IMG/VR virus record: IMGVR_UViG_3300044535_000365
Reading direction: 5' to 3' (one strand)
DNA from: an uncultured virus (IMG/VR IMGVR_UViG_3300044535_000365)
Taxonomy: Duplodnaviria > Heunggongvirae > Uroviricota > Caudoviricetes
Length of the DNA stretch: 64,000 nucleotides
The first letter of the stretch is position 1. The number at the start of each line of letters is the position of its first letter. Positions 1-64,000 of the stretch are shown piece after piece. The notes under the pieces are model-generated. The model was not told the origin of the DNA, ran no database searches, and was given only the letters and a program-made list of their open reading frames with translations. A program made the position numbers and the translations under genes.

Positions 1-672
1 TCCTCCAGCGCCGCCGCCACCTGTTCCTCCCGATCCAGTAGCAGGATTAGCAGCAAAGTCTGTATTAGTCTTTTGGGCTACGGTTAAGTTTTGTAAATTG
101 ATATTAATATCTTTGATTACATATTGTTCTGGTTGTTTACCTTCACTTTCGTTTACAATAACTTTGACTACTTTAGTCATGTCTATCCAATAAAGCTTAA
201 AGTTTTCTGGATCTCTTACAAATACTTGATCACCGTATTTTAGCGTGTTTCTAAAAATCTTAAATATTCTAGTATCAAATTGATTAAGTTTACACCATTG
301 TTGTAACTGAGTTTTAATCATTTCTATTTCGTGCGGTGTGGGTTCTTCAGTAAATTCTACATCAAAAGGAGTTTTATTGTGTTCATTACGTTGAGTAGAA
401 AACTCTGAAATGATATCTAAACATGCGTTAACTTCAGCATCAACATCCATCATTTCATATTGATTGTAACGTTCTATTCTATTTGGATGTCCAGTATATA
501 CTTCAGGTAATCTTGACATGTAGTTTTTATAGCCCATGTCATGATTATTCCACCCGCCGGTAGATGATCCGTTTTGTCCAGGTGAACCATTCCAGGCGCC
601 TAGATTGCTATTCACACCAGAAATCGGACTAGATATACCGCTTTTGTTTAAAAATTTCTTTTTATATGACAT
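1..672 (-). CDS. gp20: T4 gp20-like portal protein (5' part, runs off the window)
   Basis: Not in the ORF track. Manual translation from ATG at 672: MSYKKKFLNKSGISSP...RIERYNQYEMMDVDAEVNACLDIISEF...RIFKIFRNTLKYGDQVFVRDP, open to base 1. The Y-x-x-M...EV..A.D.I..E and FR....G pattern resembles T4-like portals. CTAAATA late motif upstream. Confidence 0.8.
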   Translation of the reverse strand, partial: MSYKKKFLNKSGISSPISGVNSNLGAWNGSPGQNGSSTGGWNNHDMGYKNYMSRLPEVYTGHPNRIERYNQYEMMDVDAEVNACLDIISEFSTQRNEHNKTPFDVEFTEEPTPHEIEMIKTQLQQWCKLNQFDTRIFKIFRNTLKYGDQVFVRDPENFKLYWIDMTKVVKVIVNESEGKQPEQYVIKDININLQNLTVAQKTNTDFAANPATGSGGTGGGGAGG

Positions 673-696
673 AATTAATCTACTTAGTTAATAGTG

Positions 697-703
697 TATT
701 TAG
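697..703 (-). promoter_or_regulatory. Late promoter-like motif (CTAAATA) upstream of portal
   Basis: Matches the recurring (A/C)TAAATA motif found before structural genes in this window; resembles the T4 late promoter TATAAATA. Confidence 0.55.
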
Positions 704-707
704 TTTA

Positions 708-3700
708 TTATACAGTATTACTTAATATTCTTTCTTGAATATAATTACTTTCACCCAATTTAGAAATCATGTTGTCTAATTTAGAATTTAATGTTTCTAC
801 TAATAACATGTTTGATCTGTACAAGTCGGCTAATCTTGATTGTGAGTCATTGTTAATTTCAGTTGGTTGATTGTCCGGAGTAGTAGCTAATCTAGAAAGT
901 ATTGAGTCCGAATTAATAGGTTGTATTAACTCAGTTCCATGTAACTTTCCTAAGTATCCGGTTTCAGGGCCTGATGCTATACCGCCGGTAGCTGCTGATA
1001 TCGTTGCTGAGTCTAACATGTTTGTAACTCTTGGCCCTCTTCCGCCTACCTGATCATACCATCTACTATTTCGTAAATTATCAGCAGCAGAACCTATATC
1101 TCCTTCATTAAGTTGGTTAGATAAGTTAGGCCACCCACTTAGCCAATTTGGACCCATATTAAATGTTAAGTCTGTTAATGCTGTTTGCCCTAATCCATCT
1201 AACTGATTAAATCTAGGTATGCTCTGTGCCGCCGTTTTATGATGCATGTAATCTTGATCAAACATATCCATTACTTCATCATGACTAAATCTTCTGTTCA
1301 TTTCAGGCGGCAAATTACTACCGATTAAATGCCCCACTCCAACAGTCCAATTACCTAAAGTATCTTGATATGGTTCATATCTTATACCTTCATTGTTTAT
1401 TATAAAATCTTTTGCTTGTTGGTCAGATACATTAGTTCCTGTATTTCTTGCTATACTAACTTGCGGAGCAGGGGTAGAAGAAGTTATTCCTGTATCTGTT
1501 GCTGTACTAACTTGCGGAGCAGGGGTAGAAGAAGTTATTCCTGTATCTGTTGCTGTACTAACTTGCGGAGCAGGTGTAGTTTGAGAATTTGTATTTCCAG
1601 AGTCAGGTGATCTAACTGCTATACTTAATGATCCAAATGCTTCTATTAGTAAATCAGTAGTAGATACTAAATCATCAAACGAGTTTGTTAGTGTAGGTAT
1701 TTTACCTACAGTTGTATCATCACCGGTTAATTGAGATAATGATTGAGCTAAATCCTGTGTCGCGGTACCAAAAGCAGAAGATATGTTTCCGGTAACTGCT
1801 TCTTCTTCTTGAGTTTCAGTATCACTACTTCCGCTAAATTCTTTCCAAATTTGGTATACAGCCCAGGCTGTAGATGCATTAAGACCTAAGTTAATTAACG
1901 CCATAATCCAACCAGGGCCCGGCACAACTAGTAAACCTGCTGACAAAGCCAATTTTCCAGCTACTCTAGGTCCTAATTTAGTGCTTACCTTTTGAAGGAA
2001 TTGACTGAATCTTGAGGATCCTGCCTGTGTCGGACTTGGTGTTGATGGCGGAGTATAATTTGAATTAGACACAGTTTGCCATGTAGGTCTTATTTGTCCC
2101 GATCTCATTACTTGTTGACGAATTGTAGAACTGGTTGAAGTACCGGCAGCAGCAGCAGTACCGGCAGCAGCAGCAGTACCGGCGGCAGCAGTACCGGCGG
2201 GTGTTCCCCCTAACACTCGTCTCGCAAGACTAGTTACTATTTTTGGTGCTAAGATTACACCTAAGGCTCCAATTACTGCTGCTCCTAATCCAGAAATACC
2301 CGCACCTGATACTTCATTATTGCGTTCTTCTTTAGATACACCTGTTATTATCTCATAAAGAGCATTACCTGTTTCAAGTGTTTTTGATGCAAAGTTAGTC
2401 AGACTTGGAAGTACATTTGCACTAATAGTAGATACTACTTCTCTAAAGTTTCTACCCAATTCTTCCAATTCTGATTGCAAATTCATTACTGGATCTGTTG
2501 TGCCATCTGCTGATTCTGTTATCTTTGCGAATGCTGCCGTAATCAAAGCTAATCTTTCTTCTTCAGTTTGTCTTCTAGTTACAGCAGATGCTCCCAATCT
2601 TTCAACTGAACTTCCATATACTTCTAAATATTCTGGTCCTAAAAGTGCTGCAAGACCGTTACTATTGTCTACTATTGCATCGGATGAAACTTGTAAATCT
2701 TTTGTGAAATTTGCAACAAGTACCGCAGCTTCTTCTAACGATCCCTCAAAGTTAAATAACTCACGAACATTTCCCACAAATGACAATCCAGCTTGATTAA
2801 AACCCATTTCTATAGAAGCTATACCTTCAGTAAAAGCCATGCCTTGTGTTGCTAAGGATGTCATCGCATCAGCAGCTTGTTTGACACCCATTTTTTCAGG
2901 ACTAATACTAGTTGCTGTTATCATTAATACTTGATTCACAAGTTTCATACGATTGATGTCAGCTTCTCTTGTTGCTATTTCTTCCTGACTTAATGTAGAT
3001 TTTTTTGCTGATAACTCCTCCTCCATTCTTATTAGTTCTATATCTCTATCTGTCATTAACGCTTGAAAGTTAGCATGTTGTTGTTGAAATTCCATAGCTT
3101 TTTGTTGCTGCTCTAACGTATCTCCTGATAAAGTACTTAAAGCATACAAAACATCTCTATATTGAAGTGAGGCTTCTTGTAATTTTTTTTGTCCGCTCTC
3201 ACTTCTATCCAAAGATATACCACTTCGTAACAAACTACTAGCATAATGACCTTGATATTCAGCTAGTTGTGTTTGAGATATACCCAACATTCTATACTTT
3301 TTAAGTTGATCTTCTCCTACATGAACAAAACTAGCAAAAGCTTCTACACCTCCCGCAACTCCTCCACCAAGTGCTACTAAGGTGCTACCTTGCTTTTTTA
3401 CTATATCACCAAAAACTTGTAAATCATCACCTGAAAATCTTGATTCTCTTCCTAAACGCTCTAGCTCAGTGGCTGTTAATCCTGCTGCTCCCCCTATAGT
3501 AGCAACAGAATCAAATGTTTTTATGATAGTTCCAGTGTACTTTACTAAGCTATCTGCAAATATTTCTGCTGCTTTGGTAGCAAATTCAATGGACTTAACA
3601 AATATAGGCGACGCATTTGACGCACTGGCTAAACCTGACGCTAATGTGCCGGCGCCACTTACTACACCCTTAACTACAGGAGAAAATTTAGTTATATCGT

Positions 3701-3950
3701 TTGACACGTTTAATAACGTGGATCCAAGACTCATGAAGCTAGTAGTAAGAGTTTTTGTTAGCTCATCCAGCTTTTTTTGAGTATCAGTAAGATTTTTTAA
3801 TTTAACAGTTAAATCTTTAATTTGGTCATCAAGCTGGGTGGATACTTGGCCAGTTGTACGGATCTCTTGAACTCTTTTTATATTAGCATCGGCTAATTGT
3901 TGAGTAAATTCATTAATTTGATCTTGTAATTCATCTAAATTTAAAGCCAT
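708..3950 (-). CDS. Tape-measure-like protein with C-terminal T4-type (GH24) lysozyme
   Basis: 1080 aa, helical and Ala/Gly/Ser-rich with hydrophobic segments. EGIRYEPYQDTLGNWTVGVGH gives the E-x8-D-x5-T catalytic triad; AADNLRNSRWYDQV resembles the T4 lysozyme C-terminal helix; terminal GGIASGP..GY...LHGTE motif. Confidence 0.8.
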   Translation of the reverse strand: MALNLDELQDQINEFTQQLADANIKRVQEIRTTGQVSTQLDDQIKDLTVKLKNLTDTQKKLDELTKTLTTSFMSLGSTLLNVSNDITKFSPVVKGVVSGAGTLASGLASASNASPIFVKSIEFATKAAEIFADSLVKYTGTIIKTFDSVATIGGAAGLTATELERLGRESRFSGDDLQVFGDIVKKQGSTLVALGGGVAGGVEAFASFVHVGEDQLKKYRMLGISQTQLAEYQGHYASSLLRSGISLDRSESGQKKLQEASLQYRDVLYALSTLSGDTLEQQQKAMEFQQQHANFQALMTDRDIELIRMEEELSAKKSTLSQEEIATREADINRMKLVNQVLMITATSISPEKMGVKQAADAMTSLATQGMAFTEGIASIEMGFNQAGLSFVGNVRELFNFEGSLEEAAVLVANFTKDLQVSSDAIVDNSNGLAALLGPEYLEVYGSSVERLGASAVTRRQTEEERLALITAAFAKITESADGTTDPVMNLQSELEELGRNFREVVSTISANVLPSLTNFASKTLETGNALYEIITGVSKEERNNEVSGAGISGLGAAVIGALGVILAPKIVTSLARRVLGGTPAGTAAAGTAAAAGTAAAAGTSTSSTIRQQVMRSGQIRPTWQTVSNSNYTPPSTPSPTQAGSSRFSQFLQKVSTKLGPRVAGKLALSAGLLVVPGPGWIMALINLGLNASTAWAVYQIWKEFSGSSDTETQEEEAVTGNISSAFGTATQDLAQSLSQLTGDDTTVGKIPTLTNSFDDLVSTTDLLIEAFGSLSIAVRSPDSGNTNSQTTPAPQVSTATDTGITSSTPAPQVSTATDTGITSSTPAPQVSIARNTGTNVSDQQAKDFIINNEGIRYEPYQDTLGNWTVGVGHLIGSNLPPEMNRRFSHDEVMDMFDQDYMHHKTAAQSIPRFNQLDGLGQTALTDLTFNMGPNWLSGWPNLSNQLNEGDIGSAADNLRNSRWYDQVGGRGPRVTNMLDSATISAATGGIASGPETGYLGKLHGTELIQPINSDSILSRLATTPDNQPTEINNDSQSRLADLYRSNMLLVETLNSKLDNMISKLGESNYIQERILSNTV
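1454..1579. repeat. 51-bp tandem repeat (about 2.5 copies) encoding the TPAPQVSTATDTGITSS linker
   Basis: Units start at 1454, 1505 and 1556; the first two are identical. Confidence 0.9.
2139..2200. repeat. 15-18 bp low-complexity repeat encoding AGTAAA
   Basis: gtaccggcagcagcagca-type units visible in tandem. Confidence 0.8.
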
Positions 3951-3976
3951 TTTTTTTATTCCGGTTATTTTTGGTA

Positions 3977-4005
3977 CATAAATATACTAACACTATTTAG
4001 TGTTA
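3977..4005. promoter_or_regulatory. Overlapping divergent late promoters with an 8-bp inverted repeat
   Basis: CATAAATA on + (3977-3984), CTAAATA on - (3994-4000), and TAACACTA-TT-TAGTGTTA (3988-4005). Confidence 0.55.
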
Positions 4006-4035
4006 ATGAATAACTCCAAAATATGAGGATATCAA

Positions 4036-4869
4036 ATGAGTACATCTAATAACCCACTAAAGCAATACTTTAGAAGACCAGCTATCTATATCAAGCTACC
4101 ATCCAAGGGTAAATATTATACTCCTGATGTTTTAAATTATCCAGAAACAGAAGAAATACCTGTTTATCCTATGACAGCGATTGATGAAATTACTACAAAA
4201 ACACCCGATGCATTGTTTAACGGTAATGTAATAGTTGATCTTATAAAAAGTTGTATACCTGATATCAAAGATCCATGGAAAATAAACAATATTGATTTAG
4301 ACACTATATTGATTGGAATCAAAGTAGCTTCTACTGGAAATAGTTTAGAACTAGATTCACAGTGCCCTGCTTGCCAGAATAAAGCAACTTATGCAATTGA
4401 TCTAAATTTTGTACTAAGTGGGCTAACGTCACCTGACTATGAAGAAAAATTAGAAGTTCTTGAACTAAAGTTAAAGTTTAATCCTTTGGATTATAATGAC
4501 ATCAATCAAGCTAATTTAGCACAATTTGATTTACAAAGGTTGCTATTGTCCGTTGAACAAGAAAAAGATGCTTCAATAAAAGAACAAAAATCTCAAGAAG
4601 GGTTAAAAACTATTACAGAGTTATCAATTAAACTTATAGCTAAAACTATAGAATATGTTGAAACTCCTGATGGGCATAGAGTAGATAATAAAGAGTTTAT
4701 TGAAGACTTTTTAAGAAACTGTTCTAGAGATACTTTTAATGCAATCAAAGAGCATAACGCTAACTTAAAAGAAAAAACTAACTTAAAACCTTTGGCATTA
4801 CAATGCGGTGAATGTAATCACCAATATCAACAACCATTTACGTTGAATGTATCCGATTTTTTCGGATGA
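4036..4869 (+). CDS. T4 gp26-like baseplate hub / tail assembly chaperone
   Basis: RRPAIYIKLPS, MTAIDE, DLDTILIGIK and two CxxC pairs (CPAC, CGEC); ends in DFFG; GAGG RBS upstream. Confidence 0.7.
   Translation: MSTSNNPLKQYFRRPAIYIKLPSKGKYYTPDVLNYPETEEIPVYPMTAIDEITTKTPDALFNGNVIVDLIKSCIPDIKDPWKINNIDLDTILIGIKVASTGNSLELDSQCPACQNKATYAIDLNFVLSGLTSPDYEEKLEVLELKLKFNPLDYNDINQANLAQFDLQRLLLSVEQEKDASIKEQKSQEGLKTITELSIKLIAKTIEYVETPDGHRVDNKEFIEDFLRNCSRDTFNAIKEHNANLKEKTNLKPLALQCGECNHQYQQPFTLNVSDFFG
4857..4863 (+). other. Candidate -1 ribosomal frameshift slippery site (T TTT TTC)
   Basis: X XXY YYZ heptamer in frame at the end of the 4036 ORF; the -1 frame reads directly into the 4866 ORF; hairpin at 4873-4894 downstream. 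Confidence 0.5.
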
Positions 4870-5093
4870 GGCTCCTTAGTTTAGCCCCTGAGGATATAAA
4901 GAGCCTGATTGACCAGCTAGAAAAAGAATGTATTGAGATAAAAAGACAAGCACTTTCTTTTTCATGGTATTCTAGGGGCGGACTGTCATATACAGACGCC
5001 CTTAATTTATCTGCACCGGAAAGAAAATTAGTAAGTGAACTAATTGAATCCAACTTAGAAACAACAAAGAAATCTAAACTTCCATTCTTTTAA
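4866..5093 (+). CDS. Small baseplate/tail assembly protein (gp51-like), possibly a frameshift extension of the upstream gene
   Basis: 75 aa; WYSRGGLSYTDALNLSAPER motif; ATGA overlap with the upstream stop. Confidence 0.6.
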   Translation: MRLLSLAPEDIKSLIDQLEKECIEIKRQALSFSWYSRGGLSYTDALNLSAPERKLVSELIESNLETTKKSKLPFF

Positions 5094-5100
5094 TCTATAT

Positions 5101-5124
5101 TAAAAGTTGTCCTTACGGACAACT
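5101..5124 (-). terminator. Terminator-like hairpin AGTTGTCC-GTAA-GGACAACT followed by TTT
   Basis: Perfect 8-bp stem with a GNRA loop and a short T run on the minus strand, between convergent transcription units. Confidence 0.5.
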
Positions 5125-5580
5125 GATACACTCATTCGTATTCGCTTTGCTCATACTCATTTCGGTATCATATTGATTAAATTATATCTGGGGTTTAAAT
5201 CATTGCAGTCTTGAAGCCATGGTAGTGCTAAACAGCACTACCACTGGTTAAGATTCCTTGCGGCCTCTCGCCTTTGCCATCTGTTCCCCGTTAGAGTTAG
5301 CCGTTTAGCTACCTAACGCCACCGGTTGCTCTGTAAGGTTTGCTGGGACTGTAGTTGAAGACTAATAGTGAACAAATCACTATCGCTTCAGCAACGCATG
5401 TTCTATATCCGCAAGATAGAATAAAATATAGACTCATTCAGGGTTCGCACACATAACGAGAGCCCTGTCGGTGTTCCGTACAATCAATTACTACTAGATT
5501 GTACGCTTACTCCAGAATCCAACGGCAATAGCACTATGCTAGCAGTCTCAAGGAGAGTCGGGCTATCCCGACTAAACGAA
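5101..5580 (-). ncRNA. Putative large structured non-coding RNA (family not identified)
   Basis: ORF-free and visibly more GC-rich than its flanks. At least 8 local stems plus nested long-range helices; GNRA loops and G-U pairs favour the minus strand. Confidence 0.55.
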
Positions 5581-5590
5581 TTGTTAATAA

Positions 5591-6124
5591 TTATGACTTG
5601 GTGTCGGGTTGAGAATTAGAGTTTGAATATACTTTAAGAAGGTCTTTATTATGATTAAAAAAATGATCAAAGTCAACGAGAATCCAATCACCCTGATTTT
5701 TAGATGTATAGTACATAAACTGGTCAGTAACCCATGTGTACTTAGTTTGAACAGCGATAAACTTACCTTTGCGATTGATCTTAACAAACAAAATGTTTAG
5801 ATCGTCTTTATCTGCTACTGCCATTAACTGTTCTAACCATCCATCAAGTTGTTTACAGCTACCTGCTAGAACTTGATGAAACGGGAAGTCTCCATAAGAT
5901 TTACATTCACAATTGAAGTTAACCCATGAATCTGGAGCAGCTATATCACCTTTAAAAGACTTTACTTGGTTCGTGTCAAGAGATTCTTTTCTTACAGAAT
6001 TCTTTCCACCAACATAAGCTCCTGAATTAGGGATTCTATGAAAGCTGGATTGATATAAGTCGCTAAGATATATAGCGACTGTTCTTTCCCAAGAATTACC
6101 TTTTGCTTTTTGTGGTGATGTCAT
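5591..6124 (-). CDS. Holliday junction resolvase (Hjc-like PD-(D/E)XK nuclease)
   Basis: KAKGNSWER, SGA, GDI and ECK motifs; adjacent to Rad50/Mre11 genes. Confidence 0.8.
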   Translation of the reverse strand: MTSPQKAKGNSWERTVAIYLSDLYQSSFHRIPNSGAYVGGKNSVRKESLDTNQVKSFKGDIAAPDSWVNFNCECKSYGDFPFHQVLAGSCKQLDGWLEQLMAVADKDDLNILFVKINRKGKFIAVQTKYTWVTDQFMYYTSKNQGDWILVDFDHFFNHNKDLLKVYSNSNSQPDTKS

Positions 6125-6162
6125 ATCATTAATTATCGTGTTTCAAACTGTCCAATTTATTT

Positions 6163-8238
6163 TCATACATCTTCACTGCTAGTAGCAAAGGTTGTAAATC
6201 CGTTTTCTTTAACTACTCGCAGTACGCTAGTTACACGATTGACTAGATCATCTTTATGACTAATCAACCAAATAGATTTATTTCTAGTTCTGTTCATATC
6301 TTTTAATACTGACAATGAGTTTTCAACACCAACACTATCAGTACCGTTGTCTAACAATTCGTCAATAAACAATACATTGATTGGAGAGTACAAGTTTTCC
6401 CATACATCGCGGAACGCCCAAGACAATGCTAATATCAGTCTGTTCATTTCTCCGCGGCTAAGATTATGAAAATCTAACTCTCTACCAAGTTCAGTAATCT
6501 CTACACTCAAGTCATTTTTGAACACAACTTGATGAGGCAATCCAATCTTGTCAAGATAATGTGTCAATCTGCTGTTAAGATACGACAAGTTCTGATCAAT
6601 AATCTTTTTACGAACAAATGAGTCTTTACTGGTTAACAATTCAACCAAGAACTTCAAATGATCAGCTTTTTTACTAAGTTCATTGATCGTATCAAATTTG
6701 ATTTCTTGTAGTGCATCTTTTTTCATGTCTGCAATTTGATCAATATAAGGGTCAATTTCGTTAGCTTTCTTTTCTAATTGTTCTAGCAAATTGCTAACTT
6801 TACTTTTATGCTCAATAGCTTCTTGTTCAGTATCGTAATGAGTTTTGGGCATAGTACCTAAAGTTTCAACAACATGTTCACTAACTTGTTCTTGATATGG
6901 ATCAGTTTCATTTTGCTTAGCTTGAATCATGTTTAAGATACTTTCTAGTTCAGAGTTATGCTTAAACGCTTCTGCTTCAGTATCGTAATAAGTGTTAGGT
7001 TCCAAACCCAATTCAAAAATAGAATTTTTATTTTTTTCTAATTCATTTTGGGTTTGGGCAACATCTCCTTGTGCTGATGCTAACAAAGCTTCTTTCTGAC
7101 CTAAAACTTCATCATGCTTTGTATCATGTAAATCTTGTCCACAAGCATAGCATTTATGATCTTTAAGAGTTTCAACTTCTTTTAATAGTTTGTCTACTAG
7201 CTTTTCTTCTTTGGCTAGTGTAGTTTGTAATGAAACAATTGTTTTGTTTAAAAGAGCTAGTTCTGCTTTTTTCTTTTGATGGCTAGTTAAATCTTTGTGT
7301 GCTTGTAGTTCAGCACTAATATCAATATGACTTAGTTGGTCGTAGGATTTTAAAAGAACAGCAATTTCACTTTCGTTCTTTTCTTTCCAAGCAGTTTGTC
7401 TAGCAAGTAATGCTTCATAAGCATCTTGTTTTTTCTTACGCTCAAAATACAAAGCCAATTCTTTATGGGTTAGTAATTCTTGCTCAATATTGATTTTACT
7501 AAGATCATCATATGTAACAGCCAAATTAGTTACATCTTCATCATGCTTAGCTGTCCAAAGTTTTTGTCTGCGTATCAAACTGTCTATTTGTTCTTGTACA
7601 CGCTTATTGGCTTCTTCAATAGCTTTTACTTTAAATTCTTCTAACTGTACTTGATCTTTTGTTTCTTTAGCCAAGATTTTTAGCTTTTCAGCTTTTTCGG
7701 ATAGCAGTGTGATACCCATTAACTGTTCAATAATGTCACGCTGATCTGCTGCTTTCATAGACAAAAACGGTTCAGTATAAGTATTCAAAGCAATAATATG
7801 TTTAAACATATCATTGCTCATACCTATAATTTTTTCTATTTGTACCTGAGTTTCTTTATTTTCACCCTGTGCAGAGTCTTCACTGTCTTTTACTGCTTCT
7901 CCGCCTATGTAAAATTTCAAAAGATTGGGCTTTCTACCGCGCTCTATTTTATACTCAGTACCATTAACATTAAAGTCAAGAGTAACTAACATACCCTTTC
8001 CATTTGTACGGTTAATTAAATTATCTTTTCTGATGTTATTAATTGGAGAACCAAACATTGCGTAAGATACTGCTTGAATCATTGTTGTTTTACCAACACC
8101 ATTTCTGGCACCATCGCCCCCTAAGTCTAAGTTTTCGCCCAGAATAAGTGTTAAGTCTTTGTTATCAAAGTTTACTGCTTGGGTAACATTTCCAACAGAA
8201 AGAAAATTTCTAATTGTTAAATTCTTTAGTACGATCAT
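6163..8238 (-). CDS. gp46: Rad50/SbcC-like recombination ATPase (T4 gp46-like)
   Basis: NFLSVG, Walker A NGVGKT, CYAC zinc hook, LSRGE signature, Walker B LFIDE, ISH loop, long coiled coils. Confidence 0.95.
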   Translation of the reverse strand: MIVLKNLTIRNFLSVGNVTQAVNFDNKDLTLILGENLDLGGDGARNGVGKTTMIQAVSYAMFGSPINNIRKDNLINRTNGKGMLVTLDFNVNGTEYKIERGRKPNLLKFYIGGEAVKDSEDSAQGENKETQVQIEKIIGMSNDMFKHIIALNTYTEPFLSMKAADQRDIIEQLMGITLLSEKAEKLKILAKETKDQVQLEEFKVKAIEEANKRVQEQIDSLIRRQKLWTAKHDEDVTNLAVTYDDLSKINIEQELLTHKELALYFERKKKQDAYEALLARQTAWKEKNESEIAVLLKSYDQLSHIDISAELQAHKDLTSHQKKKAELALLNKTIVSLQTTLAKEEKLVDKLLKEVETLKDHKCYACGQDLHDTKHDEVLGQKEALLASAQGDVAQTQNELEKNKNSIFELGLEPNTYYDTEAEAFKHNSELESILNMIQAKQNETDPYQEQVSEHVVETLGTMPKTHYDTEQEAIEHKSKVSNLLEQLEKKANEIDPYIDQIADMKKDALQEIKFDTINELSKKADHLKFLVELLTSKDSFVRKKIIDQNLSYLNSRLTHYLDKIGLPHQVVFKNDLSVEITELGRELDFHNLSRGEMNRLILALSWAFRDVWENLYSPINVLFIDELLDNGTDSVGVENSLSVLKDMNRTRNKSIWLISHKDDLVNRVTSVLRVVKENGFTTFATSSEDV

Positions 8239-9254
8239 AGATTTTTGTATAACTCTAATAGGGTCTTTGTATCATAAAAATCACTTTCAATGTTAGTGAT
8301 TTCTTGTAAAATAATTTGATCCACTGACTCAAATTTTAGTTCAGTTTGCGCATTGTCTTGTGAAACACTGTCACCCTTCATTGGGATCAAAGTCATTTCT
8401 CTTAAATTATATTGAGGAATCAATGTTTCTCTGATAAAGTTAGCTTCTTCATATGAAATATCAATATCAAGATGTACTCTAACATGTGAGCGAGATAATA
8501 GCAAACCATCAGGGTTATCTAAGATTTCACTTAGCTTATACACTCTAAATGTAGGTTGTTTAGGCCAAGCATGAAACTCAGGTTCTTGATCCCATTCTAG
8601 AATCATCATTCCCCTAGCATCATCACCAGCATCTGCATAGTTGTGAGGGAATGCATTTCCAATATACCAAATGTTTTTTCTAGCTTGTCGCTTGTGAAAA
8701 TGCCCTGAGAATACTTTTTCAAACCCACTTACATGAGTATCACTAACTTCTCCGTGATCTGGCATCAGCACGGCCGCATTCATAAAAAAGTTGGGTAGTT
8801 CAAAATGTCCAAACAAATACTTGCCCTTCATTTTAGAAAGCTTTTTAAAGTCATCTCCGATCAACCAAGGAGCAATAACAACATCTTCATGCTTGAACCA
8901 ATCGTTAACAATTATAATATTGGGTAGATGTTTAGCCCATTCTACTGAGCTAATATCTCTACGATCTCTGTAGTATAAATCGTGGTTGCCTGGAATAAAG
9001 TAGACTTTTTCAAACGCATCGTTCATTTTCTCTAATGCTTTTAAGCCAAACTGTAGCGTTTGAATGTTGATACTTGCTCTATGATGATTCCAATCACCCA
9101 AGAAAAAACAAGTTTCACAACCCTCTTGCTTAGCTTTTTGAATGAACCATTCAACAAAGTCTAAACAATCTTGATTGTGAATTGTGCTGTTGCTCTTATT
9201 TCCAAAGTGAATATCGGTAAAAACTGCTGCTTTTTTAAATAAATTATTAGTCAT
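8235..9254 (-). CDS. gp47: Mre11/SbcD-like nuclease (T4 gp47-like)
   Basis: DIHFG, LGD, GNHD, GH and SGHFH metallophosphoesterase motifs; coupled to the Rad50 gene. Confidence 0.95.
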   Translation of the reverse strand: MTNNLFKKAAVFTDIHFGNKSNSTIHNQDCLDFVEWFIQKAKQEGCETCFFLGDWNHHRASINIQTLQFGLKALEKMNDAFEKVYFIPGNHDLYYRDRRDISSVEWAKHLPNIIIVNDWFKHEDVVIAPWLIGDDFKKLSKMKGKYLFGHFELPNFFMNAAVLMPDHGEVSDTHVSGFEKVFSGHFHKRQARKNIWYIGNAFPHNYADAGDDARGMMILEWDQEPEFHAWPKQPTFRVYKLSEILDNPDGLLLSRSHVRVHLDIDISYEEANFIRETLIPQYNLREMTLIPMKGDSVSQDNAQTELKFESVDQIILQEITNIESDFYDTKTLLELYKNL

Positions 9255-9261
9255 AAACCGT

Positions 9262-9290
9262 AGTATAGTATGTTAATAGAAAGAGATCAA
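9262..9290 (-). promoter_or_regulatory. Sigma70-type promoter TTGATC-17-TATACT, probably leaderless
   Basis: -35 at 9285-9290, -10 at 9262-9267, ATG 7 nt downstream, no Shine-Dalgarno sequence. Confidence 0.6.
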
Positions 9291-9304
9291 CTAGAAAGGT
9301 AATA

Positions 9305-10210
9305 TTACCCTTGATAATCTTTATCAGAGTTTTCACCCTGTCTAGTCCAACTTGGGGCTAACCCATTAGCTTCTAATATATCATCTCTAATGTGTTGTAC
9401 TCGTTTTTCGGTATTTAAAACTCTACAAAAAGAATTGGTAATAGCAGCAGTGTAATAAGCAAATGGATTAGCTGATTTCGCTTCATTGAATCTTAAGCCA
9501 ACATAAGTTAGTTGTAAAATGGCTGCACCACGCATTTCATCATTATAAGTATATCCGCGCCAGTTAAACTTCATAGCATACTTTTCGCAAAGCATAATAT
9601 ACATTCTAGCTAACTTGTCAGTAATCTTTCCGTGCTCTTTGGAAAACTCTCCGGTTTGTAAGTCACCTTTCCAATGCGACTTGCCCACGCATATAAAGCT
9701 GTTGTTTTCATCTAATTTAAAATGCTGAAATGGGGGAAAGTTTACCTTTACATGTACCATATCGTCTACTTCAACTTTTGTTACCGGATCTTCTAAGTCA
9801 GCAAAAGCGTCTAAACCTTCATGATCGTCAAACAAAATTAAGTCTTTGGCTGATTTTTTTACTACTGTTTTTCTAGGTTGTTTAACTGCAACAGGAATAT
9901 GATCCCAAGTCATAACTCTAAATACGAGATCAGTTTGTTGTATACTTTCAGGAAGAATCTTTTCACCTAGCTCATGTGATAGTCTTGCTGCTCTAACTTC
10001 TTTTGCTTGTTGAATTTGTTCAGGTAAATAAGCATGATCTAAACTTTGTTCTATGCTTTCTGTGGGTTTGTCAATAATCAAATCATATCTATGATAGTCT
10101 TTGTTTGTAAATGCGCAATATGATGTTTTGCTTTCGTGTATTTGTTTTAAAATATCTTTGTTATTTAAATAATTAACTTTCTTTGGTGTAGCTGTTATAG
10201 TTGTAATCAT
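9305..10210 (-). CDS. gp55: Late-transcription sigma factor (T4 gp55-like)
   Basis: N-terminal NYLNNKD, NWRGYTYNDEM and KSANPFAYYT motifs of the gp55 family; located next to gp47/gp46. Confidence 0.85.
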   Translation of the reverse strand: MITTITATPKKVNYLNNKDILKQIHESKTSYCAFTNKDYHRYDLIIDKPTESIEQSLDHAYLPEQIQQAKEVRAARLSHELGEKILPESIQQTDLVFRVMTWDHIPVAVKQPRKTVVKKSAKDLILFDDHEGLDAFADLEDPVTKVEVDDMVHVKVNFPPFQHFKLDENNSFICVGKSHWKGDLQTGEFSKEHGKITDKLARMYIMLCEKYAMKFNWRGYTYNDEMRGAAILQLTYVGLRFNEAKSANPFAYYTAAITNSFCRVLNTEKRVQHIRDDILEANGLAPSWTRQGENSDKDYQG

Positions 10211-10238
10211 AATACCTCTTAGTAATTGTAGAAGTTAA

Positions 10239-10267
10239 ACTATATACAAATCATGCACTTATATCAA
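10239..10267 (-). promoter_or_regulatory. Sigma70-type promoter TTGATA-17-TATAGT for the late sigma gene
   Basis: -35 at 10262-10267, -10 at 10239-10244; AAGAGGT RBS before the ATG. Confidence 0.55.
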
Positions 10268-10298
10268 GTACAAAGGGAAAATTTGGCGATTTTTTGAA

Positions 10299-10307
10299 TG
10301 ATAAATA
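10299..10307 (+). promoter_or_regulatory. Late promoter-like motif TGATAAATA heading the baseplate operon
   Basis: The same 9-mer occurs at 17452, 39680 and 62857. Confidence 0.6.
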
Positions 10308-10340
10308 CAATGAGATACTATTTATCATAGGAATTAATCA

Positions 10341-11234
10341 ATGGCAATAAGTCCGTTTACACAAAGTCTAATAAGAAAAGGTCTTGGCAAGCTTGCCGGC
10401 TTGCCTGGGGATATAACTCGCACACAAGAATCTGCAACTAACAATCAATTTGAACAGGCGCAGAATGACTGGAGAGTGCGACTAAGCCTAGCGCCGGATG
10501 CAACATATTTATATAAAGCATCAAAGCCAGGTATACTTAAACCCCTTAACGGCACTAAAGGTGTGATATTCCCTTACACACCACAAATTCAGGTAAGTTA
10601 TGCTGCAAACTATGAACCTACAGAACCTGTTCATTCTAATTATAAAATTTATCAGTACAGAAACAGTAGTGTAGATCAAATTTCAATAACTGCTACCTTT
10701 ACAGCGCAAGATACTGAAGAAGCCAACTATATGTTAGCAGTTATACACTTTTTTAAATCAGTTACTAAAATGTTTTATGGTCGAGATCAAATGCCAGTGA
10801 ACGGTACTCCTCCCCCGTTGTGTTTTCTATCAGGGTTAGGCACTTATCAGTTCAATAATCATCCTATAGTAATTACTAGTTTTAACTATAGTCTACCTGA
10901 TAAAGTAGATTATATAAGGGCGCAACTTGAGTCTCCGTCCCCGGTTCCAAATAACGAGCCACCAACCGGTGCTCAAGAAGGAACACAAGCAAAAGAGCCC
11001 ACAATAATACAGCGAATAGCCAGACTAGGGTTAACTTTATTGCCCGGCGGAGAAGCACCACCTACAGTATTCTCTCCGCCGAGACCGGGTAAATTTACTG
11101 ACGCAACATATGTTCCTACACAGATACAAATACAGTTAACAGCATATCCAGTTGTTTCTAGAAATGACATCAGAGACAAATTTAGTTTAGAACAATATGC
11201 TAACGGTAGTTTAACTACAAAAGGTATATGGTAA
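10341..11234 (+). CDS. Baseplate / tail-tube-initiator-like structural protein
   Basis: GVIFPYTPQI...HSNY...ISITATFTAQ...GTPPPLC pattern; first gene of the baseplate module. Confidence 0.55.
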   Translation: MAISPFTQSLIRKGLGKLAGLPGDITRTQESATNNQFEQAQNDWRVRLSLAPDATYLYKASKPGILKPLNGTKGVIFPYTPQIQVSYAANYEPTEPVHSNYKIYQYRNSSVDQISITATFTAQDTEEANYMLAVIHFFKSVTKMFYGRDQMPVNGTPPPLCFLSGLGTYQFNNHPIVITSFNYSLPDKVDYIRAQLESPSPVPNNEPPTGAQEGTQAKEPTIIQRIARLGLTLLPGGEAPPTVFSPPRPGKFTDATYVPTQIQIQLTAYPVVSRNDIRDKFSLEQYANGSLTTKGIW

Positions 11235-11545
11235 TGTCAAATAGTATATATCCTGCAACAAGTCCTTATTATCTGACAGATATTAATGATGATAAGTATC
11301 TAGATACATTGAGGTACAGACCTATACCTAAGTTAGCTTCTGATGTATTATATATTATACCTCAAGTTTATGAATTTAGGCCTGATATGCTAGCCTATGA
11401 CTTATATAGTGATTCTAGATTATGGTGGGTATTTGCTGAACGCAATCCCAACAAACTAGGTTACGATCCATATTTTGACTTTGTTGCAGGTATATCAATT
11501 TATATACCTAAAATGAGCACATTAAAACAGGTGTTAGGCATTTAA
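11234..11545 (+). CDS. gp53: Baseplate wedge protein, LysM-like (T4 gp53-like)
   Basis: RPDMLAYDLYSDSRLWWVF motif; TAATG overlap with the upstream stop (alternative start 11228). Confidence 0.75.
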   Translation: MSNSIYPATSPYYLTDINDDKYLDTLRYRPIPKLASDVLYIIPQVYEFRPDMLAYDLYSDSRLWWVFAERNPNKLGYDPYFDFVAGISIYIPKMSTLKQVLGI

Positions 11546-11546
11546 G

Positions 11547-13667
11547 ATGACAAATACAGTAAATGATGATTCATCTGATGAATTTAGATTTTATAATGTT
11601 ACACCTCCTAATATTGAAAATAAACCAGGTAGAAGAACTAAAAATCCTTTAGGTTATTATTCTAGTTATAATTATCAAATTGGCTTATACTTAGTAACAC
11701 CAACCGGAATGGATTTGTTTAGGTCAACTAATGCAAAAGACGGTACTATTTTGAATGACACTAATACCGCTTACTTAGTAGCACAAAACGGCGGCATAAA
11801 CAATACTACTTCTAATACAGCACCGGGATTTGAACTAGATTATTATATAGATGACTTAGTAATAAAAAATAAAACCGGTGCAACAAATCATACATTTACT
11901 AATGTAACTAATATTTCATTTAAGATTATAGAACCATATGGATTTTCTTTTATAAGCAATTTAAAAAAAGCTAGAGATAGTTTTGCTGTTGCTACTTCAT
12001 TTCCTAATAATCCCACACGAATGCCTTTTGTGTTAAGTGTTGGGTTTTTAGGGTATGATAAGAATGGAAACTTAATGTCGGGTAATCAACAATATGATGA
12101 TGTATCGCTAGATTTTAATAATGATAGTAACAGACTTTTTAATAGGTATTACTTTTTAACTATTACAAACATAAAATTTAAAATTGACGGAAAAGCAACT
12201 GTTTATGATATTATAGCAAGCCCTATAGATCAAAACACCGGATTCGGCACAAAAAAAGGATTTATAAATAATGCTGTTTCTATTTCTGCAAGTACAGTAG
12301 GGGAATCGTTACAACAACTAATAGACGGTCTTAATAATGAGCAACTTAGATTAGAATATAATAATGACATAAAGCCAACTCTTTATAGGCTAGAATACCA
12401 TGGATTTCCGGATTCACCAAATTCAACAGATAATCCTATAGCAAAAGCATCTATAGTTAATGATAGTGATATAGAGAAACTTAGAACATCAGGTAGTGGT
12501 GCTCTGACTGTCAATCAGGTAAATGAACGCCAGGGAGCAGCATATGATCCTACTAAAAAAGAGTTTACTTTTGAAAAAATTTCTATAATGCAAGGAATAA
12601 GTCAAATAATAAAACAAAGCAGTTATCTGACAGATGCGTTAAGACAAATACAAACTACCGATCTTGAACCTGATCCAACTAAACGCGACAGAAGGATTAT
12701 ATCAAATTCTAGTAAAAGCTTTTCTTGGTATACATTAAGCGCCCGTGTTTCTGGTGGTATATGGGATCCTAAAATAAAAGACTATGCTTATATCATAACA
12801 TACGTACTACAAAAGTATGATACCCCTGTTATTATTAATCCGTTAGCTAATCCTGGCATAGGATATTATGGACCTAGTAAACGATACGAATACTGGTATA
12901 CTGGTCAAAATTCTGAAGTGCTTGAATACGAACAGCGATTGGATAACAATTATTTTATGATAATATTTAATCCAAATAATCTTCCGGATATAAATGAAAA
13001 TTCAGGTCCAGGTATAGCACCAGAAACTCCTCGTATTCTTGGTACTCAATCGGTTAATGGAGATAACACCGGGGCCCCTACAGATACGAACCTTGCTGCT
13101 GAAAACAGTGTATTAACTGATTTATCTGATCCTAAAAGTTTTGCTGAGGCAAAGATAACAATATTAGGCGACCCGGACTTTTTAATGGAAGACACAATAG
13201 ATAGCCCTAATCAAGTTTACAATCAATTTTATGGAGCAAACAACTTTACTATTAGTGCTAACGGCGGACAAGTTTTTATAGAATTAGATTTTAGAGAAGC
13301 AAAAGATTATAATTACAATACAGGCACTCTTTCTATTAATGATCAAATTAGATTTTGGAACTATCCGGAAACAGCTAATATTAAAGGAATAAGTTATCAA
13401 GTAGTAAACGTAGACAGTACTTTTTCAGGAGGAGTATTCAAACAAGTGTTAACATGTAAAATGACTTACCAGTTTACTGACTCTACTATAGGTCCTAAAA
13501 CTACCGGAACAGGTCCCACTACAACAAACAGTAATGTAACTACGTCCAATACTGGATTTATTAAGAACTTAGTAACTAATATAGTACCACAAATTAATCC
13601 AGTTCCTGCTGAATCTACTATACAAATACCGTTTAGACTCGGTACAACATCAACAACAGATGATTAA
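11547..13667 (+). CDS. Baseplate hub-like protein (gp27-like position)
   Basis: 706 aa between the gp53-like and gp5-like genes; FKIIEPYG and ITILGDP motifs. Confidence 0.55.
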   Translation: MTNTVNDDSSDEFRFYNVTPPNIENKPGRRTKNPLGYYSSYNYQIGLYLVTPTGMDLFRSTNAKDGTILNDTNTAYLVAQNGGINNTTSNTAPGFELDYYIDDLVIKNKTGATNHTFTNVTNISFKIIEPYGFSFISNLKKARDSFAVATSFPNNPTRMPFVLSVGFLGYDKNGNLMSGNQQYDDVSLDFNNDSNRLFNRYYFLTITNIKFKIDGKATVYDIIASPIDQNTGFGTKKGFINNAVSISASTVGESLQQLIDGLNNEQLRLEYNNDIKPTLYRLEYHGFPDSPNSTDNPIAKASIVNDSDIEKLRTSGSGALTVNQVNERQGAAYDPTKKEFTFEKISIMQGISQIIKQSSYLTDALRQIQTTDLEPDPTKRDRRIISNSSKSFSWYTLSARVSGGIWDPKIKDYAYIITYVLQKYDTPVIINPLANPGIGYYGPSKRYEYWYTGQNSEVLEYEQRLDNNYFMIIFNPNNLPDINENSGPGIAPETPRILGTQSVNGDNTGAPTDTNLAAENSVLTDLSDPKSFAEAKITILGDPDFLMEDTIDSPNQVYNQFYGANNFTISANGGQVFIELDFREAKDYNYNTGTLSINDQIRFWNYPETANIKGISYQVVNVDSTFSGGVFKQVLTCKMTYQFTDSTIGPKTTGTGPTTTNSNVTTSNTGFIKNLVTNIVPQINPVPAESTIQIPFRLGTTSTTDD

Positions 13668-13678
13668 AGGTTAAAAAA

Positions 13679-16600
13679 ATGGCTGAAAACGTATTCAAAC
13701 CTAGAGGAACATTGAACGCATATAAACCTGACTCAGGTGGAGCATTTATCAGGTCTTCTCCTGTGTTTGGTATAGTAAAAGATAATATTGACCCTGTCAG
13801 GGCAGGTAGGCTTAAAGTTTACATATCCGGTTTAAACAGTTTAGATCCAGAGAATTCTTCTGGTTGGGTAACTGTGAGATATATGACTAACTTTTTTGGA
13901 AGTGTTAGACCAACTTCAAGTAGTGAGGGTTCTGGAGATTTTAAACACAATCCATCGTCATATGGTGAGTGGCACGCCCCTCCCGATATAGGAACTACTG
14001 TAATTTGTGTTTTTGTTAACGGGGATGTAAACTATGGTTTTTACATAGGGTGCGTACCGGACCCAGAAACTTTACATATGGTTCCTGCTATTGGTGCAAC
14101 TTTTACCGATCAACAAGAAAATGTATCATTCAATAATGATAGCGAGGGTTCTACTTACGGAGGGGCGCCCAGACTACCTACTACAAATATGAATACAAAT
14201 AACCAAGCTGAATCTAACAAGCCGGGTTTTATAACTGCAACCAAACCAGTACATAGTTATACAGCGGCTATCATGGAACAGCAAGGTATAATAAGAGATC
14301 CAGTGAGAGGTCCGATATCATCAAGCGCACAACGAGAAACTTCTAGTAGAGTGGGATGGGGAGTAAGCACACCCGGTAGACCTATATATGAAGGAGGTTT
14401 TGATGATGAAACAATTGCTGAAAATATAAAAAATAACCCAACAAACATTGATCAAAAATTACGAGTGATATCTAGACGCGGCGGACATTCTATTGTAATG
14501 GATGACGGTGATGTTATAGGTAGAGATCAGTTAGTCCGAATAAGAACAGCAAAAGGTCATCAAATACTTATGAGTGATGACGGACAAACATTAATGGTTC
14601 TACACTCCAACGGACAATCGTATATAGAATTAGGTAAAGAAGGTACAGTAGACATTTACTCTACAAATTCCATTAACTTAAGAACTCACGGTGATCTAAA
14701 TTTACACGCTGACAATGACTTGAATATACACGCGGCTAAAAATTTAAATATTCATGCAGAAAACATGAATATAGCCACTGATAAATCATTAACACAATCT
14801 ATAGGTATGAACTTAATAACTTCTGCTTTAGGAATGGTTACAACTAAAGTTTTAGGAGCAATGAGTCTTCAAGCTACCGGTATAGCTTCATTCTCAAGTA
14901 CTGCATTAACTTTTATAAACGGAGGACTAATAAATTTAAACACAGGTAAATCTCCTATTATTCCTTTAGATGCAGCACCTACTCCTTTAATAGCGCACAC
15001 TGATACTCTTTTTGATAATCAAAAGGGATTTACCGCAGCGCCTGGTAAGTTGATGAGTGTAACATCTAGGGCACCTGCTCACGCGCCATGGGCTCATGCA
15101 GGTCAAGGAGTAGACATAAAGGTTGATCTAAGTTCTTCTTCACAACTACCTCAGGGTCCTAGTTCAGCTTTATCTAATGTAGTACAAGCAGGACTTAGAA
15201 CAGGTGCTGTGCCGGCAAGACTAGCAACTGCATTGTCCTCGCCTACTGCCGGAGCCATTAGCAAATCTTTAAACAGTTCAGCTACTACTGCACTAATAGG
15301 TGCTACTGCTCAGCAAGCAGCTTCAGGACCTCTATCTTCGGCTATACAACGAGGAGCATCCGTAGTAAATGTGGGTTCGTCAAGAATCGCTGCGATAGGA
15401 GCATTTGCACAAAGCCCGGCGCAACTAGCAAGTGCTGGTGTCTTGAAACCGGGATCAGATAGGCTAATTAATTCATTAGTAAGTTCAGGGGCTAATATTA
15501 CGCAGGCTATGCCAAGTACATTGTTTACTGGTAACTCTGGTGCAGAGAATTTAAGTACCTATACTAGACAAATACAATCTCAAACTAACACGGTTGTTAC
15601 AACACTGCGACAATCACAAACAGCGTTAACTAATACGGGTGTAATTACAGGAAGAGAAACATCAGGTCAAATAGCAGGAGTGGTTTTTTCAGGTGTTAAC
15701 TCTGGTTTAAGTAACACAGTAACTACAGTAAGAACTGTAGTTAATAAAAATACTACTGATTCTTCTGTACTAAGAGACATAGGTTTAGCTACCGCATCTG
15801 TGACAGAAGCAACAAACACAATAGAAGGCTTCGGCGGAATTTCACAAGCAGTAAATGCGATGTCTATATCACCAAGTATTAGTGGCCCGATAGCAAGTAA
15901 TACCGGTATTGTGGGCTCTACATTTTCTGCAATAAACTTGTCATTCCCTTCTTTCAGAGCTGGAGTAGCTACTAATTTAGGTACTTCGGTTAGTAGTCAG
16001 CAAATAGTTTCTGATTCACTTTCTAATGTAGTAGGGCAAGCTAGCGCAGATGTTATTAGTAAATTAAATCCCGTTAGTTCGTTAGGTGCTCAAGCATTAC
16101 AGGGATTCACTGGCACTTCACTCTTGGAATCTACTAATATAGCTAGCGGGATAATCAATATGCCCGGTGGATTGAAATCAATTGCATCTTTTACTGATAA
16201 AGCATTACCAAATTTAACTAGCATTCCCGGATCTGGTCAAATATCGTCATTAGTCACTGGATCTTTTAGCTCTGCAATGAATAATTTACCTCTTCCAAAA
16301 TTACCAGGTGACTTGAGCAGTTTAACTAGCGGATTATCAGGTGGACTAGGCGGTATAACCGGTAGCTTAACAGGCGGATTAGGAGGTATAACTAGTAGCT
16401 TAACAGGTGGACTAGGAGGTATAACTAGTAGCTTAACAGGTGGACTAGGAGGTATAACTAGTGGATTATCAGGTGGACTAGCAAAATCTCTTTCAGGATT
16501 GCCGATAGGATCTATTGCTGGTGCAATGTCTGCTATTTCTGCTGTAAAATCATTGTTTGGCGGCAAAGGAAAATCTAGAACATTATCAGTTGCAGTAAAC

Positions 16601-16957
16601 ACTACTAACAGAGAATCTATCAATCAGAAAACAGTTTCATTGTTAGGAGATCCAGGAATACCTAATCCAACTTTTACTGGAGAAGTTTCTAGACAGGCTG
16701 TACAAAGCTTAACTGATATAAGACGAGTGGACAGAGAAATAATTGATCTTAGAGAAAAGATACAGGGTGTAAATATACAAATATTAAGGGTAAAACAAAC
16801 AGAGGGTATAGCTGTATTAACAGAAGAGCAAAATTCTCCAGCCGGCGATCCCGAAGTTAAACGTAAAAAAGATGAAGTACAAGCAAAACTTGATGCACTA
16901 TTTGCTAAGAAAAGAGACTATCAAGCAAGAATAGACGCAATAAGTAACCAACAATAA
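13679..16957 (+). CDS. gp5: Central spike protein (gp5/VgrG-like) with a long Ser/Gly/Ala-rich C-terminal extension
   Basis: OB-fold GIVKDNIDPVRAGRLKVYI...PPDIGTTVICVF; GH..VMDD and beta-helix repeats (LNLHADNDLNIHAAKNLNIHAE); no lysozyme motif seen. Confidence 0.75.
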   Translation: MAENVFKPRGTLNAYKPDSGGAFIRSSPVFGIVKDNIDPVRAGRLKVYISGLNSLDPENSSGWVTVRYMTNFFGSVRPTSSSEGSGDFKHNPSSYGEWHAPPDIGTTVICVFVNGDVNYGFYIGCVPDPETLHMVPAIGATFTDQQENVSFNNDSEGSTYGGAPRLPTTNMNTNNQAESNKPGFITATKPVHSYTAAIMEQQGIIRDPVRGPISSSAQRETSSRVGWGVSTPGRPIYEGGFDDETIAENIKNNPTNIDQKLRVISRRGGHSIVMDDGDVIGRDQLVRIRTAKGHQILMSDDGQTLMVLHSNGQSYIELGKEGTVDIYSTNSINLRTHGDLNLHADNDLNIHAAKNLNIHAENMNIATDKSLTQSIGMNLITSALGMVTTKVLGAMSLQATGIASFSSTALTFINGGLINLNTGKSPIIPLDAAPTPLIAHTDTLFDNQKGFTAAPGKLMSVTSRAPAHAPWAHAGQGVDIKVDLSSSSQLPQGPSSALSNVVQAGLRTGAVPARLATALSSPTAGAISKSLNSSATTALIGATAQQAASGPLSSAIQRGASVVNVGSSRIAAIGAFAQSPAQLASAGVLKPGSDRLINSLVSSGANITQAMPSTLFTGNSGAENLSTYTRQIQSQTNTVVTTLRQSQTALTNTGVITGRETSGQIAGVVFSGVNSGLSNTVTTVRTVVNKNTTDSSVLRDIGLATASVTEATNTIEGFGGISQAVNAMSISPSISGPIASNTGIVGSTFSAINLSFPSFRAGVATNLGTSVSSQQIVSDSLSNVVGQASADVISKLNPVSSLGAQALQGFTGTSLLESTNIASGIINMPGGLKSIASFTDKALPNLTSIPGSGQISSLVTGSFSSAMNNLPLPKLPGDLSSLTSGLSGGLGGITGSLTGGLGGITSSLTGGLGGITSSLTGGLGGITSGLSGGLAKSLSGLPIGSIAGAMSAISAVKSLFGGKGKSRTLSVAVNTTNRESINQKTVSLLGDPGIPNPTFTGEVSRQAVQSLTDIRRVDREIIDLREKIQGVNIQILRVKQTEGIAVLTEEQNSPAGDPEVKRKKDEVQAKLDALFAKKRDYQARIDAISNQQ
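16325..16481 (+). repeat. 33-bp tandem repeat (about 4.7 copies) encoding TSSLTGGLGGI
   Basis: Units at 16325, 16358, 16391, 16424 and 16457; in frame within the spike gene. Confidence 0.9.
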
Positions 16958-16972
16958 AAGAATAAATACATC

Positions 16973-17422
16973 ATGCCAACATACATCGGATTCAGTACAA
17001 TAAATGCAGACAAACCAAAAACTACTAACGCTAGGCCCGGTAGTGATGCCGGCACCGGCGGTATAACTGATCCTATCGTATTTGGTAAAAAGTTTAGAAT
17101 GGTGGATAGTCAACTAGTTATTCAAGACTTTATAAATGCACTTAATATACCCTTAGGACAAAAAGTAGGACAACCAGGATATGGAACTACTCTTTGGAGT
17201 TTTGTATTTGAGCCTAATAATTTTGATACGCAGCAGCAGTTAGAAACTGAAGTCAGAAGAGTTGCTAGTTTAGATCCAAGACTTCAACTTAACTATGTAA
17301 ATATTTATCCTCGTGACAACGGTATACTAATAGAAGTAGAAATGGCAGTAACTCCATTCAATCAAGCATTAGTTTTAAATGTATTTTTTAATCAAGATAC
17401 TAGTGTAGCCTCTAGAATTTAA
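16973..17422 (+). CDS. gp25: Baseplate wedge protein (T4 gp25-like)
   Basis: GQKVGQPGYGTTLWSFVFEP...DPR pattern; ATAAATA ends 4 nt before the ATG. Confidence 0.85.
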   Translation: MPTYIGFSTINADKPKTTNARPGSDAGTGGITDPIVFGKKFRMVDSQLVIQDFINALNIPLGQKVGQPGYGTTLWSFVFEPNNFDTQQQLETEVRRVASLDPRLQLNYVNIYPRDNGILIEVEMAVTPFNQALVLNVFFNQDTSVASRI

Positions 17423-17451
17423 TAAATCATAAAACTCTCGGTTTTTCAAAA

Positions 17452-17460
17452 TGATAAATA
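17452..17460 (+). promoter_or_regulatory. Late promoter-like motif TGATAAATA
   Basis: Intergenic, upstream of the gp6-like gene. Confidence 0.6.
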
Positions 17461-17485
17461 TAGTATATATTAACCGAGACTTATT

Positions 17486-20400
17486 ATGGCAACATCATCT
17501 AGACAAAGCGGACTTTTTGGAGTCAATGACTGGAAGCAGATTTACCAGACATTCAGAGAAGCGGATTTTAGAAGCTATGACTATGAAACTCTTAGAAAGA
17601 GTTTTATAGACTATTTGCAATTATATTATCCTGAAACTTTTAACGACTATATTGAAAGTTCAGAGTTTATTGCTCTGCTTGACGTTATGGCTTATATGGG
17701 TCAGGGTCTTGCTTTTAGAAACGACTTAAACTCTCGTGAAAACTTTATTGACACTGCTGAACGCAGAGACTCAGTAATCAAGTTAGCAAACTTAGTAAGC
17801 TATACTCCTAAAAGAAACTTAGCCGCTCAAGGTTATTTGAAAGTTACTAGTATCCAAACTACACAAAATCTTTTAGACATCAATGGTGTTAATTTAAATA
17901 ATATACCTATACTTTGGAATGACCCAGCAAATCCAAATTGGTTAGAACAATTCAACACTATTATCAATGCTACTCTAGTTGATACTCAACGCATAGGTAG
18001 ACCGGGTAATTCTACTGACATAGTGAATGTAACAACAAACGAATATTCAATAAAAATTCCTGATAATAGTTTGCCCATTGCTCCGTTTACTTCTTCAGTA
18101 GATGGACAGAACATGAGTTTTGAGTTAGTATCTGTAACTAGTTTAGGTGAAGATTATATATACGAAATTCCACCTGACCCTAGTAGTAGATTTAACATTT
18201 TATATCGTAATGACAAGTTGGGATACGGTAGTCCTGAAACTGGATTCTTTTTCTACTTCAAACAAGGGACACTACAAAACTTTGATTTTAATTTAGAACA
18301 ACAAATATCAAATCAAACAGTAGATATAGGTAGTATTCAAGGTGTTAATAATACAGACACGTGGTTATATCAGTTAAACAATAACAATGGTGATAGAACA
18401 CTTTGGAGAAAAGTTGACAACGTTTATGCAGACGCATACCTACAAACAGAGTTTTCTGACAAAAAAATATTTTCAGTAAATTCTAGATTTAACGATCAAG
18501 TTACTTATATTTTCGGTGATGGCGTATTTTCTGAAGTACCGGTAGGATTATTTAGAGCATATGTACGTTCTAGTAACGCTCAAACATATGTAATTGACCC
18601 GTCAGAAATGCAAGGCATTACGGTAGCGTTTACTTATGTGAATCGTCAAGGAAGAAATGAAACACTAACATTGGGATTAGAGTTACCACTTGCTGTATCT
18701 AACGCGCAAGTTAGAGAGCCTTTATCAGAAATTAAACAACGAGCACCTACTCGTTATTACACGCAAAACAGAATGGTAAACGGTGAAGACTACAACAACT
18801 TCCCTTATACTCTTTATAGTTCTATTATAAAAAGTAAAGCAATTAATCGTAGTTCAGTGGGTATTTCTAAAAACTTTGACTTATTAGACCCAACAGGAAA
18901 ATATTCAAGTACTAATTCGTTTGGTTCAGATGGTGCTCTTTATCAAAACGATACTGACGGATTTTTAGAACTTACTATAGATAACATAAGTGATATTATT
19001 GCATTCTTTAATAATACACTTGCGTCTGTTCTTGCAGAAAATAAAGCTAATCAGTATTACATTCAGAATTATCCTAGATATACTATTACAAATACACAAG
19101 TAGCTCCTAACAACACTTGGGTATATTGGCAAACTAGTTCAGTAGATGCTTCTAGTGAATCAGGATATTTTTATAACATATCTGGTAGTAATAATACTCC
19201 CGCTTCGTTGGGAACCTTTACTACTACTAATGCAAAGTATGTTACTACTGGATCAATTTTAAGATTTCGTGCACCGTCAGGATTTTACTATGATGCCAAC
19301 AATAGATTGGTAGCAGGGATCCCCGCAAATTCTGAACAATATTTTATTTGGACTACTGTATTAAACGTTATAGGAGACGGTAGTAATAACGGCGAAGGTG
19401 GTTTCGCTAATGGAACAGGACCCGTAACACTAAACGGATATGTTCCTTCAGGATCAATATTAGTTAGCGTTATACCTGTTTTTGACAACTCATTATCTGC
19501 TACTTTAATTAATGAGTGTGTAGTTCGTATGGAACTTGAACAGAATTTTACATTAGTATTCAATAACGCCCTTACTATAAATCAAGAAAGATGGACTATT
19601 AGACCTATAACCGACGAGAATTATTTTGTTAAATTTCAAAGTATGGGATCAGGTAGATATACTGTTACACTTAAGTCATTAACTTATTACTTTGGTAGTG
19701 TTGCGGATACTAGATTTACGTTTGCACGAGATGAGTTAGTATACGATCCGTTTACTGGAAAAATTATTCAAGACTTTATTAATGTTTTACAAGTAAATTC
19801 TCAGCCTAATTCTTCACAAAGTTTAGGTAAAGATGTAAAAGTTAATATTTTAGGACAAACTGTTCAATCCGACGGTTATGTAGATGATTTCCAAGTTGAA
19901 ATTGCGGCTACTGATGTTAATAACAGTCAGTTAATCTTAAATCCAGATTTCTTTCAGCAAATTACTGGTTACGATAATACGGGTTCAAATATAGGAATAT
20001 ATGTTTTCTTTAGATTAATTCAAGATGCTATTAATTTATCAAGAGAAGTTATTGTTCCTTCTACTGACGTTGTGTATCAATTTGCTACTAAAACTCAAGT
20101 AGAAGTTGTAAAATATGATTATCCTCTAGGACAATTATTTTATGCATATACAGAGAATAAGTTTTACAAATCAGTACAAGATCAAACGGTAACTATACCT
20201 TCATATGTATTAGTAGAACAACTTGAATACTCAGTAAAACCGGGTAGACAAGGATTGTCTTTTCAATACAGACATAATTCTAATAATACTACTAGAATAG
20301 ATCCAGCTACTACTAATATTATTGATCTTTATGTAGTTACGCAATCTTATTATACTGCGTATCAAAATTGGATTCAAGATTCAACTAACACAATACCTAT

Positions 20401-20872
20401 GCCAGATATGCCAACGATCAATCAACTAAATCAAGAGTACTCACAAGTTCAGAATTTCAAAATGTTGTCGGATTCTGTGGTGTTAAATAGTGTTGTATTC
20501 AAACCGTTATTTGGTCCTAAAGCAGAACCTGCGCTAAGAGCCACAATAAAGGTAATTAAACAAAGTAAAACTAATGCTAGTGATAGTGAAATCAGAAGTG
20601 CAGTATTAACAGCAATGAATGAGTATTTTAATATTAACAATTGGAATTTTGGAGATACGTTCTTTTTCTCAGAACTAAGTGCATATCTACATGCTGAATG
20701 CGGAGAATTAATAAGTTCTGCTGTATTAGTACCAAATGATCCTAGCAAGCGTTTTGGTGATTTATACGAAATAAAGTGCATGCCTTATGAGATTTTTGCA
20801 AATGGGGCAGTAGCAAATGATGTATTGGTAGTAGCGGCATTAACTCCCGCTGAGTTACAAATTGGTAGGTAA
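17486..20872 (+). CDS. gp6: Baseplate wedge protein (T4 gp6-like)
   Basis: DYETLRKS..DY, ENFIDTAERRDSV..LA..VSY.PKR, FGDGVF and TQNRMVNGEDY motifs. Confidence 0.85.
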   Translation: MATSSRQSGLFGVNDWKQIYQTFREADFRSYDYETLRKSFIDYLQLYYPETFNDYIESSEFIALLDVMAYMGQGLAFRNDLNSRENFIDTAERRDSVIKLANLVSYTPKRNLAAQGYLKVTSIQTTQNLLDINGVNLNNIPILWNDPANPNWLEQFNTIINATLVDTQRIGRPGNSTDIVNVTTNEYSIKIPDNSLPIAPFTSSVDGQNMSFELVSVTSLGEDYIYEIPPDPSSRFNILYRNDKLGYGSPETGFFFYFKQGTLQNFDFNLEQQISNQTVDIGSIQGVNNTDTWLYQLNNNNGDRTLWRKVDNVYADAYLQTEFSDKKIFSVNSRFNDQVTYIFGDGVFSEVPVGLFRAYVRSSNAQTYVIDPSEMQGITVAFTYVNRQGRNETLTLGLELPLAVSNAQVREPLSEIKQRAPTRYYTQNRMVNGEDYNNFPYTLYSSIIKSKAINRSSVGISKNFDLLDPTGKYSSTNSFGSDGALYQNDTDGFLELTIDNISDIIAFFNNTLASVLAENKANQYYIQNYPRYTITNTQVAPNNTWVYWQTSSVDASSESGYFYNISGSNNTPASLGTFTTTNAKYVTTGSILRFRAPSGFYYDANNRLVAGIPANSEQYFIWTTVLNVIGDGSNNGEGGFANGTGPVTLNGYVPSGSILVSVIPVFDNSLSATLINECVVRMELEQNFTLVFNNALTINQERWTIRPITDENYFVKFQSMGSGRYTVTLKSLTYYFGSVADTRFTFARDELVYDPFTGKIIQDFINVLQVNSQPNSSQSLGKDVKVNILGQTVQSDGYVDDFQVEIAATDVNNSQLILNPDFFQQITGYDNTGSNIGIYVFFRLIQDAINLSREVIVPSTDVVYQFATKTQVEVVKYDYPLGQLFYAYTENKFYKSVQDQTVTIPSYVLVEQLEYSVKPGRQGLSFQYRHNSNNTTRIDPATTNIIDLYVVTQSYYTAYQNWIQDSTNTIPMPDMPTINQLNQEYSQVQNFKMLSDSVVLNSVVFKPLFGPKAEPALRATIKVIKQSKTNASDSEIRSAVLTAMNEYFNINNWNFGDTFFFSELSAYLHAECGELISSAVLVPNDPSKRFGDLYEIKCMPYEIFANGAVANDVLVVAALTPAELQIGR

Positions 20873-20881
20873 TCATTAAAA

Positions 20882-23800
20882 ATGACAAGAATAAGAACTC
20901 TTAATTTTCTTCCCGAAATTTTTCAAACAAAAACCAACACTGAGTTTTTGTCAGCAACACTAGACCAGCTAGTAAATCCTCCTATCACAAAAAAGATACA
21001 AGGATATATTGGTAGTAAAGTAGGTTATGGTGTTAATGCTAATGATTATTATGTAACAGAACCAAATAAAACAAGAACAGACTATCAACTAGATCCCGGT
21101 GTTGTATTTACAAAAACTAATCAGTCAACTGCTCAAGATTTTATTAGCTATCCCGGTATTTTAGATGCACTAGAATTGCAGGGAGGAATTACTAATAATA
21201 ATTCAAGACTGTTTGAAAGTCAGATTTATTCATGGGATTCATTTACTGATTTTGACAAAATAGTAAATTACAATCAATATTACTGGATACCTACTGGTCC
21301 TCCCGCAGTAACTGTGTCTTCTGCACTAGTCTATTCAACCAATGATTATATAGTTACTGATTTAGCTAATGGTTATAATATAAGAGAACTGGGAGCTTCT
21401 GCTGGCAGTACCAATCCTACTATCACTTTATTAAGAGGTGGTTCGTATAGATTTACAGTAAATCAGCCATCACAGTTTTGGATACAAGGAGAACCCGGTG
21501 TATCAGGATTCAGTCCTACTCAACCTAATTTGCCGGTACGAGATGTATATGGTGTTAGTAATAACGGAGCTACTCAGGGTGTAGTTACTTTTACAGTACC
21601 TAGTAAAGATGCACAAGATGAGTTTATATTCCCCGGTAACAACTTAGTTGATGTGATAAGCACACTACCATTTGAAGATGTCAACGGTGCTCCGTTGTCA
21701 GCATTAGGGTCAATTGATAGTATTACTTCATTGAACAACTTACGTGTTATGTTTTATGACACAGGTGTAGTTAATGAGATTGGTTATATTTCTGCATACT
21801 ACGATGAAACTTCATTTGATACGAATGATAATGCATTAGTAGCTCCTTTAGTAGTTACAATAGGAAGTTCTAATTCATCAACTGATAGATTTACTTTATC
21901 AACTGGAAATACTAGTCAGCTAGTAGTTAACAATACTATTACATTTAACAATCCAGTATTTGGTGGAGTAACAGCAGGTACAATTTATTATATTAAAAGT
22001 GTAGACAGTTCTACGGAATTTACTATTTCTGATACATTAGGTGGAGCAACTTTTCCGCTTACTACTGATAGCGGAACAATGACCGCTAACGCAAATCAAG
22101 GATTGTATGAAGAAGGGTTCTATACAACAGTTAGTGAAAACTTTTACAGAATTACTTATGTAGTAGATCCCTCAGATCCTACAAATCCAATTATAAGATT
22201 AATACCAGACGGTTTAATACCAACTGAACAAAAAATAACAGCTACGTACGGCTCAACTTGGATTGACAGACAATTTTATAGAAATACGCTAGGTGTTGTT
22301 TCTTTAGTACCTTATATTACTGCACCGCTTGATCAGCTTTACTATCAAGATGGTACTTCTGCAAACAAAGTAGGTATTATTAGAATAATTGAAAATAATA
22401 CCACGAATACTATAAATGTAGAAACTGATATTTTAGGTAAAAAGAATTACACTTCAACAAATGGTGTTGTGTTTACTAATGGACTAAAAGTAGAATTTGA
22501 CGGTGACGTTATCCCGTCAAGATACTTATCCGGACAATATTACGTAGAAGGTGTAGGTTCGGCAATAGAACTAATTTCAGTTGAAACATTAGTATCACCT
22601 GAAGATTTTACTACAAGTACCTTTGTCCCGTTTGATACTACTCCGTTTGATTTATCAAACTTTGATAGTGATTTGTTTATACCAACAGATTTAGATTATA
22701 TTACTATTGCTAGAAACGCAATAAACAAAAATGCTTGGTCTAGAAGCAACAGATGGTTTCATTCGCAAGTAATTAATCAAACTGCGATTTATAATAATAA
22801 TCCATCAATAGTTACTGAATTCGCTAAAGCAGAAAATAAAGCAAGAAGACCTATTATTGAATTTTATCCTAATTTAGGATTATTCAACTCAGGTACTCGT
22901 GGCAAAGATGCAGTAGATTTCATTGATCAAAGAACAACTGATGCACTATCGCAAATTGCAGGATTAAACAATTATTTTCCTGATGTAGAAGTATATACAG
23001 AAAATACAGTATCTATAGCATCTGTTGTAGGAACATCAACTACTATTACTATTCCTACTGCTGATATTGTAGGAACGTTCCAAGTTGGGCAGTATATTAG
23101 TGATTACTTAGATATTTTACCTAACAACACACAAATTACAAATATAACCATAGCAGGTAATAACACTGTATTAACAGTGTCTTGGGCCGTATCACAATCT
23201 GTTGGCTCAGCTACTAGTGTAGCCGTTATTGCAACAGACACTACAGTTAATAATTACTCTATATTCTCTGGAGCAAGAATTATATTTGCAGCAGACACGG
23301 ATGTGAATGTACGCAATAAAATATATGTTGTTGCACTTTCTCAATTATCCCCATCATCAGTACCGGTTATTACATTAACTGAAGCTCAGGATGGTTTGTG
23401 TGAAGAAAATGATCAAGCAGTTATTACTAGAGGATATAATAATCAAGGTAATACTTATTATTTTAGTAACGATAATTGGATCACAGCACAAGAAAAAGTT
23501 ACTGTAAATCAAGCACCGTTATTTGATGTATTTGATGAAAACGGTATAAGTTTTAGCGATCCAACAATTTATCAAGGTACTTCTTTTGCCGGCTGTACAT
23601 TATTTTCTTATGGCATAGGCTCTGGAACCGATGATCCTATTTTAGGATTTCCTATAAGATACAGTGCTATTGATAATGTAGGTGATATTAGTTTTGATGT
23701 TTCGTTAAACACTGATACATTTGATTATGTTACTGGAACTACTCCTATAACTCAAAAAGTTAACACAGGTTATGTGTTTAATTATGATGACAGAACTGAA

Positions 23801-26800
23801 TATACTAGAGAATTAGGTTGGCAAACCGCGGTAGCACCTAGTGCGCAGTATCAAGTATTTCAATTTACATATCTAAAGGATAATCCTAGTACAACATTTG
23901 TATGCGACATTGCTGCTATATCTGAAGTAGAAGGTCAAGATTCTTGGACTAGTGTACAGGTGTACATAAACAATGCTTGCCAGTGCGTAAGTGAATATTC
24001 ATACACTATTACTGCAAATTCTACGATCATTGAATTATTAGACGTTTCTGAATTGGATAGTGATACACCAATTGAAGTTTTAATATTAAGTAACCAAGTT
24101 AGTAATCAAGCATATTATACAATACCTGTTAACTTAAGTAACAATCCATTTAACCAAGACTTAGAAACAGTTAACGTTGGTGATATTAGATTACAATACA
24201 GAGACATTTATGTAAATGCTCCCGGTATGTTAGGTCAAGTATTTGGATCAAACAATTATAGAGACTTAGGTAACTTAGTTCCATATGGAACTAACATAAT
24301 TCAAAATAGTGCTTCTTTAGTATTACCCGGCACATTCTTGCGTAAAACAAATCACAACTTGTTTGATGCGTTACAATTTAATAGCAACGAATACACTAAG
24401 TTTAAAAATCTATTAGTAGATACTATTAATAATGCAGAATATGTACAACGATACACGCCTTCAGAAATACTAGATCAAGCTATTGATATTATTACTGCGG
24501 CTAAAAGTGAGTCACAAGCGTTCTTTTGGAGCGACATGTTACCTGCTAAGTCACCATTAAGAAGCAACACTTATACTTTTGCAAACAATTTAGATACAAG
24601 CATTTATCCGTTAACTACAACATATAACTTTGCTACTGCTAACTATAATGGTGTTATTGTTTATTTGTCAAGAATAATAAGCAGTGTAACTATACAGAAA
24701 CAATTGATTATTAATCAAGACTATGTTATAAGTCAAGATGCTCCGTCACTAACTGTTACGTTAGACTTGATTGCGGGTGACAAGATTACTATTAAAGAAT
24801 ATAATCAAACTTATGGTAGTTATGTTCCTAACACACCAACAAAATTAGGTTTATATCCTGCTTATACTCCTCAAGTAGTGTTAGACACTGCTTATACTCA
24901 ACCAACATATTTTATTAAAGGACACGATGGTTCTTATAATAAGTTATACGGATCTTATAACACTAATTTGGGTGTTCTAGAAGACTTTAGAGATCAGGGC
25001 TTATTAGAATTTGAAACAAGAATTTATAACAACTTAAAATTAAGCAGCACTGTACCTATTCAAACATATGAAGTGCTACCGGGATTCTTTAGAGATACCG
25101 ACTATACATATAGCGAATTCTTGCAAATGTATAGTGAAAGTTTCTTAAACTGGGTAGGGCAAAACAGATTAAATTACAAAACTCAGGTTTTTTCTAAAGT
25201 AAATGAATTTACTTACAATTACACCAATGCAGCTAACAAATTAACTAATACACCGATTGAGCAAGGTTATTGGAGAGGTGTGTATCAATACTTTTATGAT
25301 ACTACAACCCCTAATGCTACGCCATGGGAAATGTTAGGTTTTACTGATCAACCAACTTGGTGGACAGAAAGATATGGTCCTGCGCCTTATACTAGTGATA
25401 ACTTAATTCTTTGGAATGATTTAGAACAGGGTGTAATTTGGAATGACGGAGTACCTATTACAGTTGAAACAGTTGCTCGTCCTGGCTTAACTAATATCAT
25501 TCCAGTAGACAGTGCAGGTAATTTAGTTTCTCCGTTTGTTGCAATAGTAGGAAACTACAACCCTAATACATTCCAAAGAGATTGGAAAGTGGGTGATGAT
25601 GCCCCGGTTGAATTAAGCTATCGTAGAAGCTCAGCATATCCTTTTGATCTGATGAGAATATTTGCATTAATGAAACCTGCTAACTTCTTTAACTTGGGAG
25701 TAGATGTAGACAACTACAAATATAACTTAGAGTTTAATCAATACTTGGTAAACAACAGAAGTCATTTAGTAATAAGTGATGTTGAAATCTATGGTTCAGG
25801 TACTGCAAAAACAAGTTATATTAACTGGATAGTTGATTACGAAAAGCAAATAGGAATAAATGCTACTGAAAATATTACTAACTTACTTGATAACCTTGAT
25901 GTAAGATTAATTTATCGTTTGGCTGGGTATAGCGATAAAAACTTGCTAAAGTTCTATGTAGAAAAAGGAACTCCAAACAGTAGAAACGCATCATTGTTAA
26001 TTCCAGACGAAAGTTATTCATTGCTTCTTTATGATAATCAACCGTTTGATAGAATTGTATACTCAGGAGTTGTAATACAAATAACACAGGATGGTTATAC
26101 TGTATTTGGTAATTCACAAACTAATGCATACTTTAAAGTATTGAAGCCAGTAAACAATGGTAAATACAATAACATTCAAGTTGAAGATGCTCAGGTAAAA
26201 GTTGCAGTTGATTATACTGCTAACGAATTATTAATTCCTTATGGTGCTAAGTTTTATAGCGAACAAGAAGTAGCACAGTTCTTGTCTAGTTACGGTGCAT
26301 ATCTAACTTCACAAGGTATGATATTCAACGATGTCTTAGGTGGAATAGAAGTTAACTGGGATCAAATGATCAGTGAATTCTTATACTGGTCACAAACTGG
26401 CTGGGAAGTAGGAAGTATTCTTTTATTAAATCCATCTGCTCAAACATTGAAAATTGACAAAGAAAGTTCAATTGTTCAACCGCTTACTGTACAAAATACT
26501 AATTTTGTATTGAATCAAAACTTGTATCCAATACAAGCAAAAGACTTAAGCGTGTTTAGAAACGGTACTGAGTTTAGTGTTACCGCACTTAATCAAGGTG
26601 ACACTGTTTCTTATGGACAGTTTAATTTAAGTAACTTTGAACATGCTGTGGTATTTGATAATACTACATTGTTTAATGATACTATATACAATTTAATTAC
26701 TGGGTTAAGACAAAACAGAATATATGTAAGAGGAACTAAAACCGCTGAATGGAACGGAACTATTACCGCTTCAGGATTTATATTAAATCAAGACAACATA

Positions 26801-29800
26801 AAAGAATGGTCAAGAGCAGTCAAGTACACTAAAGGATCAATTGTACTTTATAAAAACAAATACTGGACTGCATTAAAAGTAATTGAGCCTAGCAATATTT
26901 TCAATGAAAGAGATTGGAAAGAAACCGATTACGATCAAATTCAAAAAGGATTATTACCTAACTCTTCAACTAGATCATATGAAAGTGCGTTATATTATGA
27001 CACTAACAAAGCTAACTTAGAAAACGATGCAGACCTATTAGGATTCTCACTGATAGGTTACAGACCTCGTGACTACATGGCATTAGTAGACTTAACTGAT
27101 ATTACTCAGATTAACGTTTATCAAAACTTGATTAAAAACAAAGGTACTCGTAATGCGATAGAAGCATTTAGAGGAGCTACCTTACCGCAAGGTGGTATTG
27201 AATATGAAGTCTATGAAAACTGGGCTATTAAAAGCGGTGAGTTTGGTGGACTATTAAACAAAAACTTTGTAGATTTTAAAATCAACGAACAATATCTAAC
27301 AGGTAATCCATCAATTGTTAGCTTGACTAACGGTGTTTATACTCCGGGTTCTCAACAAGAAGTGCCTATATATAGTTTGTTCAATTATGCTAGACCTATT
27401 GACTCTCCTAATATTTTAAGTACTATTGATCCTTCTACTCCAACACAAGTATATCCTGATGCTGGATATGTAAACTTTGATGATGTTAAAATGTCTTCTT
27501 ATTTCTATTCAGGGTTACCAGTAGCAAGAGATAAAAATAATGAGCCTGTACTTATTAATGATTTTTATGTAAGAGACTACGCTTGGTTAGCTAACTATCT
27601 AGGAAACTGGGATGTATTAGCTTGGACATCTGTTGGTAGAGTAATAGCAGTAAGAAGTAATCTAAACAATACTGCTACAATAACATTTGCTCAACCTCAC
27701 GGTTTAGTAAGACTGCAACCTCTGTCTATTATAAACTATGCAACAAACGTAGACGGATATTACATAGTAGCTAACATAGTTAACTTGAATGAAGTGATTA
27801 TTAACTTACCGGTAGCTACTGAAATTGCAAGCACTGGTCAAGGTATTGGTTTAACATTCCAATCACAAAGAGTAAGCAATCCTGCTAGTATTAATAACCT
27901 ACCGCTACTGGATACAGAGTTTGTAAAAAATACTGTATGGGTAGACGAAAGCACTGACGGTAGTTGGGCTGTATATAGAAAGAGTTTGAACTATCAGTAT
28001 AATAATGAAGTAACAAAAACTAACAGCACTACATTTGGTAGCGCAGTTGCGTACACTGATCAAGCAGGGTATTTAATAAGCGATGCTAGTGCAGGCGAAG
28101 TTTATCGTTACGCTCAAGATTCTGCTAACAATTACTTTATCGTAGAAACACTAACCGGCGGAACATCATTTGGTTCTAAGATCGTTTATGCAGGAAACAC
28201 TTATGTAATTTCTGAACCTACTACTGCTTCAGAAGTTCATGTATATGTAATTAATGATAGTCAGTTGTCAGACGATTTTGTTCTTTATCAAACAATCGCT
28301 GCACCCGGCGGAGTAACAGATTGGGGTAGCGAACTAGCTATTTCCGGAGACCAAAATTGGTTATATATTTCTGATATTGCAAACGATAAGGTACATGTTT
28401 ATCAGAAACAAAACATATTGCTTAATGCAGGATATTTTGTTTCCGGACAAACTTATGTTATCACTGACTTAGGTACTACTGACTTTACATTAATTGGTGC
28501 GATTGAAAGCAAAGTAGGTATCACGTTTGTTGCAACAGGAGTAGGTACCGGCACCGGTGCAGCAACTCAGATCACTTACAAAGCGTCAACAATAATCAAC
28601 GGAGTAGCTTTAAGCTTAGTATCATCAACTGATAAGTTTAGCAAGTCTATTACTACAAACTACTATGGTGATGTGATGGTAGTGGGCGCTCCTGATAAAG
28701 ACTATGATGGCAACATTGCTAACTGGGGAAGTGCTTTTGCATTTTCTAGAGCAGTTCAAAATATTGAAGTTCAGTTTAATACAATAGGACAAACTTTCCA
28801 ATTAGCATGGACACCTATAACAGTATCACGAACAGTAAGTGCTACTAATGCCACAGGAAACTTGATCACATTAAACAGTGTATCTGGAATAGCAGTTAAT
28901 GATCCTATTATCTTTAGCGGTACTGGTTTACTTGGTACCGGTATTCAAGGAAATAGTGTTTACTACATAAGAAGTATTGCAGGATCTGATATAACAATAA
29001 AAACTTCAAGATCATCTATTACTCCTGAGGCAATATCTACCGTAGGATCTGTTTCTAACGTAACTGCTACCGTGCAAACCTCACCATTATACGTATCTAG
29101 AAACGGCGTAATAGTTCAAGATAACAACTATGGTGTGATAGGTAGTACGTTCGTTTACTCAGGTACATTGACAGCAGGTGATATTATCACAGTAAGCGAT
29201 AGTAAGTTTACTTACGCGCAGACCTTTACATCAAATTATAATAATAGAGTAGGCACTCAGTTTGGTTATTCACTTGATACTATTCAATCAGGTTCTGAAA
29301 TATTAATAGGATCTCCTTTTGAAATTAGTGACGAAAACCAAGAAGGTGCTGTTTATAGATTTACAAATGCTGGAGCAAAATTTGGTTTAGTAACTGGAGT
29401 AAACGAATGTAATGTTACTGCTGTTCGTCCTTTACTAATTAACGGATACTTTGTTAACGTGCCAATAGGAAACGCAACAGTTGTAGCTAATGCTATTAAT
29501 TCTGCTAATATTACTAACATTCAAGCAGCGGCTACTGTAGATAATAAACTAATGATTCAAGTTATTAATACTGATCTAACTCAGGTTAATCAGAAACTAA
29601 TAATAACAGCGGTTGATACCACTACATTAACTGAACTAGGTATTGAAATATATACTAACACACAAGTTATTAACTGCCCGCATGAATTTGGACCTACTCA
29701 GTTTGGATCAGTAGTTCAATTCAACGAATATGATTCTGTAGTGATTAGCGCACCAGTAGCTACTCGTTATGAAGGTACTACGTTTGATTTTATTGATGAC

Positions 29801-32800
29801 GAAGATTTTACAAACGATACTATTTTTGACAACAACGCTACACAGTTTATAGATACTGCACCAAATGCCGGCGCAGTTTATATGTTTGATTACATTTCAA
29901 ACTATAACGAGAACTTAACTAATATCGGTGAGTTTGTTTATGCACAGTCTGTAAACAGCAAAGACATAGTATACGGTTTCAATCCACTTTATGGCACTGC
30001 TTTAGATTTCAACAGCAATGTAGTAATGATAGGCACACCTAACTTCTTACCAGACTCAGTAGACGGTCAAGTAACTATTTACGAAAATGAATCAGGTATT
30101 AAAGACTGGTCAATATACAGAAATTCTGCGCCTATAGTAAACATTGATAGCATCCAGAATGCACAACTCTTTAGTGCTGAAACAAATAACACATTGATAA
30201 ATCTTGATTACATTGATCCATTACAGGGTAAACTATTAGGATCTGTAAGACAAAACATAAACTATGTTACTTCAATTGACCCTGCTAATTATAACAGTGA
30301 TGAGATTTTTGATCCTCAGTCAGGGTTAATTTGGGGCCCTGAAAAAGTTGGTAAAGTATGGTTTGATACTACTAATGTTCGTTTTGTAAATTACCATCAA
30401 AATGACTTAGTATACAACAGCAAATATTGGGGAACAGTATTTCCTGGTAGTGATGTTGCTGTTTATACTTGGGTAGTAAGTAATGTTTCTCCTAGAGATT
30501 ATCAAGGCCCCGGCACACCAAAAGATAGCACTAGATATACTGTTTCTAGTATAATAGATTCTTCTAATATAGTTACTCCTGTTTATTATTTCTGGGTAAG
30601 AAATTCAAATATAATCTTTAGAGAAGAAGGAAAAACATTATCTGATACAATACTTGAATCTTACATCAGCAATCCTAAGAATTCTGGTATCGCATTTTTT
30701 GCTCCGCTAAGAGATAATTCATTTGCTCTTTATAACTGTGCTGAATATATTAATGCAAATGATAGCGTATTCCATATAGGGTATGCTAATGGTACAAATG
30801 ATGATGAAGCACACTCAGAATATACATTAATTAAAGAAGATTTTGCTGATGACTTTTTACCTGGACTACCTAAATTAGGAAGCAACGCAGAACCTATAGG
30901 TCTTTATGATAGACTGTTAGACAGTTTGGCTGGAGTAGATGAAGAAGGAAGCGTAGTACCTAACCCGTACTTACCAAAAGCAGTTCAGTCTGGTGTATTA
31001 GCTAGACCAAGACAAAGTTTCTTTTACAATCGTTACCTAGCATTAAAGAATTACTTAACATATGCTAATGAAGTATTAGCTCAGTATCCGATCAGTGAAA
31101 TTAGACCTGACATATCTTTATTGTTTGCTCAAGGAGAATTTTACAATACACCAGACTACTGGCAGTATATTAACTGGTGGACAACTGGATACGACAACAA
31201 CACTAAGTCAGCTATACAAGTTCCATTGTACGCCGATCTGTCTACCTTATCTGTAGCAACAGACACTATTGTTACTGTAGAAAACAATGGTAGCGGTAAG
31301 TTTGAAGTTTACAGATATGATGGAAACAGCATTTGGACTCGTATCGGTTTAGAAAATGGAACTATTGAATTTAACTTGACTCTTTGGGATTATGCTGAAG
31401 CAAGACTTGGATTTGGTGATAACTTCTTTGATACTAGTTCATATGATGAATATCCAAGTGAAGAAACTAGATATATCATTCGCGCATTGAACGAACAAAT
31501 TTATATTGATGAATTATTGTTGTTTAGAAACAAAGGATTGATATTATTATTTGACTACATTCAAAGTGAAAGTACTGAATCTCAAAACTATTTACCTTGG
31601 TTAAACAAAACTTCATTAGTAGATGTGGCTCATACTATAAGAGAATTGAAACCAATAGAAGTGTTTCAAACTGATAATCAAGACTTTTTAGCAGGATACA
31701 TTAACGAAGTTAAACCTTATCATGTGGTTGTAAAAGAGTTTGTATTTAAGTATACAGGAATAGACACATTTGATGGTAATATTACAGACTTTGATTTGCC
31801 TGCTCAGTATGATAAATCAGTAAATCAGTTTATTACTCCTTCATTAGTATATTCTAATCCTAATCAAGATAATGAATACGTAGATACTGACGATATTTGG
31901 CAAACTGCTCCATACACACAATGGTTTCAAAATAAGGGAGTAAGCTTAACCGGTGAAAGTAATTATGAGATCACTACATTAGTTTCTTACATGACTTTGG
32001 GTTCATCGTTTATGTTTGTAGACAATGCTCAAGGATTCCCAATCAATGGTACAATTAGAATAGGTAACGAAGAAATAGCTTACTCTTCAGTTGACAGAGC
32101 ACTTAACTTAGTTTCAGGACTACAAAGAGGACTAAACGGAACAGCTATTTCTCAACATTTCCCTAATGAAAAAATCTTTATTGATTTACCTGAAGTAATT
32201 GTTCTAAATGGAGGAAAAGGTTATGTTGATCCTCCTAGAGTAACTGCATACGTTGATCTTGATTTGTATCCTGCTCCTACTACAGAAGCAGTATTTGAAG
32301 CAGTAATGAGTTTAGATTCAGTTTTAAGTATTAACGTAATAGATCCTGGTCAGGGATATATGGTTCTTCCTGAAATTAGAATAGATCCTTCAGTAGTAAT
32401 ATCATTTACTAATGCTGATATTAACTCAACATTACACACAATAAGAGTTTATGGTCCTAACTTAGCTACCGGAGACTTAGTACTGTTTAAACAAAGTGAT
32501 GCTGGGGTCGGTCGTTTAGCTAATAATCAATGGTACTATATCAATGTATTAGAAACAACACCAACTGCTATAGTTGCGTTTTACTCTAACTACAGTGACG
32601 CTATAAATGATACAAACAGAATACAAATATCTGATATCGGAACAGATGATCAGTTAACTATTAGTTTAGGAGCAAAAGCCTCTGCGATCACTTCTGCGTC
32701 TCCTATTAGAGAAAATAATATCACACTAAGATTTGATAGAACAACTTATACTTCACAAGTACAAGATTGGAGAGCAGGCACATATTACGGATCATTCTTT

Positions 32801-35800
32801 GCTGGTAGTTATTTTAATAGCGAAAGTGTTTCTAGCTCGTCAATGCAATTAGAAAGTGTATTACCTCCTATCTCATCAGTATTAGCAAGTGCTCAAGGTG
32901 TTGCGTTTGAAATCACAGATGTTGACAATGATAGACAGCTAACTTGGTCTTCATTAGAACGTAACGTAGGCAACACGATATTAGCTACTAATGCAATTAG
33001 ATTGATACCTCTAGATGATGGTTCTGCTAATCCAAATGCTTCAGGATCAACAATAGGTTTCTATGAAGGCATGCCTGTTAAGTTTGTTGGTGCGGTTGCT
33101 GGTGGATTACAAGAAAATATTACTTATTATGTTAAAACAATTATTAATGATACAGACTTTACTGTATCATTAACCGAAGGTGGCGGCACAGTAACTTTAA
33201 CTAACGCAACTATTCCTGCAGCTGGATTAAAATGTTTAGCAGGCGAAGTAGTAGATACTGCTGTATTAACTGTTAACTATCCCGGCATACTTGAAGTAAC
33301 AGCTACCCAAGCAGGTACTAATGCGTTAACTGTTCCTATGAGTTTAATAGGTACAGGAGGAACTGAAGGATTTTATACTAACTTGCCTGTATTCTTTACT
33401 AAGTATAGTGTAACTGAGCCTGTGTTTGGTGGGGTAATTGAAAATGACGTATATTACATAACAACTGTTATTAATAGTCAAACGTTTACTATTTCAGAAA
33501 CACAAGATCCATTATCAACTACTGCAACTGCAACCACTGCATCTAATAATAGAGTAACTGTTTCTTCAACTGATGATTTTAGTGTTAACGATCCTATTAT
33601 ATTTACTGGAACTACATTTGGTAACATTATTGCCGGCACAACATATTATGTAAGTGAAATAGTTAACACAACACAAATGACTATTTCTACTTTGATTAAC
33701 GGTGGTGTGTTTGTATTATCTAACGGTGCAGGTAGTATGCTGTTAACCAGTCAAGCTAACACATTAACATTGTCTACTGCAACCGGTTCTATGACAATGA
33801 ATGTATCTTTACCAGTAAGCCCTGGACAAGTAAATGGTCAGCTGTTTACTTTGTATAGTACGTCTGAACAATATCCAAACGTTTCTGGAACAAACAGTTC
33901 GTTAATTGAAAGAACAATGACGGCTACAATAGCTACTTTAGATAGAATTACTATTGACTCATCTACTGGAAACACCGACGATTTTTATGTTAATATGCCA
34001 GTACAATTTGATACTACTATAGGCGGACTAACAGCAGCAACTACATATTACATAACTGATTACGGTATAGTAGAAATAGATGCTATTAGTACATCATCAA
34101 GTAATTTAATAACCTGTGATACTACTGAGTCATTATATGTAGGCATGCCTATCATATTCTCAGGTCAAGGACTAGGTGGTATTACAATAGGAGTAGAATA
34201 TTTTGTAGAAAGTATCAATATTGATGGAATTAGATTCACTATATCTGATACTGACGGAGGAAGTGTAAAAATACTTACAAATGATTCAGGATCAATGTTA
34301 GGAACTGGAGAAGAGTATATAACAGTATCCGCTAGTAGCGGTGGATCCGATGTAACTTTATCTAACACAGTAAGTGATTTTGATATGACTCAAGAAATCA
34401 TAATTGATGCAATATTTGATGTAAGCTATATATTAGGCGGATATAGAGCATTAGTAAGTACAGCAGGAGAAGGTTACGCGGTTAATAACACTATCGTTAT
34501 ACCGGGTGCTGATATCGGCGGAGCAACACCTGCTAATAATTTAACTTTAACGGTAAACACTATAGATGAGACTGACGGAGGAATCATTGATGTAATTTGT
34601 TCAGGTATAGTAGCAGGAACATCTGATCAATATTACTTAAAAGTAATATCTCCAAATCAGTTTGAAGTTTACTCTAATCCTTTAATGACTGTACCGGTAA
34701 CCGGAATTGGATTTGATTTTGTAGGATTCACTACTACAACTGCAACAAACATTACAGCATCAAATGATAGAGTAACGGTTACAAGTTCAGCTAACTTTAG
34801 CGTAAATGATCCTGTTGTATTTACGGGCACTATTTTCTCATCACAAATTACATTAGGACAAACATATTACATCGTTGATAAGCCAACAGCAACTACTGTA
34901 AGACTGACTACTGAACCCGGCGGATCAGTTATTAACTTTACTACTGATACTACCGGCTCAATGTCAATGACTAAAGCAGGCAGTTTTGCATTATTGCCGG
35001 AACCATTCTACTTTAATCAGTCTATTGTTAAATTTAACAACAGAGTATATGTGTGTGTTGTAAGTAATAATGATGACGACTTTATATTTGGTAAGTGGGA
35101 ATTACTAGATTCAGGTGACCGCAGACTTAACGCTATGGACCGAGTAGTAGGATATTATCAGCCTACTGTGAATATGCCGGGTGTTGACTTAACTCAGTTG
35201 TTTGAGGGAGTTACTTATCCTAATAGTACATATTTAGGCAATCCTTTTGCTCCTGCCCAGCAGTACGAACTAGATACTATTTTACAGACACAAGCGTTTT
35301 ATCCAACTGATATTGATGTTGCGTCTGTAGTTTGGAACGGTACTAATTATTTGGCTGCTGCTAGTGCACCAAACTATTCTGCGGTGTTAGGCAGCGAAAC
35401 CGGCGAATCTTGGGCAGTTGCTAAACTTACTAATGCGGGTATAGGATTAACTGATATCATACAAGCTAATAACATATATGTTATGTCTTCCACTAACTCG
35501 GCTACTCCTATACTTAGAAGTAACGACGGGATAGTGTGGACTACAACAGGCACTGTTACAAGTGAAATAGGCCCTCAACCAATAAGCATTGCTGCGCTAT
35601 CATTACAGTCAGTAGCTTACAGAAACAATCTTTTCGTTGCAGTAGGAGAAGGTATTGTTTCAAGTAGCGACACTTACGATTGGACTCAACGATTAGCGTT
35701 TACTGAGTATGATAATACACTATACGGAGTTAGTGCAGTAAACGTTGCTGCATTTACTGGATTTGTTGCAGTAGGTAAAGGTGAAGTACCTGAATATTCT

Positions 35801-38800
35801 ACTGGGTTAACTCAAATAGTAGATACTAATTTAATATACTACAGCGCAAACGGAATAAATTGGACCGGTGTAAACTTTATCCCATCAGCTGGTGTAAACA
35901 CAAGCACACCTAATGGATTTAATGGCGTTGCCGCTAACGGAAACAATATCGTAGCAGTTGGTGAAAATGGTGTTATATATTACAGCGAAAACGGTGCAAG
36001 TTGGTTGGGCGTAAATGAAGTAACAGTACTAAGTGTAAACTCTGCTACTGAACAATTAATTTTAACTAACACTGCTGGATTTGCTGTAAACGATGTGATT
36101 AGATTCACTGATAGTTTTAGTTCTATTACTGCTGGAATTAGTTATTATATAAAAACTATCGTATCTTCAACTCAAGTTGAAATATCTACAAGCTTAGGCG
36201 GCACAGTTCTAAATCTTACTGATGGAAGCATTCCGTTTAGAACTAGAATGTATTCATATCCTACTACTGCAACACTGAATGATGTAGTATACGGTGATGG
36301 AGTGTTTATTGCGGTAGGTGACACAGGAACAATTAGAACATCTACTAATGCAATTACTTGGACTACGGTTGCCTCAGGTACTACAGAAAAATTAAAAGGA
36401 ATTTCTCATAAAGAAACCGGTTCGTTTATTGCAGTAGGAGAAAATGACACTGTATTGTTAACTGATGATTATGGTGTTACTTGGACAGTATCAACACTGT
36501 TTGTGGTAGCTCCTCCAATCTATGATATTCAAGGTGATGCATTTACAGCAGGTTACGCTCCTGAAGAATTGGTTGCAGGTATGGTAACTGACAATCTTGC
36601 AATGACAGTAAACACACGTCCTGGAACAAACTGGCCTGCTACTGAATATGCTCACACTGGTTATAATATAGTATCTTTAGAACTAAATCCAGTATCGTCA
36701 ACTCAAACAGTGTATAGCTTTGATGGTGCTGCTCAGTACCCAACTGAAATATTTGTAGCTGTGATCAATGGTACTACTGGATTGTCTACTACGATTTATG
36801 AAGGTACTGATTATGCAATTGACTGGATAAACAATATAATTACATTAACTACATCTATCGCATTTACCCCTGTTAGTGATACTCTACGAATTGATGTATA
36901 CGAAACAGGTAACGGTGATCAACTAGTTAAATCTAATTCTAAGACTGATCCTATCAGACTTAATACTGATACTGGCTTTAATGAAATTTATCTAAACTGC
37001 AATTATTCAGGTGTTATATATTCTGGCAGTGGTGTAATACGCCCTGAAACATATTCAGTAGAAGTATTTGCTACTGCTACTGAATCCGTGACTAACAGAA
37101 TATTGTGTGACAGTGTTCAACAGTTTGTTATAAATGAACCTATTAGATTCCAAGGAGTAGTATTTGGCAATATTGTAGAAGATCAGCAGTATTATGTAAA
37201 ATCTATTAGTCCCGCAACTAATACTATTACTATTTCTGATAGCATTAACGGAATAACCGGAGTTGCAGGTTCTATATATGTGTTAACTGATGCTACTGGA
37301 TTAATGTTAGTAAACATTGAAATAGGTAGTGGTTTGGTTTGGACAGATCCTATTGTCACTTATAATGGAACTAAATTAGTAATAGGTAATACTAATACTG
37401 CTGTTAAAACTAAGTCAAGCAACAACGCAGTGGTAACTGTATCTACAAATGGATTAATAGCTAACTCTCCCGTAACGTTTGGTGAGGGTATATTTACAGG
37501 AAGCAATATTGATCCTCTTACTACATACTATATAAAAACTATCATAGATAGCAACGAGTTTACTATTTCTGAAACACCAAGCGGTTCTGTAAAAGTATTG
37601 GGTAATGCAAGTGGTAGATCAATGTACATAACAAACGACTATGCTATAGGATTAGCAAGCAATGGAATTTCAGCTAAATTAGTATTTGCTGCTCCGTACG
37701 ACAACTCTACTGATTATCTGTCATATACAATATTTGGAGAAACATTCCCGGCACAATATGGATACACGCTACCAGAAACACAAATACTTTCTGGAGATGG
37801 TATAGAAGATACATTTGCGCTAAACAACTTTGTAGGCGGTGATAATCCTGGTAATGCTATTGTAGAAGTTGACGGTATTAGATTGTCACCATTAGGTGAT
37901 TATACTATAGATCCTGCTTTAGATGAAATTATATTTAACTCAGCACCTACTAATGGTAGTACTATAGCAGTTACTACGTTTAATGATACTCAACAGCAGT
38001 ATTTGAATACTCAGGTTATAGGTGACGGAATCTCAACTGCACCGGTAGTAAACGCTATTCAAAGTATATCTAATGAAATAACATTACCACTAGCTGTTAC
38101 TCGTGCTACTGCTACTACTGCGGGCGTACCTAATGAAATAACAGTAGACAGCACTTCAGGATTTGTACTCAACGCTACTGTAGAATTTAAAGGTATTTCG
38201 TTTGGCGGGATAGCAACTGACGGAACTGTGTACTTTGTTGATAGTATTGTAAGTAGCACTGTGTTTACTATCAAAAACGAAAACGGAACTCAAATAGTAA
38301 CCACACTAGGTACAGGTACTATACAAGTTACAGTAGGCGGAAAACCTGCTGTTAGAGTAACAACTGCTGCGGCTAACGGACTAAGTGAAAATGACTTAGT
38401 AAGAATAGATGGTACGTTAGGATCAATCCAACTTAATAACAATACTTACTATGCTAAGATAATTGATTCAACAACATTTGATTTATACGAATCAGGGATT
38501 CCAGGATATGCAGGTTATAATCCTGCATTCGGTGCTGTAAACTACCCGATTACTACTATTTCTTCTTATACAGGTGAAGGATATGTTTGGTTAGTAGATT
38601 CTTATTACTTAGTAACTCAAATTGCTACCGCTACAACTACATCAACTAACTTGATTACAGTAACTTCTACTAGTCAGTTAGTAGTAAATACGCCGGTAAT
38701 ATTTACCGGTTCTGTACTAGGTGGTTTAGTAGCGGGAACAACATACTATATACGTGCGATAGTTAGTGCAACACAGTTTACTGTTTCTGCTACACGAGGT

Positions 38801-39679
38801 GGAAGTTCAGTAGCTCTTAGTAATGATTCAGGGTCAATGAATGTAACTCAGTGGGAACACGTAAATACTGATCGTTTATGGGTAACAGTAAATGGTGAAC
38901 GTGTACCTTCTACTAGCCTGAGATTAAATGCTGATAATAATTTAAGTATATTAACTTCTATAGATTCAAGTGACGTAGTAATCATAACAAGTATGATGCC
39001 ATATGCTACTCCTGATGAAGAAATATATTTGAACTTTGTTGATACTATTAATGAAGCAAGTGTGTACAGAGCAAATACCGGTACTAGAACTTGGTTAACA
39101 CAACCTATCTATGACTTGAGTACTGTAATTTATGTAGATGACGTTACTCGCTTAACCAATACTATTGTTCAGTCAGTGACCACTCCTGCAGCAGTTTCTG
39201 GTAATTACAACTTTGGGTTAACAGCAGATAAGAGATTAATTACTAACGTTACAGTATACAACAATAGCACAAACGAGTTTATTTCTAGCGATAATTACCG
39301 AGTTGTGATAGAAGAGTTATCACCGATATTAAAAATAACAGCAGGTAGTTACATTAATGTAGGAAATCAATTAACAATTACTACTTTAGAAGGTAATTTG
39401 ATTTATGTAAACGGTGAGCAAATCAGATTTGGATCAGTAGATTTAACTAACAACACATTAAGTAACTTAGAACGAGGAGTTAATGGAACAGGAAAGCAAT
39501 CACTGATACTAACTTATACTGAAGTTTTTGGGTTATTATCAAAGAATAGACTGTCAGATGTTTATTATAACCAAACTTGGAACCCAATAGATGACGCAAT
39601 ATTTAATACAGTCGACGGTGATCCATTACAGATAAGTGAAACTGTGTCTGCTGAATTCTTAAATACGGATATTTTATAA
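20882..39679 (+). CDS. Giant (6265 aa) baseplate wedge / receptor-binding structural protein
   Basis: Single 18.8 kb ORF following gp6. About 15 copies of a G-x-TYY(V/I)...FTIS beta module, FG-GAP-like blades (~28.0-30.1 kb) and Asp-box-like S-x-D/N-G-x-x-W blades (~35.3-36.5 kb). Confidence 0.75.
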   Translation: MTRIRTLNFLPEIFQTKTNTEFLSATLDQLVNPPITKKIQGYIGSKVGYGVNANDYYVTEPNKTRTDYQLDPGVVFTKTNQSTAQDFISYPGILDALELQGGITNNNSRLFESQIYSWDSFTDFDKIVNYNQYYWIPTGPPAVTVSSALVYSTNDYIVTDLANGYNIRELGASAGSTNPTITLLRGGSYRFTVNQPSQFWIQGEPGVSGFSPTQPNLPVRDVYGVSNNGATQGVVTFTVPSKDAQDEFIFPGNNLVDVISTLPFEDVNGAPLSALGSIDSITSLNNLRVMFYDTGVVNEIGYISAYYDETSFDTNDNALVAPLVVTIGSSNSSTDRFTLSTGNTSQLVVNNTITFNNPVFGGVTAGTIYYIKSVDSSTEFTISDTLGGATFPLTTDSGTMTANANQGLYEEGFYTTVSENFYRITYVVDPSDPTNPIIRLIPDGLIPTEQKITATYGSTWIDRQFYRNTLGVVSLVPYITAPLDQLYYQDGTSANKVGIIRIIENNTTNTINVETDILGKKNYTSTNGVVFTNGLKVEFDGDVIPSRYLSGQYYVEGVGSAIELISVETLVSPEDFTTSTFVPFDTTPFDLSNFDSDLFIPTDLDYITIARNAINKNAWSRSNRWFHSQVINQTAIYNNNPSIVTEFAKAENKARRPIIEFYPNLGLFNSGTRGKDAVDFIDQRTTDALSQIAGLNNYFPDVEVYTENTVSIASVVGTSTTITIPTADIVGTFQVGQYISDYLDILPNNTQITNITIAGNNTVLTVSWAVSQSVGSATSVAVIATDTTVNNYSIFSGARIIFAADTDVNVRNKIYVVALSQLSPSSVPVITLTEAQDGLCEENDQAVITRGYNNQGNTYYFSNDNWITAQEKVTVNQAPLFDVFDENGISFSDPTIYQGTSFAGCTLFSYGIGSGTDDPILGFPIRYSAIDNVGDISFDVSLNTDTFDYVTGTTPITQKVNTGYVFNYDDRTEYTRELGWQTAVAPSAQYQVFQFTYLKDNPSTTFVCDIAAISEVEGQDSWTSVQVYINNACQCVSEYSYTITANSTIIELLDVSELDSDTPIEVLILSNQVSNQAYYTIPVNLSNNPFNQDLETVNVGDIRLQYRDIYVNAPGMLGQVFGSNNYRDLGNLVPYGTNIIQNSASLVLPGTFLRKTNHNLFDALQFNSNEYTKFKNLLVDTINNAEYVQRYTPSEILDQAIDIITAAKSESQAFFWSDMLPAKSPLRSNTYTFANNLDTSIYPLTTTYNFATANYNGVIVYLSRIISSVTIQKQLIINQDYVISQDAPSLTVTLDLIAGDKITIKEYNQTYGSYVPNTPTKLGLYPAYTPQVVLDTAYTQPTYFIKGHDGSYNKLYGSYNTNLGVLEDFRDQGLLEFETRIYNNLKLSSTVPIQTYEVLPGFFRDTDYTYSEFLQMYSESFLNWVGQNRLNYKTQVFSKVNEFTYNYTNAANKLTNTPIEQGYWRGVYQYFYDTTTPNATPWEMLGFTDQPTWWTERYGPAPYTSDNLILWNDLEQGVIWNDGVPITVETVARPGLTNIIPVDSAGNLVSPFVAIVGNYNPNTFQRDWKVGDDAPVELSYRRSSAYPFDLMRIFALMKPANFFNLGVDVDNYKYNLEFNQYLVNNRSHLVISDVEIYGSGTAKTSYINWIVDYEKQIGINATENITNLLDNLDVRLIYRLAGYSDKNLLKFYVEKGTPNSRNASLLIPDESYSLLLYDNQPFDRIVYSGVVIQITQDGYTVFGNSQTNAYFKVLKPVNNGKYNNIQVEDAQVKVAVDYTANELLIPYGAKFYSEQEVAQFLSSYGAYLTSQGMIFNDVLGGIEVNWDQMISEFLYWSQTGWEVGSILLLNPSAQTLKIDKESSIVQPLTVQNTNFVLNQNLYPIQAKDLSVFRNGTEFSVTALNQGDTVSYGQFNLSNFEHAVVFDNTTLFNDTIYNLITGLRQNRIYVRGTKTAEWNGTITASGFILNQDNIKEWSRAVKYTKGSIVLYKNKYWTALKVIEPSNIFNERDWKETDYDQIQKGLLPNSSTRSYESALYYDTNKANLENDADLLGFSLIGYRPRDYMALVDLTDITQINVYQNLIKNKGTRNAIEAFRGATLPQGGIEYEVYENWAIKSGEFGGLLNKNFVDFKINEQYLTGNPSIVSLTNGVYTPGSQQEVPIYSLFNYARPIDSPNILSTIDPSTPTQVYPDAGYVNFDDVKMSSYFYSGLPVARDKNNEPVLINDFYVRDYAWLANYLGNWDVLAWTSVGRVIAVRSNLNNTATITFAQPHGLVRLQPLSIINYATNVDGYYIVANIVNLNEVIINLPVATEIASTGQGIGLTFQSQRVSNPASINNLPLLDTEFVKNTVWVDESTDGSWAVYRKSLNYQYNNEVTKTNSTTFGSAVAYTDQAGYLISDASAGEVYRYAQDSANNYFIVETLTGGTSFGSKIVYAGNTYVISEPTTASEVHVYVINDSQLSDDFVLYQTIAAPGGVTDWGSELAISGDQNWLYISDIANDKVHVYQKQNILLNAGYFVSGQTYVITDLGTTDFTLIGAIESKVGITFVATGVGTGTGAATQITYKASTIINGVALSLVSSTDKFSKSITTNYYGDVMVVGAPDKDYDGNIANWGSAFAFSRAVQNIEVQFNTIGQTFQLAWTPITVSRTVSATNATGNLITLNSVSGIAVNDPIIFSGTGLLGTGIQGNSVYYIRSIAGSDITIKTSRSSITPEAISTVGSVSNVTATVQTSPLYVSRNGVIVQDNNYGVIGSTFVYSGTLTAGDIITVSDSKFTYAQTFTSNYNNRVGTQFGYSLDTIQSGSEILIGSPFEISDENQEGAVYRFTNAGAKFGLVTGVNECNVTAVRPLLINGYFVNVPIGNATVVANAINSANITNIQAAATVDNKLMIQVINTDLTQVNQKLIITAVDTTTLTELGIEIYTNTQVINCPHEFGPTQFGSVVQFNEYDSVVISAPVATRYEGTTFDFIDDEDFTNDTIFDNNATQFIDTAPNAGAVYMFDYISNYNENLTNIGEFVYAQSVNSKDIVYGFNPLYGTALDFNSNVVMIGTPNFLPDSVDGQVTIYENESGIKDWSIYRNSAPIVNIDSIQNAQLFSAETNNTLINLDYIDPLQGKLLGSVRQNINYVTSIDPANYNSDEIFDPQSGLIWGPEKVGKVWFDTTNVRFVNYHQNDLVYNSKYWGTVFPGSDVAVYTWVVSNVSPRDYQGPGTPKDSTRYTVSSIIDSSNIVTPVYYFWVRNSNIIFREEGKTLSDTILESYISNPKNSGIAFFAPLRDNSFALYNCAEYINANDSVFHIGYANGTNDDEAHSEYTLIKEDFADDFLPGLPKLGSNAEPIGLYDRLLDSLAGVDEEGSVVPNPYLPKAVQSGVLARPRQSFFYNRYLALKNYLTYANEVLAQYPISEIRPDISLLFAQGEFYNTPDYWQYINWWTTGYDNNTKSAIQVPLYADLSTLSVATDTIVTVENNGSGKFEVYRYDGNSIWTRIGLENGTIEFNLTLWDYAEARLGFGDNFFDTSSYDEYPSEETRYIIRALNEQIYIDELLLFRNKGLILLFDYIQSESTESQNYLPWLNKTSLVDVAHTIRELKPIEVFQTDNQDFLAGYINEVKPYHVVVKEFVFKYTGIDTFDGNITDFDLPAQYDKSVNQFITPSLVYSNPNQDNEYVDTDDIWQTAPYTQWFQNKGVSLTGESNYEITTLVSYMTLGSSFMFVDNAQGFPINGTIRIGNEEIAYSSVDRALNLVSGLQRGLNGTAISQHFPNEKIFIDLPEVIVLNGGKGYVDPPRVTAYVDLDLYPAPTTEAVFEAVMSLDSVLSINVIDPGQGYMVLPEIRIDPSVVISFTNADINSTLHTIRVYGPNLATGDLVLFKQSDAGVGRLANNQWYYINVLETTPTAIVAFYSNYSDAINDTNRIQISDIGTDDQLTISLGAKASAITSASPIRENNITLRFDRTTYTSQVQDWRAGTYYGSFFAGSYFNSESVSSSSMQLESVLPPISSVLASAQGVAFEITDVDNDRQLTWSSLERNVGNTILATNAIRLIPLDDGSANPNASGSTIGFYEGMPVKFVGAVAGGLQENITYYVKTIINDTDFTVSLTEGGGTVTLTNATIPAAGLKCLAGEVVDTAVLTVNYPGILEVTATQAGTNALTVPMSLIGTGGTEGFYTNLPVFFTKYSVTEPVFGGVIENDVYYITTVINSQTFTISETQDPLSTTATATTASNNRVTVSSTDDFSVNDPIIFTGTTFGNIIAGTTYYVSEIVNTTQMTISTLINGGVFVLSNGAGSMLLTSQANTLTLSTATGSMTMNVSLPVSPGQVNGQLFTLYSTSEQYPNVSGTNSSLIERTMTATIATLDRITIDSSTGNTDDFYVNMPVQFDTTIGGLTAATTYYITDYGIVEIDAISTSSSNLITCDTTESLYVGMPIIFSGQGLGGITIGVEYFVESINIDGIRFTISDTDGGSVKILTNDSGSMLGTGEEYITVSASSGGSDVTLSNTVSDFDMTQEIIIDAIFDVSYILGGYRALVSTAGEGYAVNNTIVIPGADIGGATPANNLTLTVNTIDETDGGIIDVICSGIVAGTSDQYYLKVISPNQFEVYSNPLMTVPVTGIGFDFVGFTTTTATNITASNDRVTVTSSANFSVNDPVVFTGTIFSSQITLGQTYYIVDKPTATTVRLTTEPGGSVINFTTDTTGSMSMTKAGSFALLPEPFYFNQSIVKFNNRVYVCVVSNNDDDFIFGKWELLDSGDRRLNAMDRVVGYYQPTVNMPGVDLTQLFEGVTYPNSTYLGNPFAPAQQYELDTILQTQAFYPTDIDVASVVWNGTNYLAAASAPNYSAVLGSETGESWAVAKLTNAGIGLTDIIQANNIYVMSSTNSATPILRSNDGIVWTTTGTVTSEIGPQPISIAALSLQSVAYRNNLFVAVGEGIVSSSDTYDWTQRLAFTEYDNTLYGVSAVNVAAFTGFVAVGKGEVPEYSTGLTQIVDTNLIYYSANGINWTGVNFIPSAGVNTSTPNGFNGVAANGNNIVAVGENGVIYYSENGASWLGVNEVTVLSVNSATEQLILTNTAGFAVNDVIRFTDSFSSITAGISYYIKTIVSSTQVEISTSLGGTVLNLTDGSIPFRTRMYSYPTTATLNDVVYGDGVFIAVGDTGTIRTSTNAITWTTVASGTTEKLKGISHKETGSFIAVGENDTVLLTDDYGVTWTVSTLFVVAPPIYDIQGDAFTAGYAPEELVAGMVTDNLAMTVNTRPGTNWPATEYAHTGYNIVSLELNPVSSTQTVYSFDGAAQYPTEIFVAVINGTTGLSTTIYEGTDYAIDWINNIITLTTSIAFTPVSDTLRIDVYETGNGDQLVKSNSKTDPIRLNTDTGFNEIYLNCNYSGVIYSGSGVIRPETYSVEVFATATESVTNRILCDSVQQFVINEPIRFQGVVFGNIVEDQQYYVKSISPATNTITISDSINGITGVAGSIYVLTDATGLMLVNIEIGSGLVWTDPIVTYNGTKLVIGNTNTAVKTKSSNNAVVTVSTNGLIANSPVTFGEGIFTGSNIDPLTTYYIKTIIDSNEFTISETPSGSVKVLGNASGRSMYITNDYAIGLASNGISAKLVFAAPYDNSTDYLSYTIFGETFPAQYGYTLPETQILSGDGIEDTFALNNFVGGDNPGNAIVEVDGIRLSPLGDYTIDPALDEIIFNSAPTNGSTIAVTTFNDTQQQYLNTQVIGDGISTAPVVNAIQSISNEITLPLAVTRATATTAGVPNEITVDSTSGFVLNATVEFKGISFGGIATDGTVYFVDSIVSSTVFTIKNENGTQIVTTLGTGTIQVTVGGKPAVRVTTAAANGLSENDLVRIDGTLGSIQLNNNTYYAKIIDSTTFDLYESGIPGYAGYNPAFGAVNYPITTISSYTGEGYVWLVDSYYLVTQIATATTTSTNLITVTSTSQLVVNTPVIFTGSVLGGLVAGTTYYIRAIVSATQFTVSATRGGSSVALSNDSGSMNVTQWEHVNTDRLWVTVNGERVPSTSLRLNADNNLSILTSIDSSDVVIITSMMPYATPDEEIYLNFVDTINEASVYRANTGTRTWLTQPIYDLSTVIYVDDVTRLTNTIVQSVTTPAAVSGNYNFGLTADKRLITNVTVYNNSTNEFISSDNYRVVIEELSPILKITAGSYINVGNQLTITTLEGNLIYVNGEQIRFGSVDLTNNTLSNLERGVNGTGKQSLILTYTEVFGLLSKNRLSDVYYNQTWNPIDDAIFNTVDGDPLQISETVSAEFLNTDIL

Positions 39680-39693
39680 TGATAAATAAAGAC

Positions 39694-39849
39694 ATGAATG
39701 AACTTAATGAACTTGAACAATCAAATAAAAAAGAAACTGAATCTTCTAAAAAACCAAATGAAGTGGGCGGATTCTATTTTTCATCAAGTATAAAAATTTT
39801 TGATCCAAATACTAAAGAAGTTATGGTTCAGCAAAGAGGAGATAATTGA
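39694..39849 (+). CDS. 51-aa protein missing from the ORF track; resembles the N-terminus of the downstream protein
   Basis: MNELNELEQSNKKETESSKKPNEVGGFYFSSSIKIFDPNTKEVMVQQRGDN; TGATAAATA ends 5 nt before the ATG; TGATG overlap with the next gene. Confidence 0.7.
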   Translation: MNELNELEQSNKKETESSKKPNEVGGFYFSSSIKIFDPNTKEVMVQQRGDN

Positions 39850-40469
39850 TGTCTATCATTACTTTATCGTATAAAGTAGAAGGCTTTTTAAAGGTTTACG
39901 ACCCCAATAACGGGGAAGTATTTGTTGACAAACATAACGCTATTAACTACGAAACCATGTCTGAAGCTATTGCCGATACACTTAGCAGCAGAGGCTATGG
40001 AGAAATTTATCAAATGGCATTTGGTAATGGAGGGGCATCAGTAGACTCTACTGGAGTAATTACTTATTTACCTCCTAATGTTACTGGACAAAATGCAGCA
40101 CTTTATAATCAAACTTATGCAAAAATAGTAGATGATACTAGTGTGTTTAACTTAGACCCAACTAGAAATAAGATGACGGTTTTTCATACTACGGGAAAAG
40201 TTTATACAGACATTTTAGTTCAATGCTTGTTAGATTATGGTGAACCAGCCGGTCAAGCAGCGTTTGATAATAGTACACAAACTGATTCTAGTTATGTTTT
40301 TGATGAGTTGGGTTTGCTGGCTAATTACGGTACGGATAGTAATGGAGATGTTATAACTAGATTATTAACACACGTTATTTTTCACCCAGTACAAAAATCA
40401 CTAAACAGACAGATTCAGATAGATTATACGGTTCGTATACAGTCTTTGACTAATATGGTTACTATCTAA
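39849..40469 (+). CDS. Virion structural protein (baseplate/tail-fibre associated)
   Basis: MAFGNGG, YVFDELGL and LLTHVIFHPVQKSLNR motifs; ATG at 39849 preferred over TTG at 39846. Confidence 0.6.
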   Translation: MSIITLSYKVEGFLKVYDPNNGEVFVDKHNAINYETMSEAIADTLSSRGYGEIYQMAFGNGGASVDSTGVITYLPPNVTGQNAALYNQTYAKIVDDTSVFNLDPTRNKMTVFHTTGKVYTDILVQCLLDYGEPAGQAAFDNSTQTDSSYVFDELGLLANYGTDSNGDVITRLLTHVIFHPVQKSLNRQIQIDYTVRIQSLTNMVTI

Positions 40470-40503
40470 GATAAATAAAGAATAAGCGGAGTTATATAAG
40501 ATT

Positions 40504-41718
40504 ATGGCATATACAATTGTAAAATCAGATGGTACTGTATTAACAACCATTGCTGATGGAACTATCAACACTACGAGTACTTCACTAGCACTGCCTGGTA
40601 GAAACTATGCAGGATATGGACAATCTCAAGATACAAATTTTGTTCATGTTACTGAAAATTTTGCAGATACTACTCCTCCTCCAAACCCTCTAAGAGGGCA
40701 ACTTTGGTATAGCACTAATAACAGTACTCTTTATGTATGTCCTACAGACGGTGAAGCAAATGCTCTTGCTTGGTTAGCATTGACTGCTACTGCAAGCGGT
40801 GGTAATACAACTTTCGGTGCAGTTACAGTTACCGGTAACGTAACAGCAAATAATATTACAGCAGTTAATACAATTTCTGCTAATGCTTTTTCTGCTGGAT
40901 ATTTAACTATTTCAGCAAACGCAAATATAGCAGATGCAAATATAACTACTGCTAATATTGGCACACTTCAAACTACTGTAATAACAACAGGAGCAACCTC
41001 TACTCCGGGTACACTAACCGGTACTTGGACAGTTAATGGTTCAGCCAGCGGTAATGCTCTTGTATTAAACGGAAACTTGTTTATAAGCAACTCGTCAGGT
41101 TCTAATATCTTTGGCATAAAAACCGACAAGTATATGTATGCTAACGGTGACATTATTTCGTTTGCAGGTTCTTACGCTAACGCTAACGTAGCAGCTTATT
41201 TACCTACATATGGCGGAAATATATTAACTGTACAAACTACTGCAACTGTTCTAACAACAGGAGCAAATACAACTCCCGGAACAGTAACAGGTAACTGGAC
41301 TTTATCTGCTGGTTCTAGACTAAATGCTACATATGCTGACTTAGCAGAACGTTTTTCTGCGGATGATATTTATGATGCAGGTACAGTAGTAGAAATCGGC
41401 GGAACACAAGAAATTACTGCGGTTAAATATGAACTTTCTGAAGATGTATTTGGAGTAGTATCTAATACTGCGGCTTATCTTATGAATGCAGGTGCAGGAA
41501 ATGATAACTCTCATCCTCCTATCGCAGTGTCTGGTAGAGTAGACGTTAAAGTTACAGGGATAATCAAGAAAGGACAGCGTTTAGTAAGTGCCGGCAATGG
41601 TATTGCTAGGGCTGCATTACCTGGTGAAGCTACTGCGTTTAATACGATAGGTAGAGCATTAGCAGATAAGAATACGGATGATTTAGGTACGGTAGAAGCT
41701 ATCGTAATGATACGATAA
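40504..41718 (+). CDS. Tail fibre-like protein with a C-terminal intramolecular chaperone/autocleavage-like domain
   Basis: N-terminal GRNYAGYG...ENFA..TPP..P..GQLWY anchor; Thr/Asn-rich shaft; YADLAERF..D..YDAGTVV...GVVS...GRV.VKV.G.I.KG..LVS C-terminus. Confidence 0.65.
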   Translation: MAYTIVKSDGTVLTTIADGTINTTSTSLALPGRNYAGYGQSQDTNFVHVTENFADTTPPPNPLRGQLWYSTNNSTLYVCPTDGEANALAWLALTATASGGNTTFGAVTVTGNVTANNITAVNTISANAFSAGYLTISANANIADANITTANIGTLQTTVITTGATSTPGTLTGTWTVNGSASGNALVLNGNLFISNSSGSNIFGIKTDKYMYANGDIISFAGSYANANVAAYLPTYGGNILTVQTTATVLTTGANTTPGTVTGNWTLSAGSRLNATYADLAERFSADDIYDAGTVVEIGGTQEITAVKYELSEDVFGVVSNTAAYLMNAGAGNDNSHPPIAVSGRVDVKVTGIIKKGQRLVSAGNGIARAALPGEATAFNTIGRALADKNTDDLGTVEAIVMIR

Positions 41719-41731
41719 TAGGGAATAACAA

Positions 41732-42685
41732 ATGAGTTACGCACAATTTGGATTAATAGAAGCAACAGACTTTAACGCATTAGTAGGTGGTAATCCAACT
41801 GCAACTGCTAATACGCTAAATGCAACTTGGGCTACTGGTAGCGGAACTGCAGGTTATGGACAAACTGCTGTAGCTAACGTTACTGCTGGTAATACTGTAG
41901 CCGCAAGTAGTTGGAATTCACTTGTAACAAACACTGCTAACGTAGCAACACACCAGGGGTCTTCTATAACCAGTGTTACTGCTCCTACAGCCGGAGCAAC
42001 TGTAACTTTCTTATCTGCTGTTCCTACTAACTTACAAACAATCTATACAAACAGATTAAACGCTGCTACTCAGTCAGGTACTACTTCAAATGCTGTGACA
42101 AGAGGTACTACTTGGTCTACTGCATTAACATTTACTCACACTGCTACGTTTGCAAATGGGGACGCTGCTAGATTCTTTTTTAACTCGGGTGGTCAGTTAA
42201 AAATGACTGTATCACATGCTGATAACACAGCAGGTATTAACTTATTGTTCAATAACTTGGCTTCTAACGTAGGTACTGTAGTGTTAAGTGCTCCTAGTTC
42301 GGGTACTGCAAACATTGCAGGAACAAATTTTAATGGCATCCAAAAAGTCGGCGGAGGTGGAAGCTCACCTACTATTTCACCGAATAACGGGTACTATGCG
42401 TTAACTACTTCAAACGCTAACGTCTTTACTCAAACCGCATCTACCGGTCCTTCAGGTTATTTAAGTTCTTTTATTCGCTTTATCGTACAATCAAACGGAA
42501 CACAGGGATCAAACGGTGATGCCGGCTCTGTCATTACAATTAGCACTGTTTGGGACGAAGTTCCTGATGGTTTAGTAGTAGGTACAGGTTCTACTACTAC
42601 ACTAACTGTTACCCCACCTGAAGTAACTAATATCGCTAATACTTGGGGAACCATTACGTTAGCAGGATCAGTAACAGGATCATAA
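41732..42685 (+). CDS. Thr/Gly/Ala-rich virion structural protein
   Basis: GYGQ and ARFFFNSGG motifs; composition and position in the tail module. Confidence 0.55.
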   Translation: MSYAQFGLIEATDFNALVGGNPTATANTLNATWATGSGTAGYGQTAVANVTAGNTVAASSWNSLVTNTANVATHQGSSITSVTAPTAGATVTFLSAVPTNLQTIYTNRLNAATQSGTTSNAVTRGTTWSTALTFTHTATFANGDAARFFFNSGGQLKMTVSHADNTAGINLLFNNLASNVGTVVLSAPSSGTANIAGTNFNGIQKVGGGGSSPTISPNNGYYALTTSNANVFTQTASTGPSGYLSSFIRFIVQSNGTQGSNGDAGSVITISTVWDEVPDGLVVGTGSTTTLTVTPPEVTNIANTWGTITLAGSVTGS

Positions 42686-42711
42686 TAATTTAACACACGA
42701 TCAGTATTCAT

Positions 42712-42718
42712 CTAAATA
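42712..42718 (+). promoter_or_regulatory. Late promoter-like motif CTAAATA heading the glycan cluster
   Basis: Followed by an AGGAG RBS and ATG at 42737. Confidence 0.55.
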
Positions 42719-42736
42719 CTCGTAGGAGAACACAAG

Positions 42737-43045
42737 ATGAATACTGATACGTTAATTTCAGATGTAAAAGCACGTTTCGCACACAACTCAGCCAAAGCAT
42801 ACCTTAAAGAAAAATACGAAGCTAAACTTATTGTAGCAGATCAAGGTGGACTTTGGAAAGCAGATCAACAAACGATTTCTACACTAAATTCTTTTTCCGG
42901 TTTAAAAAATCTAATTTTAATAGACACTTTTGGAAATCCGTTACGGGTAGAAAGAGAAGAACTATTGAAAAAATTAAAAGAAGTTTATTTAACAGTAACA
43001 TTTGAATGGTATCAAGAATGGCAGGAGTTAGAATCTAAGCGATGA
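42737..43045 (+). CDS. Hypothetical protein
   Basis: 102-aa ORF with AGGAG RBS; ATGA overlap with the next gene. Confidence 0.75.
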   Translation: MNTDTLISDVKARFAHNSAKAYLKEKYEAKLIVADQGGLWKADQQTISTLNSFSGLKNLILIDTFGNPLRVEREELLKKLKEVYLTVTFEWYQEWQELESKR

Positions 43046-43842
43046 CTCGTGGTGCTATTCTTTTCGCGTTCAACTCTGACAAGTATGATTATTACAAAAT
43101 GGCAGTTGCTACTGCTAAACGTATCAATCATTTTTTAAACTTACCTGTTACAGTAGTTACTGATAAAGATTCCGTTCGTGAATCTGATTATCAATTTGAT
43201 AAAACTATTATTACTGTGCCCGATAAAAATAATAAACGAGATTGGGGTCAGTGGATTAACAAGGGTAGATATAAAGCATATGAGTTTAGTCCCTATGATG
43301 AAACACTTTTGCTAGACACGGATTATATGGTTAACTCTGATAAGCTATTAAAGACTTTTGATTTTTCTAAAGACTTTTGTTGTCATGATCATACAGAGTT
43401 TTTTATGCAACCAAACTTACCTCAAGAAATGCTAAGTCCTTTTAGTTTTGAAACTCTTTGGGCTACTGCTGTTATGTTTAAAAAGACAACAAAGTCGGAA
43501 CAAATATTTGAATCGTTAAAAATGGTTCAACATAACTTTGAACATTATGCTAACATACACGGTTTCATTTCAACTACATTCAGAAATGATTATGCTCTTA
43601 CATTAGCATTGCGTTTAGTAAATGGACATATCTTACAGCAAGATAATATTATTCCATGGAGCTTGATGCATGTAGGAAAGAATACTCCTATATCTAAAAA
43701 TTCTAATGAGTTTTTAGATACTGAGTTTACTATAATGTATGATAACTGGCAACGCGGTAAAATAAGAAAAGAATATATTACAATCAAAGATATGGACTTT
43801 CATGTAATGGTAAAAGAAGACTTTATGGAGTTAATAAAGTGA
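43042..43842 (+). CDS. GT-A-fold glycosyltransferase-like protein
   Basis: SPYDETLLLDTDY (DxD), WATAVMF and RNDYA motifs; paralogous to 44486. Confidence 0.65.
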   Translation: MTRGAILFAFNSDKYDYYKMAVATAKRINHFLNLPVTVVTDKDSVRESDYQFDKTIITVPDKNNKRDWGQWINKGRYKAYEFSPYDETLLLDTDYMVNSDKLLKTFDFSKDFCCHDHTEFFMQPNLPQEMLSPFSFETLWATAVMFKKTTKSEQIFESLKMVQHNFEHYANIHGFISTTFRNDYALTLALRLVNGHILQQDNIIPWSLMHVGKNTPISKNSNEFLDTEFTIMYDNWQRGKIRKEYITIKDMDFHVMVKEDFMELIK

Positions 43843-44489
43843 ATATATTTGAGTTATTAGATGCTAATTCTTTTATAGGTAATAGTATATTTCCGTTTTA
43901 TTTCATAAAAGATAACATTGTAATTACTAACGGTAAATGTGGTTCAAAAACGTTACACACTGTCAGTGACCGCACCTGGCGTACTACTAGTATCACTAGT
44001 ACAGAATTTTTATCTAAAGTTGATCAGGGATACAAAGTACATTTTGTTGTACGAGACCCTCTGGCACGCTTTAGATCGGGAATACTAGAAGACTGGCGTG
44101 TTAACACACATTATTTAAATCATTTTTATGATGCAGATCGTATTGACGTAAACTCTTTTGTCTTGTATCGTCTTTCTGTAATAAATTCTGCACTAGACTA
44201 TAGTCAGGAGTATCACATAAGTAATTGGCTAACAAGAATCACAGATGTTATTCAGCACATCCCAAAGAATAAAACTTATCAAATCTGGAAGCTAGAAGAA
44301 CTACAATATATGTTATCATCTTTAGATATCTCTTATACACATATAACCGATAAAAAAGATAAGTCGTGTATTAAATTTCTTGAAAAATATGATAACTTAC
44401 CTAAAATAACAGTAGACATGATACAAGAATATTTGAAAAGTGAAATACAGATATATAATAAATTAATTGAGTTACGAGAACGAATATGA
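43839..44489 (+). CDS. Sulfotransferase-family protein
   Basis: KCGSKTL (5'-PSB-like) and VRDPLARFRSG (3'-PB-like) PAPS-binding motifs. Confidence 0.65.
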   Translation: MNIFELLDANSFIGNSIFPFYFIKDNIVITNGKCGSKTLHTVSDRTWRTTSITSTEFLSKVDQGYKVHFVVRDPLARFRSGILEDWRVNTHYLNHFYDADRIDVNSFVLYRLSVINSALDYSQEYHISNWLTRITDVIQHIPKNKTYQIWKLEELQYMLSSLDISYTHITDKKDKSCIKFLEKYDNLPKITVDMIQEYLKSEIQIYNKLIELRERI

Positions 44490-45283
44490 ACCGAGGCTTT
44501 GTAATTTTAGCACAAAATACCGACAAAGTTGATTATGTTAAGTGTGCCGCTGCATTAGCAAAAAGTATTAAAAGAGTAATGCCCGACGAATCTGTAACAT
44601 TAGTAACAATGGATTTGGTTGTAAGTGATTACGCAAAATACTTCAATCACATAGTAGAGCTACCGTACGGTGAATTAGAACCAGATAGTGATTGGAAGTT
44701 ATCAAATGATTGGCAAGTATACCTAGCCTCTCCGTACGAATATACAATCAAATTAGAAGCAGATATGTATATACCAAAAGATATTACATATTGGTGGGAT
44801 ATTTTAAAAGAACGTGACTTGGTTGTATCTACTACGATAAGAAACTACAAGCAAGAAATTTCAGATGTACGAGTATACAGACGATTTATTGATGACAATT
44901 GTTTACCTGATTGTTATAACGCTATCACTTACTTCAAGAAGTCTGACTTAGCTAAGCGTTTTTTTGGTATAGTTCTTGATGTATTTGATAATTGGGATCA
45001 GTATCGCGCTATTTTAAAATGTAAAACCAATGAACTAGTAACTACTGATTGGGCATATGCAATCGCAAGTCACGTATTGGGTGTTGAAAATACAACGTTA
45101 CCTACGTTTAAAGATATGAGTATGATACACATGAAACAGTTTATAAACGGTACGTATACAGAAGATTGGACAGATACTTTTGTTTATGAAGTATTACCTA
45201 ATCAAATTAGAGTACAAACAGTGCCGCAAATGTATCCATTTCACTATCATAAAAAAGCATTTGCTGATAGGCTATTGAAATAA
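44486..45283 (+). CDS. GT-A-fold glycosyltransferase-like protein (paralog of 43042)
   Basis: RGFVILAQN...DY, SPYEYTIKLEAD, YNAITYFKKS, TDWAYA and HMK motifs. Confidence 0.6.
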   Translation: MNRGFVILAQNTDKVDYVKCAAALAKSIKRVMPDESVTLVTMDLVVSDYAKYFNHIVELPYGELEPDSDWKLSNDWQVYLASPYEYTIKLEADMYIPKDITYWWDILKERDLVVSTTIRNYKQEISDVRVYRRFIDDNCLPDCYNAITYFKKSDLAKRFFGIVLDVFDNWDQYRAILKCKTNELVTTDWAYAIASHVLGVENTTLPTFKDMSMIHMKQFINGTYTEDWTDTFVYEVLPNQIRVQTVPQMYPFHYHKKAFADRLLK

Positions 45284-45285
45284 CT

Positions 45286-45633
45286 ATGCAAAAACAAAAT
45301 GAAGAAGGATACATTGTTTTATTTGAAGCTCCTAAGATAAGTACTCCTGAGTTTAGATTATACTATGATGAAAAAGGTAAAGTTATTTGTTACACATGTG
45401 AAAAGCTGCCCGGCAACTTTATTATTGTAGATAATAGTACGTTCGCACAAGCAAGACCTGATGTTCGCGTAGTAGACGGAAGAATAACAACTGTTGTTTC
45501 TAACGCAGTAGTTTCTAAATTAATGCCATGCGACACAGGAAAGCTGTGCGCTGCTGAAGATATTAGCATAGTAGTATCTAAGAACCACAAAATTGCAACG
45601 ACAAATTGGAAAATGATAACATATGAACTCTAA
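45286..45633 (+). CDS. Hypothetical protein
   Basis: 115-aa ORF packed in the operon. Confidence 0.7.
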   Translation: MQKQNEEGYIVLFEAPKISTPEFRLYYDEKGKVICYTCEKLPGNFIIVDNSTFAQARPDVRVVDGRITTVVSNAVVSKLMPCDTGKLCAAEDISIVVSKNHKIATTNWKMITYEL

Positions 45634-46573
45634 CGATATAATTGATATAGCTGATCTTGATGTAATTTATTTAAGTTTTGACGAGCCGGCCAAAGAAGAA
45701 TTTTGGCTAAAGATAAAGAACATGGTGCCCTGGGCCAAGCGAGTAGACGGCGTGAAGGGCAGTGATGCTGCACACAAAGCAGCAGGCGAAATGAGTGACA
45801 CTGATAGATTTATTTTGATTGACGGTGACAACTTACCCGAAGAATCTTTCTTTAACTTACAACTTGACTTTACTGGCAAAGATGATAAATTTAAGAATGC
45901 TCAGTTTAGATGGAAAGCTATAAACGCTATAAACGGATTAAGATACGGCAACGGTGGTATTAGTTCTTGGACAAAAGAATACGTTGCTAATATGAAGACG
46001 CATGAAAATCAAACTGAAGGTGATGTATCACGCATAGTAGATTTTTGTATGGATGCTGACAGTTCATATTACGCTATGTGGGATTCTTATTCTACTACAT
46101 ATCCAAACTACACACCTTTTCAAGCCTGGCGAGCTGGCTTTAGAGAAGGTGTCAAAATGTCACTAGACAGGGGTAGAAAGCCAACAGTTGATGAATTCAA
46201 AGAAACTGTTGCTATGAGAAACGTAGACAACTTGACTATATGGCATAACGTGGGCGCAGATGTTACCAACGGTATGTGGGCTATATATGGTGCTAGGTTA
46301 GGAACGTATATGACAATGCTTACAGATTGGGATCATACCACAGTACAATGGTTTGATAATATAGCCGCACTTTGGGAAGAACATAAAGACAGTGATCCTG
46401 CTTTAAAAATAATAACACTAGGTTTTAGTTTACATGATAAACTAGGCTTACCAGTAGACACGTTAAATAAAGAACAAAGTAAGTTTTTCAAAAGACACTA
46501 CAAGCGAGATTTCAGAAATCAAGGCACACTAGTCACTGAAATGGAAGTAATCAGACGAATTGAGGGTTGGTAA
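45623..46573 (+). CDS. Glycosyltransferase-like protein (GT-A, DGD motif)
   Basis: DVIYLSFDEP, RVDGVKG..AAH, FILIDGDN, NGLRYGNGG and FQAWRAGFREG motifs. Confidence 0.55.
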   Translation: MNSNDIIDIADLDVIYLSFDEPAKEEFWLKIKNMVPWAKRVDGVKGSDAAHKAAGEMSDTDRFILIDGDNLPEESFFNLQLDFTGKDDKFKNAQFRWKAINAINGLRYGNGGISSWTKEYVANMKTHENQTEGDVSRIVDFCMDADSSYYAMWDSYSTTYPNYTPFQAWRAGFREGVKMSLDRGRKPTVDEFKETVAMRNVDNLTIWHNVGADVTNGMWAIYGARLGTYMTMLTDWDHTTVQWFDNIAALWEEHKDSDPALKIITLGFSLHDKLGLPVDTLNKEQSKFFKRHYKRDFRNQGTLVTEMEVIRRIEGW

Positions 46574-46575
46574 GT

Positions 46576-48147
46576 ATGACTTCATTTGAAGAAGTTCAGT
46601 GGAATTTGAACTCACAGGGTAACATAGATCGCAATAATAGAGATAACATACTTGAAGTACGAGATTTATTGAACGAAACTGGAAGTGGATTTTGTTTGGC
46701 TAAATTTACTCAAGTCACTTTACATTTAGGTACTGGGTTAGTACATTCTTGTCATCATCCAAAAACTCATAAAATACCGCTAGAAGAGTTAGAAAATAAT
46801 CCCAATGCATTATTTAATACTACGCATTTAAAAAAAGCAAGACATGAAATGATGTCCGATAAAAAACCCACAGAATGTGAATACTGCTGGCGAGTGGAAG
46901 ACACTGGTGAGATTAGTGACCGATACTTGAAAAGTATGGAGCCATGGGCACTAGAAAACCACGATACTATAATTAGTACTGATCCCAGTGATGATTTTTT
47001 CCCTACGTACTTAGAAGTAGATTTCAGTAATGTGTGTAATTTTAAATGTATATATTGCGGCCCGGAGTACAGTTCTAAATGGGCAGATGAACTAAGGCGT
47101 TTAGGTCCTCTTAAAGTTTTGGAGAATACTAAACATGAACAATGGATACAAGGGTATCAAGAAGGTTTAGAGAACCTAACGTATAAAAACAACGAATGTA
47201 ATCCTTATATTGATGCTTTTTGGAATTGGTTCCCTCAAGCATATACTAAACTTAAAACATATCGTATTACCGGTGGGGAGCCATTACTAAGTAAAGAAAC
47301 ATACAGAAGCATCGACTGGTTAATAGAAAATCCGAATATAGAATTAGAATTTAATATAAACACTAATCTGTGTGCCCCTGAAGCACTTTGGGATAAATTT
47401 GTAAATAAGATAGAACAGTTAGTTAAAAACAAATCGGTAAAAAAGTTTACAGTATATACTAGCCTGGACGCATGGGGGAAGCAGGCAGAATATTTGCGAC
47501 CTGGATTAGATATAGAGTTATTTAAACAACGATATATACAACTTCTAGATATTGGTAATATAAGAGTAACTACTATGTGTACTTTTAACCTACTAAGCTT
47601 AACGACATTTATAGATTTGCTGAAATGGCAATTAGAGTTAAAGAAAAGGTATAATCCTGATAGTGCAGGTACGGTATGGGAATTAGAAACGGGGTTTGTT
47701 ATACCAGACTCCGGAGATTCATTTGTCACTAGGAATGCAAAAAATCCAGACCATATGAACGTAGTCGGAATAGATACTCCATACTTACGATATCCTGAAG
47801 TATTAGATGCGCAATATGCTACTCCGGATTTGATACAGAAGTATCTGATACCGGCTATGAATTTTATGTCAGGAAACATGGCCGGTACTATATGGGGTTC
47901 CTTTCAAGGATTTGAACCATATGAGATTGAAAAATTTAAAAGAGTGTGTTTGCAAATAATGCATTTCCAAAAGACATTACAATCAGACCCTAACAAAACT
48001 GCTCTGATCTATGCTAAATTTCATGACTACATAAATGAAATAGATACCAGAAATGAATCAGATTTTTTAGAAGTGTTTCCTGAATATAGAGATTTTTATA
48101 TAATGTGTAAAAATAAAAGAGAAAATTTGATTGTGAGATCATCATGA
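46576..48147 (+). CDS. Radical SAM protein with an N-terminal auxiliary Cys cluster (twitch/SPASM-like)
   Basis: CNFKCIYC (CxxxCxxC), TGGEPLL, N-terminal C...SCHH...CEYC; ATG at 46576 (track start is TTG at 46567). Confidence 0.9.
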   Translation: MTSFEEVQWNLNSQGNIDRNNRDNILEVRDLLNETGSGFCLAKFTQVTLHLGTGLVHSCHHPKTHKIPLEELENNPNALFNTTHLKKARHEMMSDKKPTECEYCWRVEDTGEISDRYLKSMEPWALENHDTIISTDPSDDFFPTYLEVDFSNVCNFKCIYCGPEYSSKWADELRRLGPLKVLENTKHEQWIQGYQEGLENLTYKNNECNPYIDAFWNWFPQAYTKLKTYRITGGEPLLSKETYRSIDWLIENPNIELEFNINTNLCAPEALWDKFVNKIEQLVKNKSVKKFTVYTSLDAWGKQAEYLRPGLDIELFKQRYIQLLDIGNIRVTTMCTFNLLSLTTFIDLLKWQLELKKRYNPDSAGTVWELETGFVIPDSGDSFVTRNAKNPDHMNVVGIDTPYLRYPEVLDAQYATPDLIQKYLIPAMNFMSGNMAGTIWGSFQGFEPYEIEKFKRVCLQIMHFQKTLQSDPNKTALIYAKFHDYINEIDTRNESDFLEVFPEYRDFYIMCKNKRENLIVRSS

Positions 48148-48608
48148 TTAAAAATATAGCTCTATGTGTGTTCGGTAATACACCAATCAAGAATGATATA
48201 AGTCTCAGTGAAAAGGATTATCGTATAGAAACTTTTGCTGTATCTGATAAATGTCAATATACTAGTATGTGGCTTACCGCTAATCAAAAACGACAGTATG
48301 AAATATATCATAAAAATAATTTTGATATTTGTATTGCGCTACAATGTGAAGACGTACATTTGTTAAACAATTTAAATTTTAAACATGAAATAGATAATAA
48401 AATCTACTATTTAAATAACGTTTTTTATGATAACAGCTATAAAAAAGGGATATCTCCTAGTGGATTTTATGCAAATTCACTAGTTTTTGATAGGTTATGT
48501 GAATTCATCTTTAATAAGATTGATTCTAGTTGGGACATGACCGATGCTACTAGATTCTTCTATCATATAAAAAGTATAAAAATACCAATGGTGCATATAA
48601 CCAGATGA
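48144..48608 (+). CDS. Hypothetical protein (degenerate relative of 48605)
   Basis: NIALCVFG start and KRQYEI...FDICI segment shared with the next ORF. Confidence 0.6.
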   Translation: MIKNIALCVFGNTPIKNDISLSEKDYRIETFAVSDKCQYTSMWLTANQKRQYEIYHKNNFDICIALQCEDVHLLNNLNFKHEIDNKIYYLNNVFYDNSYKKGISPSGFYANSLVFDRLCEFIFNKIDSSWDMTDATRFFYHIKSIKIPMVHITR

Positions 48609-49345
48609 AAATAGCTGTTTGTTTAAGCGGGCAATCTAGGACTGCGGAATTTACATTAAAGTCTATACAAAATTATTTCAGTGGAGATTATGAAACTGAT
48701 TATTTCTGTCATGCTTGGGATTATAACACATGGAAAATGAAGAAAGATTTTGTTTATTGGTCAGAAGACGAGCTAGTTAACAGAGATGATCTACAAATAG
48801 TATTGAATAAATATGATCCTAAATTAACATTAATAGAAAGCAAGCAGGACTGCCCAACCGAGGGCCCATGGCATAGTTTATTTTATAGTATGATGATGGC
48901 AAACAATTTGAAAAAACAATACGAAATAAGGAATAATTTTAGATATGATTGCGTAGTTAGAGCTAGATATGATTCAATATTTGACCCTGCATCTAATTTT
49001 ATTTTTAAGCAACCAAACCATACACTAGATTTATATATAAATCATGCAGATAGAATGAAAACGGAGTTCAACCGAACAAACTTATCAGATGTGTTTTTTT
49101 ACGGATCATCATATTGCATAGATGTAGTTACTGACGTTTATCGTCATATTATTAGTACGACTGATGATTTATCATATTTAGGCCCCGGGGTAATACTGCA
49201 CGACTATTGCAATAAATATAACATCGTGTATATGAAAAACAGCAATGCTGGTGAAGTTGTTTATAGAAAAGAATGTATACCGGCAGATTCTATAATCAAA
49301 TACGGAGATATATGTATGAACCATATGAGGTATTATCAGGTATGA
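48605..49345 (+). CDS. Putative glycan-biosynthesis protein (KIAVCLSGQ-x-R type)
   Basis: KIAVCLSGQSR, H.W, YDCVVRARYD and DVFFYG motifs. Confidence 0.5.
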   Translation: MKIAVCLSGQSRTAEFTLKSIQNYFSGDYETDYFCHAWDYNTWKMKKDFVYWSEDELVNRDDLQIVLNKYDPKLTLIESKQDCPTEGPWHSLFYSMMMANNLKKQYEIRNNFRYDCVVRARYDSIFDPASNFIFKQPNHTLDLYINHADRMKTEFNRTNLSDVFFYGSSYCIDVVTDVYRHIISTTDDLSYLGPGVILHDYCNKYNIVYMKNSNAGEVVYRKECIPADSIIKYGDICMNHMRYYQV

Positions 49346-50079
49346 TAGAATATTTTTACATATCCGGAGACTCATTTGCATTTGGGCAAGAATTAGGATA
49401 TCCTAGATTACAAACTCGTGATGTATACGATTTCACGTTATACCATAGAAAGAAATGTTATTCGGGTATCATGGCTGATACTATCCCGGGATTAAAACAA
49501 TATGTCAATAAAGCATTACCGGGAGGATCAAATGAAAGAGCCTATAGAAAAACAATAACAAATATAACACAGGCATTAGAAAAATACGCACCTGAAAAAA
49601 TATTTGTTAATATAAGTTTGACACATGCATATAGAAGAGAATTTTATATAGACACAAACTGGTTCCCGTTCATGTATACATTTCCTCCGGGCGATAAATC
49701 TTCTGATTTGTATAAATTGTGGGAGTTATTTATTAACATAGTAAAAGATAATAAAGGAATATACATGAGTGATATGTTACATGTTCTCGGTTTGCAACAT
49801 TTCTTAATGAAAAATAAAATACCGTATTTATTAACATCATCTATGGGTAATAAATACGAGAAAATGATAACTACAGAAAGTGTGCCAGCCAGCGTAGTTA
49901 ATCAAATATACAAACCTAGATATTATGATGACATATCGTTCGCCCAATTCACGCACATGCATGGATTTGAGATAGGGCCTAGATTACATCCTCTAGAAAA
50001 AGCGCATAAGGCTTGGGCACATCATTTATTGGATCATATAAATAAAAATGAGCTTTTCTCTAACAAAGATTTACTGTGA
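49342..50079 (+). CDS. SGNH/GDSL-like hydrolase or acyltransferase
   Basis: GDSFAFG (block I), GGSNER (block II) and C-terminal HP...H; ATGA-coupled start at 49342. Confidence 0.65.
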   Translation: MIEYFYISGDSFAFGQELGYPRLQTRDVYDFTLYHRKKCYSGIMADTIPGLKQYVNKALPGGSNERAYRKTITNITQALEKYAPEKIFVNISLTHAYRREFYIDTNWFPFMYTFPPGDKSSDLYKLWELFINIVKDNKGIYMSDMLHVLGLQHFLMKNKIPYLLTSSMGNKYEKMITTESVPASVVNQIYKPRYYDDISFAQFTHMHGFEIGPRLHPLEKAHKAWAHHLLDHINKNELFSNKDLL

Positions 50080-51551
50080 CAAAAATAGCTGTGTTAATCT
50101 CCGGTGCTTTTAGAGAGTTTGAGATTGCACACAAATCTTGGAAGTTTTTAGACAATCCTGACGTAGATGTTTATTTTTCAACTTGGGAAACTACAAAACA
50201 ACACAATGATAAATTGAACATTCATGTCGATGAAACCGTAACTGAATATAATATTAGACGACTTATACCTAATTGTAAAGGTGTTGATATAGGAAGTGCT
50301 ATAACATGTAATATAGCATGTAAAAATAATAATCATAGAATGATTAATAGATGGATGGCAGGAATAGCACTTGTTAAAGTATCAAACATAAAATATGATG
50401 TATGTCTGATTATTAGACCGGATTTGTATTTTAAATATGATGTTAATGTTGCGCATTTTTTTGAATGGTTAAATGAAATAAATGAAATGAATGAAGATCG
50501 TATATACACATTCACTACCGAATCTGTAGTACATATGTGGATACAGGATCAGATGATAATAGGAAAGTATGAAAGTATTATTAAATTAATAAATCTTCCT
50601 GTAAGCGAATTACATAATACGGTAGATATACATGTTTGGTTAGCAAAAAAAATATCTAAAATCTTTAAATATGCACCGAAAACAATAAAAGGGGTAGGAA
50701 AACAGATTTGTATTGTTAGGCCCAATTCTAGAAACAAACCGCATATTGATTTTGAAATAGCTAGCAAAGATTCTGACAAATGGTATAGATCACTAAATTC
50801 TCAAGATACGATTATAAAAGAGTTTTCTGGACTTTCTGGAAGTAAAGTGCTAATGATTAAAAGTCTTAATGATTTTATTATACGAAAAATAGATAATATA
50901 GAAAGAAATTATGAAAAATTAATATTATTGAATCAGAATAACTTTTTAGTTCCTAAAATTATAGATAAAGAAGAAAATGTTCTTGACATGGAATATATAT
51001 CTGGATACGACATGAAAACTTTTATAAAGTTAGATAATATTCATAAATTTGTAAATTTTGTTATTGATACCATGAACAGATTTAAAAATATAAATACTCA
51101 AGAAAAGAATTATACATTAATATATAAAAATCAGTTAGATTGTTTCAAGAACGATAATAAATTACCCTTTACTATCACCGAACTTTTAAATAAATTGCCT
51201 AAAATTCTACCATCTGGTTTCTGCCACGGCGACTTTACATTAAACAACATTATATATAAGGAACCCAACTTTTACATGATAGACCCTGATTCCAATGCAT
51301 ATAATTCCTGGATATTTGATATAGTTAAGTTGCGACATGATCTTGACGGTAAATGGTTTATTAGACACGAAAATAAAAATGAATTCAATTTGAAATTATC
51401 TGCAATCAAACAAGAACTTGTTATTGCGTTTCCTGAAGCATTTAATGACTATCTTTATATTCTAATATTATTACGGGTATATAAATATTCACAGAAGGGA
51501 ACAATTGAACAAAAAATGTTATTAGAGGAAATGAACAGAGTATGGAAATAA
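50076..51551 (+). CDS. Fusion of a KIAVLISG-x-x-R domain and an APH/choline-kinase-like phosphotransferase
   Basis: N-half resembles 48605 (YDVCLIIRPD); C-half has SGLSGS, MEYI, CHGDFTLNN and MID. Confidence 0.7.
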   Translation: MTKIAVLISGAFREFEIAHKSWKFLDNPDVDVYFSTWETTKQHNDKLNIHVDETVTEYNIRRLIPNCKGVDIGSAITCNIACKNNNHRMINRWMAGIALVKVSNIKYDVCLIIRPDLYFKYDVNVAHFFEWLNEINEMNEDRIYTFTTESVVHMWIQDQMIIGKYESIIKLINLPVSELHNTVDIHVWLAKKISKIFKYAPKTIKGVGKQICIVRPNSRNKPHIDFEIASKDSDKWYRSLNSQDTIIKEFSGLSGSKVLMIKSLNDFIIRKIDNIERNYEKLILLNQNNFLVPKIIDKEENVLDMEYISGYDMKTFIKLDNIHKFVNFVIDTMNRFKNINTQEKNYTLIYKNQLDCFKNDNKLPFTITELLNKLPKILPSGFCHGDFTLNNIIYKEPNFYMIDPDSNAYNSWIFDIVKLRHDLDGKWFIRHENKNEFNLKLSAIKQELVIAFPEAFNDYLYILILLRVYKYSQKGTIEQKMLLEEMNRVWK

Positions 51552-52594
51552 TAGTGCCGGCAGTGCCGGCAACTGAGTTAGTAACTCGGTTTCCCGAGGA
51601 CAAACCTAAATTTATGTTATATGATTATGCAGGCAAAAGTATGCTCTTCAGAGCGGTTGAACCTTATTTGACCAAATATAAAATACATATAGGTGTTCTT
51701 GCCGAACACGAACAGAAGTTTAATATAAAAGATTTTATACAACATGAATTCGGAAATTTAATAAATTTAGTAATAGTACCTGACCAAACTTCGGGACCGG
51801 CCGACACCGTTGATGCAATAATAGAACTTGCACAAATTTCCATGGCTAGTCCTATACTAGTAAAAGATTGTGATAGTTTTTTCAAGCATGAAATAGTTGA
51901 AGGACATTATTTATGTGTCTCTACCTTTAATAAAAAATTAACGGTAAATAGTCCTGTTAATAAAAGTTATGTATCATTCAATGATACTGGATTTGTGCAA
52001 AAAATATCAGAAAAACGGGTATTATCTGATACTTATTGTACAGGGGGTTATAAGTTCCAACAGGCACATTATTTCAGAACAGCGGTGCAGGATATAAAAT
52101 ATTCTAATTTACAAGAAAACAATGAAATATTTATTAGTGATGTTGTACGATATATGTTGTCAGCTAATCAACCTTTTTTTATAGTAGATACAACTGATTA
52201 TATTGATATAAGTACGATGTATGATTGGTTAGAACATAATAATAAACCTGTTGTATTCTGTGATATTGACGGAACTATTATTAAACATCAACAACGTTAC
52301 GGGGTTGATAATTACGACAGTGTGCCGGTACCTCTCAATAATAATGTCGGTACTGTTTTGAAAATGCAGGATCAGGGATCTCAGATAATCTTTACAACCT
52401 CTAGACCTGAATCTGTTAGAGATATTACACATCAGATGTTAAAGTCTCTGGGTTTTAACGACTTTCAACTATTAATGAATTTAAATGATTCTGCGCGAAT
52501 ATTGATCAACGATTATAATGAGTTAAACCCATATCCAGGAGCAACTGCTATTAACATACGAAGAAATTCAGATAATTTGGGTGATTTCTTCTGA
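51542..52594 (+). CDS. Fusion of a sugar-phosphate nucleotidyltransferase-like domain and a HAD phosphatase
   Basis: TRF...PK, GPADT, KDCD, ISEK and EIFISDV; C-terminal CDIDGTI, TTSR and IND. Confidence 0.75.
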   Translation: MEIIVPAVPATELVTRFPEDKPKFMLYDYAGKSMLFRAVEPYLTKYKIHIGVLAEHEQKFNIKDFIQHEFGNLINLVIVPDQTSGPADTVDAIIELAQISMASPILVKDCDSFFKHEIVEGHYLCVSTFNKKLTVNSPVNKSYVSFNDTGFVQKISEKRVLSDTYCTGGYKFQQAHYFRTAVQDIKYSNLQENNEIFISDVVRYMLSANQPFFIVDTTDYIDISTMYDWLEHNNKPVVFCDIDGTIIKHQQRYGVDNYDSVPVPLNNNVGTVLKMQDQGSQIIFTTSRPESVRDITHQMLKSLGFNDFQLLMNLNDSARILINDYNELNPYPGATAINIRRNSDNLGDFF

Positions 52595-52630
52595 AGGCTA
52601 TAGCAAATTTTTTCTTCACGAGGAATTACA

Positions 52631-53068
52631 ATGTCTAAATTAGTTAAAAAACCATGGGGCCATGAATCATGGATAGAAGATGGTACCAGAACCCCCTATG
52701 CTGTAAAAAATATATTATTCTTAGCAGGAAACCGTACTAGCTTGCAAGTACATAAGTACAAATGTGAAACTAATTGTATTATCAAAGGTACGGGTAAATT
52801 GTATCGCAGTAAAACTATATTTGATATAGATATGTTTTTAGAAAAAGGAATGACTATAGGCCAGGTAAATGAATACGAAGAAACGTTTGAAGTGATAGAA
52901 CTCTCTCCGGGAGTAACATTTACTATAACACCGGGTATTGTCCATAGAGTTGTTGCTGTTACTGATTTAGAGTTTATAGAAACCAGTACTACTGAGTTAG
53001 ATGATGTTTATAGATTACAAGACGATGCAGGAAGAACACACGGTAGGATTATAAGTGAACATGAATAA
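52631..53068 (+). CDS. Cupin, mannose-6-phosphate isomerase type II-like
   Basis: KPWG, TSLQVH..K.E, PG.VHR and E.ST..LDDV.RL.DD.GR motifs; GAGG RBS. Confidence 0.8.
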   Translation: MSKLVKKPWGHESWIEDGTRTPYAVKNILFLAGNRTSLQVHKYKCETNCIIKGTGKLYRSKTIFDIDMFLEKGMTIGQVNEYEETFEVIELSPGVTFTITPGIVHRVVAVTDLEFIETSTTELDDVYRLQDDAGRTHGRIISEHE

Positions 53069-54602
53069 CATTACTGTTATTATCCCTACTGCTGGATTGG
53101 GATCACGATTGGGAGTTATATCTCAATTTATAAACAAAAGTTTAGTATCATATAAACATAAACCAGTGTTATCACATATTATAGAACAGTTCCCCAAAGA
53201 CACTAAGTTTATTATCCCTATTGGATACAACAAACAACAAGTAAAAGACTTTTGCGAATTAACGTACAGTGATAGAAATATTGAATTTGTTGATATAGAA
53301 CATTATAAACAATCTTGGACAGGCCCGGGCTACACAATAACACAGTGTTTAGATAAAATTAATAGTTCGTTCTTTTATATTCCATGTGACACCTATTTTA
53401 ATGAAAATATATTGGGTGAGTATAATGAGGATACTTACTTTGTAAAACAAGTTGATCAAAAATTGCATCAAGAATATACTACTTTTAATGTAAAAGATGA
53501 TAGGATAAAAGAGTATAAATTTAAACAAAATACTGATAGTTCTTGGTCTTCATTTACTGGAGTAATGTTTATAAAAGATTTTGATTCTTTCAAGAAAAGA
53601 TTGTTAACGCGAGACAGTCCTGAAATAATTTATACTATTTTATTAAATAGCAAAGTTAAAAACTTAGATTCTTGGTTAGATTTTGGCAACTTAAATATTT
53701 ACCAAAATGAAGTTAAAAAGACCGAACATTATGATTTTACTAAAACAGATGAAGTTACATACATTGTTAATAACAAAGTAGTAAAATGTTGGAAAGATCC
53801 TGAAGTATCTATTAAAAAATATAAAAAGTATTTAACTAACCCCAATGCTTACCCTCGTAATGTTAAGCAACAAGGGCAATTTTTAGTGTATGATTATTGC
53901 CCGGGTTCTACTTTATATGTAAAAAATGATCCAAATGTTTTTTCTGATTTCCTTGAATGGTTAGACAAAAAAGTATGGATAAAAAAACACGCTGATATTA
54001 ATTCAGATGCGCTAAACTTCTATAAAGACAAAACATTAAAAAGAATAAAAATGTTTATAGAAAAAAACAAAAATTTACCAGAAGTGACTCATGTTAATGA
54101 TGTTCCGGTAAAAGACTACACACATTATATACAAAATATAAATTTTGATATGCTATGCAACGATATTATACCTTCGTATACTCACGGCGATTTACAATTT
54201 GATAATACTATTATTACTGATACCAATGAATTTATTGTTATAGACTGGAGACATGAATTCGGTACTTCTGTTGAAGTAGGAGATTTGTACTATGATTTGG
54301 CAAAGTTATATGGTGGATTTGTAATAGATTATAGTAAGATTAAAAACAATACTTTTGAGATAACCAAAAAAGGTACTAAAGTTTATCTAGATGTACCTCA
54401 CTGTGACGATTATGAATACTATATATCCAAACTACTAGAATATATAAGAGATAAAAACTATAATGAACATAAAGTAAAGTTACTTGTTCCTATTATATTT
54501 TGGAACATGTCGCCCTTACATACTAAACCCTTTGATGAGTTTTTATGGTATTTAGGTATTCTTATGTTTTCTAAATTAGAATTAAATGAAACGATTCATT
54601 AG
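53061..54602 (+). CDS. Fusion of a nucleotidyltransferase (LicC/GlmU-like) and an APH/choline-kinase-like domain
   Basis: IPTAGLGSRL...NK, PCD, WLDFG; then HGDLQFDN, IDWR and YDLAKL. Confidence 0.8.
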   Translation: MNNITVIIPTAGLGSRLGVISQFINKSLVSYKHKPVLSHIIEQFPKDTKFIIPIGYNKQQVKDFCELTYSDRNIEFVDIEHYKQSWTGPGYTITQCLDKINSSFFYIPCDTYFNENILGEYNEDTYFVKQVDQKLHQEYTTFNVKDDRIKEYKFKQNTDSSWSSFTGVMFIKDFDSFKKRLLTRDSPEIIYTILLNSKVKNLDSWLDFGNLNIYQNEVKKTEHYDFTKTDEVTYIVNNKVVKCWKDPEVSIKKYKKYLTNPNAYPRNVKQQGQFLVYDYCPGSTLYVKNDPNVFSDFLEWLDKKVWIKKHADINSDALNFYKDKTLKRIKMFIEKNKNLPEVTHVNDVPVKDYTHYIQNINFDMLCNDIIPSYTHGDLQFDNTIITDTNEFIVIDWRHEFGTSVEVGDLYYDLAKLYGGFVIDYSKIKNNTFEITKKGTKVYLDVPHCDDYEYYISKLLEYIRDKNYNEHKVKLLVPIIFWNMSPLHTKPFDEFLWYLGILMFSKLELNETIH

Positions 54603-55317
54603 TCTTAGCAAATATCCAAGTTCTAACGGAAAATATTTTTACACTAATTTCTTTAAGCTTTACAACATAGAAGCTGAATATGTTCCCTTACCGGCTACTG
54701 ATGAAAATTTTGAAGATCAAATAAGAGCAGCAATAGATCAGGGCGTTAGTGGTATAAGTGTAAGTATGCCATTTAAGCAGCAAGCAAGTTTGATGCTTAA
54801 TTATTGTGACTCTTCGGTCAGCAACTACAACTCATGTAATACAATTGTTATTAAAGACAAAAAGCTATACGGGTATAATACCGACATTGAAGGCGTTATC
54901 CAAACATCTACTAAAATACAATCAAAGTCAGTTGCTATACTAGGCGACGGATCAATGGCTAGCATGTATAGTAAATATTTATCCAACAGAGACATCACTA
55001 TAAATATGTATAGTCGCAGATTGCAAAACTGGGACGATAGACATGATAACAATGCTGAAGTAGTTATAAACTGCACCGGTATAGGAACGGTTGATGATGA
55101 AAGTCCTTTGCTTAGTTTAAAAAACAAGAAACTAGTAATAGACTTAGCAATAAAAAAGAAAGAATTATACAAACAATGTCTAAACAACGATGTAGAATAC
55201 ATAAGTGGGTCAGAGTTTTACAAACATCAATTTTTAAAACAATTTATGTTATATACCGGTGTACTAGTAAACGAACTAGAATTTGACAAAATAGAAGCTG
55301 AAAAAAATGATTACTAA
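54586..55317 (+). CDS. Shikimate dehydrogenase (AroE)-family oxidoreductase
   Basis: SVSMPFK, CNT, GYNTD, ILGDGSMA and INCT motifs; true substrate uncertain. Confidence 0.75.
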   Translation: MKRFISLSKYPSSNGKYFYTNFFKLYNIEAEYVPLPATDENFEDQIRAAIDQGVSGISVSMPFKQQASLMLNYCDSSVSNYNSCNTIVIKDKKLYGYNTDIEGVIQTSTKIQSKSVAILGDGSMASMYSKYLSNRDITINMYSRRLQNWDDRHDNNAEVVINCTGIGTVDDESPLLSLKNKKLVIDLAIKKKELYKQCLNNDVEYISGSEFYKHQFLKQFMLYTGVLVNELEFDKIEAEKNDY

Positions 55318-55786
55318 GTTAGTTTTGGATATAGACGGGGTATTAACTACCGGTCACTTAATATATAGTAAAGAAGGAAAAATATATAAAGTATTTGGTC
55401 CACATGATAGTGATGGCTTAAAGATAATTAAAAATTATATAAAAGACATACAGTTTATAACGGCTGACAAGGTTGGCTGGGATATCACCTATGCTAGAAT
55501 TGTAACTGATTGGAAGTTTAGCTCAGAACAGTTGCATCTTGTTCCTGAAGGACATCGTATGGAATGGTTCATAGATAATTGTAATCTAGATGAGACTGCG
55601 TTTATAGGTGACGGTTATCACGATGCTCCTATTCTTGAAAAAGTTAAGATAGGTATAGCACCCTCAAGTGCTAGAAAAGAAGCAAAACAAGCGGCTAAAT
55701 TTATCACTGAAAGCGCGGCTGGATCTGGTGCAGTTCTTGACGCTTGTTTGTATTTAAAGGATGTTATTATTAATGAACATAAGTAA
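55307..55786 (+). CDS. KdsC-like HAD phosphatase
   Basis: LDIDGVLTTG, K.F..HD..G, FIGDGYHD and G.GAV motifs. Confidence 0.8.
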   Translation: MITKLVLDIDGVLTTGHLIYSKEGKIYKVFGPHDSDGLKIIKNYIKDIQFITADKVGWDITYARIVTDWKFSSEQLHLVPEGHRMEWFIDNCNLDETAFIGDGYHDAPILEKVKIGIAPSSARKEAKQAAKFITESAAGSGAVLDACLYLKDVIINEHK

Positions 55787-56870
55787 ATTTAAACTAGGTC
55801 TAGGACCTATGAGTAAAGATATAGTAAATCTTTGCTTAGAATATAGTAAGATTCACGATTATCCTATCATGTTAATAGCTAGTAGAAATCAAGTAGATTT
55901 TGATTCTGGCTATGCGTTTACTACTGAATCTTTTGTTGAGTATGTTAAACAAAATAAAAATTATGATCCTAACCGAGTATTGATTTGTAGAGATCATTGC
56001 GGACCTTACTTTAGTGATGATGATAAACGCTTAACTTTAGATTATGCAGTAAATAGATGCTTAAAAACTATAGAAACTGATATAGAGTCAGGATTTGATT
56101 TAATTCATATAGACGTAAGTAGAGTAAGTCAAGATATGCAAGAATCAGTAGCAATCAAGCTATTTGATTATGCATTGTCACTTAATCCTGATATCATGTT
56201 TGAATTTGGTAGTGAAGATAATACTAATACTGGATTAGATGAAAGTATTGCTAACTTAGACAAGCAATTAGTGTTTGTTCAAAAATATAAAAATAATTTA
56301 AAATTCTTTGTTACGCAAACCGGAAGTTTAACTAAACACACTCAAGTTGGAACATTTGATCCAATTGTGAATAAAGTAACTTCAGAAAAGATACACTCAT
56401 ATGGATTGATGTTCAAAGAACATAACGCTGATTATTTGTTAGAAAGCGATTTATTGTATAGAACAAAAGCAAATGTAGATGCAGTTAATATAGCTCCTCA
56501 ATTGGGATCTATACAATCCACTGTATTATACCAACTAAGAGATCATTGTTCGGCAGAATTTGCTGTCTTTTTTATTTCAGTAATTAATAGTGATTATTGG
56601 AAAAGGTGGGTGTTATCAGAATCAGATTCTGATAATTTTACTAAATTTAGAGTTGCTGCTCATTATTGCTATAATTATAGTGAGGGTAAAAAACTTATGG
56701 CTATATTAAACGAAACTGAAGAATTTAAAAATAATCTAAGAACTGAGATTTTTTCACTGTTGAGTATATACAAAAAGGGATTAGAATCGTCATATCAAGA
56801 TGAAAGAGAACAACGATTAAAAGCGAGATTGGAAGAACTTAGAAAACGAGATCCATTTATTTACCAATGA
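55773..56870 (+). CDS. GatZ/KbaZ-like (tagatose-phosphate aldolase subunit / sugar-phosphate epimerase) TIM barrel
   Basis: IASRNQVD..GY, RDHCGP, GFDLIHID, KEHNADY and NIAP motifs; ATG at 55773. Confidence 0.7.
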   Translation: MNISKFKLGLGPMSKDIVNLCLEYSKIHDYPIMLIASRNQVDFDSGYAFTTESFVEYVKQNKNYDPNRVLICRDHCGPYFSDDDKRLTLDYAVNRCLKTIETDIESGFDLIHIDVSRVSQDMQESVAIKLFDYALSLNPDIMFEFGSEDNTNTGLDESIANLDKQLVFVQKYKNNLKFFVTQTGSLTKHTQVGTFDPIVNKVTSEKIHSYGLMFKEHNADYLLESDLLYRTKANVDAVNIAPQLGSIQSTVLYQLRDHCSAEFAVFFISVINSDYWKRWVLSESDSDNFTKFRVAAHYCYNYSEGKKLMAILNETEEFKNNLRTEIFSLLSIYKKGLESSYQDEREQRLKARLEELRKRDPFIYQ

Positions 56871-58378
56871 TTATTTTAGGAATTAGTGCAGGGTTTCATG
56901 ATGCTGCGGTTACTGTGTTACAAGACGGTAACATCGTCTTTGCCGCACACAGCGAACGATACAGTAAAATAAAAAATGATTGTTTCTTGAATCAAGAAAT
57001 CATTAATGCAGCACTTGCGTTCGGCAAGCCCGATCAAATTGTTTTACACGAAAAGAACTTTTTCAAAAAGCTAAGACATATAAGGGCAGGCTCGTGGCAA
57101 GCTCTAAAAGAACCTAGTACGAAAGAATGGATTGAACAATTTTATCCTCAATTAGCAGGAATACCTATAAAAGAATATTGGCATCATGAAACACATGCGG
57201 CAGCAGGCGTGTTAACTAGTGACTTTGATGAATGTGCCATTATGGTTATAGATGCCATAGGCGAATTTGATACTGCTACGATATGGCATTGGAAAGATAA
57301 TAAGCTTACTAAAAAGCATAGCGTAAAGTACCCTAGTAGTCTTGGCTTATTCTACAGTGCTATGACACACAGAGTTGGCTTAAAGCCAATGGAAGATGAG
57401 TACATTCTTATGGGCATGGCTGCTTATGGCTCTAAGGATGCCGCTACTTTCCTCAGCTACAAAATGTCACATGATTTCTTTAGCTACCCTGAACCTTTTC
57501 ATAATCCTAGAAAAGCATTAAAAATGAAAAAGAACTTACATAGAGGTATATCAAAAGACATGTACACTGAGTATACTGATTATGATATTGCTAGAGCAGC
57601 ACAAATGGAAGTAGAAAAAAGAATTATGGCTTATGCACTGTATGCTAAAGAACTTACTAATTCAAATAATTTAGTTTTCATGGGAGGTGTAGCTCTTAAC
57701 TGTGTAGCAAATAGTGAATTGTTCAGATGGTATGAAAACATTCATATCATGCCAAACCCAGGTGACGCAGGTAGTTCTCTTGGTGCAGCAGCACTAGAGC
57801 ATTTTAACAGAACTGGTAATAAAGTTAATTGGCAAACTCCTTACTTAGGTTATGATATTAAGGGCGAGTATCCTATACAAAAAGCACTTGAGAGTTTAGA
57901 GCGTGGTGAAATATTTGGTATAGCAAACGGTAAGGCAGAGTTTGGACCTAGAGCGTTAGGCAATCGTAGTTTGATGGCTGATCCAAGAGGCAATGAAATA
58001 AAAGACAGAGTAAACGCTATTAAGCATAGACAAAAGTTTAGACCATTTGCACCTGTTATCATGGAAGAGTTTGTACACGAATACTTTGAAATGCCCAACA
58101 ATACAGTATCACCTTATATGCAGTTTGTTGCTAAGTGCAAAAAGCCCACTAAGTTTCCTGCTATTATACACGCAGACGGTACAAGCAGAGTGCAAACTGT
58201 TAACTACGAACAGCATCCTGGTTTATATACTTTGTTAAAAGAGTTTTACAAAAAGACTGGGTGTCCTATTCTGTTAAACACTAGTTTGAATATCAAAGGT
58301 CAGCCTATTGTAAATGATGAACAAGACGCTATTGCTTTCTCACAAAAGTATAATTTACCTGTCTACACCAAAGATTAA
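56867..58378 (+). CDS. O-carbamoyltransferase (NodU/CmcH/TobZ family)
   Basis: GISAGFHDAA, ERYSK.K, HHETH, DAIGE, GGVALNC, GDAG, EFGPRALGNRS, FRPFAP and LNTSLN motifs. Confidence 0.95.
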   Translation: MIILGISAGFHDAAVTVLQDGNIVFAAHSERYSKIKNDCFLNQEIINAALAFGKPDQIVLHEKNFFKKLRHIRAGSWQALKEPSTKEWIEQFYPQLAGIPIKEYWHHETHAAAGVLTSDFDECAIMVIDAIGEFDTATIWHWKDNKLTKKHSVKYPSSLGLFYSAMTHRVGLKPMEDEYILMGMAAYGSKDAATFLSYKMSHDFFSYPEPFHNPRKALKMKKNLHRGISKDMYTEYTDYDIARAAQMEVEKRIMAYALYAKELTNSNNLVFMGGVALNCVANSELFRWYENIHIMPNPGDAGSSLGAAALEHFNRTGNKVNWQTPYLGYDIKGEYPIQKALESLERGEIFGIANGKAEFGPRALGNRSLMADPRGNEIKDRVNAIKHRQKFRPFAPVIMEEFVHEYFEMPNNTVSPYMQFVAKCKKPTKFPAIIHADGTSRVQTVNYEQHPGLYTLLKEFYKKTGCPILLNTSLNIKGQPIVNDEQDAIAFSQKYNLPVYTKD

Positions 58379-58412
58379 TTTCAACAGTAAGTATTAACTT
58401 CTAAATAGTTTC

Positions 58413-61400
58413 ATGATTAGAGACGTATTTTACTACAACAAAAAACCCAATGTTCATCCGAGAGAAAAGTTTGCTGAGTCATTAGAAGACGCTAGACAAC
58501 AAGCAACTACTGAACATTTCTGGATAATCAACGAATATGGTGATTATAAAAACTTTGACTGGGATTGGGACTTTGAGTTCTTACCTGACGAAGATGTATG
58601 GGCGCAAGATCATAATAATGTTTGGCCTAGCCAACATCAAAAAGATTCAGGAACTTGGTTGTGTCCTAAAGATCACAAAGGATACACAGTATACCGTGCT
58701 GATGTTGACCCAGTTAACAGAAAAAATGAAATTACTGAGTGCTGGAAAGTATTAGACGATATTGATCAAACAAAGTTTGATTTTTCATGGCACCCTGATC
58801 CTACTGATCCTCCTTATATCTATGTATGGGGTAACAAGTGGGTATCAGCAGAACTAAAATCAACTATTGAATATCATGTAGAGGGTGCTACTGACGTAAA
58901 GTTTATGACAAGATTAGTTGAACTTGTTGAACAAAAATCACGATGGAAAGAATTAGAACTTATAGATAAAAACAAGTTTGACTTTACTTGGAGACCTGAT
59001 CCCACTGAACCGCCGTTTATATATAAATGGGGTTGTAAGTATTTTCCGGTAGAAGAAAAGCACGTACTTGAATATCATGTACCTGATGCCACAGAAATAA
59101 AATATATGGATCAAGTAATTGAACTATTACCTGAGTGGGATCGGTGGAAAGAACTAGAACTTATTGACAAGTCTACTTTTGATTTTACTTGGCGTCCTGA
59201 TCCAACAGAACCATCCTTCATTTACAAATGGGGTTGTAAATATTTTCCAGTAGAAGAAAAGCACGTACTTGAGTATCACGTACCTGATGCCACAGAAATC
59301 AAATATATGGATCAAGTAATTAATCTAGTACCTGAGTGGGATCGGTGGAAAGAAATTGAATTAATAGACAAAACTAAATTTGACTTTACTTGGCGCCCCG
59401 ATCCTAAGGAACCGCCGTTTATATATAAGTGGGCTTCTAAGTACTATTCTATGTTTGAAAGACACGTACTTGAATATCATGCACCAGGTGCTACTGAAGT
59501 AAAATACATGGATGAAGTAGTTGAATTAGAATCACAATGGGATAGATGGAAAGAAATTGAGTTAATAGACAAAACTAAATTTGATTTTACTTGGCGTCCT
59601 GATTTACACGAGCCACCATTCATATATAAGTGGGGCTGTAAGTATTTTCCAGTAGAAGAAAAGCATGTGTTAGAATATCGCGTACCTGATGCTACAGAAA
59701 TCAAATATATGGATCAAGTAATTGAACTATTACCTGAATGGGATCGTTGGAAAATAAATTATTCCATTGATAAATCTACTTTTGATTTTTCTTGGAGACC
59801 TGATCCAAAAGACCCTCCGTATATTTATGTGTTTGGTAATAAGCAATACTCTGCTGAAAAGATGCCTACAGTAGAATACTACTGCGCTGGGGCTAATCAA
59901 ATCAAATATATGGATCAAGTAATTGAACTTTTACCGGAATGGGATCGTTGGAAAGAATTAGAACTTATTGATAAGTCTACTTTTGATTTTTCTTGGCATC
60001 CTGAGCCTACTGAACCTCCTTTTATATACCGATGGGGTTGTAAGTATTTTCCAGTAGAAGAAAAACATGTACTTGAATATCACGTACCTGATGCTACTGA
60101 TATTAAATTTATGGATGAATTAGTTGAGCTAGTACCTGAATGGGATCGGTGGAAAGAACTAGAACTAGTAGATAAAAATAAATTTGACTTTACTTGGAGA
60201 CCTGATCCAAAAGAACCCCCATTCATATATAAGTGGGGCTGTAAATACTTTCCAGTAGAAGAAAAACATGTACTTGAATATCGCGTACCTGAAGCTACTG
60301 AAATCAAGTTCATGGATGAGTTAGTAGAACTGTTTCCTGAATGGGATAAGTGGAAAATTATACATCCAGTAAATAAAAACAAATTTGACTTTACGTGGAG
60401 ACCTGATCCAAAAGAACCTCCGTATATTTATGTGTTTGGTAATAAGCAATACTCTGCTGAAAAGATGCCTACAATAGAATATCATGTTTCAGAAGCAACA
60501 GAAAGAAAATATATTGACGATATTAAAGCAATATTAATGCCTAACTTTAACAATTGGCAAATACCCAGTGACTTTGATAAAGACACATTTGATTTTACTT
60601 GGCATCCTGATCCTCATTCACCTTCGTACATATACCAGTTTGGTAGTATTGCAGACAAAAACGATGGTCCTAGATATGTCACACCTGATAACACAGGCGA
60701 CATTGTGTATCTAGAGATTGGAATACAAGTAAAAAAATATCAAATAGAAACTACATTAGATAATTTAGTGAAACAACATTCTACAGAAGTATTTTGGGCA
60801 ACTAGAAAAAATATTAATTATCAAGATTTTGATTTTACTTGGAGACCAGACTTAGTAGACGGATCGTGGGAGTCAACTTATGTAAGCGTATTTGGTTCAG
60901 TGGACAGTGAATTAACACACACGTATTTTGTTAATGCAAAATCATACATAAGAGGGAACACTCAGTTAAAGTTTATTGAAACTACTGGGCTAGATGAAAA
61001 AGCATTGTCTAAACTGTTCGTAAAGCCTGATATGTTTTTTGTAGATAGGTACAATCAAAATGCTACCTCAAAATATGAACAGTTGAAAGAAAGATTCCCT
61101 ACGATACAAAAAGTTCGTTATATAAGTTCTTGGGTTGACACTATCAATCGTTGTGCAAACAAAGCTACTACAGAATTGTTTTGGATTCTAGACAGTGAAT
61201 TAGATTACACAAACTTTGACTTTAATTATTATCCTAACCCCTGGCAAATGAAAATGTTAACAGTGTTTGGTACTCAATGGTCACGTTGGGGTACTACGTT
61301 TTTAGTAAACAAAGAAACATTCCCTGAAGATACTAAGTATGTAAAAATCATTGAACACCTTTCTATAGTAAACTTTGTTAAAGACAGAAAAGCAAAAGCT

Positions 61401-62786
61401 ACTCAATGTCAACATGATATTGTATTGATAGATCATGGAAATAAAGAAGCTAATCAAGTTGCAGAATTTTTAGCACTAAAAACTAATTTAGATACAACAC
61501 TAAAAACTAATTTAGATACAACACTAAAAGCTAATTTAACTACGATAAAATACGACGGTAGTTATTTAAGAACTTTTAAAAACTTGTTAACTAATATGAT
61601 TACAAAGAAAGAACATTATCTTTGGTTGTGCAGTTCAGTATGTGATTACACTAACTTTGACTTTACATATATCAGTGATCCTTTTGCACGAGATCAGCTA
61701 CATGTGTTCCCTAGCGAAAAACAAAAGTTCGGTGATACATTCTTATTAGATGTAAACAAAACAAAACTACAATTAGAAAGTATTGCAAGTTTAGAAGATT
61801 ACGAAAAGATAAACTTCAATCAAACTATGCGAGTTGATCGTTTGCTAGAACCAATTATTATCGTTCATGATGACACACATGCAACTGCTATACCCACAGA
61901 GTTTGACTTTCCATATGTAACAATGATTAGCAGCACAGATGAAAATATTCAAACTTTAAACGATGAACCAATGAATCTTTGGTCACCTAGAACTAAAACA
62001 ATTATAGTTGCTAGCGAAGGTGCTACAAAAATTATAGTGCCTCAAGAAGCCAAAGAGTATGTAAAAAGAGAGTTGTACGATTATCCATATATCAAAAAAG
62101 TAGATCGTATAGCAAAGTCTAAGCCTATTGATATCGTATTCTTGAGCAATGGAGAACAAGATGCTGAAGAAAACTACGAGCACTTGCTAAAAGTAACTCA
62201 CAAACTTTCTAATCGTGTAGTAAGAGTAGATGGTATAAATGGTAGAGTACAAGCTTATCATGCTGCACTAGAAGCAAGTAACACTCCATGGGCGTTTACA
62301 GTTTTCGCCAAGCTAAAAGTAAATGACAAGTTTGATTGGGCATGGCAACCCGATAGAATGCAAGTTGCTAAGCATTATATCTTTTATGCTGAAAACCCGG
62401 TGAATGGTTTAGTCTATGGTCACCAAGCAATGATTGCTTATCAAAAGTCATTGGTACTAAACAATATAGGTAAAGGCTTAGACTTTACACTAGACGATGA
62501 ACACGAAGTAGTAGAAGAAATATCAGGTACGGCTATGTTTAACACTGATGCGTTTGCTACTTGGCGTACTGCGTTTAGAGAAGTAATAAAACTAAAAGCC
62601 GCTACTGACTCAATCAGCAAGCAGCGTTTAGATACTTGGCTAACAAAAGCTGAAGGCAACTTTGCTGACTACTGTTTGAAAGGTGCAAAAGACGCTAGCG
62701 ACTATTATAATGAAGTTGAGGGTGAGTTTAACAAACTAAAACTAAGCTACGAATGGGCATGGTTAAAAGCTAGATTTGATAACTAG
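58413..62786 (+). CDS. 1457-aa protein with ten 67-aa repeats and C-terminal glycosyltransferase-like modules
   Basis: DF(T/S)W(R/H)PD repeats; C-terminal domain aligns by eye with 45623; CTAAATA ends 5 nt before the ATG. Confidence 0.75.
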   Translation: MIRDVFYYNKKPNVHPREKFAESLEDARQQATTEHFWIINEYGDYKNFDWDWDFEFLPDEDVWAQDHNNVWPSQHQKDSGTWLCPKDHKGYTVYRADVDPVNRKNEITECWKVLDDIDQTKFDFSWHPDPTDPPYIYVWGNKWVSAELKSTIEYHVEGATDVKFMTRLVELVEQKSRWKELELIDKNKFDFTWRPDPTEPPFIYKWGCKYFPVEEKHVLEYHVPDATEIKYMDQVIELLPEWDRWKELELIDKSTFDFTWRPDPTEPSFIYKWGCKYFPVEEKHVLEYHVPDATEIKYMDQVINLVPEWDRWKEIELIDKTKFDFTWRPDPKEPPFIYKWASKYYSMFERHVLEYHAPGATEVKYMDEVVELESQWDRWKEIELIDKTKFDFTWRPDLHEPPFIYKWGCKYFPVEEKHVLEYRVPDATEIKYMDQVIELLPEWDRWKINYSIDKSTFDFSWRPDPKDPPYIYVFGNKQYSAEKMPTVEYYCAGANQIKYMDQVIELLPEWDRWKELELIDKSTFDFSWHPEPTEPPFIYRWGCKYFPVEEKHVLEYHVPDATDIKFMDELVELVPEWDRWKELELVDKNKFDFTWRPDPKEPPFIYKWGCKYFPVEEKHVLEYRVPEATEIKFMDELVELFPEWDKWKIIHPVNKNKFDFTWRPDPKEPPYIYVFGNKQYSAEKMPTIEYHVSEATERKYIDDIKAILMPNFNNWQIPSDFDKDTFDFTWHPDPHSPSYIYQFGSIADKNDGPRYVTPDNTGDIVYLEIGIQVKKYQIETTLDNLVKQHSTEVFWATRKNINYQDFDFTWRPDLVDGSWESTYVSVFGSVDSELTHTYFVNAKSYIRGNTQLKFIETTGLDEKALSKLFVKPDMFFVDRYNQNATSKYEQLKERFPTIQKVRYISSWVDTINRCANKATTELFWILDSELDYTNFDFNYYPNPWQMKMLTVFGTQWSRWGTTFLVNKETFPEDTKYVKIIEHLSIVNFVKDRKAKATQCQHDIVLIDHGNKEANQVAEFLALKTNLDTTLKTNLDTTLKANLTTIKYDGSYLRTFKNLLTNMITKKEHYLWLCSSVCDYTNFDFTYISDPFARDQLHVFPSEKQKFGDTFLLDVNKTKLQLESIASLEDYEKINFNQTMRVDRLLEPIIIVHDDTHATAIPTEFDFPYVTMISSTDENIQTLNDEPMNLWSPRTKTIIVASEGATKIIVPQEAKEYVKRELYDYPYIKKVDRIAKSKPIDIVFLSNGEQDAEENYEHLLKVTHKLSNRVVRVDGINGRVQAYHAALEASNTPWAFTVFAKLKVNDKFDWAWQPDRMQVAKHYIFYAENPVNGLVYGHQAMIAYQKSLVLNNIGKGLDFTLDDEHEVVEEISGTAMFNTDAFATWRTAFREVIKLKAATDSISKQRLDTWLTKAEGNFADYCLKGAKDASDYYNEVEGEFNKLKLSYEWAWLKARFDN
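58740..60700 (+). repeat. 201-bp (67-aa) tandem coding repeat, about 10 copies
   Basis: RWK codons recur every 201 nt (58941, 59142, 59343, ...). Confidence 0.95.
61474..61538 (+). repeat. 24-bp tandem repeat (about 2.7 copies) encoding LKTNLDTT
   Basis: cactaaaaactaatttagatacaa at 61474 and 61498, partial copy at 61522. Confidence 0.9.
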
Positions 62787-62815
62787 CATTTTGGGTAAAT
62801 TCACCCTAAAAATGT
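62787..62815 (+). terminator. Weak hairpin after the glycan cluster
   Basis: CATTTT-GGGT...ACCC-TAAAAATG imperfect stem immediately after the stop codon; no clean U-tract. Confidence 0.3.
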
Positions 62816-62816
62816 C

Positions 62817-62865
62817 TTGCTATTTCTACAATATATTGTTACTATGCGTATCACTTTGATAAATA
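62817..62865 (+). promoter_or_regulatory. Tandem sigma70-type (TTGCTA-17-TACTAT, extended -10 TG) and late-type (TGATAAATA) promoters
   Basis: -35 at 62817-62822, -10 at 62840-62845, late motif at 62857-62865. Confidence 0.55.
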
Positions 62866-62964
62866 GTGTGCGAAAGAGTAACAGTTACTCTTTTCGTTAG
62901 TTACAGCATGGTGTTGTAACTAATTCAATTTTAAATAACCTCATAAAGGAAAAGGAACAAAAAA

Positions 62965-63117
62965 ATGTCTTTCACAAGAAGAATCAAGTACGGCAATGTA
63001 ATGGCTACAAGAAAACTTAAAAAGAGTGTATCACTTGAGCGAATAGAAATGGTTTTATTTCTATGCGTGGCAACGGTTTCGATGTTTGCAATGAATGTAG
63101 CAATTACGAGCATGTAA
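62965..63117 (+). CDS. 50-aa small membrane protein (not in ORF track)
   Basis: MSFTRRIKYGNVMATRKLKKSVSLERIEMVLFLCVATVSMFAMNVAITSM: basic N-half and hydrophobic C-terminal helix; AAGGA RBS; TAATG overlap with the next ORF. Confidence 0.6.
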   Translation: MSFTRRIKYGNVMATRKLKKSVSLERIEMVLFLCVATVSMFAMNVAITSM

Positions 63118-63272
63118 TGATTGTTAACTTACCTGGATATCACTCCAAAAGTATTGACACATGCAAGTGGGTAGTAGATAATTTCAGTAATAAGATCAGT
63201 GAAAATGAAACTATCAAAGCTTGGGTAGAAGCTTCTAACGAAGTTCTAGAGGCTTCTCAACCAGCTAAATAG
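63117..63272 (+). CDS. 51-aa hypothetical protein
   Basis: MIVNLPGYHSKSIDTCKWVVDNF...; coupled ATG at 63117 preferred over the track start at 63063. Confidence 0.55.
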   Translation: MIVNLPGYHSKSIDTCKWVVDNFSNKISENETIKAWVEASNEVLEASQPAK

Positions 63273-63289
63273 AATAATAAGGGAGTTTT

Positions 63290-63451
63290 ATGATATTATG
63301 TATCTGTAATAACATTAGAGAACAAGATATCAAAAGACAACCTGAGTTAGCAAAACTAATTGGAAGTTGTTGTGGTAGATGCTTGATAAAACAAGCTGAT
63401 ACTAAAACATCAAGCAGCTTTTATGACGCTGCTAAAAAAGAAATTCGTTGA
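63290..63451 (+). CDS. Minimal BFD-like [2Fe-2S] ferredoxin (not in ORF track)
   Basis: MILCICNNIREQDIKRQPELAKLIGSCCGRC...: C-x-C...G-x-x-C-G-x-C pattern of bacterioferritin-associated ferredoxin; GGGAG RBS. Confidence 0.7.
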   Translation: MILCICNNIREQDIKRQPELAKLIGSCCGRCLIKQADTKTSSSFYDAAKKEIR

Positions 63452-63780
63452 AGCATGAGATAGGAAGTTTGTACCCGGGTTCGAACCCCGGCATCTCCAC
63501 CAAAAGAGTATTACATCGTTCCGCCTGTTGACCGCGATGGTAAATTACTGAAAGGGGATTAGGTAGTTCTTTATAGTACTCTTTTGATGGGGATGATTTG
63601 GATTCGCCAAACAACTGAAGGTATGTGGAGAATAGGTGAACGCAGAACACCTTTAAGGACTGGGAGTTTCTCGGTTAAAGAAGCAAAAAAGTAAACGCAA
63701 ACGATGAGTTCGCACTTGAAGATATTCGCCTAGCGGCGTAAGCTTCACGGGGCTGGTTACCTTGTTATCAAACAACTAAG
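63440..63780 (+). ncRNA. ssrA: Circularly permuted (two-piece) tmRNA
   Basis: T-arm CCGGG-TTCGAAC-CCCGG and CATCTCC-A-CCA end at 63502. The matching 5' strand GGGGATG starts downstream at 63589 (G3-U70 alanine identity). Tag ORF 63697-63741 encodes ANDEFALEDIRLAA. Outer boundaries are approximate. Confidence 0.92.
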
Positions 63781-63782
63781 AG

Positions 63783-63808
63783 GGGAGCTTTATGCTCCCT
63801 TTCTTTTT
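63783..63808 (+). terminator. Rho-independent terminator after the tmRNA
   Basis: GGGAGC-TTTAT-GCTCCC followed by TTTCTTTTT. Confidence 0.85.
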
Positions 63809-63827
63809 ATCTATACTAAATAGTAGT

Positions 63828-64000
63828 ATGGTATTAATAACAGAATTAACAGATTTCAGTCTATCAGATGCAGTTAAGTTTCACGATGAACTTAACCCTG
63901 CTCTTTGGAACGATGACCAATTAGATCCAGAAGTTAGAGAACAACTAATAGTAATAGCAAAAGATTTCTTACAAGAACTTGGTGTTAGTCAATTAGATGT
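63828..64000 (+). CDS. Partial ORF, probable nucleotidyltransferase-domain protein
   Basis: MVLITELTDFSLSDAVKFHDELNPALWNDDQLDPEVREQLIVIAKDF...; this N-terminus recalls large-phage nucleotidyltransferase-like proteins, but catalytic motifs would lie outside the window. CTAAATA ends 5 nt before the ATG. Confidence 0.45.
   Translation, partial: MVLITELTDFSLSDAVKFHDELNPALWNDDQLDPEVREQLIVIAKDFLQELGVSQLD

What the first reader, a model, noticed from the sequence alone, without database searches (positions are those of the whole stretch)
5101..5580. Unidentified ~480-nt highly structured element, probably a large minus-strand ncRNA with a pseudoknot
Seen: the largest ORF-free gap in a gene-dense window. 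Local stems: 5556-5573 (AGTCGGG/CCCGACT), 5529-5541, 5477-5505 (9 bp), 5439-5467, 5401-5421, 5356-5390, 5289-5318, 5220-5243 (10 bp) and 5105-5124 (8 bp, GTAA loop). Nested long-range complements: 5549-5554 with 5255-5260; 5521-5528 with 5274-5281 (two G-U pairs only on the minus strand); 5469-5473 with 5320-5324; 5390-5395 with 5325-5330. A 5-bp pair, 5506-5510 with 5333-5337, crosses the last two, which would be a pseudoknot. It starts just after the resolvase stop and ends in a terminator-like hairpin. Inference: a multi-domain phage RNA co-transcribed with the recombination genes. I cannot match it by eye to tRNA, RNase P, tmRNA or an intron. The 5-6 bp long-range matches could individually be chance.
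Basis: partly seen in the sequence, partly recalled or inferred. Interest (0 to 1): 0.8.

Follow-up and report, generated by a model that had tools for sequence, protein, structure and literature searches.

The report
Self-targeting jumbo-phage RNA, likely replication origin
This gene-free gap encodes a real, intricately folded RNA shared by hundreds of uncultured giant phages; a short stretch of the RNA always matches a stretch of its own DNA about 50 bases further on, and DNA-type hairpins follow, which suggests the RNA pries open its own gene to start genome copying (not yet shown by experiment).

Summary
Real and conserved. The element lies in 158 of 177 resolvase loci. The scan saw this RNA before on other DNA (e1-5365887). 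New here: (1) two 7-9-nt direct repeats flank a 3' hairpin and change together to stay identical (123 of 132 identical in subtype B, 18 expected; 25 of 26 changes on one branch); no complementary partner exists in the RNA, and tolerated mismatches favour the upstream copy pairing with the DNA template strand at the downstream copy. (2) After an AT-rich spacer, hairpins carry DNA-type C(GNA)G loops (173 of 242, against 2 of 588 in the RNA part); they are not terminators. (3) One subtype's 5' domain is Rfam Polynucleobacter-1; the window's is not. Best reading (0.5): a ColE1-like, RNA-primed (R-loop) replication origin in T4-like jumbo phages. No reads, skew or experiment shows origin activity.

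The parts
5591..6124 (-). RusA-like (PD-(D/E)XK) Holliday junction resolvase, last gene of the gp55-gp47-gp46 operon that reads into the element
   Evidence: phrog_244 E 3e-17; PF24608
5200..5575 (-). Structured RNA domain, about 375 nt (type A of the family); ends inferred from conservation only
5556..5573 (-). H0 hairpin, variable, missing in some homologues
   Evidence: 77% paired, 26 compensations
5510..5555 (-). P1 (5552-55/5510-13) with near-invariant UUG bulge, enclosing H1 (about 5521-5547)
   Evidence: P1 99% paired, 4 compensations; CCCA/UGGG in subtype B1
5477..5505 (-). H2 hairpin, variable length
   Evidence: 5504:5478, 16 compensations
5439..5467 (-). H3 hairpin with conserved internal loop (equivalent to GGCTCTGTGAAAAAGATACAACC of subtype B1, matched by eye)
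   Evidence: 99% paired, 36 compensations
5398..5437 (-). H4 hairpin; its loop (5410-5424) forms pseudoknot 1 and the 5421:5349 contact
   Evidence: 116 compensations over H4a+H4b
5277..5419 (-). Pseudoknot 1: 5414-5419 with 5277-5282
   Evidence: 828 of 834 cells paired, 40 compensations; same knot in subtype B1
5319..5395 (-). Core: GUUGCU 5390-95 with AGCAAC 5325-30, short stem 5337-38/5319-20, invariant ACUAC 5351-55; variable H5 5356-5388
5285..5348 (-). Pseudoknot 2: 5345-5348 with 5285-5288, enclosing H6 (5289-5318)
   Evidence: 23 and 88 compensations
5258..5265 (-). DR1 (GGCCGCAA): upstream copy of the co-varying direct repeat, proposed guide; in this genome 6 of 8 identical to DR2, one G/A and one C/T difference
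   Evidence: read; family statistics
5220..5243 (-). H8, 10-bp hairpin between the repeats, near-invariant in type A
   Evidence: 97% paired, 8 compensations
5203..5210 (-). DR2 (GACTGCAA): downstream copy, proposed DNA target
   Evidence: as DR1
5153..5202 (-). AT-rich, poorly conserved spacer (candidate unwinding element); overlaps the left arm of the next stem
   Evidence: type B median 35.5 nt, 73% AT, n=104
5125..5169 (-). Stem 5165-69/5125-29 carrying the mini-hairpin GCAAAGC (5144-5150; family: ACGAAGT, GCGATAGC, GCGTAGC, GCGAAGC)
5105..5124 (-). Terminal 8-bp hairpin; loop GTAA here, C(GNA)G triloop in most homologues; proposed single-stranded-DNA signal
   Evidence: 100 of 142 (A), 73 of 100 (B) GNA loops
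4036..5093 (+). Baseplate-hub chaperone ORF (4036-4869) and overlapping 75-aa ORF (4866-5093), converging on the element
   Evidence: phrog_150

Best explanation
The element is a transcription-primed (R-loop) replication origin that works like ColE1's. Read-through transcript from the upstream operon folds into the pseudoknotted domain (shown by covariation). Hairpin H8 loops out about 50 nt so that DR1 in the RNA lies beside DR2; as RNA polymerase clears DR2, DR1 pairs with the DNA template strand there over 7-9 bp (pairing inferred from identity covariation and mismatch direction) and keeps the duplex open into the AT-rich spacer (inferred). The hybrid is trimmed or extended to prime leading-strand synthesis by the phage polymerase (inferred by analogy). 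The displaced non-template strand folds into GNA mini-hairpins (DNA-type loops shown; role inferred) that load helicase/primase for the lagging strand.
For: Repeats stay identical: 123 of 132 subtype-B 7-mers, 18.2 expected; on a tree built without those columns 25 of 26/29, 4 of 4, 17 of 17 and 15 of 18/17 changes fall on one branch and end identical, null means 4.1, 0.09, 1.6, 1.7; six repeat positions are the six top identity signals in a 76-row B1 alignment; type A column 5263:5209 20 same-branch changes, null 2.6. No partner in the RNA: complement of own repeat in 57 of 132 elements against 0.52 for other variants, none consistent within 1.2 kb in the 32 rows printed before one search failed. 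Mismatch origins fitting DR1 on the complement of DR2: 22, opposite direction: 6. GNA triloops 173 of 242 at the 3' end, 2 of 588 in the RNA part, on the non-template strand; such DNA mini-hairpins mark G4, RSF1010 ssiA and N4 initiation sites and are much weaker as RNA (PMC13037366, passages). No conserved own promoter or U-tract. One core per genome in G000-G002. The strongest gene-divergence point lies 5.0-7.4 kb upstream in three genomes; T4 origins sit near such switches and use R-loops (PMC3016281, passages). Phage encodes PolB, clamp loader, DnaB helicase, primase, SSB, UvsX, UvsW-like helicase and a 5'-3' exonuclease. ColE1 needs an rG stretch to pair with a template dC stretch (PMC4412123, passage) and carries GAGCGTAGCGA at 1332-1342, about 135 nt past its origin on the same strand.
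Against: No direct evidence of origin activity. No replichore-type skew at four-fold sites in G000, G001, G002. The profile of the 3' module finds the ColE1 site only at E 0.23. The three genomes are syntenic, so one observation, and 7-11% of each genome lies that near a switch. Mismatch direction rests mostly on flanking positions, is weak in type B alone (14 against 6) and may be biased by the A-rich flank of DR2. In type A DR1 usually needs a 1-2 nt bulge, and the window's own repeat is degenerate and its own loops are AAA and GTAA. T4 R-loops need no RNA structure or specific sequence. No RNase HI family gene in 5 records. 19 of 177 resolvase loci show no element within the DNA fetched. 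A ~375-nt ornate fold is more than a 9-bp hybrid would seem to need.
Confidence: 0.5

Rival explanations
1. A free, trans-acting ornate RNA (GOLLD/ROOL-like scaffold) with two identical binding sites for one phage protein; the 3' hairpins are a separate DNA signal or protect transcript ends.
For: Size, pseudoknots and phage location resemble GOLLD/ROOL (search listing). Low-depth RNA contigs cover part of it. Identical sites need no base pairing.
Against: One repeat position flips A/G 25 times in step and at least 13 different 7-mers occur, hard to explain by protein co-evolution; spacing varies 48-61 nt; no conserved promoter or terminator.
Confidence: 0.2
2. Same RNA-DNA pairing, different outcome: the RNA guides a phage nuclease (for example the adjacent resolvase, cutting an extruded H8 cruciform) to nick its own locus and start recombination-dependent replication or packaging.
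For: All evidence for DR1-template pairing; resolvase adjacent in most loci; H8 near-invariant in type A, as for a protein site.
Against: Element is separable from the resolvase; resolvase relatives without a detected element exist (L025); mini-hairpins fit priming better than cutting.
Confidence: 0.12
3. Primer translocation: a short RNA started de novo at DR1 (or cut at its end) is moved to DR2 and extended, as between hepadnavirus DR1/DR2 (recalled).
For: In the listed type-B variants DR1 begins with a purine; 7-9 nt is primer size; same mismatch direction.
Against: Bulged DR1 in type A could not pair as a free oligomer; does not explain the large fold.
Confidence: 0.08
4. A ribozyme (self-cleaving, splicing or circularising) acting at two identical sites.
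For: Invariant junction nucleotides and a doubly pseudoknotted core.
Against: No guide complementary to the repeats inside the RNA; interrupts no gene; no match to intron or RNase P models; no joint across the repeats among those listed (poor cover).
Confidence: 0.05
5. A telomerase- or DRT-like template (A-B-A') copied by a reverse transcriptase into tandem repeats (systems recalled).
For: Short direct repeats flanking a unit of about 50 nt.
Against: No RVT_1 match in G000 or four records 99-100% complete; realignment of cDNA would tolerate the opposite mismatches.
Confidence: 0.02

Closest known systems
ColE1-type origin (RNA II pre-primer, rG/dC hybrid nucleation, downstream n' pas/ssiA)
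   Same: Order of parts: long folded RNA, an upstream RNA segment matching a downstream site on the same strand (six-G runs at 928-933 and 1175-1180 of L186; their role from PMC4412123 passage and recall), then a single-strand signal with the same 11-mer.
   Different: No sequence similarity; repeat is freely variable and only about 50 nt apart; no own promoter; no antisense RNA found or tested; phage brings its own replisome.
Phage T4 oriF/oriG R-loop origins
   Same: T4-type replisome and UvsW-like helicase, transcript running into an AT-rich stretch, position near a strand switch (PMC3016281 passages).
   Different: T4 origins are about 100 bp, sequence-independent, multiple, and have no described RNA fold, repeat pair or hairpin signal.
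Rfam RF01718 Polynucleobacter-1 RNA (Weinberg 2010, PMC2864571; 141 nt, 16 members, function open)
   Same: It is the 5' domain of subtype B2 of this family: 71-120 bits in 8 of 20 loci scanned, directly upstream of the shared core.
   Different: The window has another 5' domain and does not match. The model lacks the core, pseudoknots, repeats and DNA hairpins.
DNA mini-hairpin initiation signals (G4/St-1/alpha3 origins, RSF1010 ssiA, N4 promoters)
   Same: GCGNAGC/GCGNNAGC and CCGAAGG hairpins (PMC13037366 passages).
   Different: Here they sit in double-stranded phage DNA behind a large RNA gene.
GOLLD, ROOL, OLE large ornate RNAs
   Same: Large, pseudoknotted, phage-borne.
   Different: No model match; no sign of own promoter, terminator or high abundance.

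Membership tests
ColE1-type replicon | Homology to RNA II / RNA I | tested here: not met
   No blastn match in PLSDB; no Rfam match
ColE1-type replicon | Pre-primer RNA from its own promoter | tested here: not met
   sigma-70-like site in 4 of 128 upstream regions; the window is one such case (5676-5648)
ColE1-type replicon | Upstream RNA segment pairs with template DNA near the origin | tested here: inconclusive
   Identity covariation and mismatch direction fit; pairing itself not observed
ColE1-type replicon | Primosome signal on the displaced strand downstream | tested here: inconclusive
   DNA-type hairpins on that strand; shared 11-mer but profile E 0.23
ColE1-type replicon | Antisense control; RNase H and Pol I dependence | not testable with these tools
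   needs reads and biochemistry
T4 oriF/oriG | Transcript entering an AT-rich unwinding element | tested here: met
   73% AT spacer after DR2; same-strand gene upstream
T4 oriF/oriG | Persistent R-loop and autonomous replication | not testable with these tools
   experiment needed
Polynucleobacter-1 (RF01718) | Score above gathering threshold (37 bits) | tested here: not met
   Window and G000: none; met by subtype B2 only
GOLLD/ROOL/OLE | Covariance-model match | tested here: not met
GOLLD/ROOL/OLE | Abundant discrete transcript | tested here: inconclusive
   Only contigs, depth 5.6 or less
Group I intron / RNase P / tmRNA | Model match; intron interrupts a gene | tested here: not met
   lies between two stop codons
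RT template RNA (telomerase/DRT type) | Reverse transcriptase in the genome | tested here: not met
   0 of 5 records with PF00078

The most novel reading that the evidence does not exclude
A widespread jumbo-phage RNA folds into a device that presents a freely reprogrammable 7-9-nt guide, invades its own DNA with it and so fires the phage origin: an RNA-guided strand-opening system unrelated to CRISPR, OMEGA or bridge RNAs, with swappable 5' domains, one of which is the orphan Polynucleobacter-1 motif.
Probability: 0.4. Interest if true: 0.92.

Novelty: new variant of a known kind. Interest (0 to 1): 0.78.

Why it matters
My searches found no described origin or RNA for this large clade of aquatic T4-like jumbo phages. 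A structured RNA whose guide and DNA target co-evolve would show that the ColE1 trick arose again in phages in a programmable form, would give a context to an orphan Rfam motif, and is testable with one plasmid, purified RNA polymerase and matched repeat swaps. Identity covariation is also a signal that ordinary RNA-structure pipelines discard.

Tried and rejected
Rfam: whole window gives only a permuted tmRNA; at E up to 10 the region gives two chance hits. blastn: no match in INPHARED phages or PLSDB for type A; one chance hit each for type B. Bacterial genomes: of 121 pattern hits only L715 scores as a real element, from a metagenome bin, possibly a phage contig. RNA reads: 4 of 6 listed runs laid, all contigs; one 236-nt contig at 5242-5477 (depth 5.6), others on neighbouring genes; no strand, ends or level can be read. 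Replichore skew: none. Five small contigs checked for being stand-alone replicons: all linear fragments. Extra identity signals seen in the mixed type-B alignment (columns 44/145, 100/153) were not among the top signals of the B1 alignment; not used. Type-A spacer statistic dropped (pattern matched 8 rows). An exonuclease first taken for RNase H is Rv2179c-like. PA5oct: profile search negative, so only a candidate. Fremin 2023 supplements: six motifs not found, but files 1 and 2 could not be searched. Weinberg 2010 motif description (S1.DOC) and S3.PDF could not be read and may mention the downstream part. The Polynucleobacter chromosome copy could not be fetched.

Full report
Setting. The window is part of a 267-kb, about 76% complete T4-like jumbo-phage record. 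The gap 5094-5590 lies between a RusA-like resolvase ending the gp55-gp47-gp46 operon (minus) and the baseplate-hub chaperone ORFs (plus). The nearest cultured resolvases are 42-43% identical over the full length (PA5oct group, SCTP-2, Phosso).

Is it real? It folds better than all 100 shuffles on either strand and has no Rfam or blastn match. The element lies in 158 of 177 distinct resolvase loci with at least 1.5 kb downstream, and in 96 of 96 at 60% or more protein identity. On 142 type-A rows (157 thinned for redundancy) with a tree and parsimony, helices H3, H4, H6 and two pseudoknots carry 11-22 independent compensations at their best pairs. G-U outnumbers A-C 183 to 14, fixing the minus strand. 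These are my own MAFFT and parsimony counts, not R-scape.

One family, swappable front ends. Subtype B1 (46 of 140) shares the window's 5' domain (19-31 bits to the type-A profile in seven rows) and the same topology: H3, H4 loop knot, GUUG/CAAC core helix, second knot (76 rows). Subtype B2 (49 of 140 by motif) has instead a 141-nt domain that is Rfam Polynucleobacter-1 (1 of 6 and 8 of 20 loci scanned; Weinberg 2010, PMC2864571: table passage and supplement rows seen, motif description unreadable). So a fragment of one subtype is catalogued without function; the window's form, the core and the 3' parts were not found in Rfam or in my searches.

The anomaly: direct repeats that change together. 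Flanking the last RNA hairpin are two 7-9-nt repeats, 48-61 nt apart. In type B they follow CTC and TCT and are identical in 123 of 132 copies, 18 expected if independent, over 13 different identical 7-mers; a third, partly overlapping set gave 48 of 58 scored rows (of 90) with DR1 chosen blind to DR2 and further variants. On a tree built without these columns (119 of 140 rows kept), 25 of 26/29, 4 of 4, 17 of 17 and 15 of 18/17 changes coincide and end identical, tighter than an ordinary hairpin pair (19 of 32). Type A shows the same (column 5263:5209: 20 coincident changes, null 2.6), usually with a 1-2 nt bulge in DR1; the window's own pair is 5258-65 and 5203-10, 6 of 8 identical, and its clade sits one register off in the alignment. 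Two identical segments can be held so by a shared complementary partner. None is in the RNA. The remaining partner is the other DNA strand. Mismatches that would be wobbles if DR1 pairs with the complement of DR2 arose 22 times, those of the opposite direction 6 times (B 14:6 in 132 rows, A 8:0 in 102 of 157 rows); many other mismatches also occur at the flanking positions, so this is a lean, not proof.

The 3' end is DNA-like. After DR2 comes a 73% AT spacer (median 35.5 nt, n=104 type B), then a mini-hairpin (ACGAAGT, GCGATAGC, GCGCAAGC and kin) and a 6-10-bp hairpin whose loop is a GNA triloop, nearly always closed by C-G, in 100 of 142 type-A and 73 of 100 type-B cases, against 2 of 364 and 0 of 224 loops in the RNA part, where GNRA loops occur. 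GCGNAGC/GCGNNAGC hairpins are exceptionally stable as DNA, much less as RNA, and mark primase and polymerase start sites of G4, St-1, RSF1010 ssiA and N4 (PMC13037366, passages). No U-tract follows. They read GNA on the non-template strand, the one an R-loop or D-loop would displace.

How it most likely works. The order folded RNA, self-matching segment, AT-rich stretch, single-strand signal is that of ColE1: RNA II forms a persistent hybrid, is cut by RNase H and primes synthesis; the displaced strand loads the helicase (PMC5043065, PMC3167613, passages); an rG stretch must pair with a template dC stretch (PMC4412123, passage citing Masukata and Tomizawa 1990, not read). ColE1 shows two six-G runs (928-933, 1175-1180) and the 11-mer GAGCGTAGCGA at 1332-42 (that this is the pas and where the origin lies is recalled); the profile match there is the best in ColE1 but only E 0.23. 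T4 itself starts from R-loops near strand switches (PMC3016281, passages); here the strongest divergence point is 5.0, 5.6 and 7.4 kb upstream in three syntenic genomes. The phage has a T4-type replisome, a UvsW-like helicase and a 5'-3' exonuclease (131 of 149 ORFs of at least 180 aa scanned). Shown: fold, strand, co-varying repeats, DNA-type loops. Inferred: RNA-DNA pairing, R-loop, priming, origin use. I give the origin 0.5, some form of RNA-DNA pairing about 0.7.

Against. No skew signal, no informative reads, no homologue in plasmids, no RNase HI family gene, a degenerate repeat and atypical loops in this very genome, and 19 loci without a detected element. A protein binding two identical sites remains possible (0.2).

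A cultured lead. PA5oct has a 1-kb gap facing its baseplate-hub gene that holds a near match to the B1 H3 motif (L344 5310-5289, by eye and pattern) and folds with z -5 to -7.5 in its 3' half, but the profile does not find it and it is not among the four ncRNAs of Lood 2020 (PMC7318152, passages). Candidate only.

Verdict. A real, largely undescribed RNA family with an unusual, strongly supported self-matching repeat; most likely an RNA-primed origin; a new variant of a known kind; interest 0.78.

Noticed in passing
window 63410-63832 (+): Permuted two-piece tmRNA, tag ANDEFALEDIRLAA; such tmRNAs are typical of alpha- and some beta-proteobacteria and cyanobacteria (recalled), a hint at the host.
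   Followed up: no
window 4036-4869 and 4866-5093 (+): Overlapping hub-chaperone ORFs with a TTTTTTC run at about 4859-4865; earlier notes of the scan read this as a -1 frameshift.
   Followed up: no
L237 840-1260 (-), 4907-5491 (-): A pmoC/amoC-bearing phage (PF04896) carries a diverged element behind a 269-aa ORF of no Pfam family instead of the resolvase.
   Followed up: partly
L344 4550-5900 (-), PA5oct record about 75.7-77.1 kb: Candidate larger homologue in a cultured phage; four tiny annotated ORFs there may be spurious; over 99% conserved in 11 records.
   Followed up: partly
type-A loci, 260 nt after H8: TAAAT(G/A)A on the RNA strand in 52 of 119 loci, 6 on the other strand; resembles the ATAAATA seen in the two divergent intergenic regions of the window; role unknown.
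   Followed up: partly
L031 3526-4272, L034 3549-4292, L020 3896-6172; L225, L272, L274, L276, L300, L306, L307, L310: Genes insert on either side of the element but, in the loci seen, not inside it.
   Followed up: partly
L715: Complete-looking type-B 3' part in a Flavobacteriales metagenome bin; may be a misbinned phage contig.
   Followed up: partly
L639-L640: The core-like 19-mer recurs four times, three at about 551-nt spacing, in a Cyclobacteriaceae chromosome; scores only 16 bits against the family, so probably another repeat.
   Followed up: no
window 20882-39676 (+): A 6265-aa ORF, not analysed.
   Followed up: no
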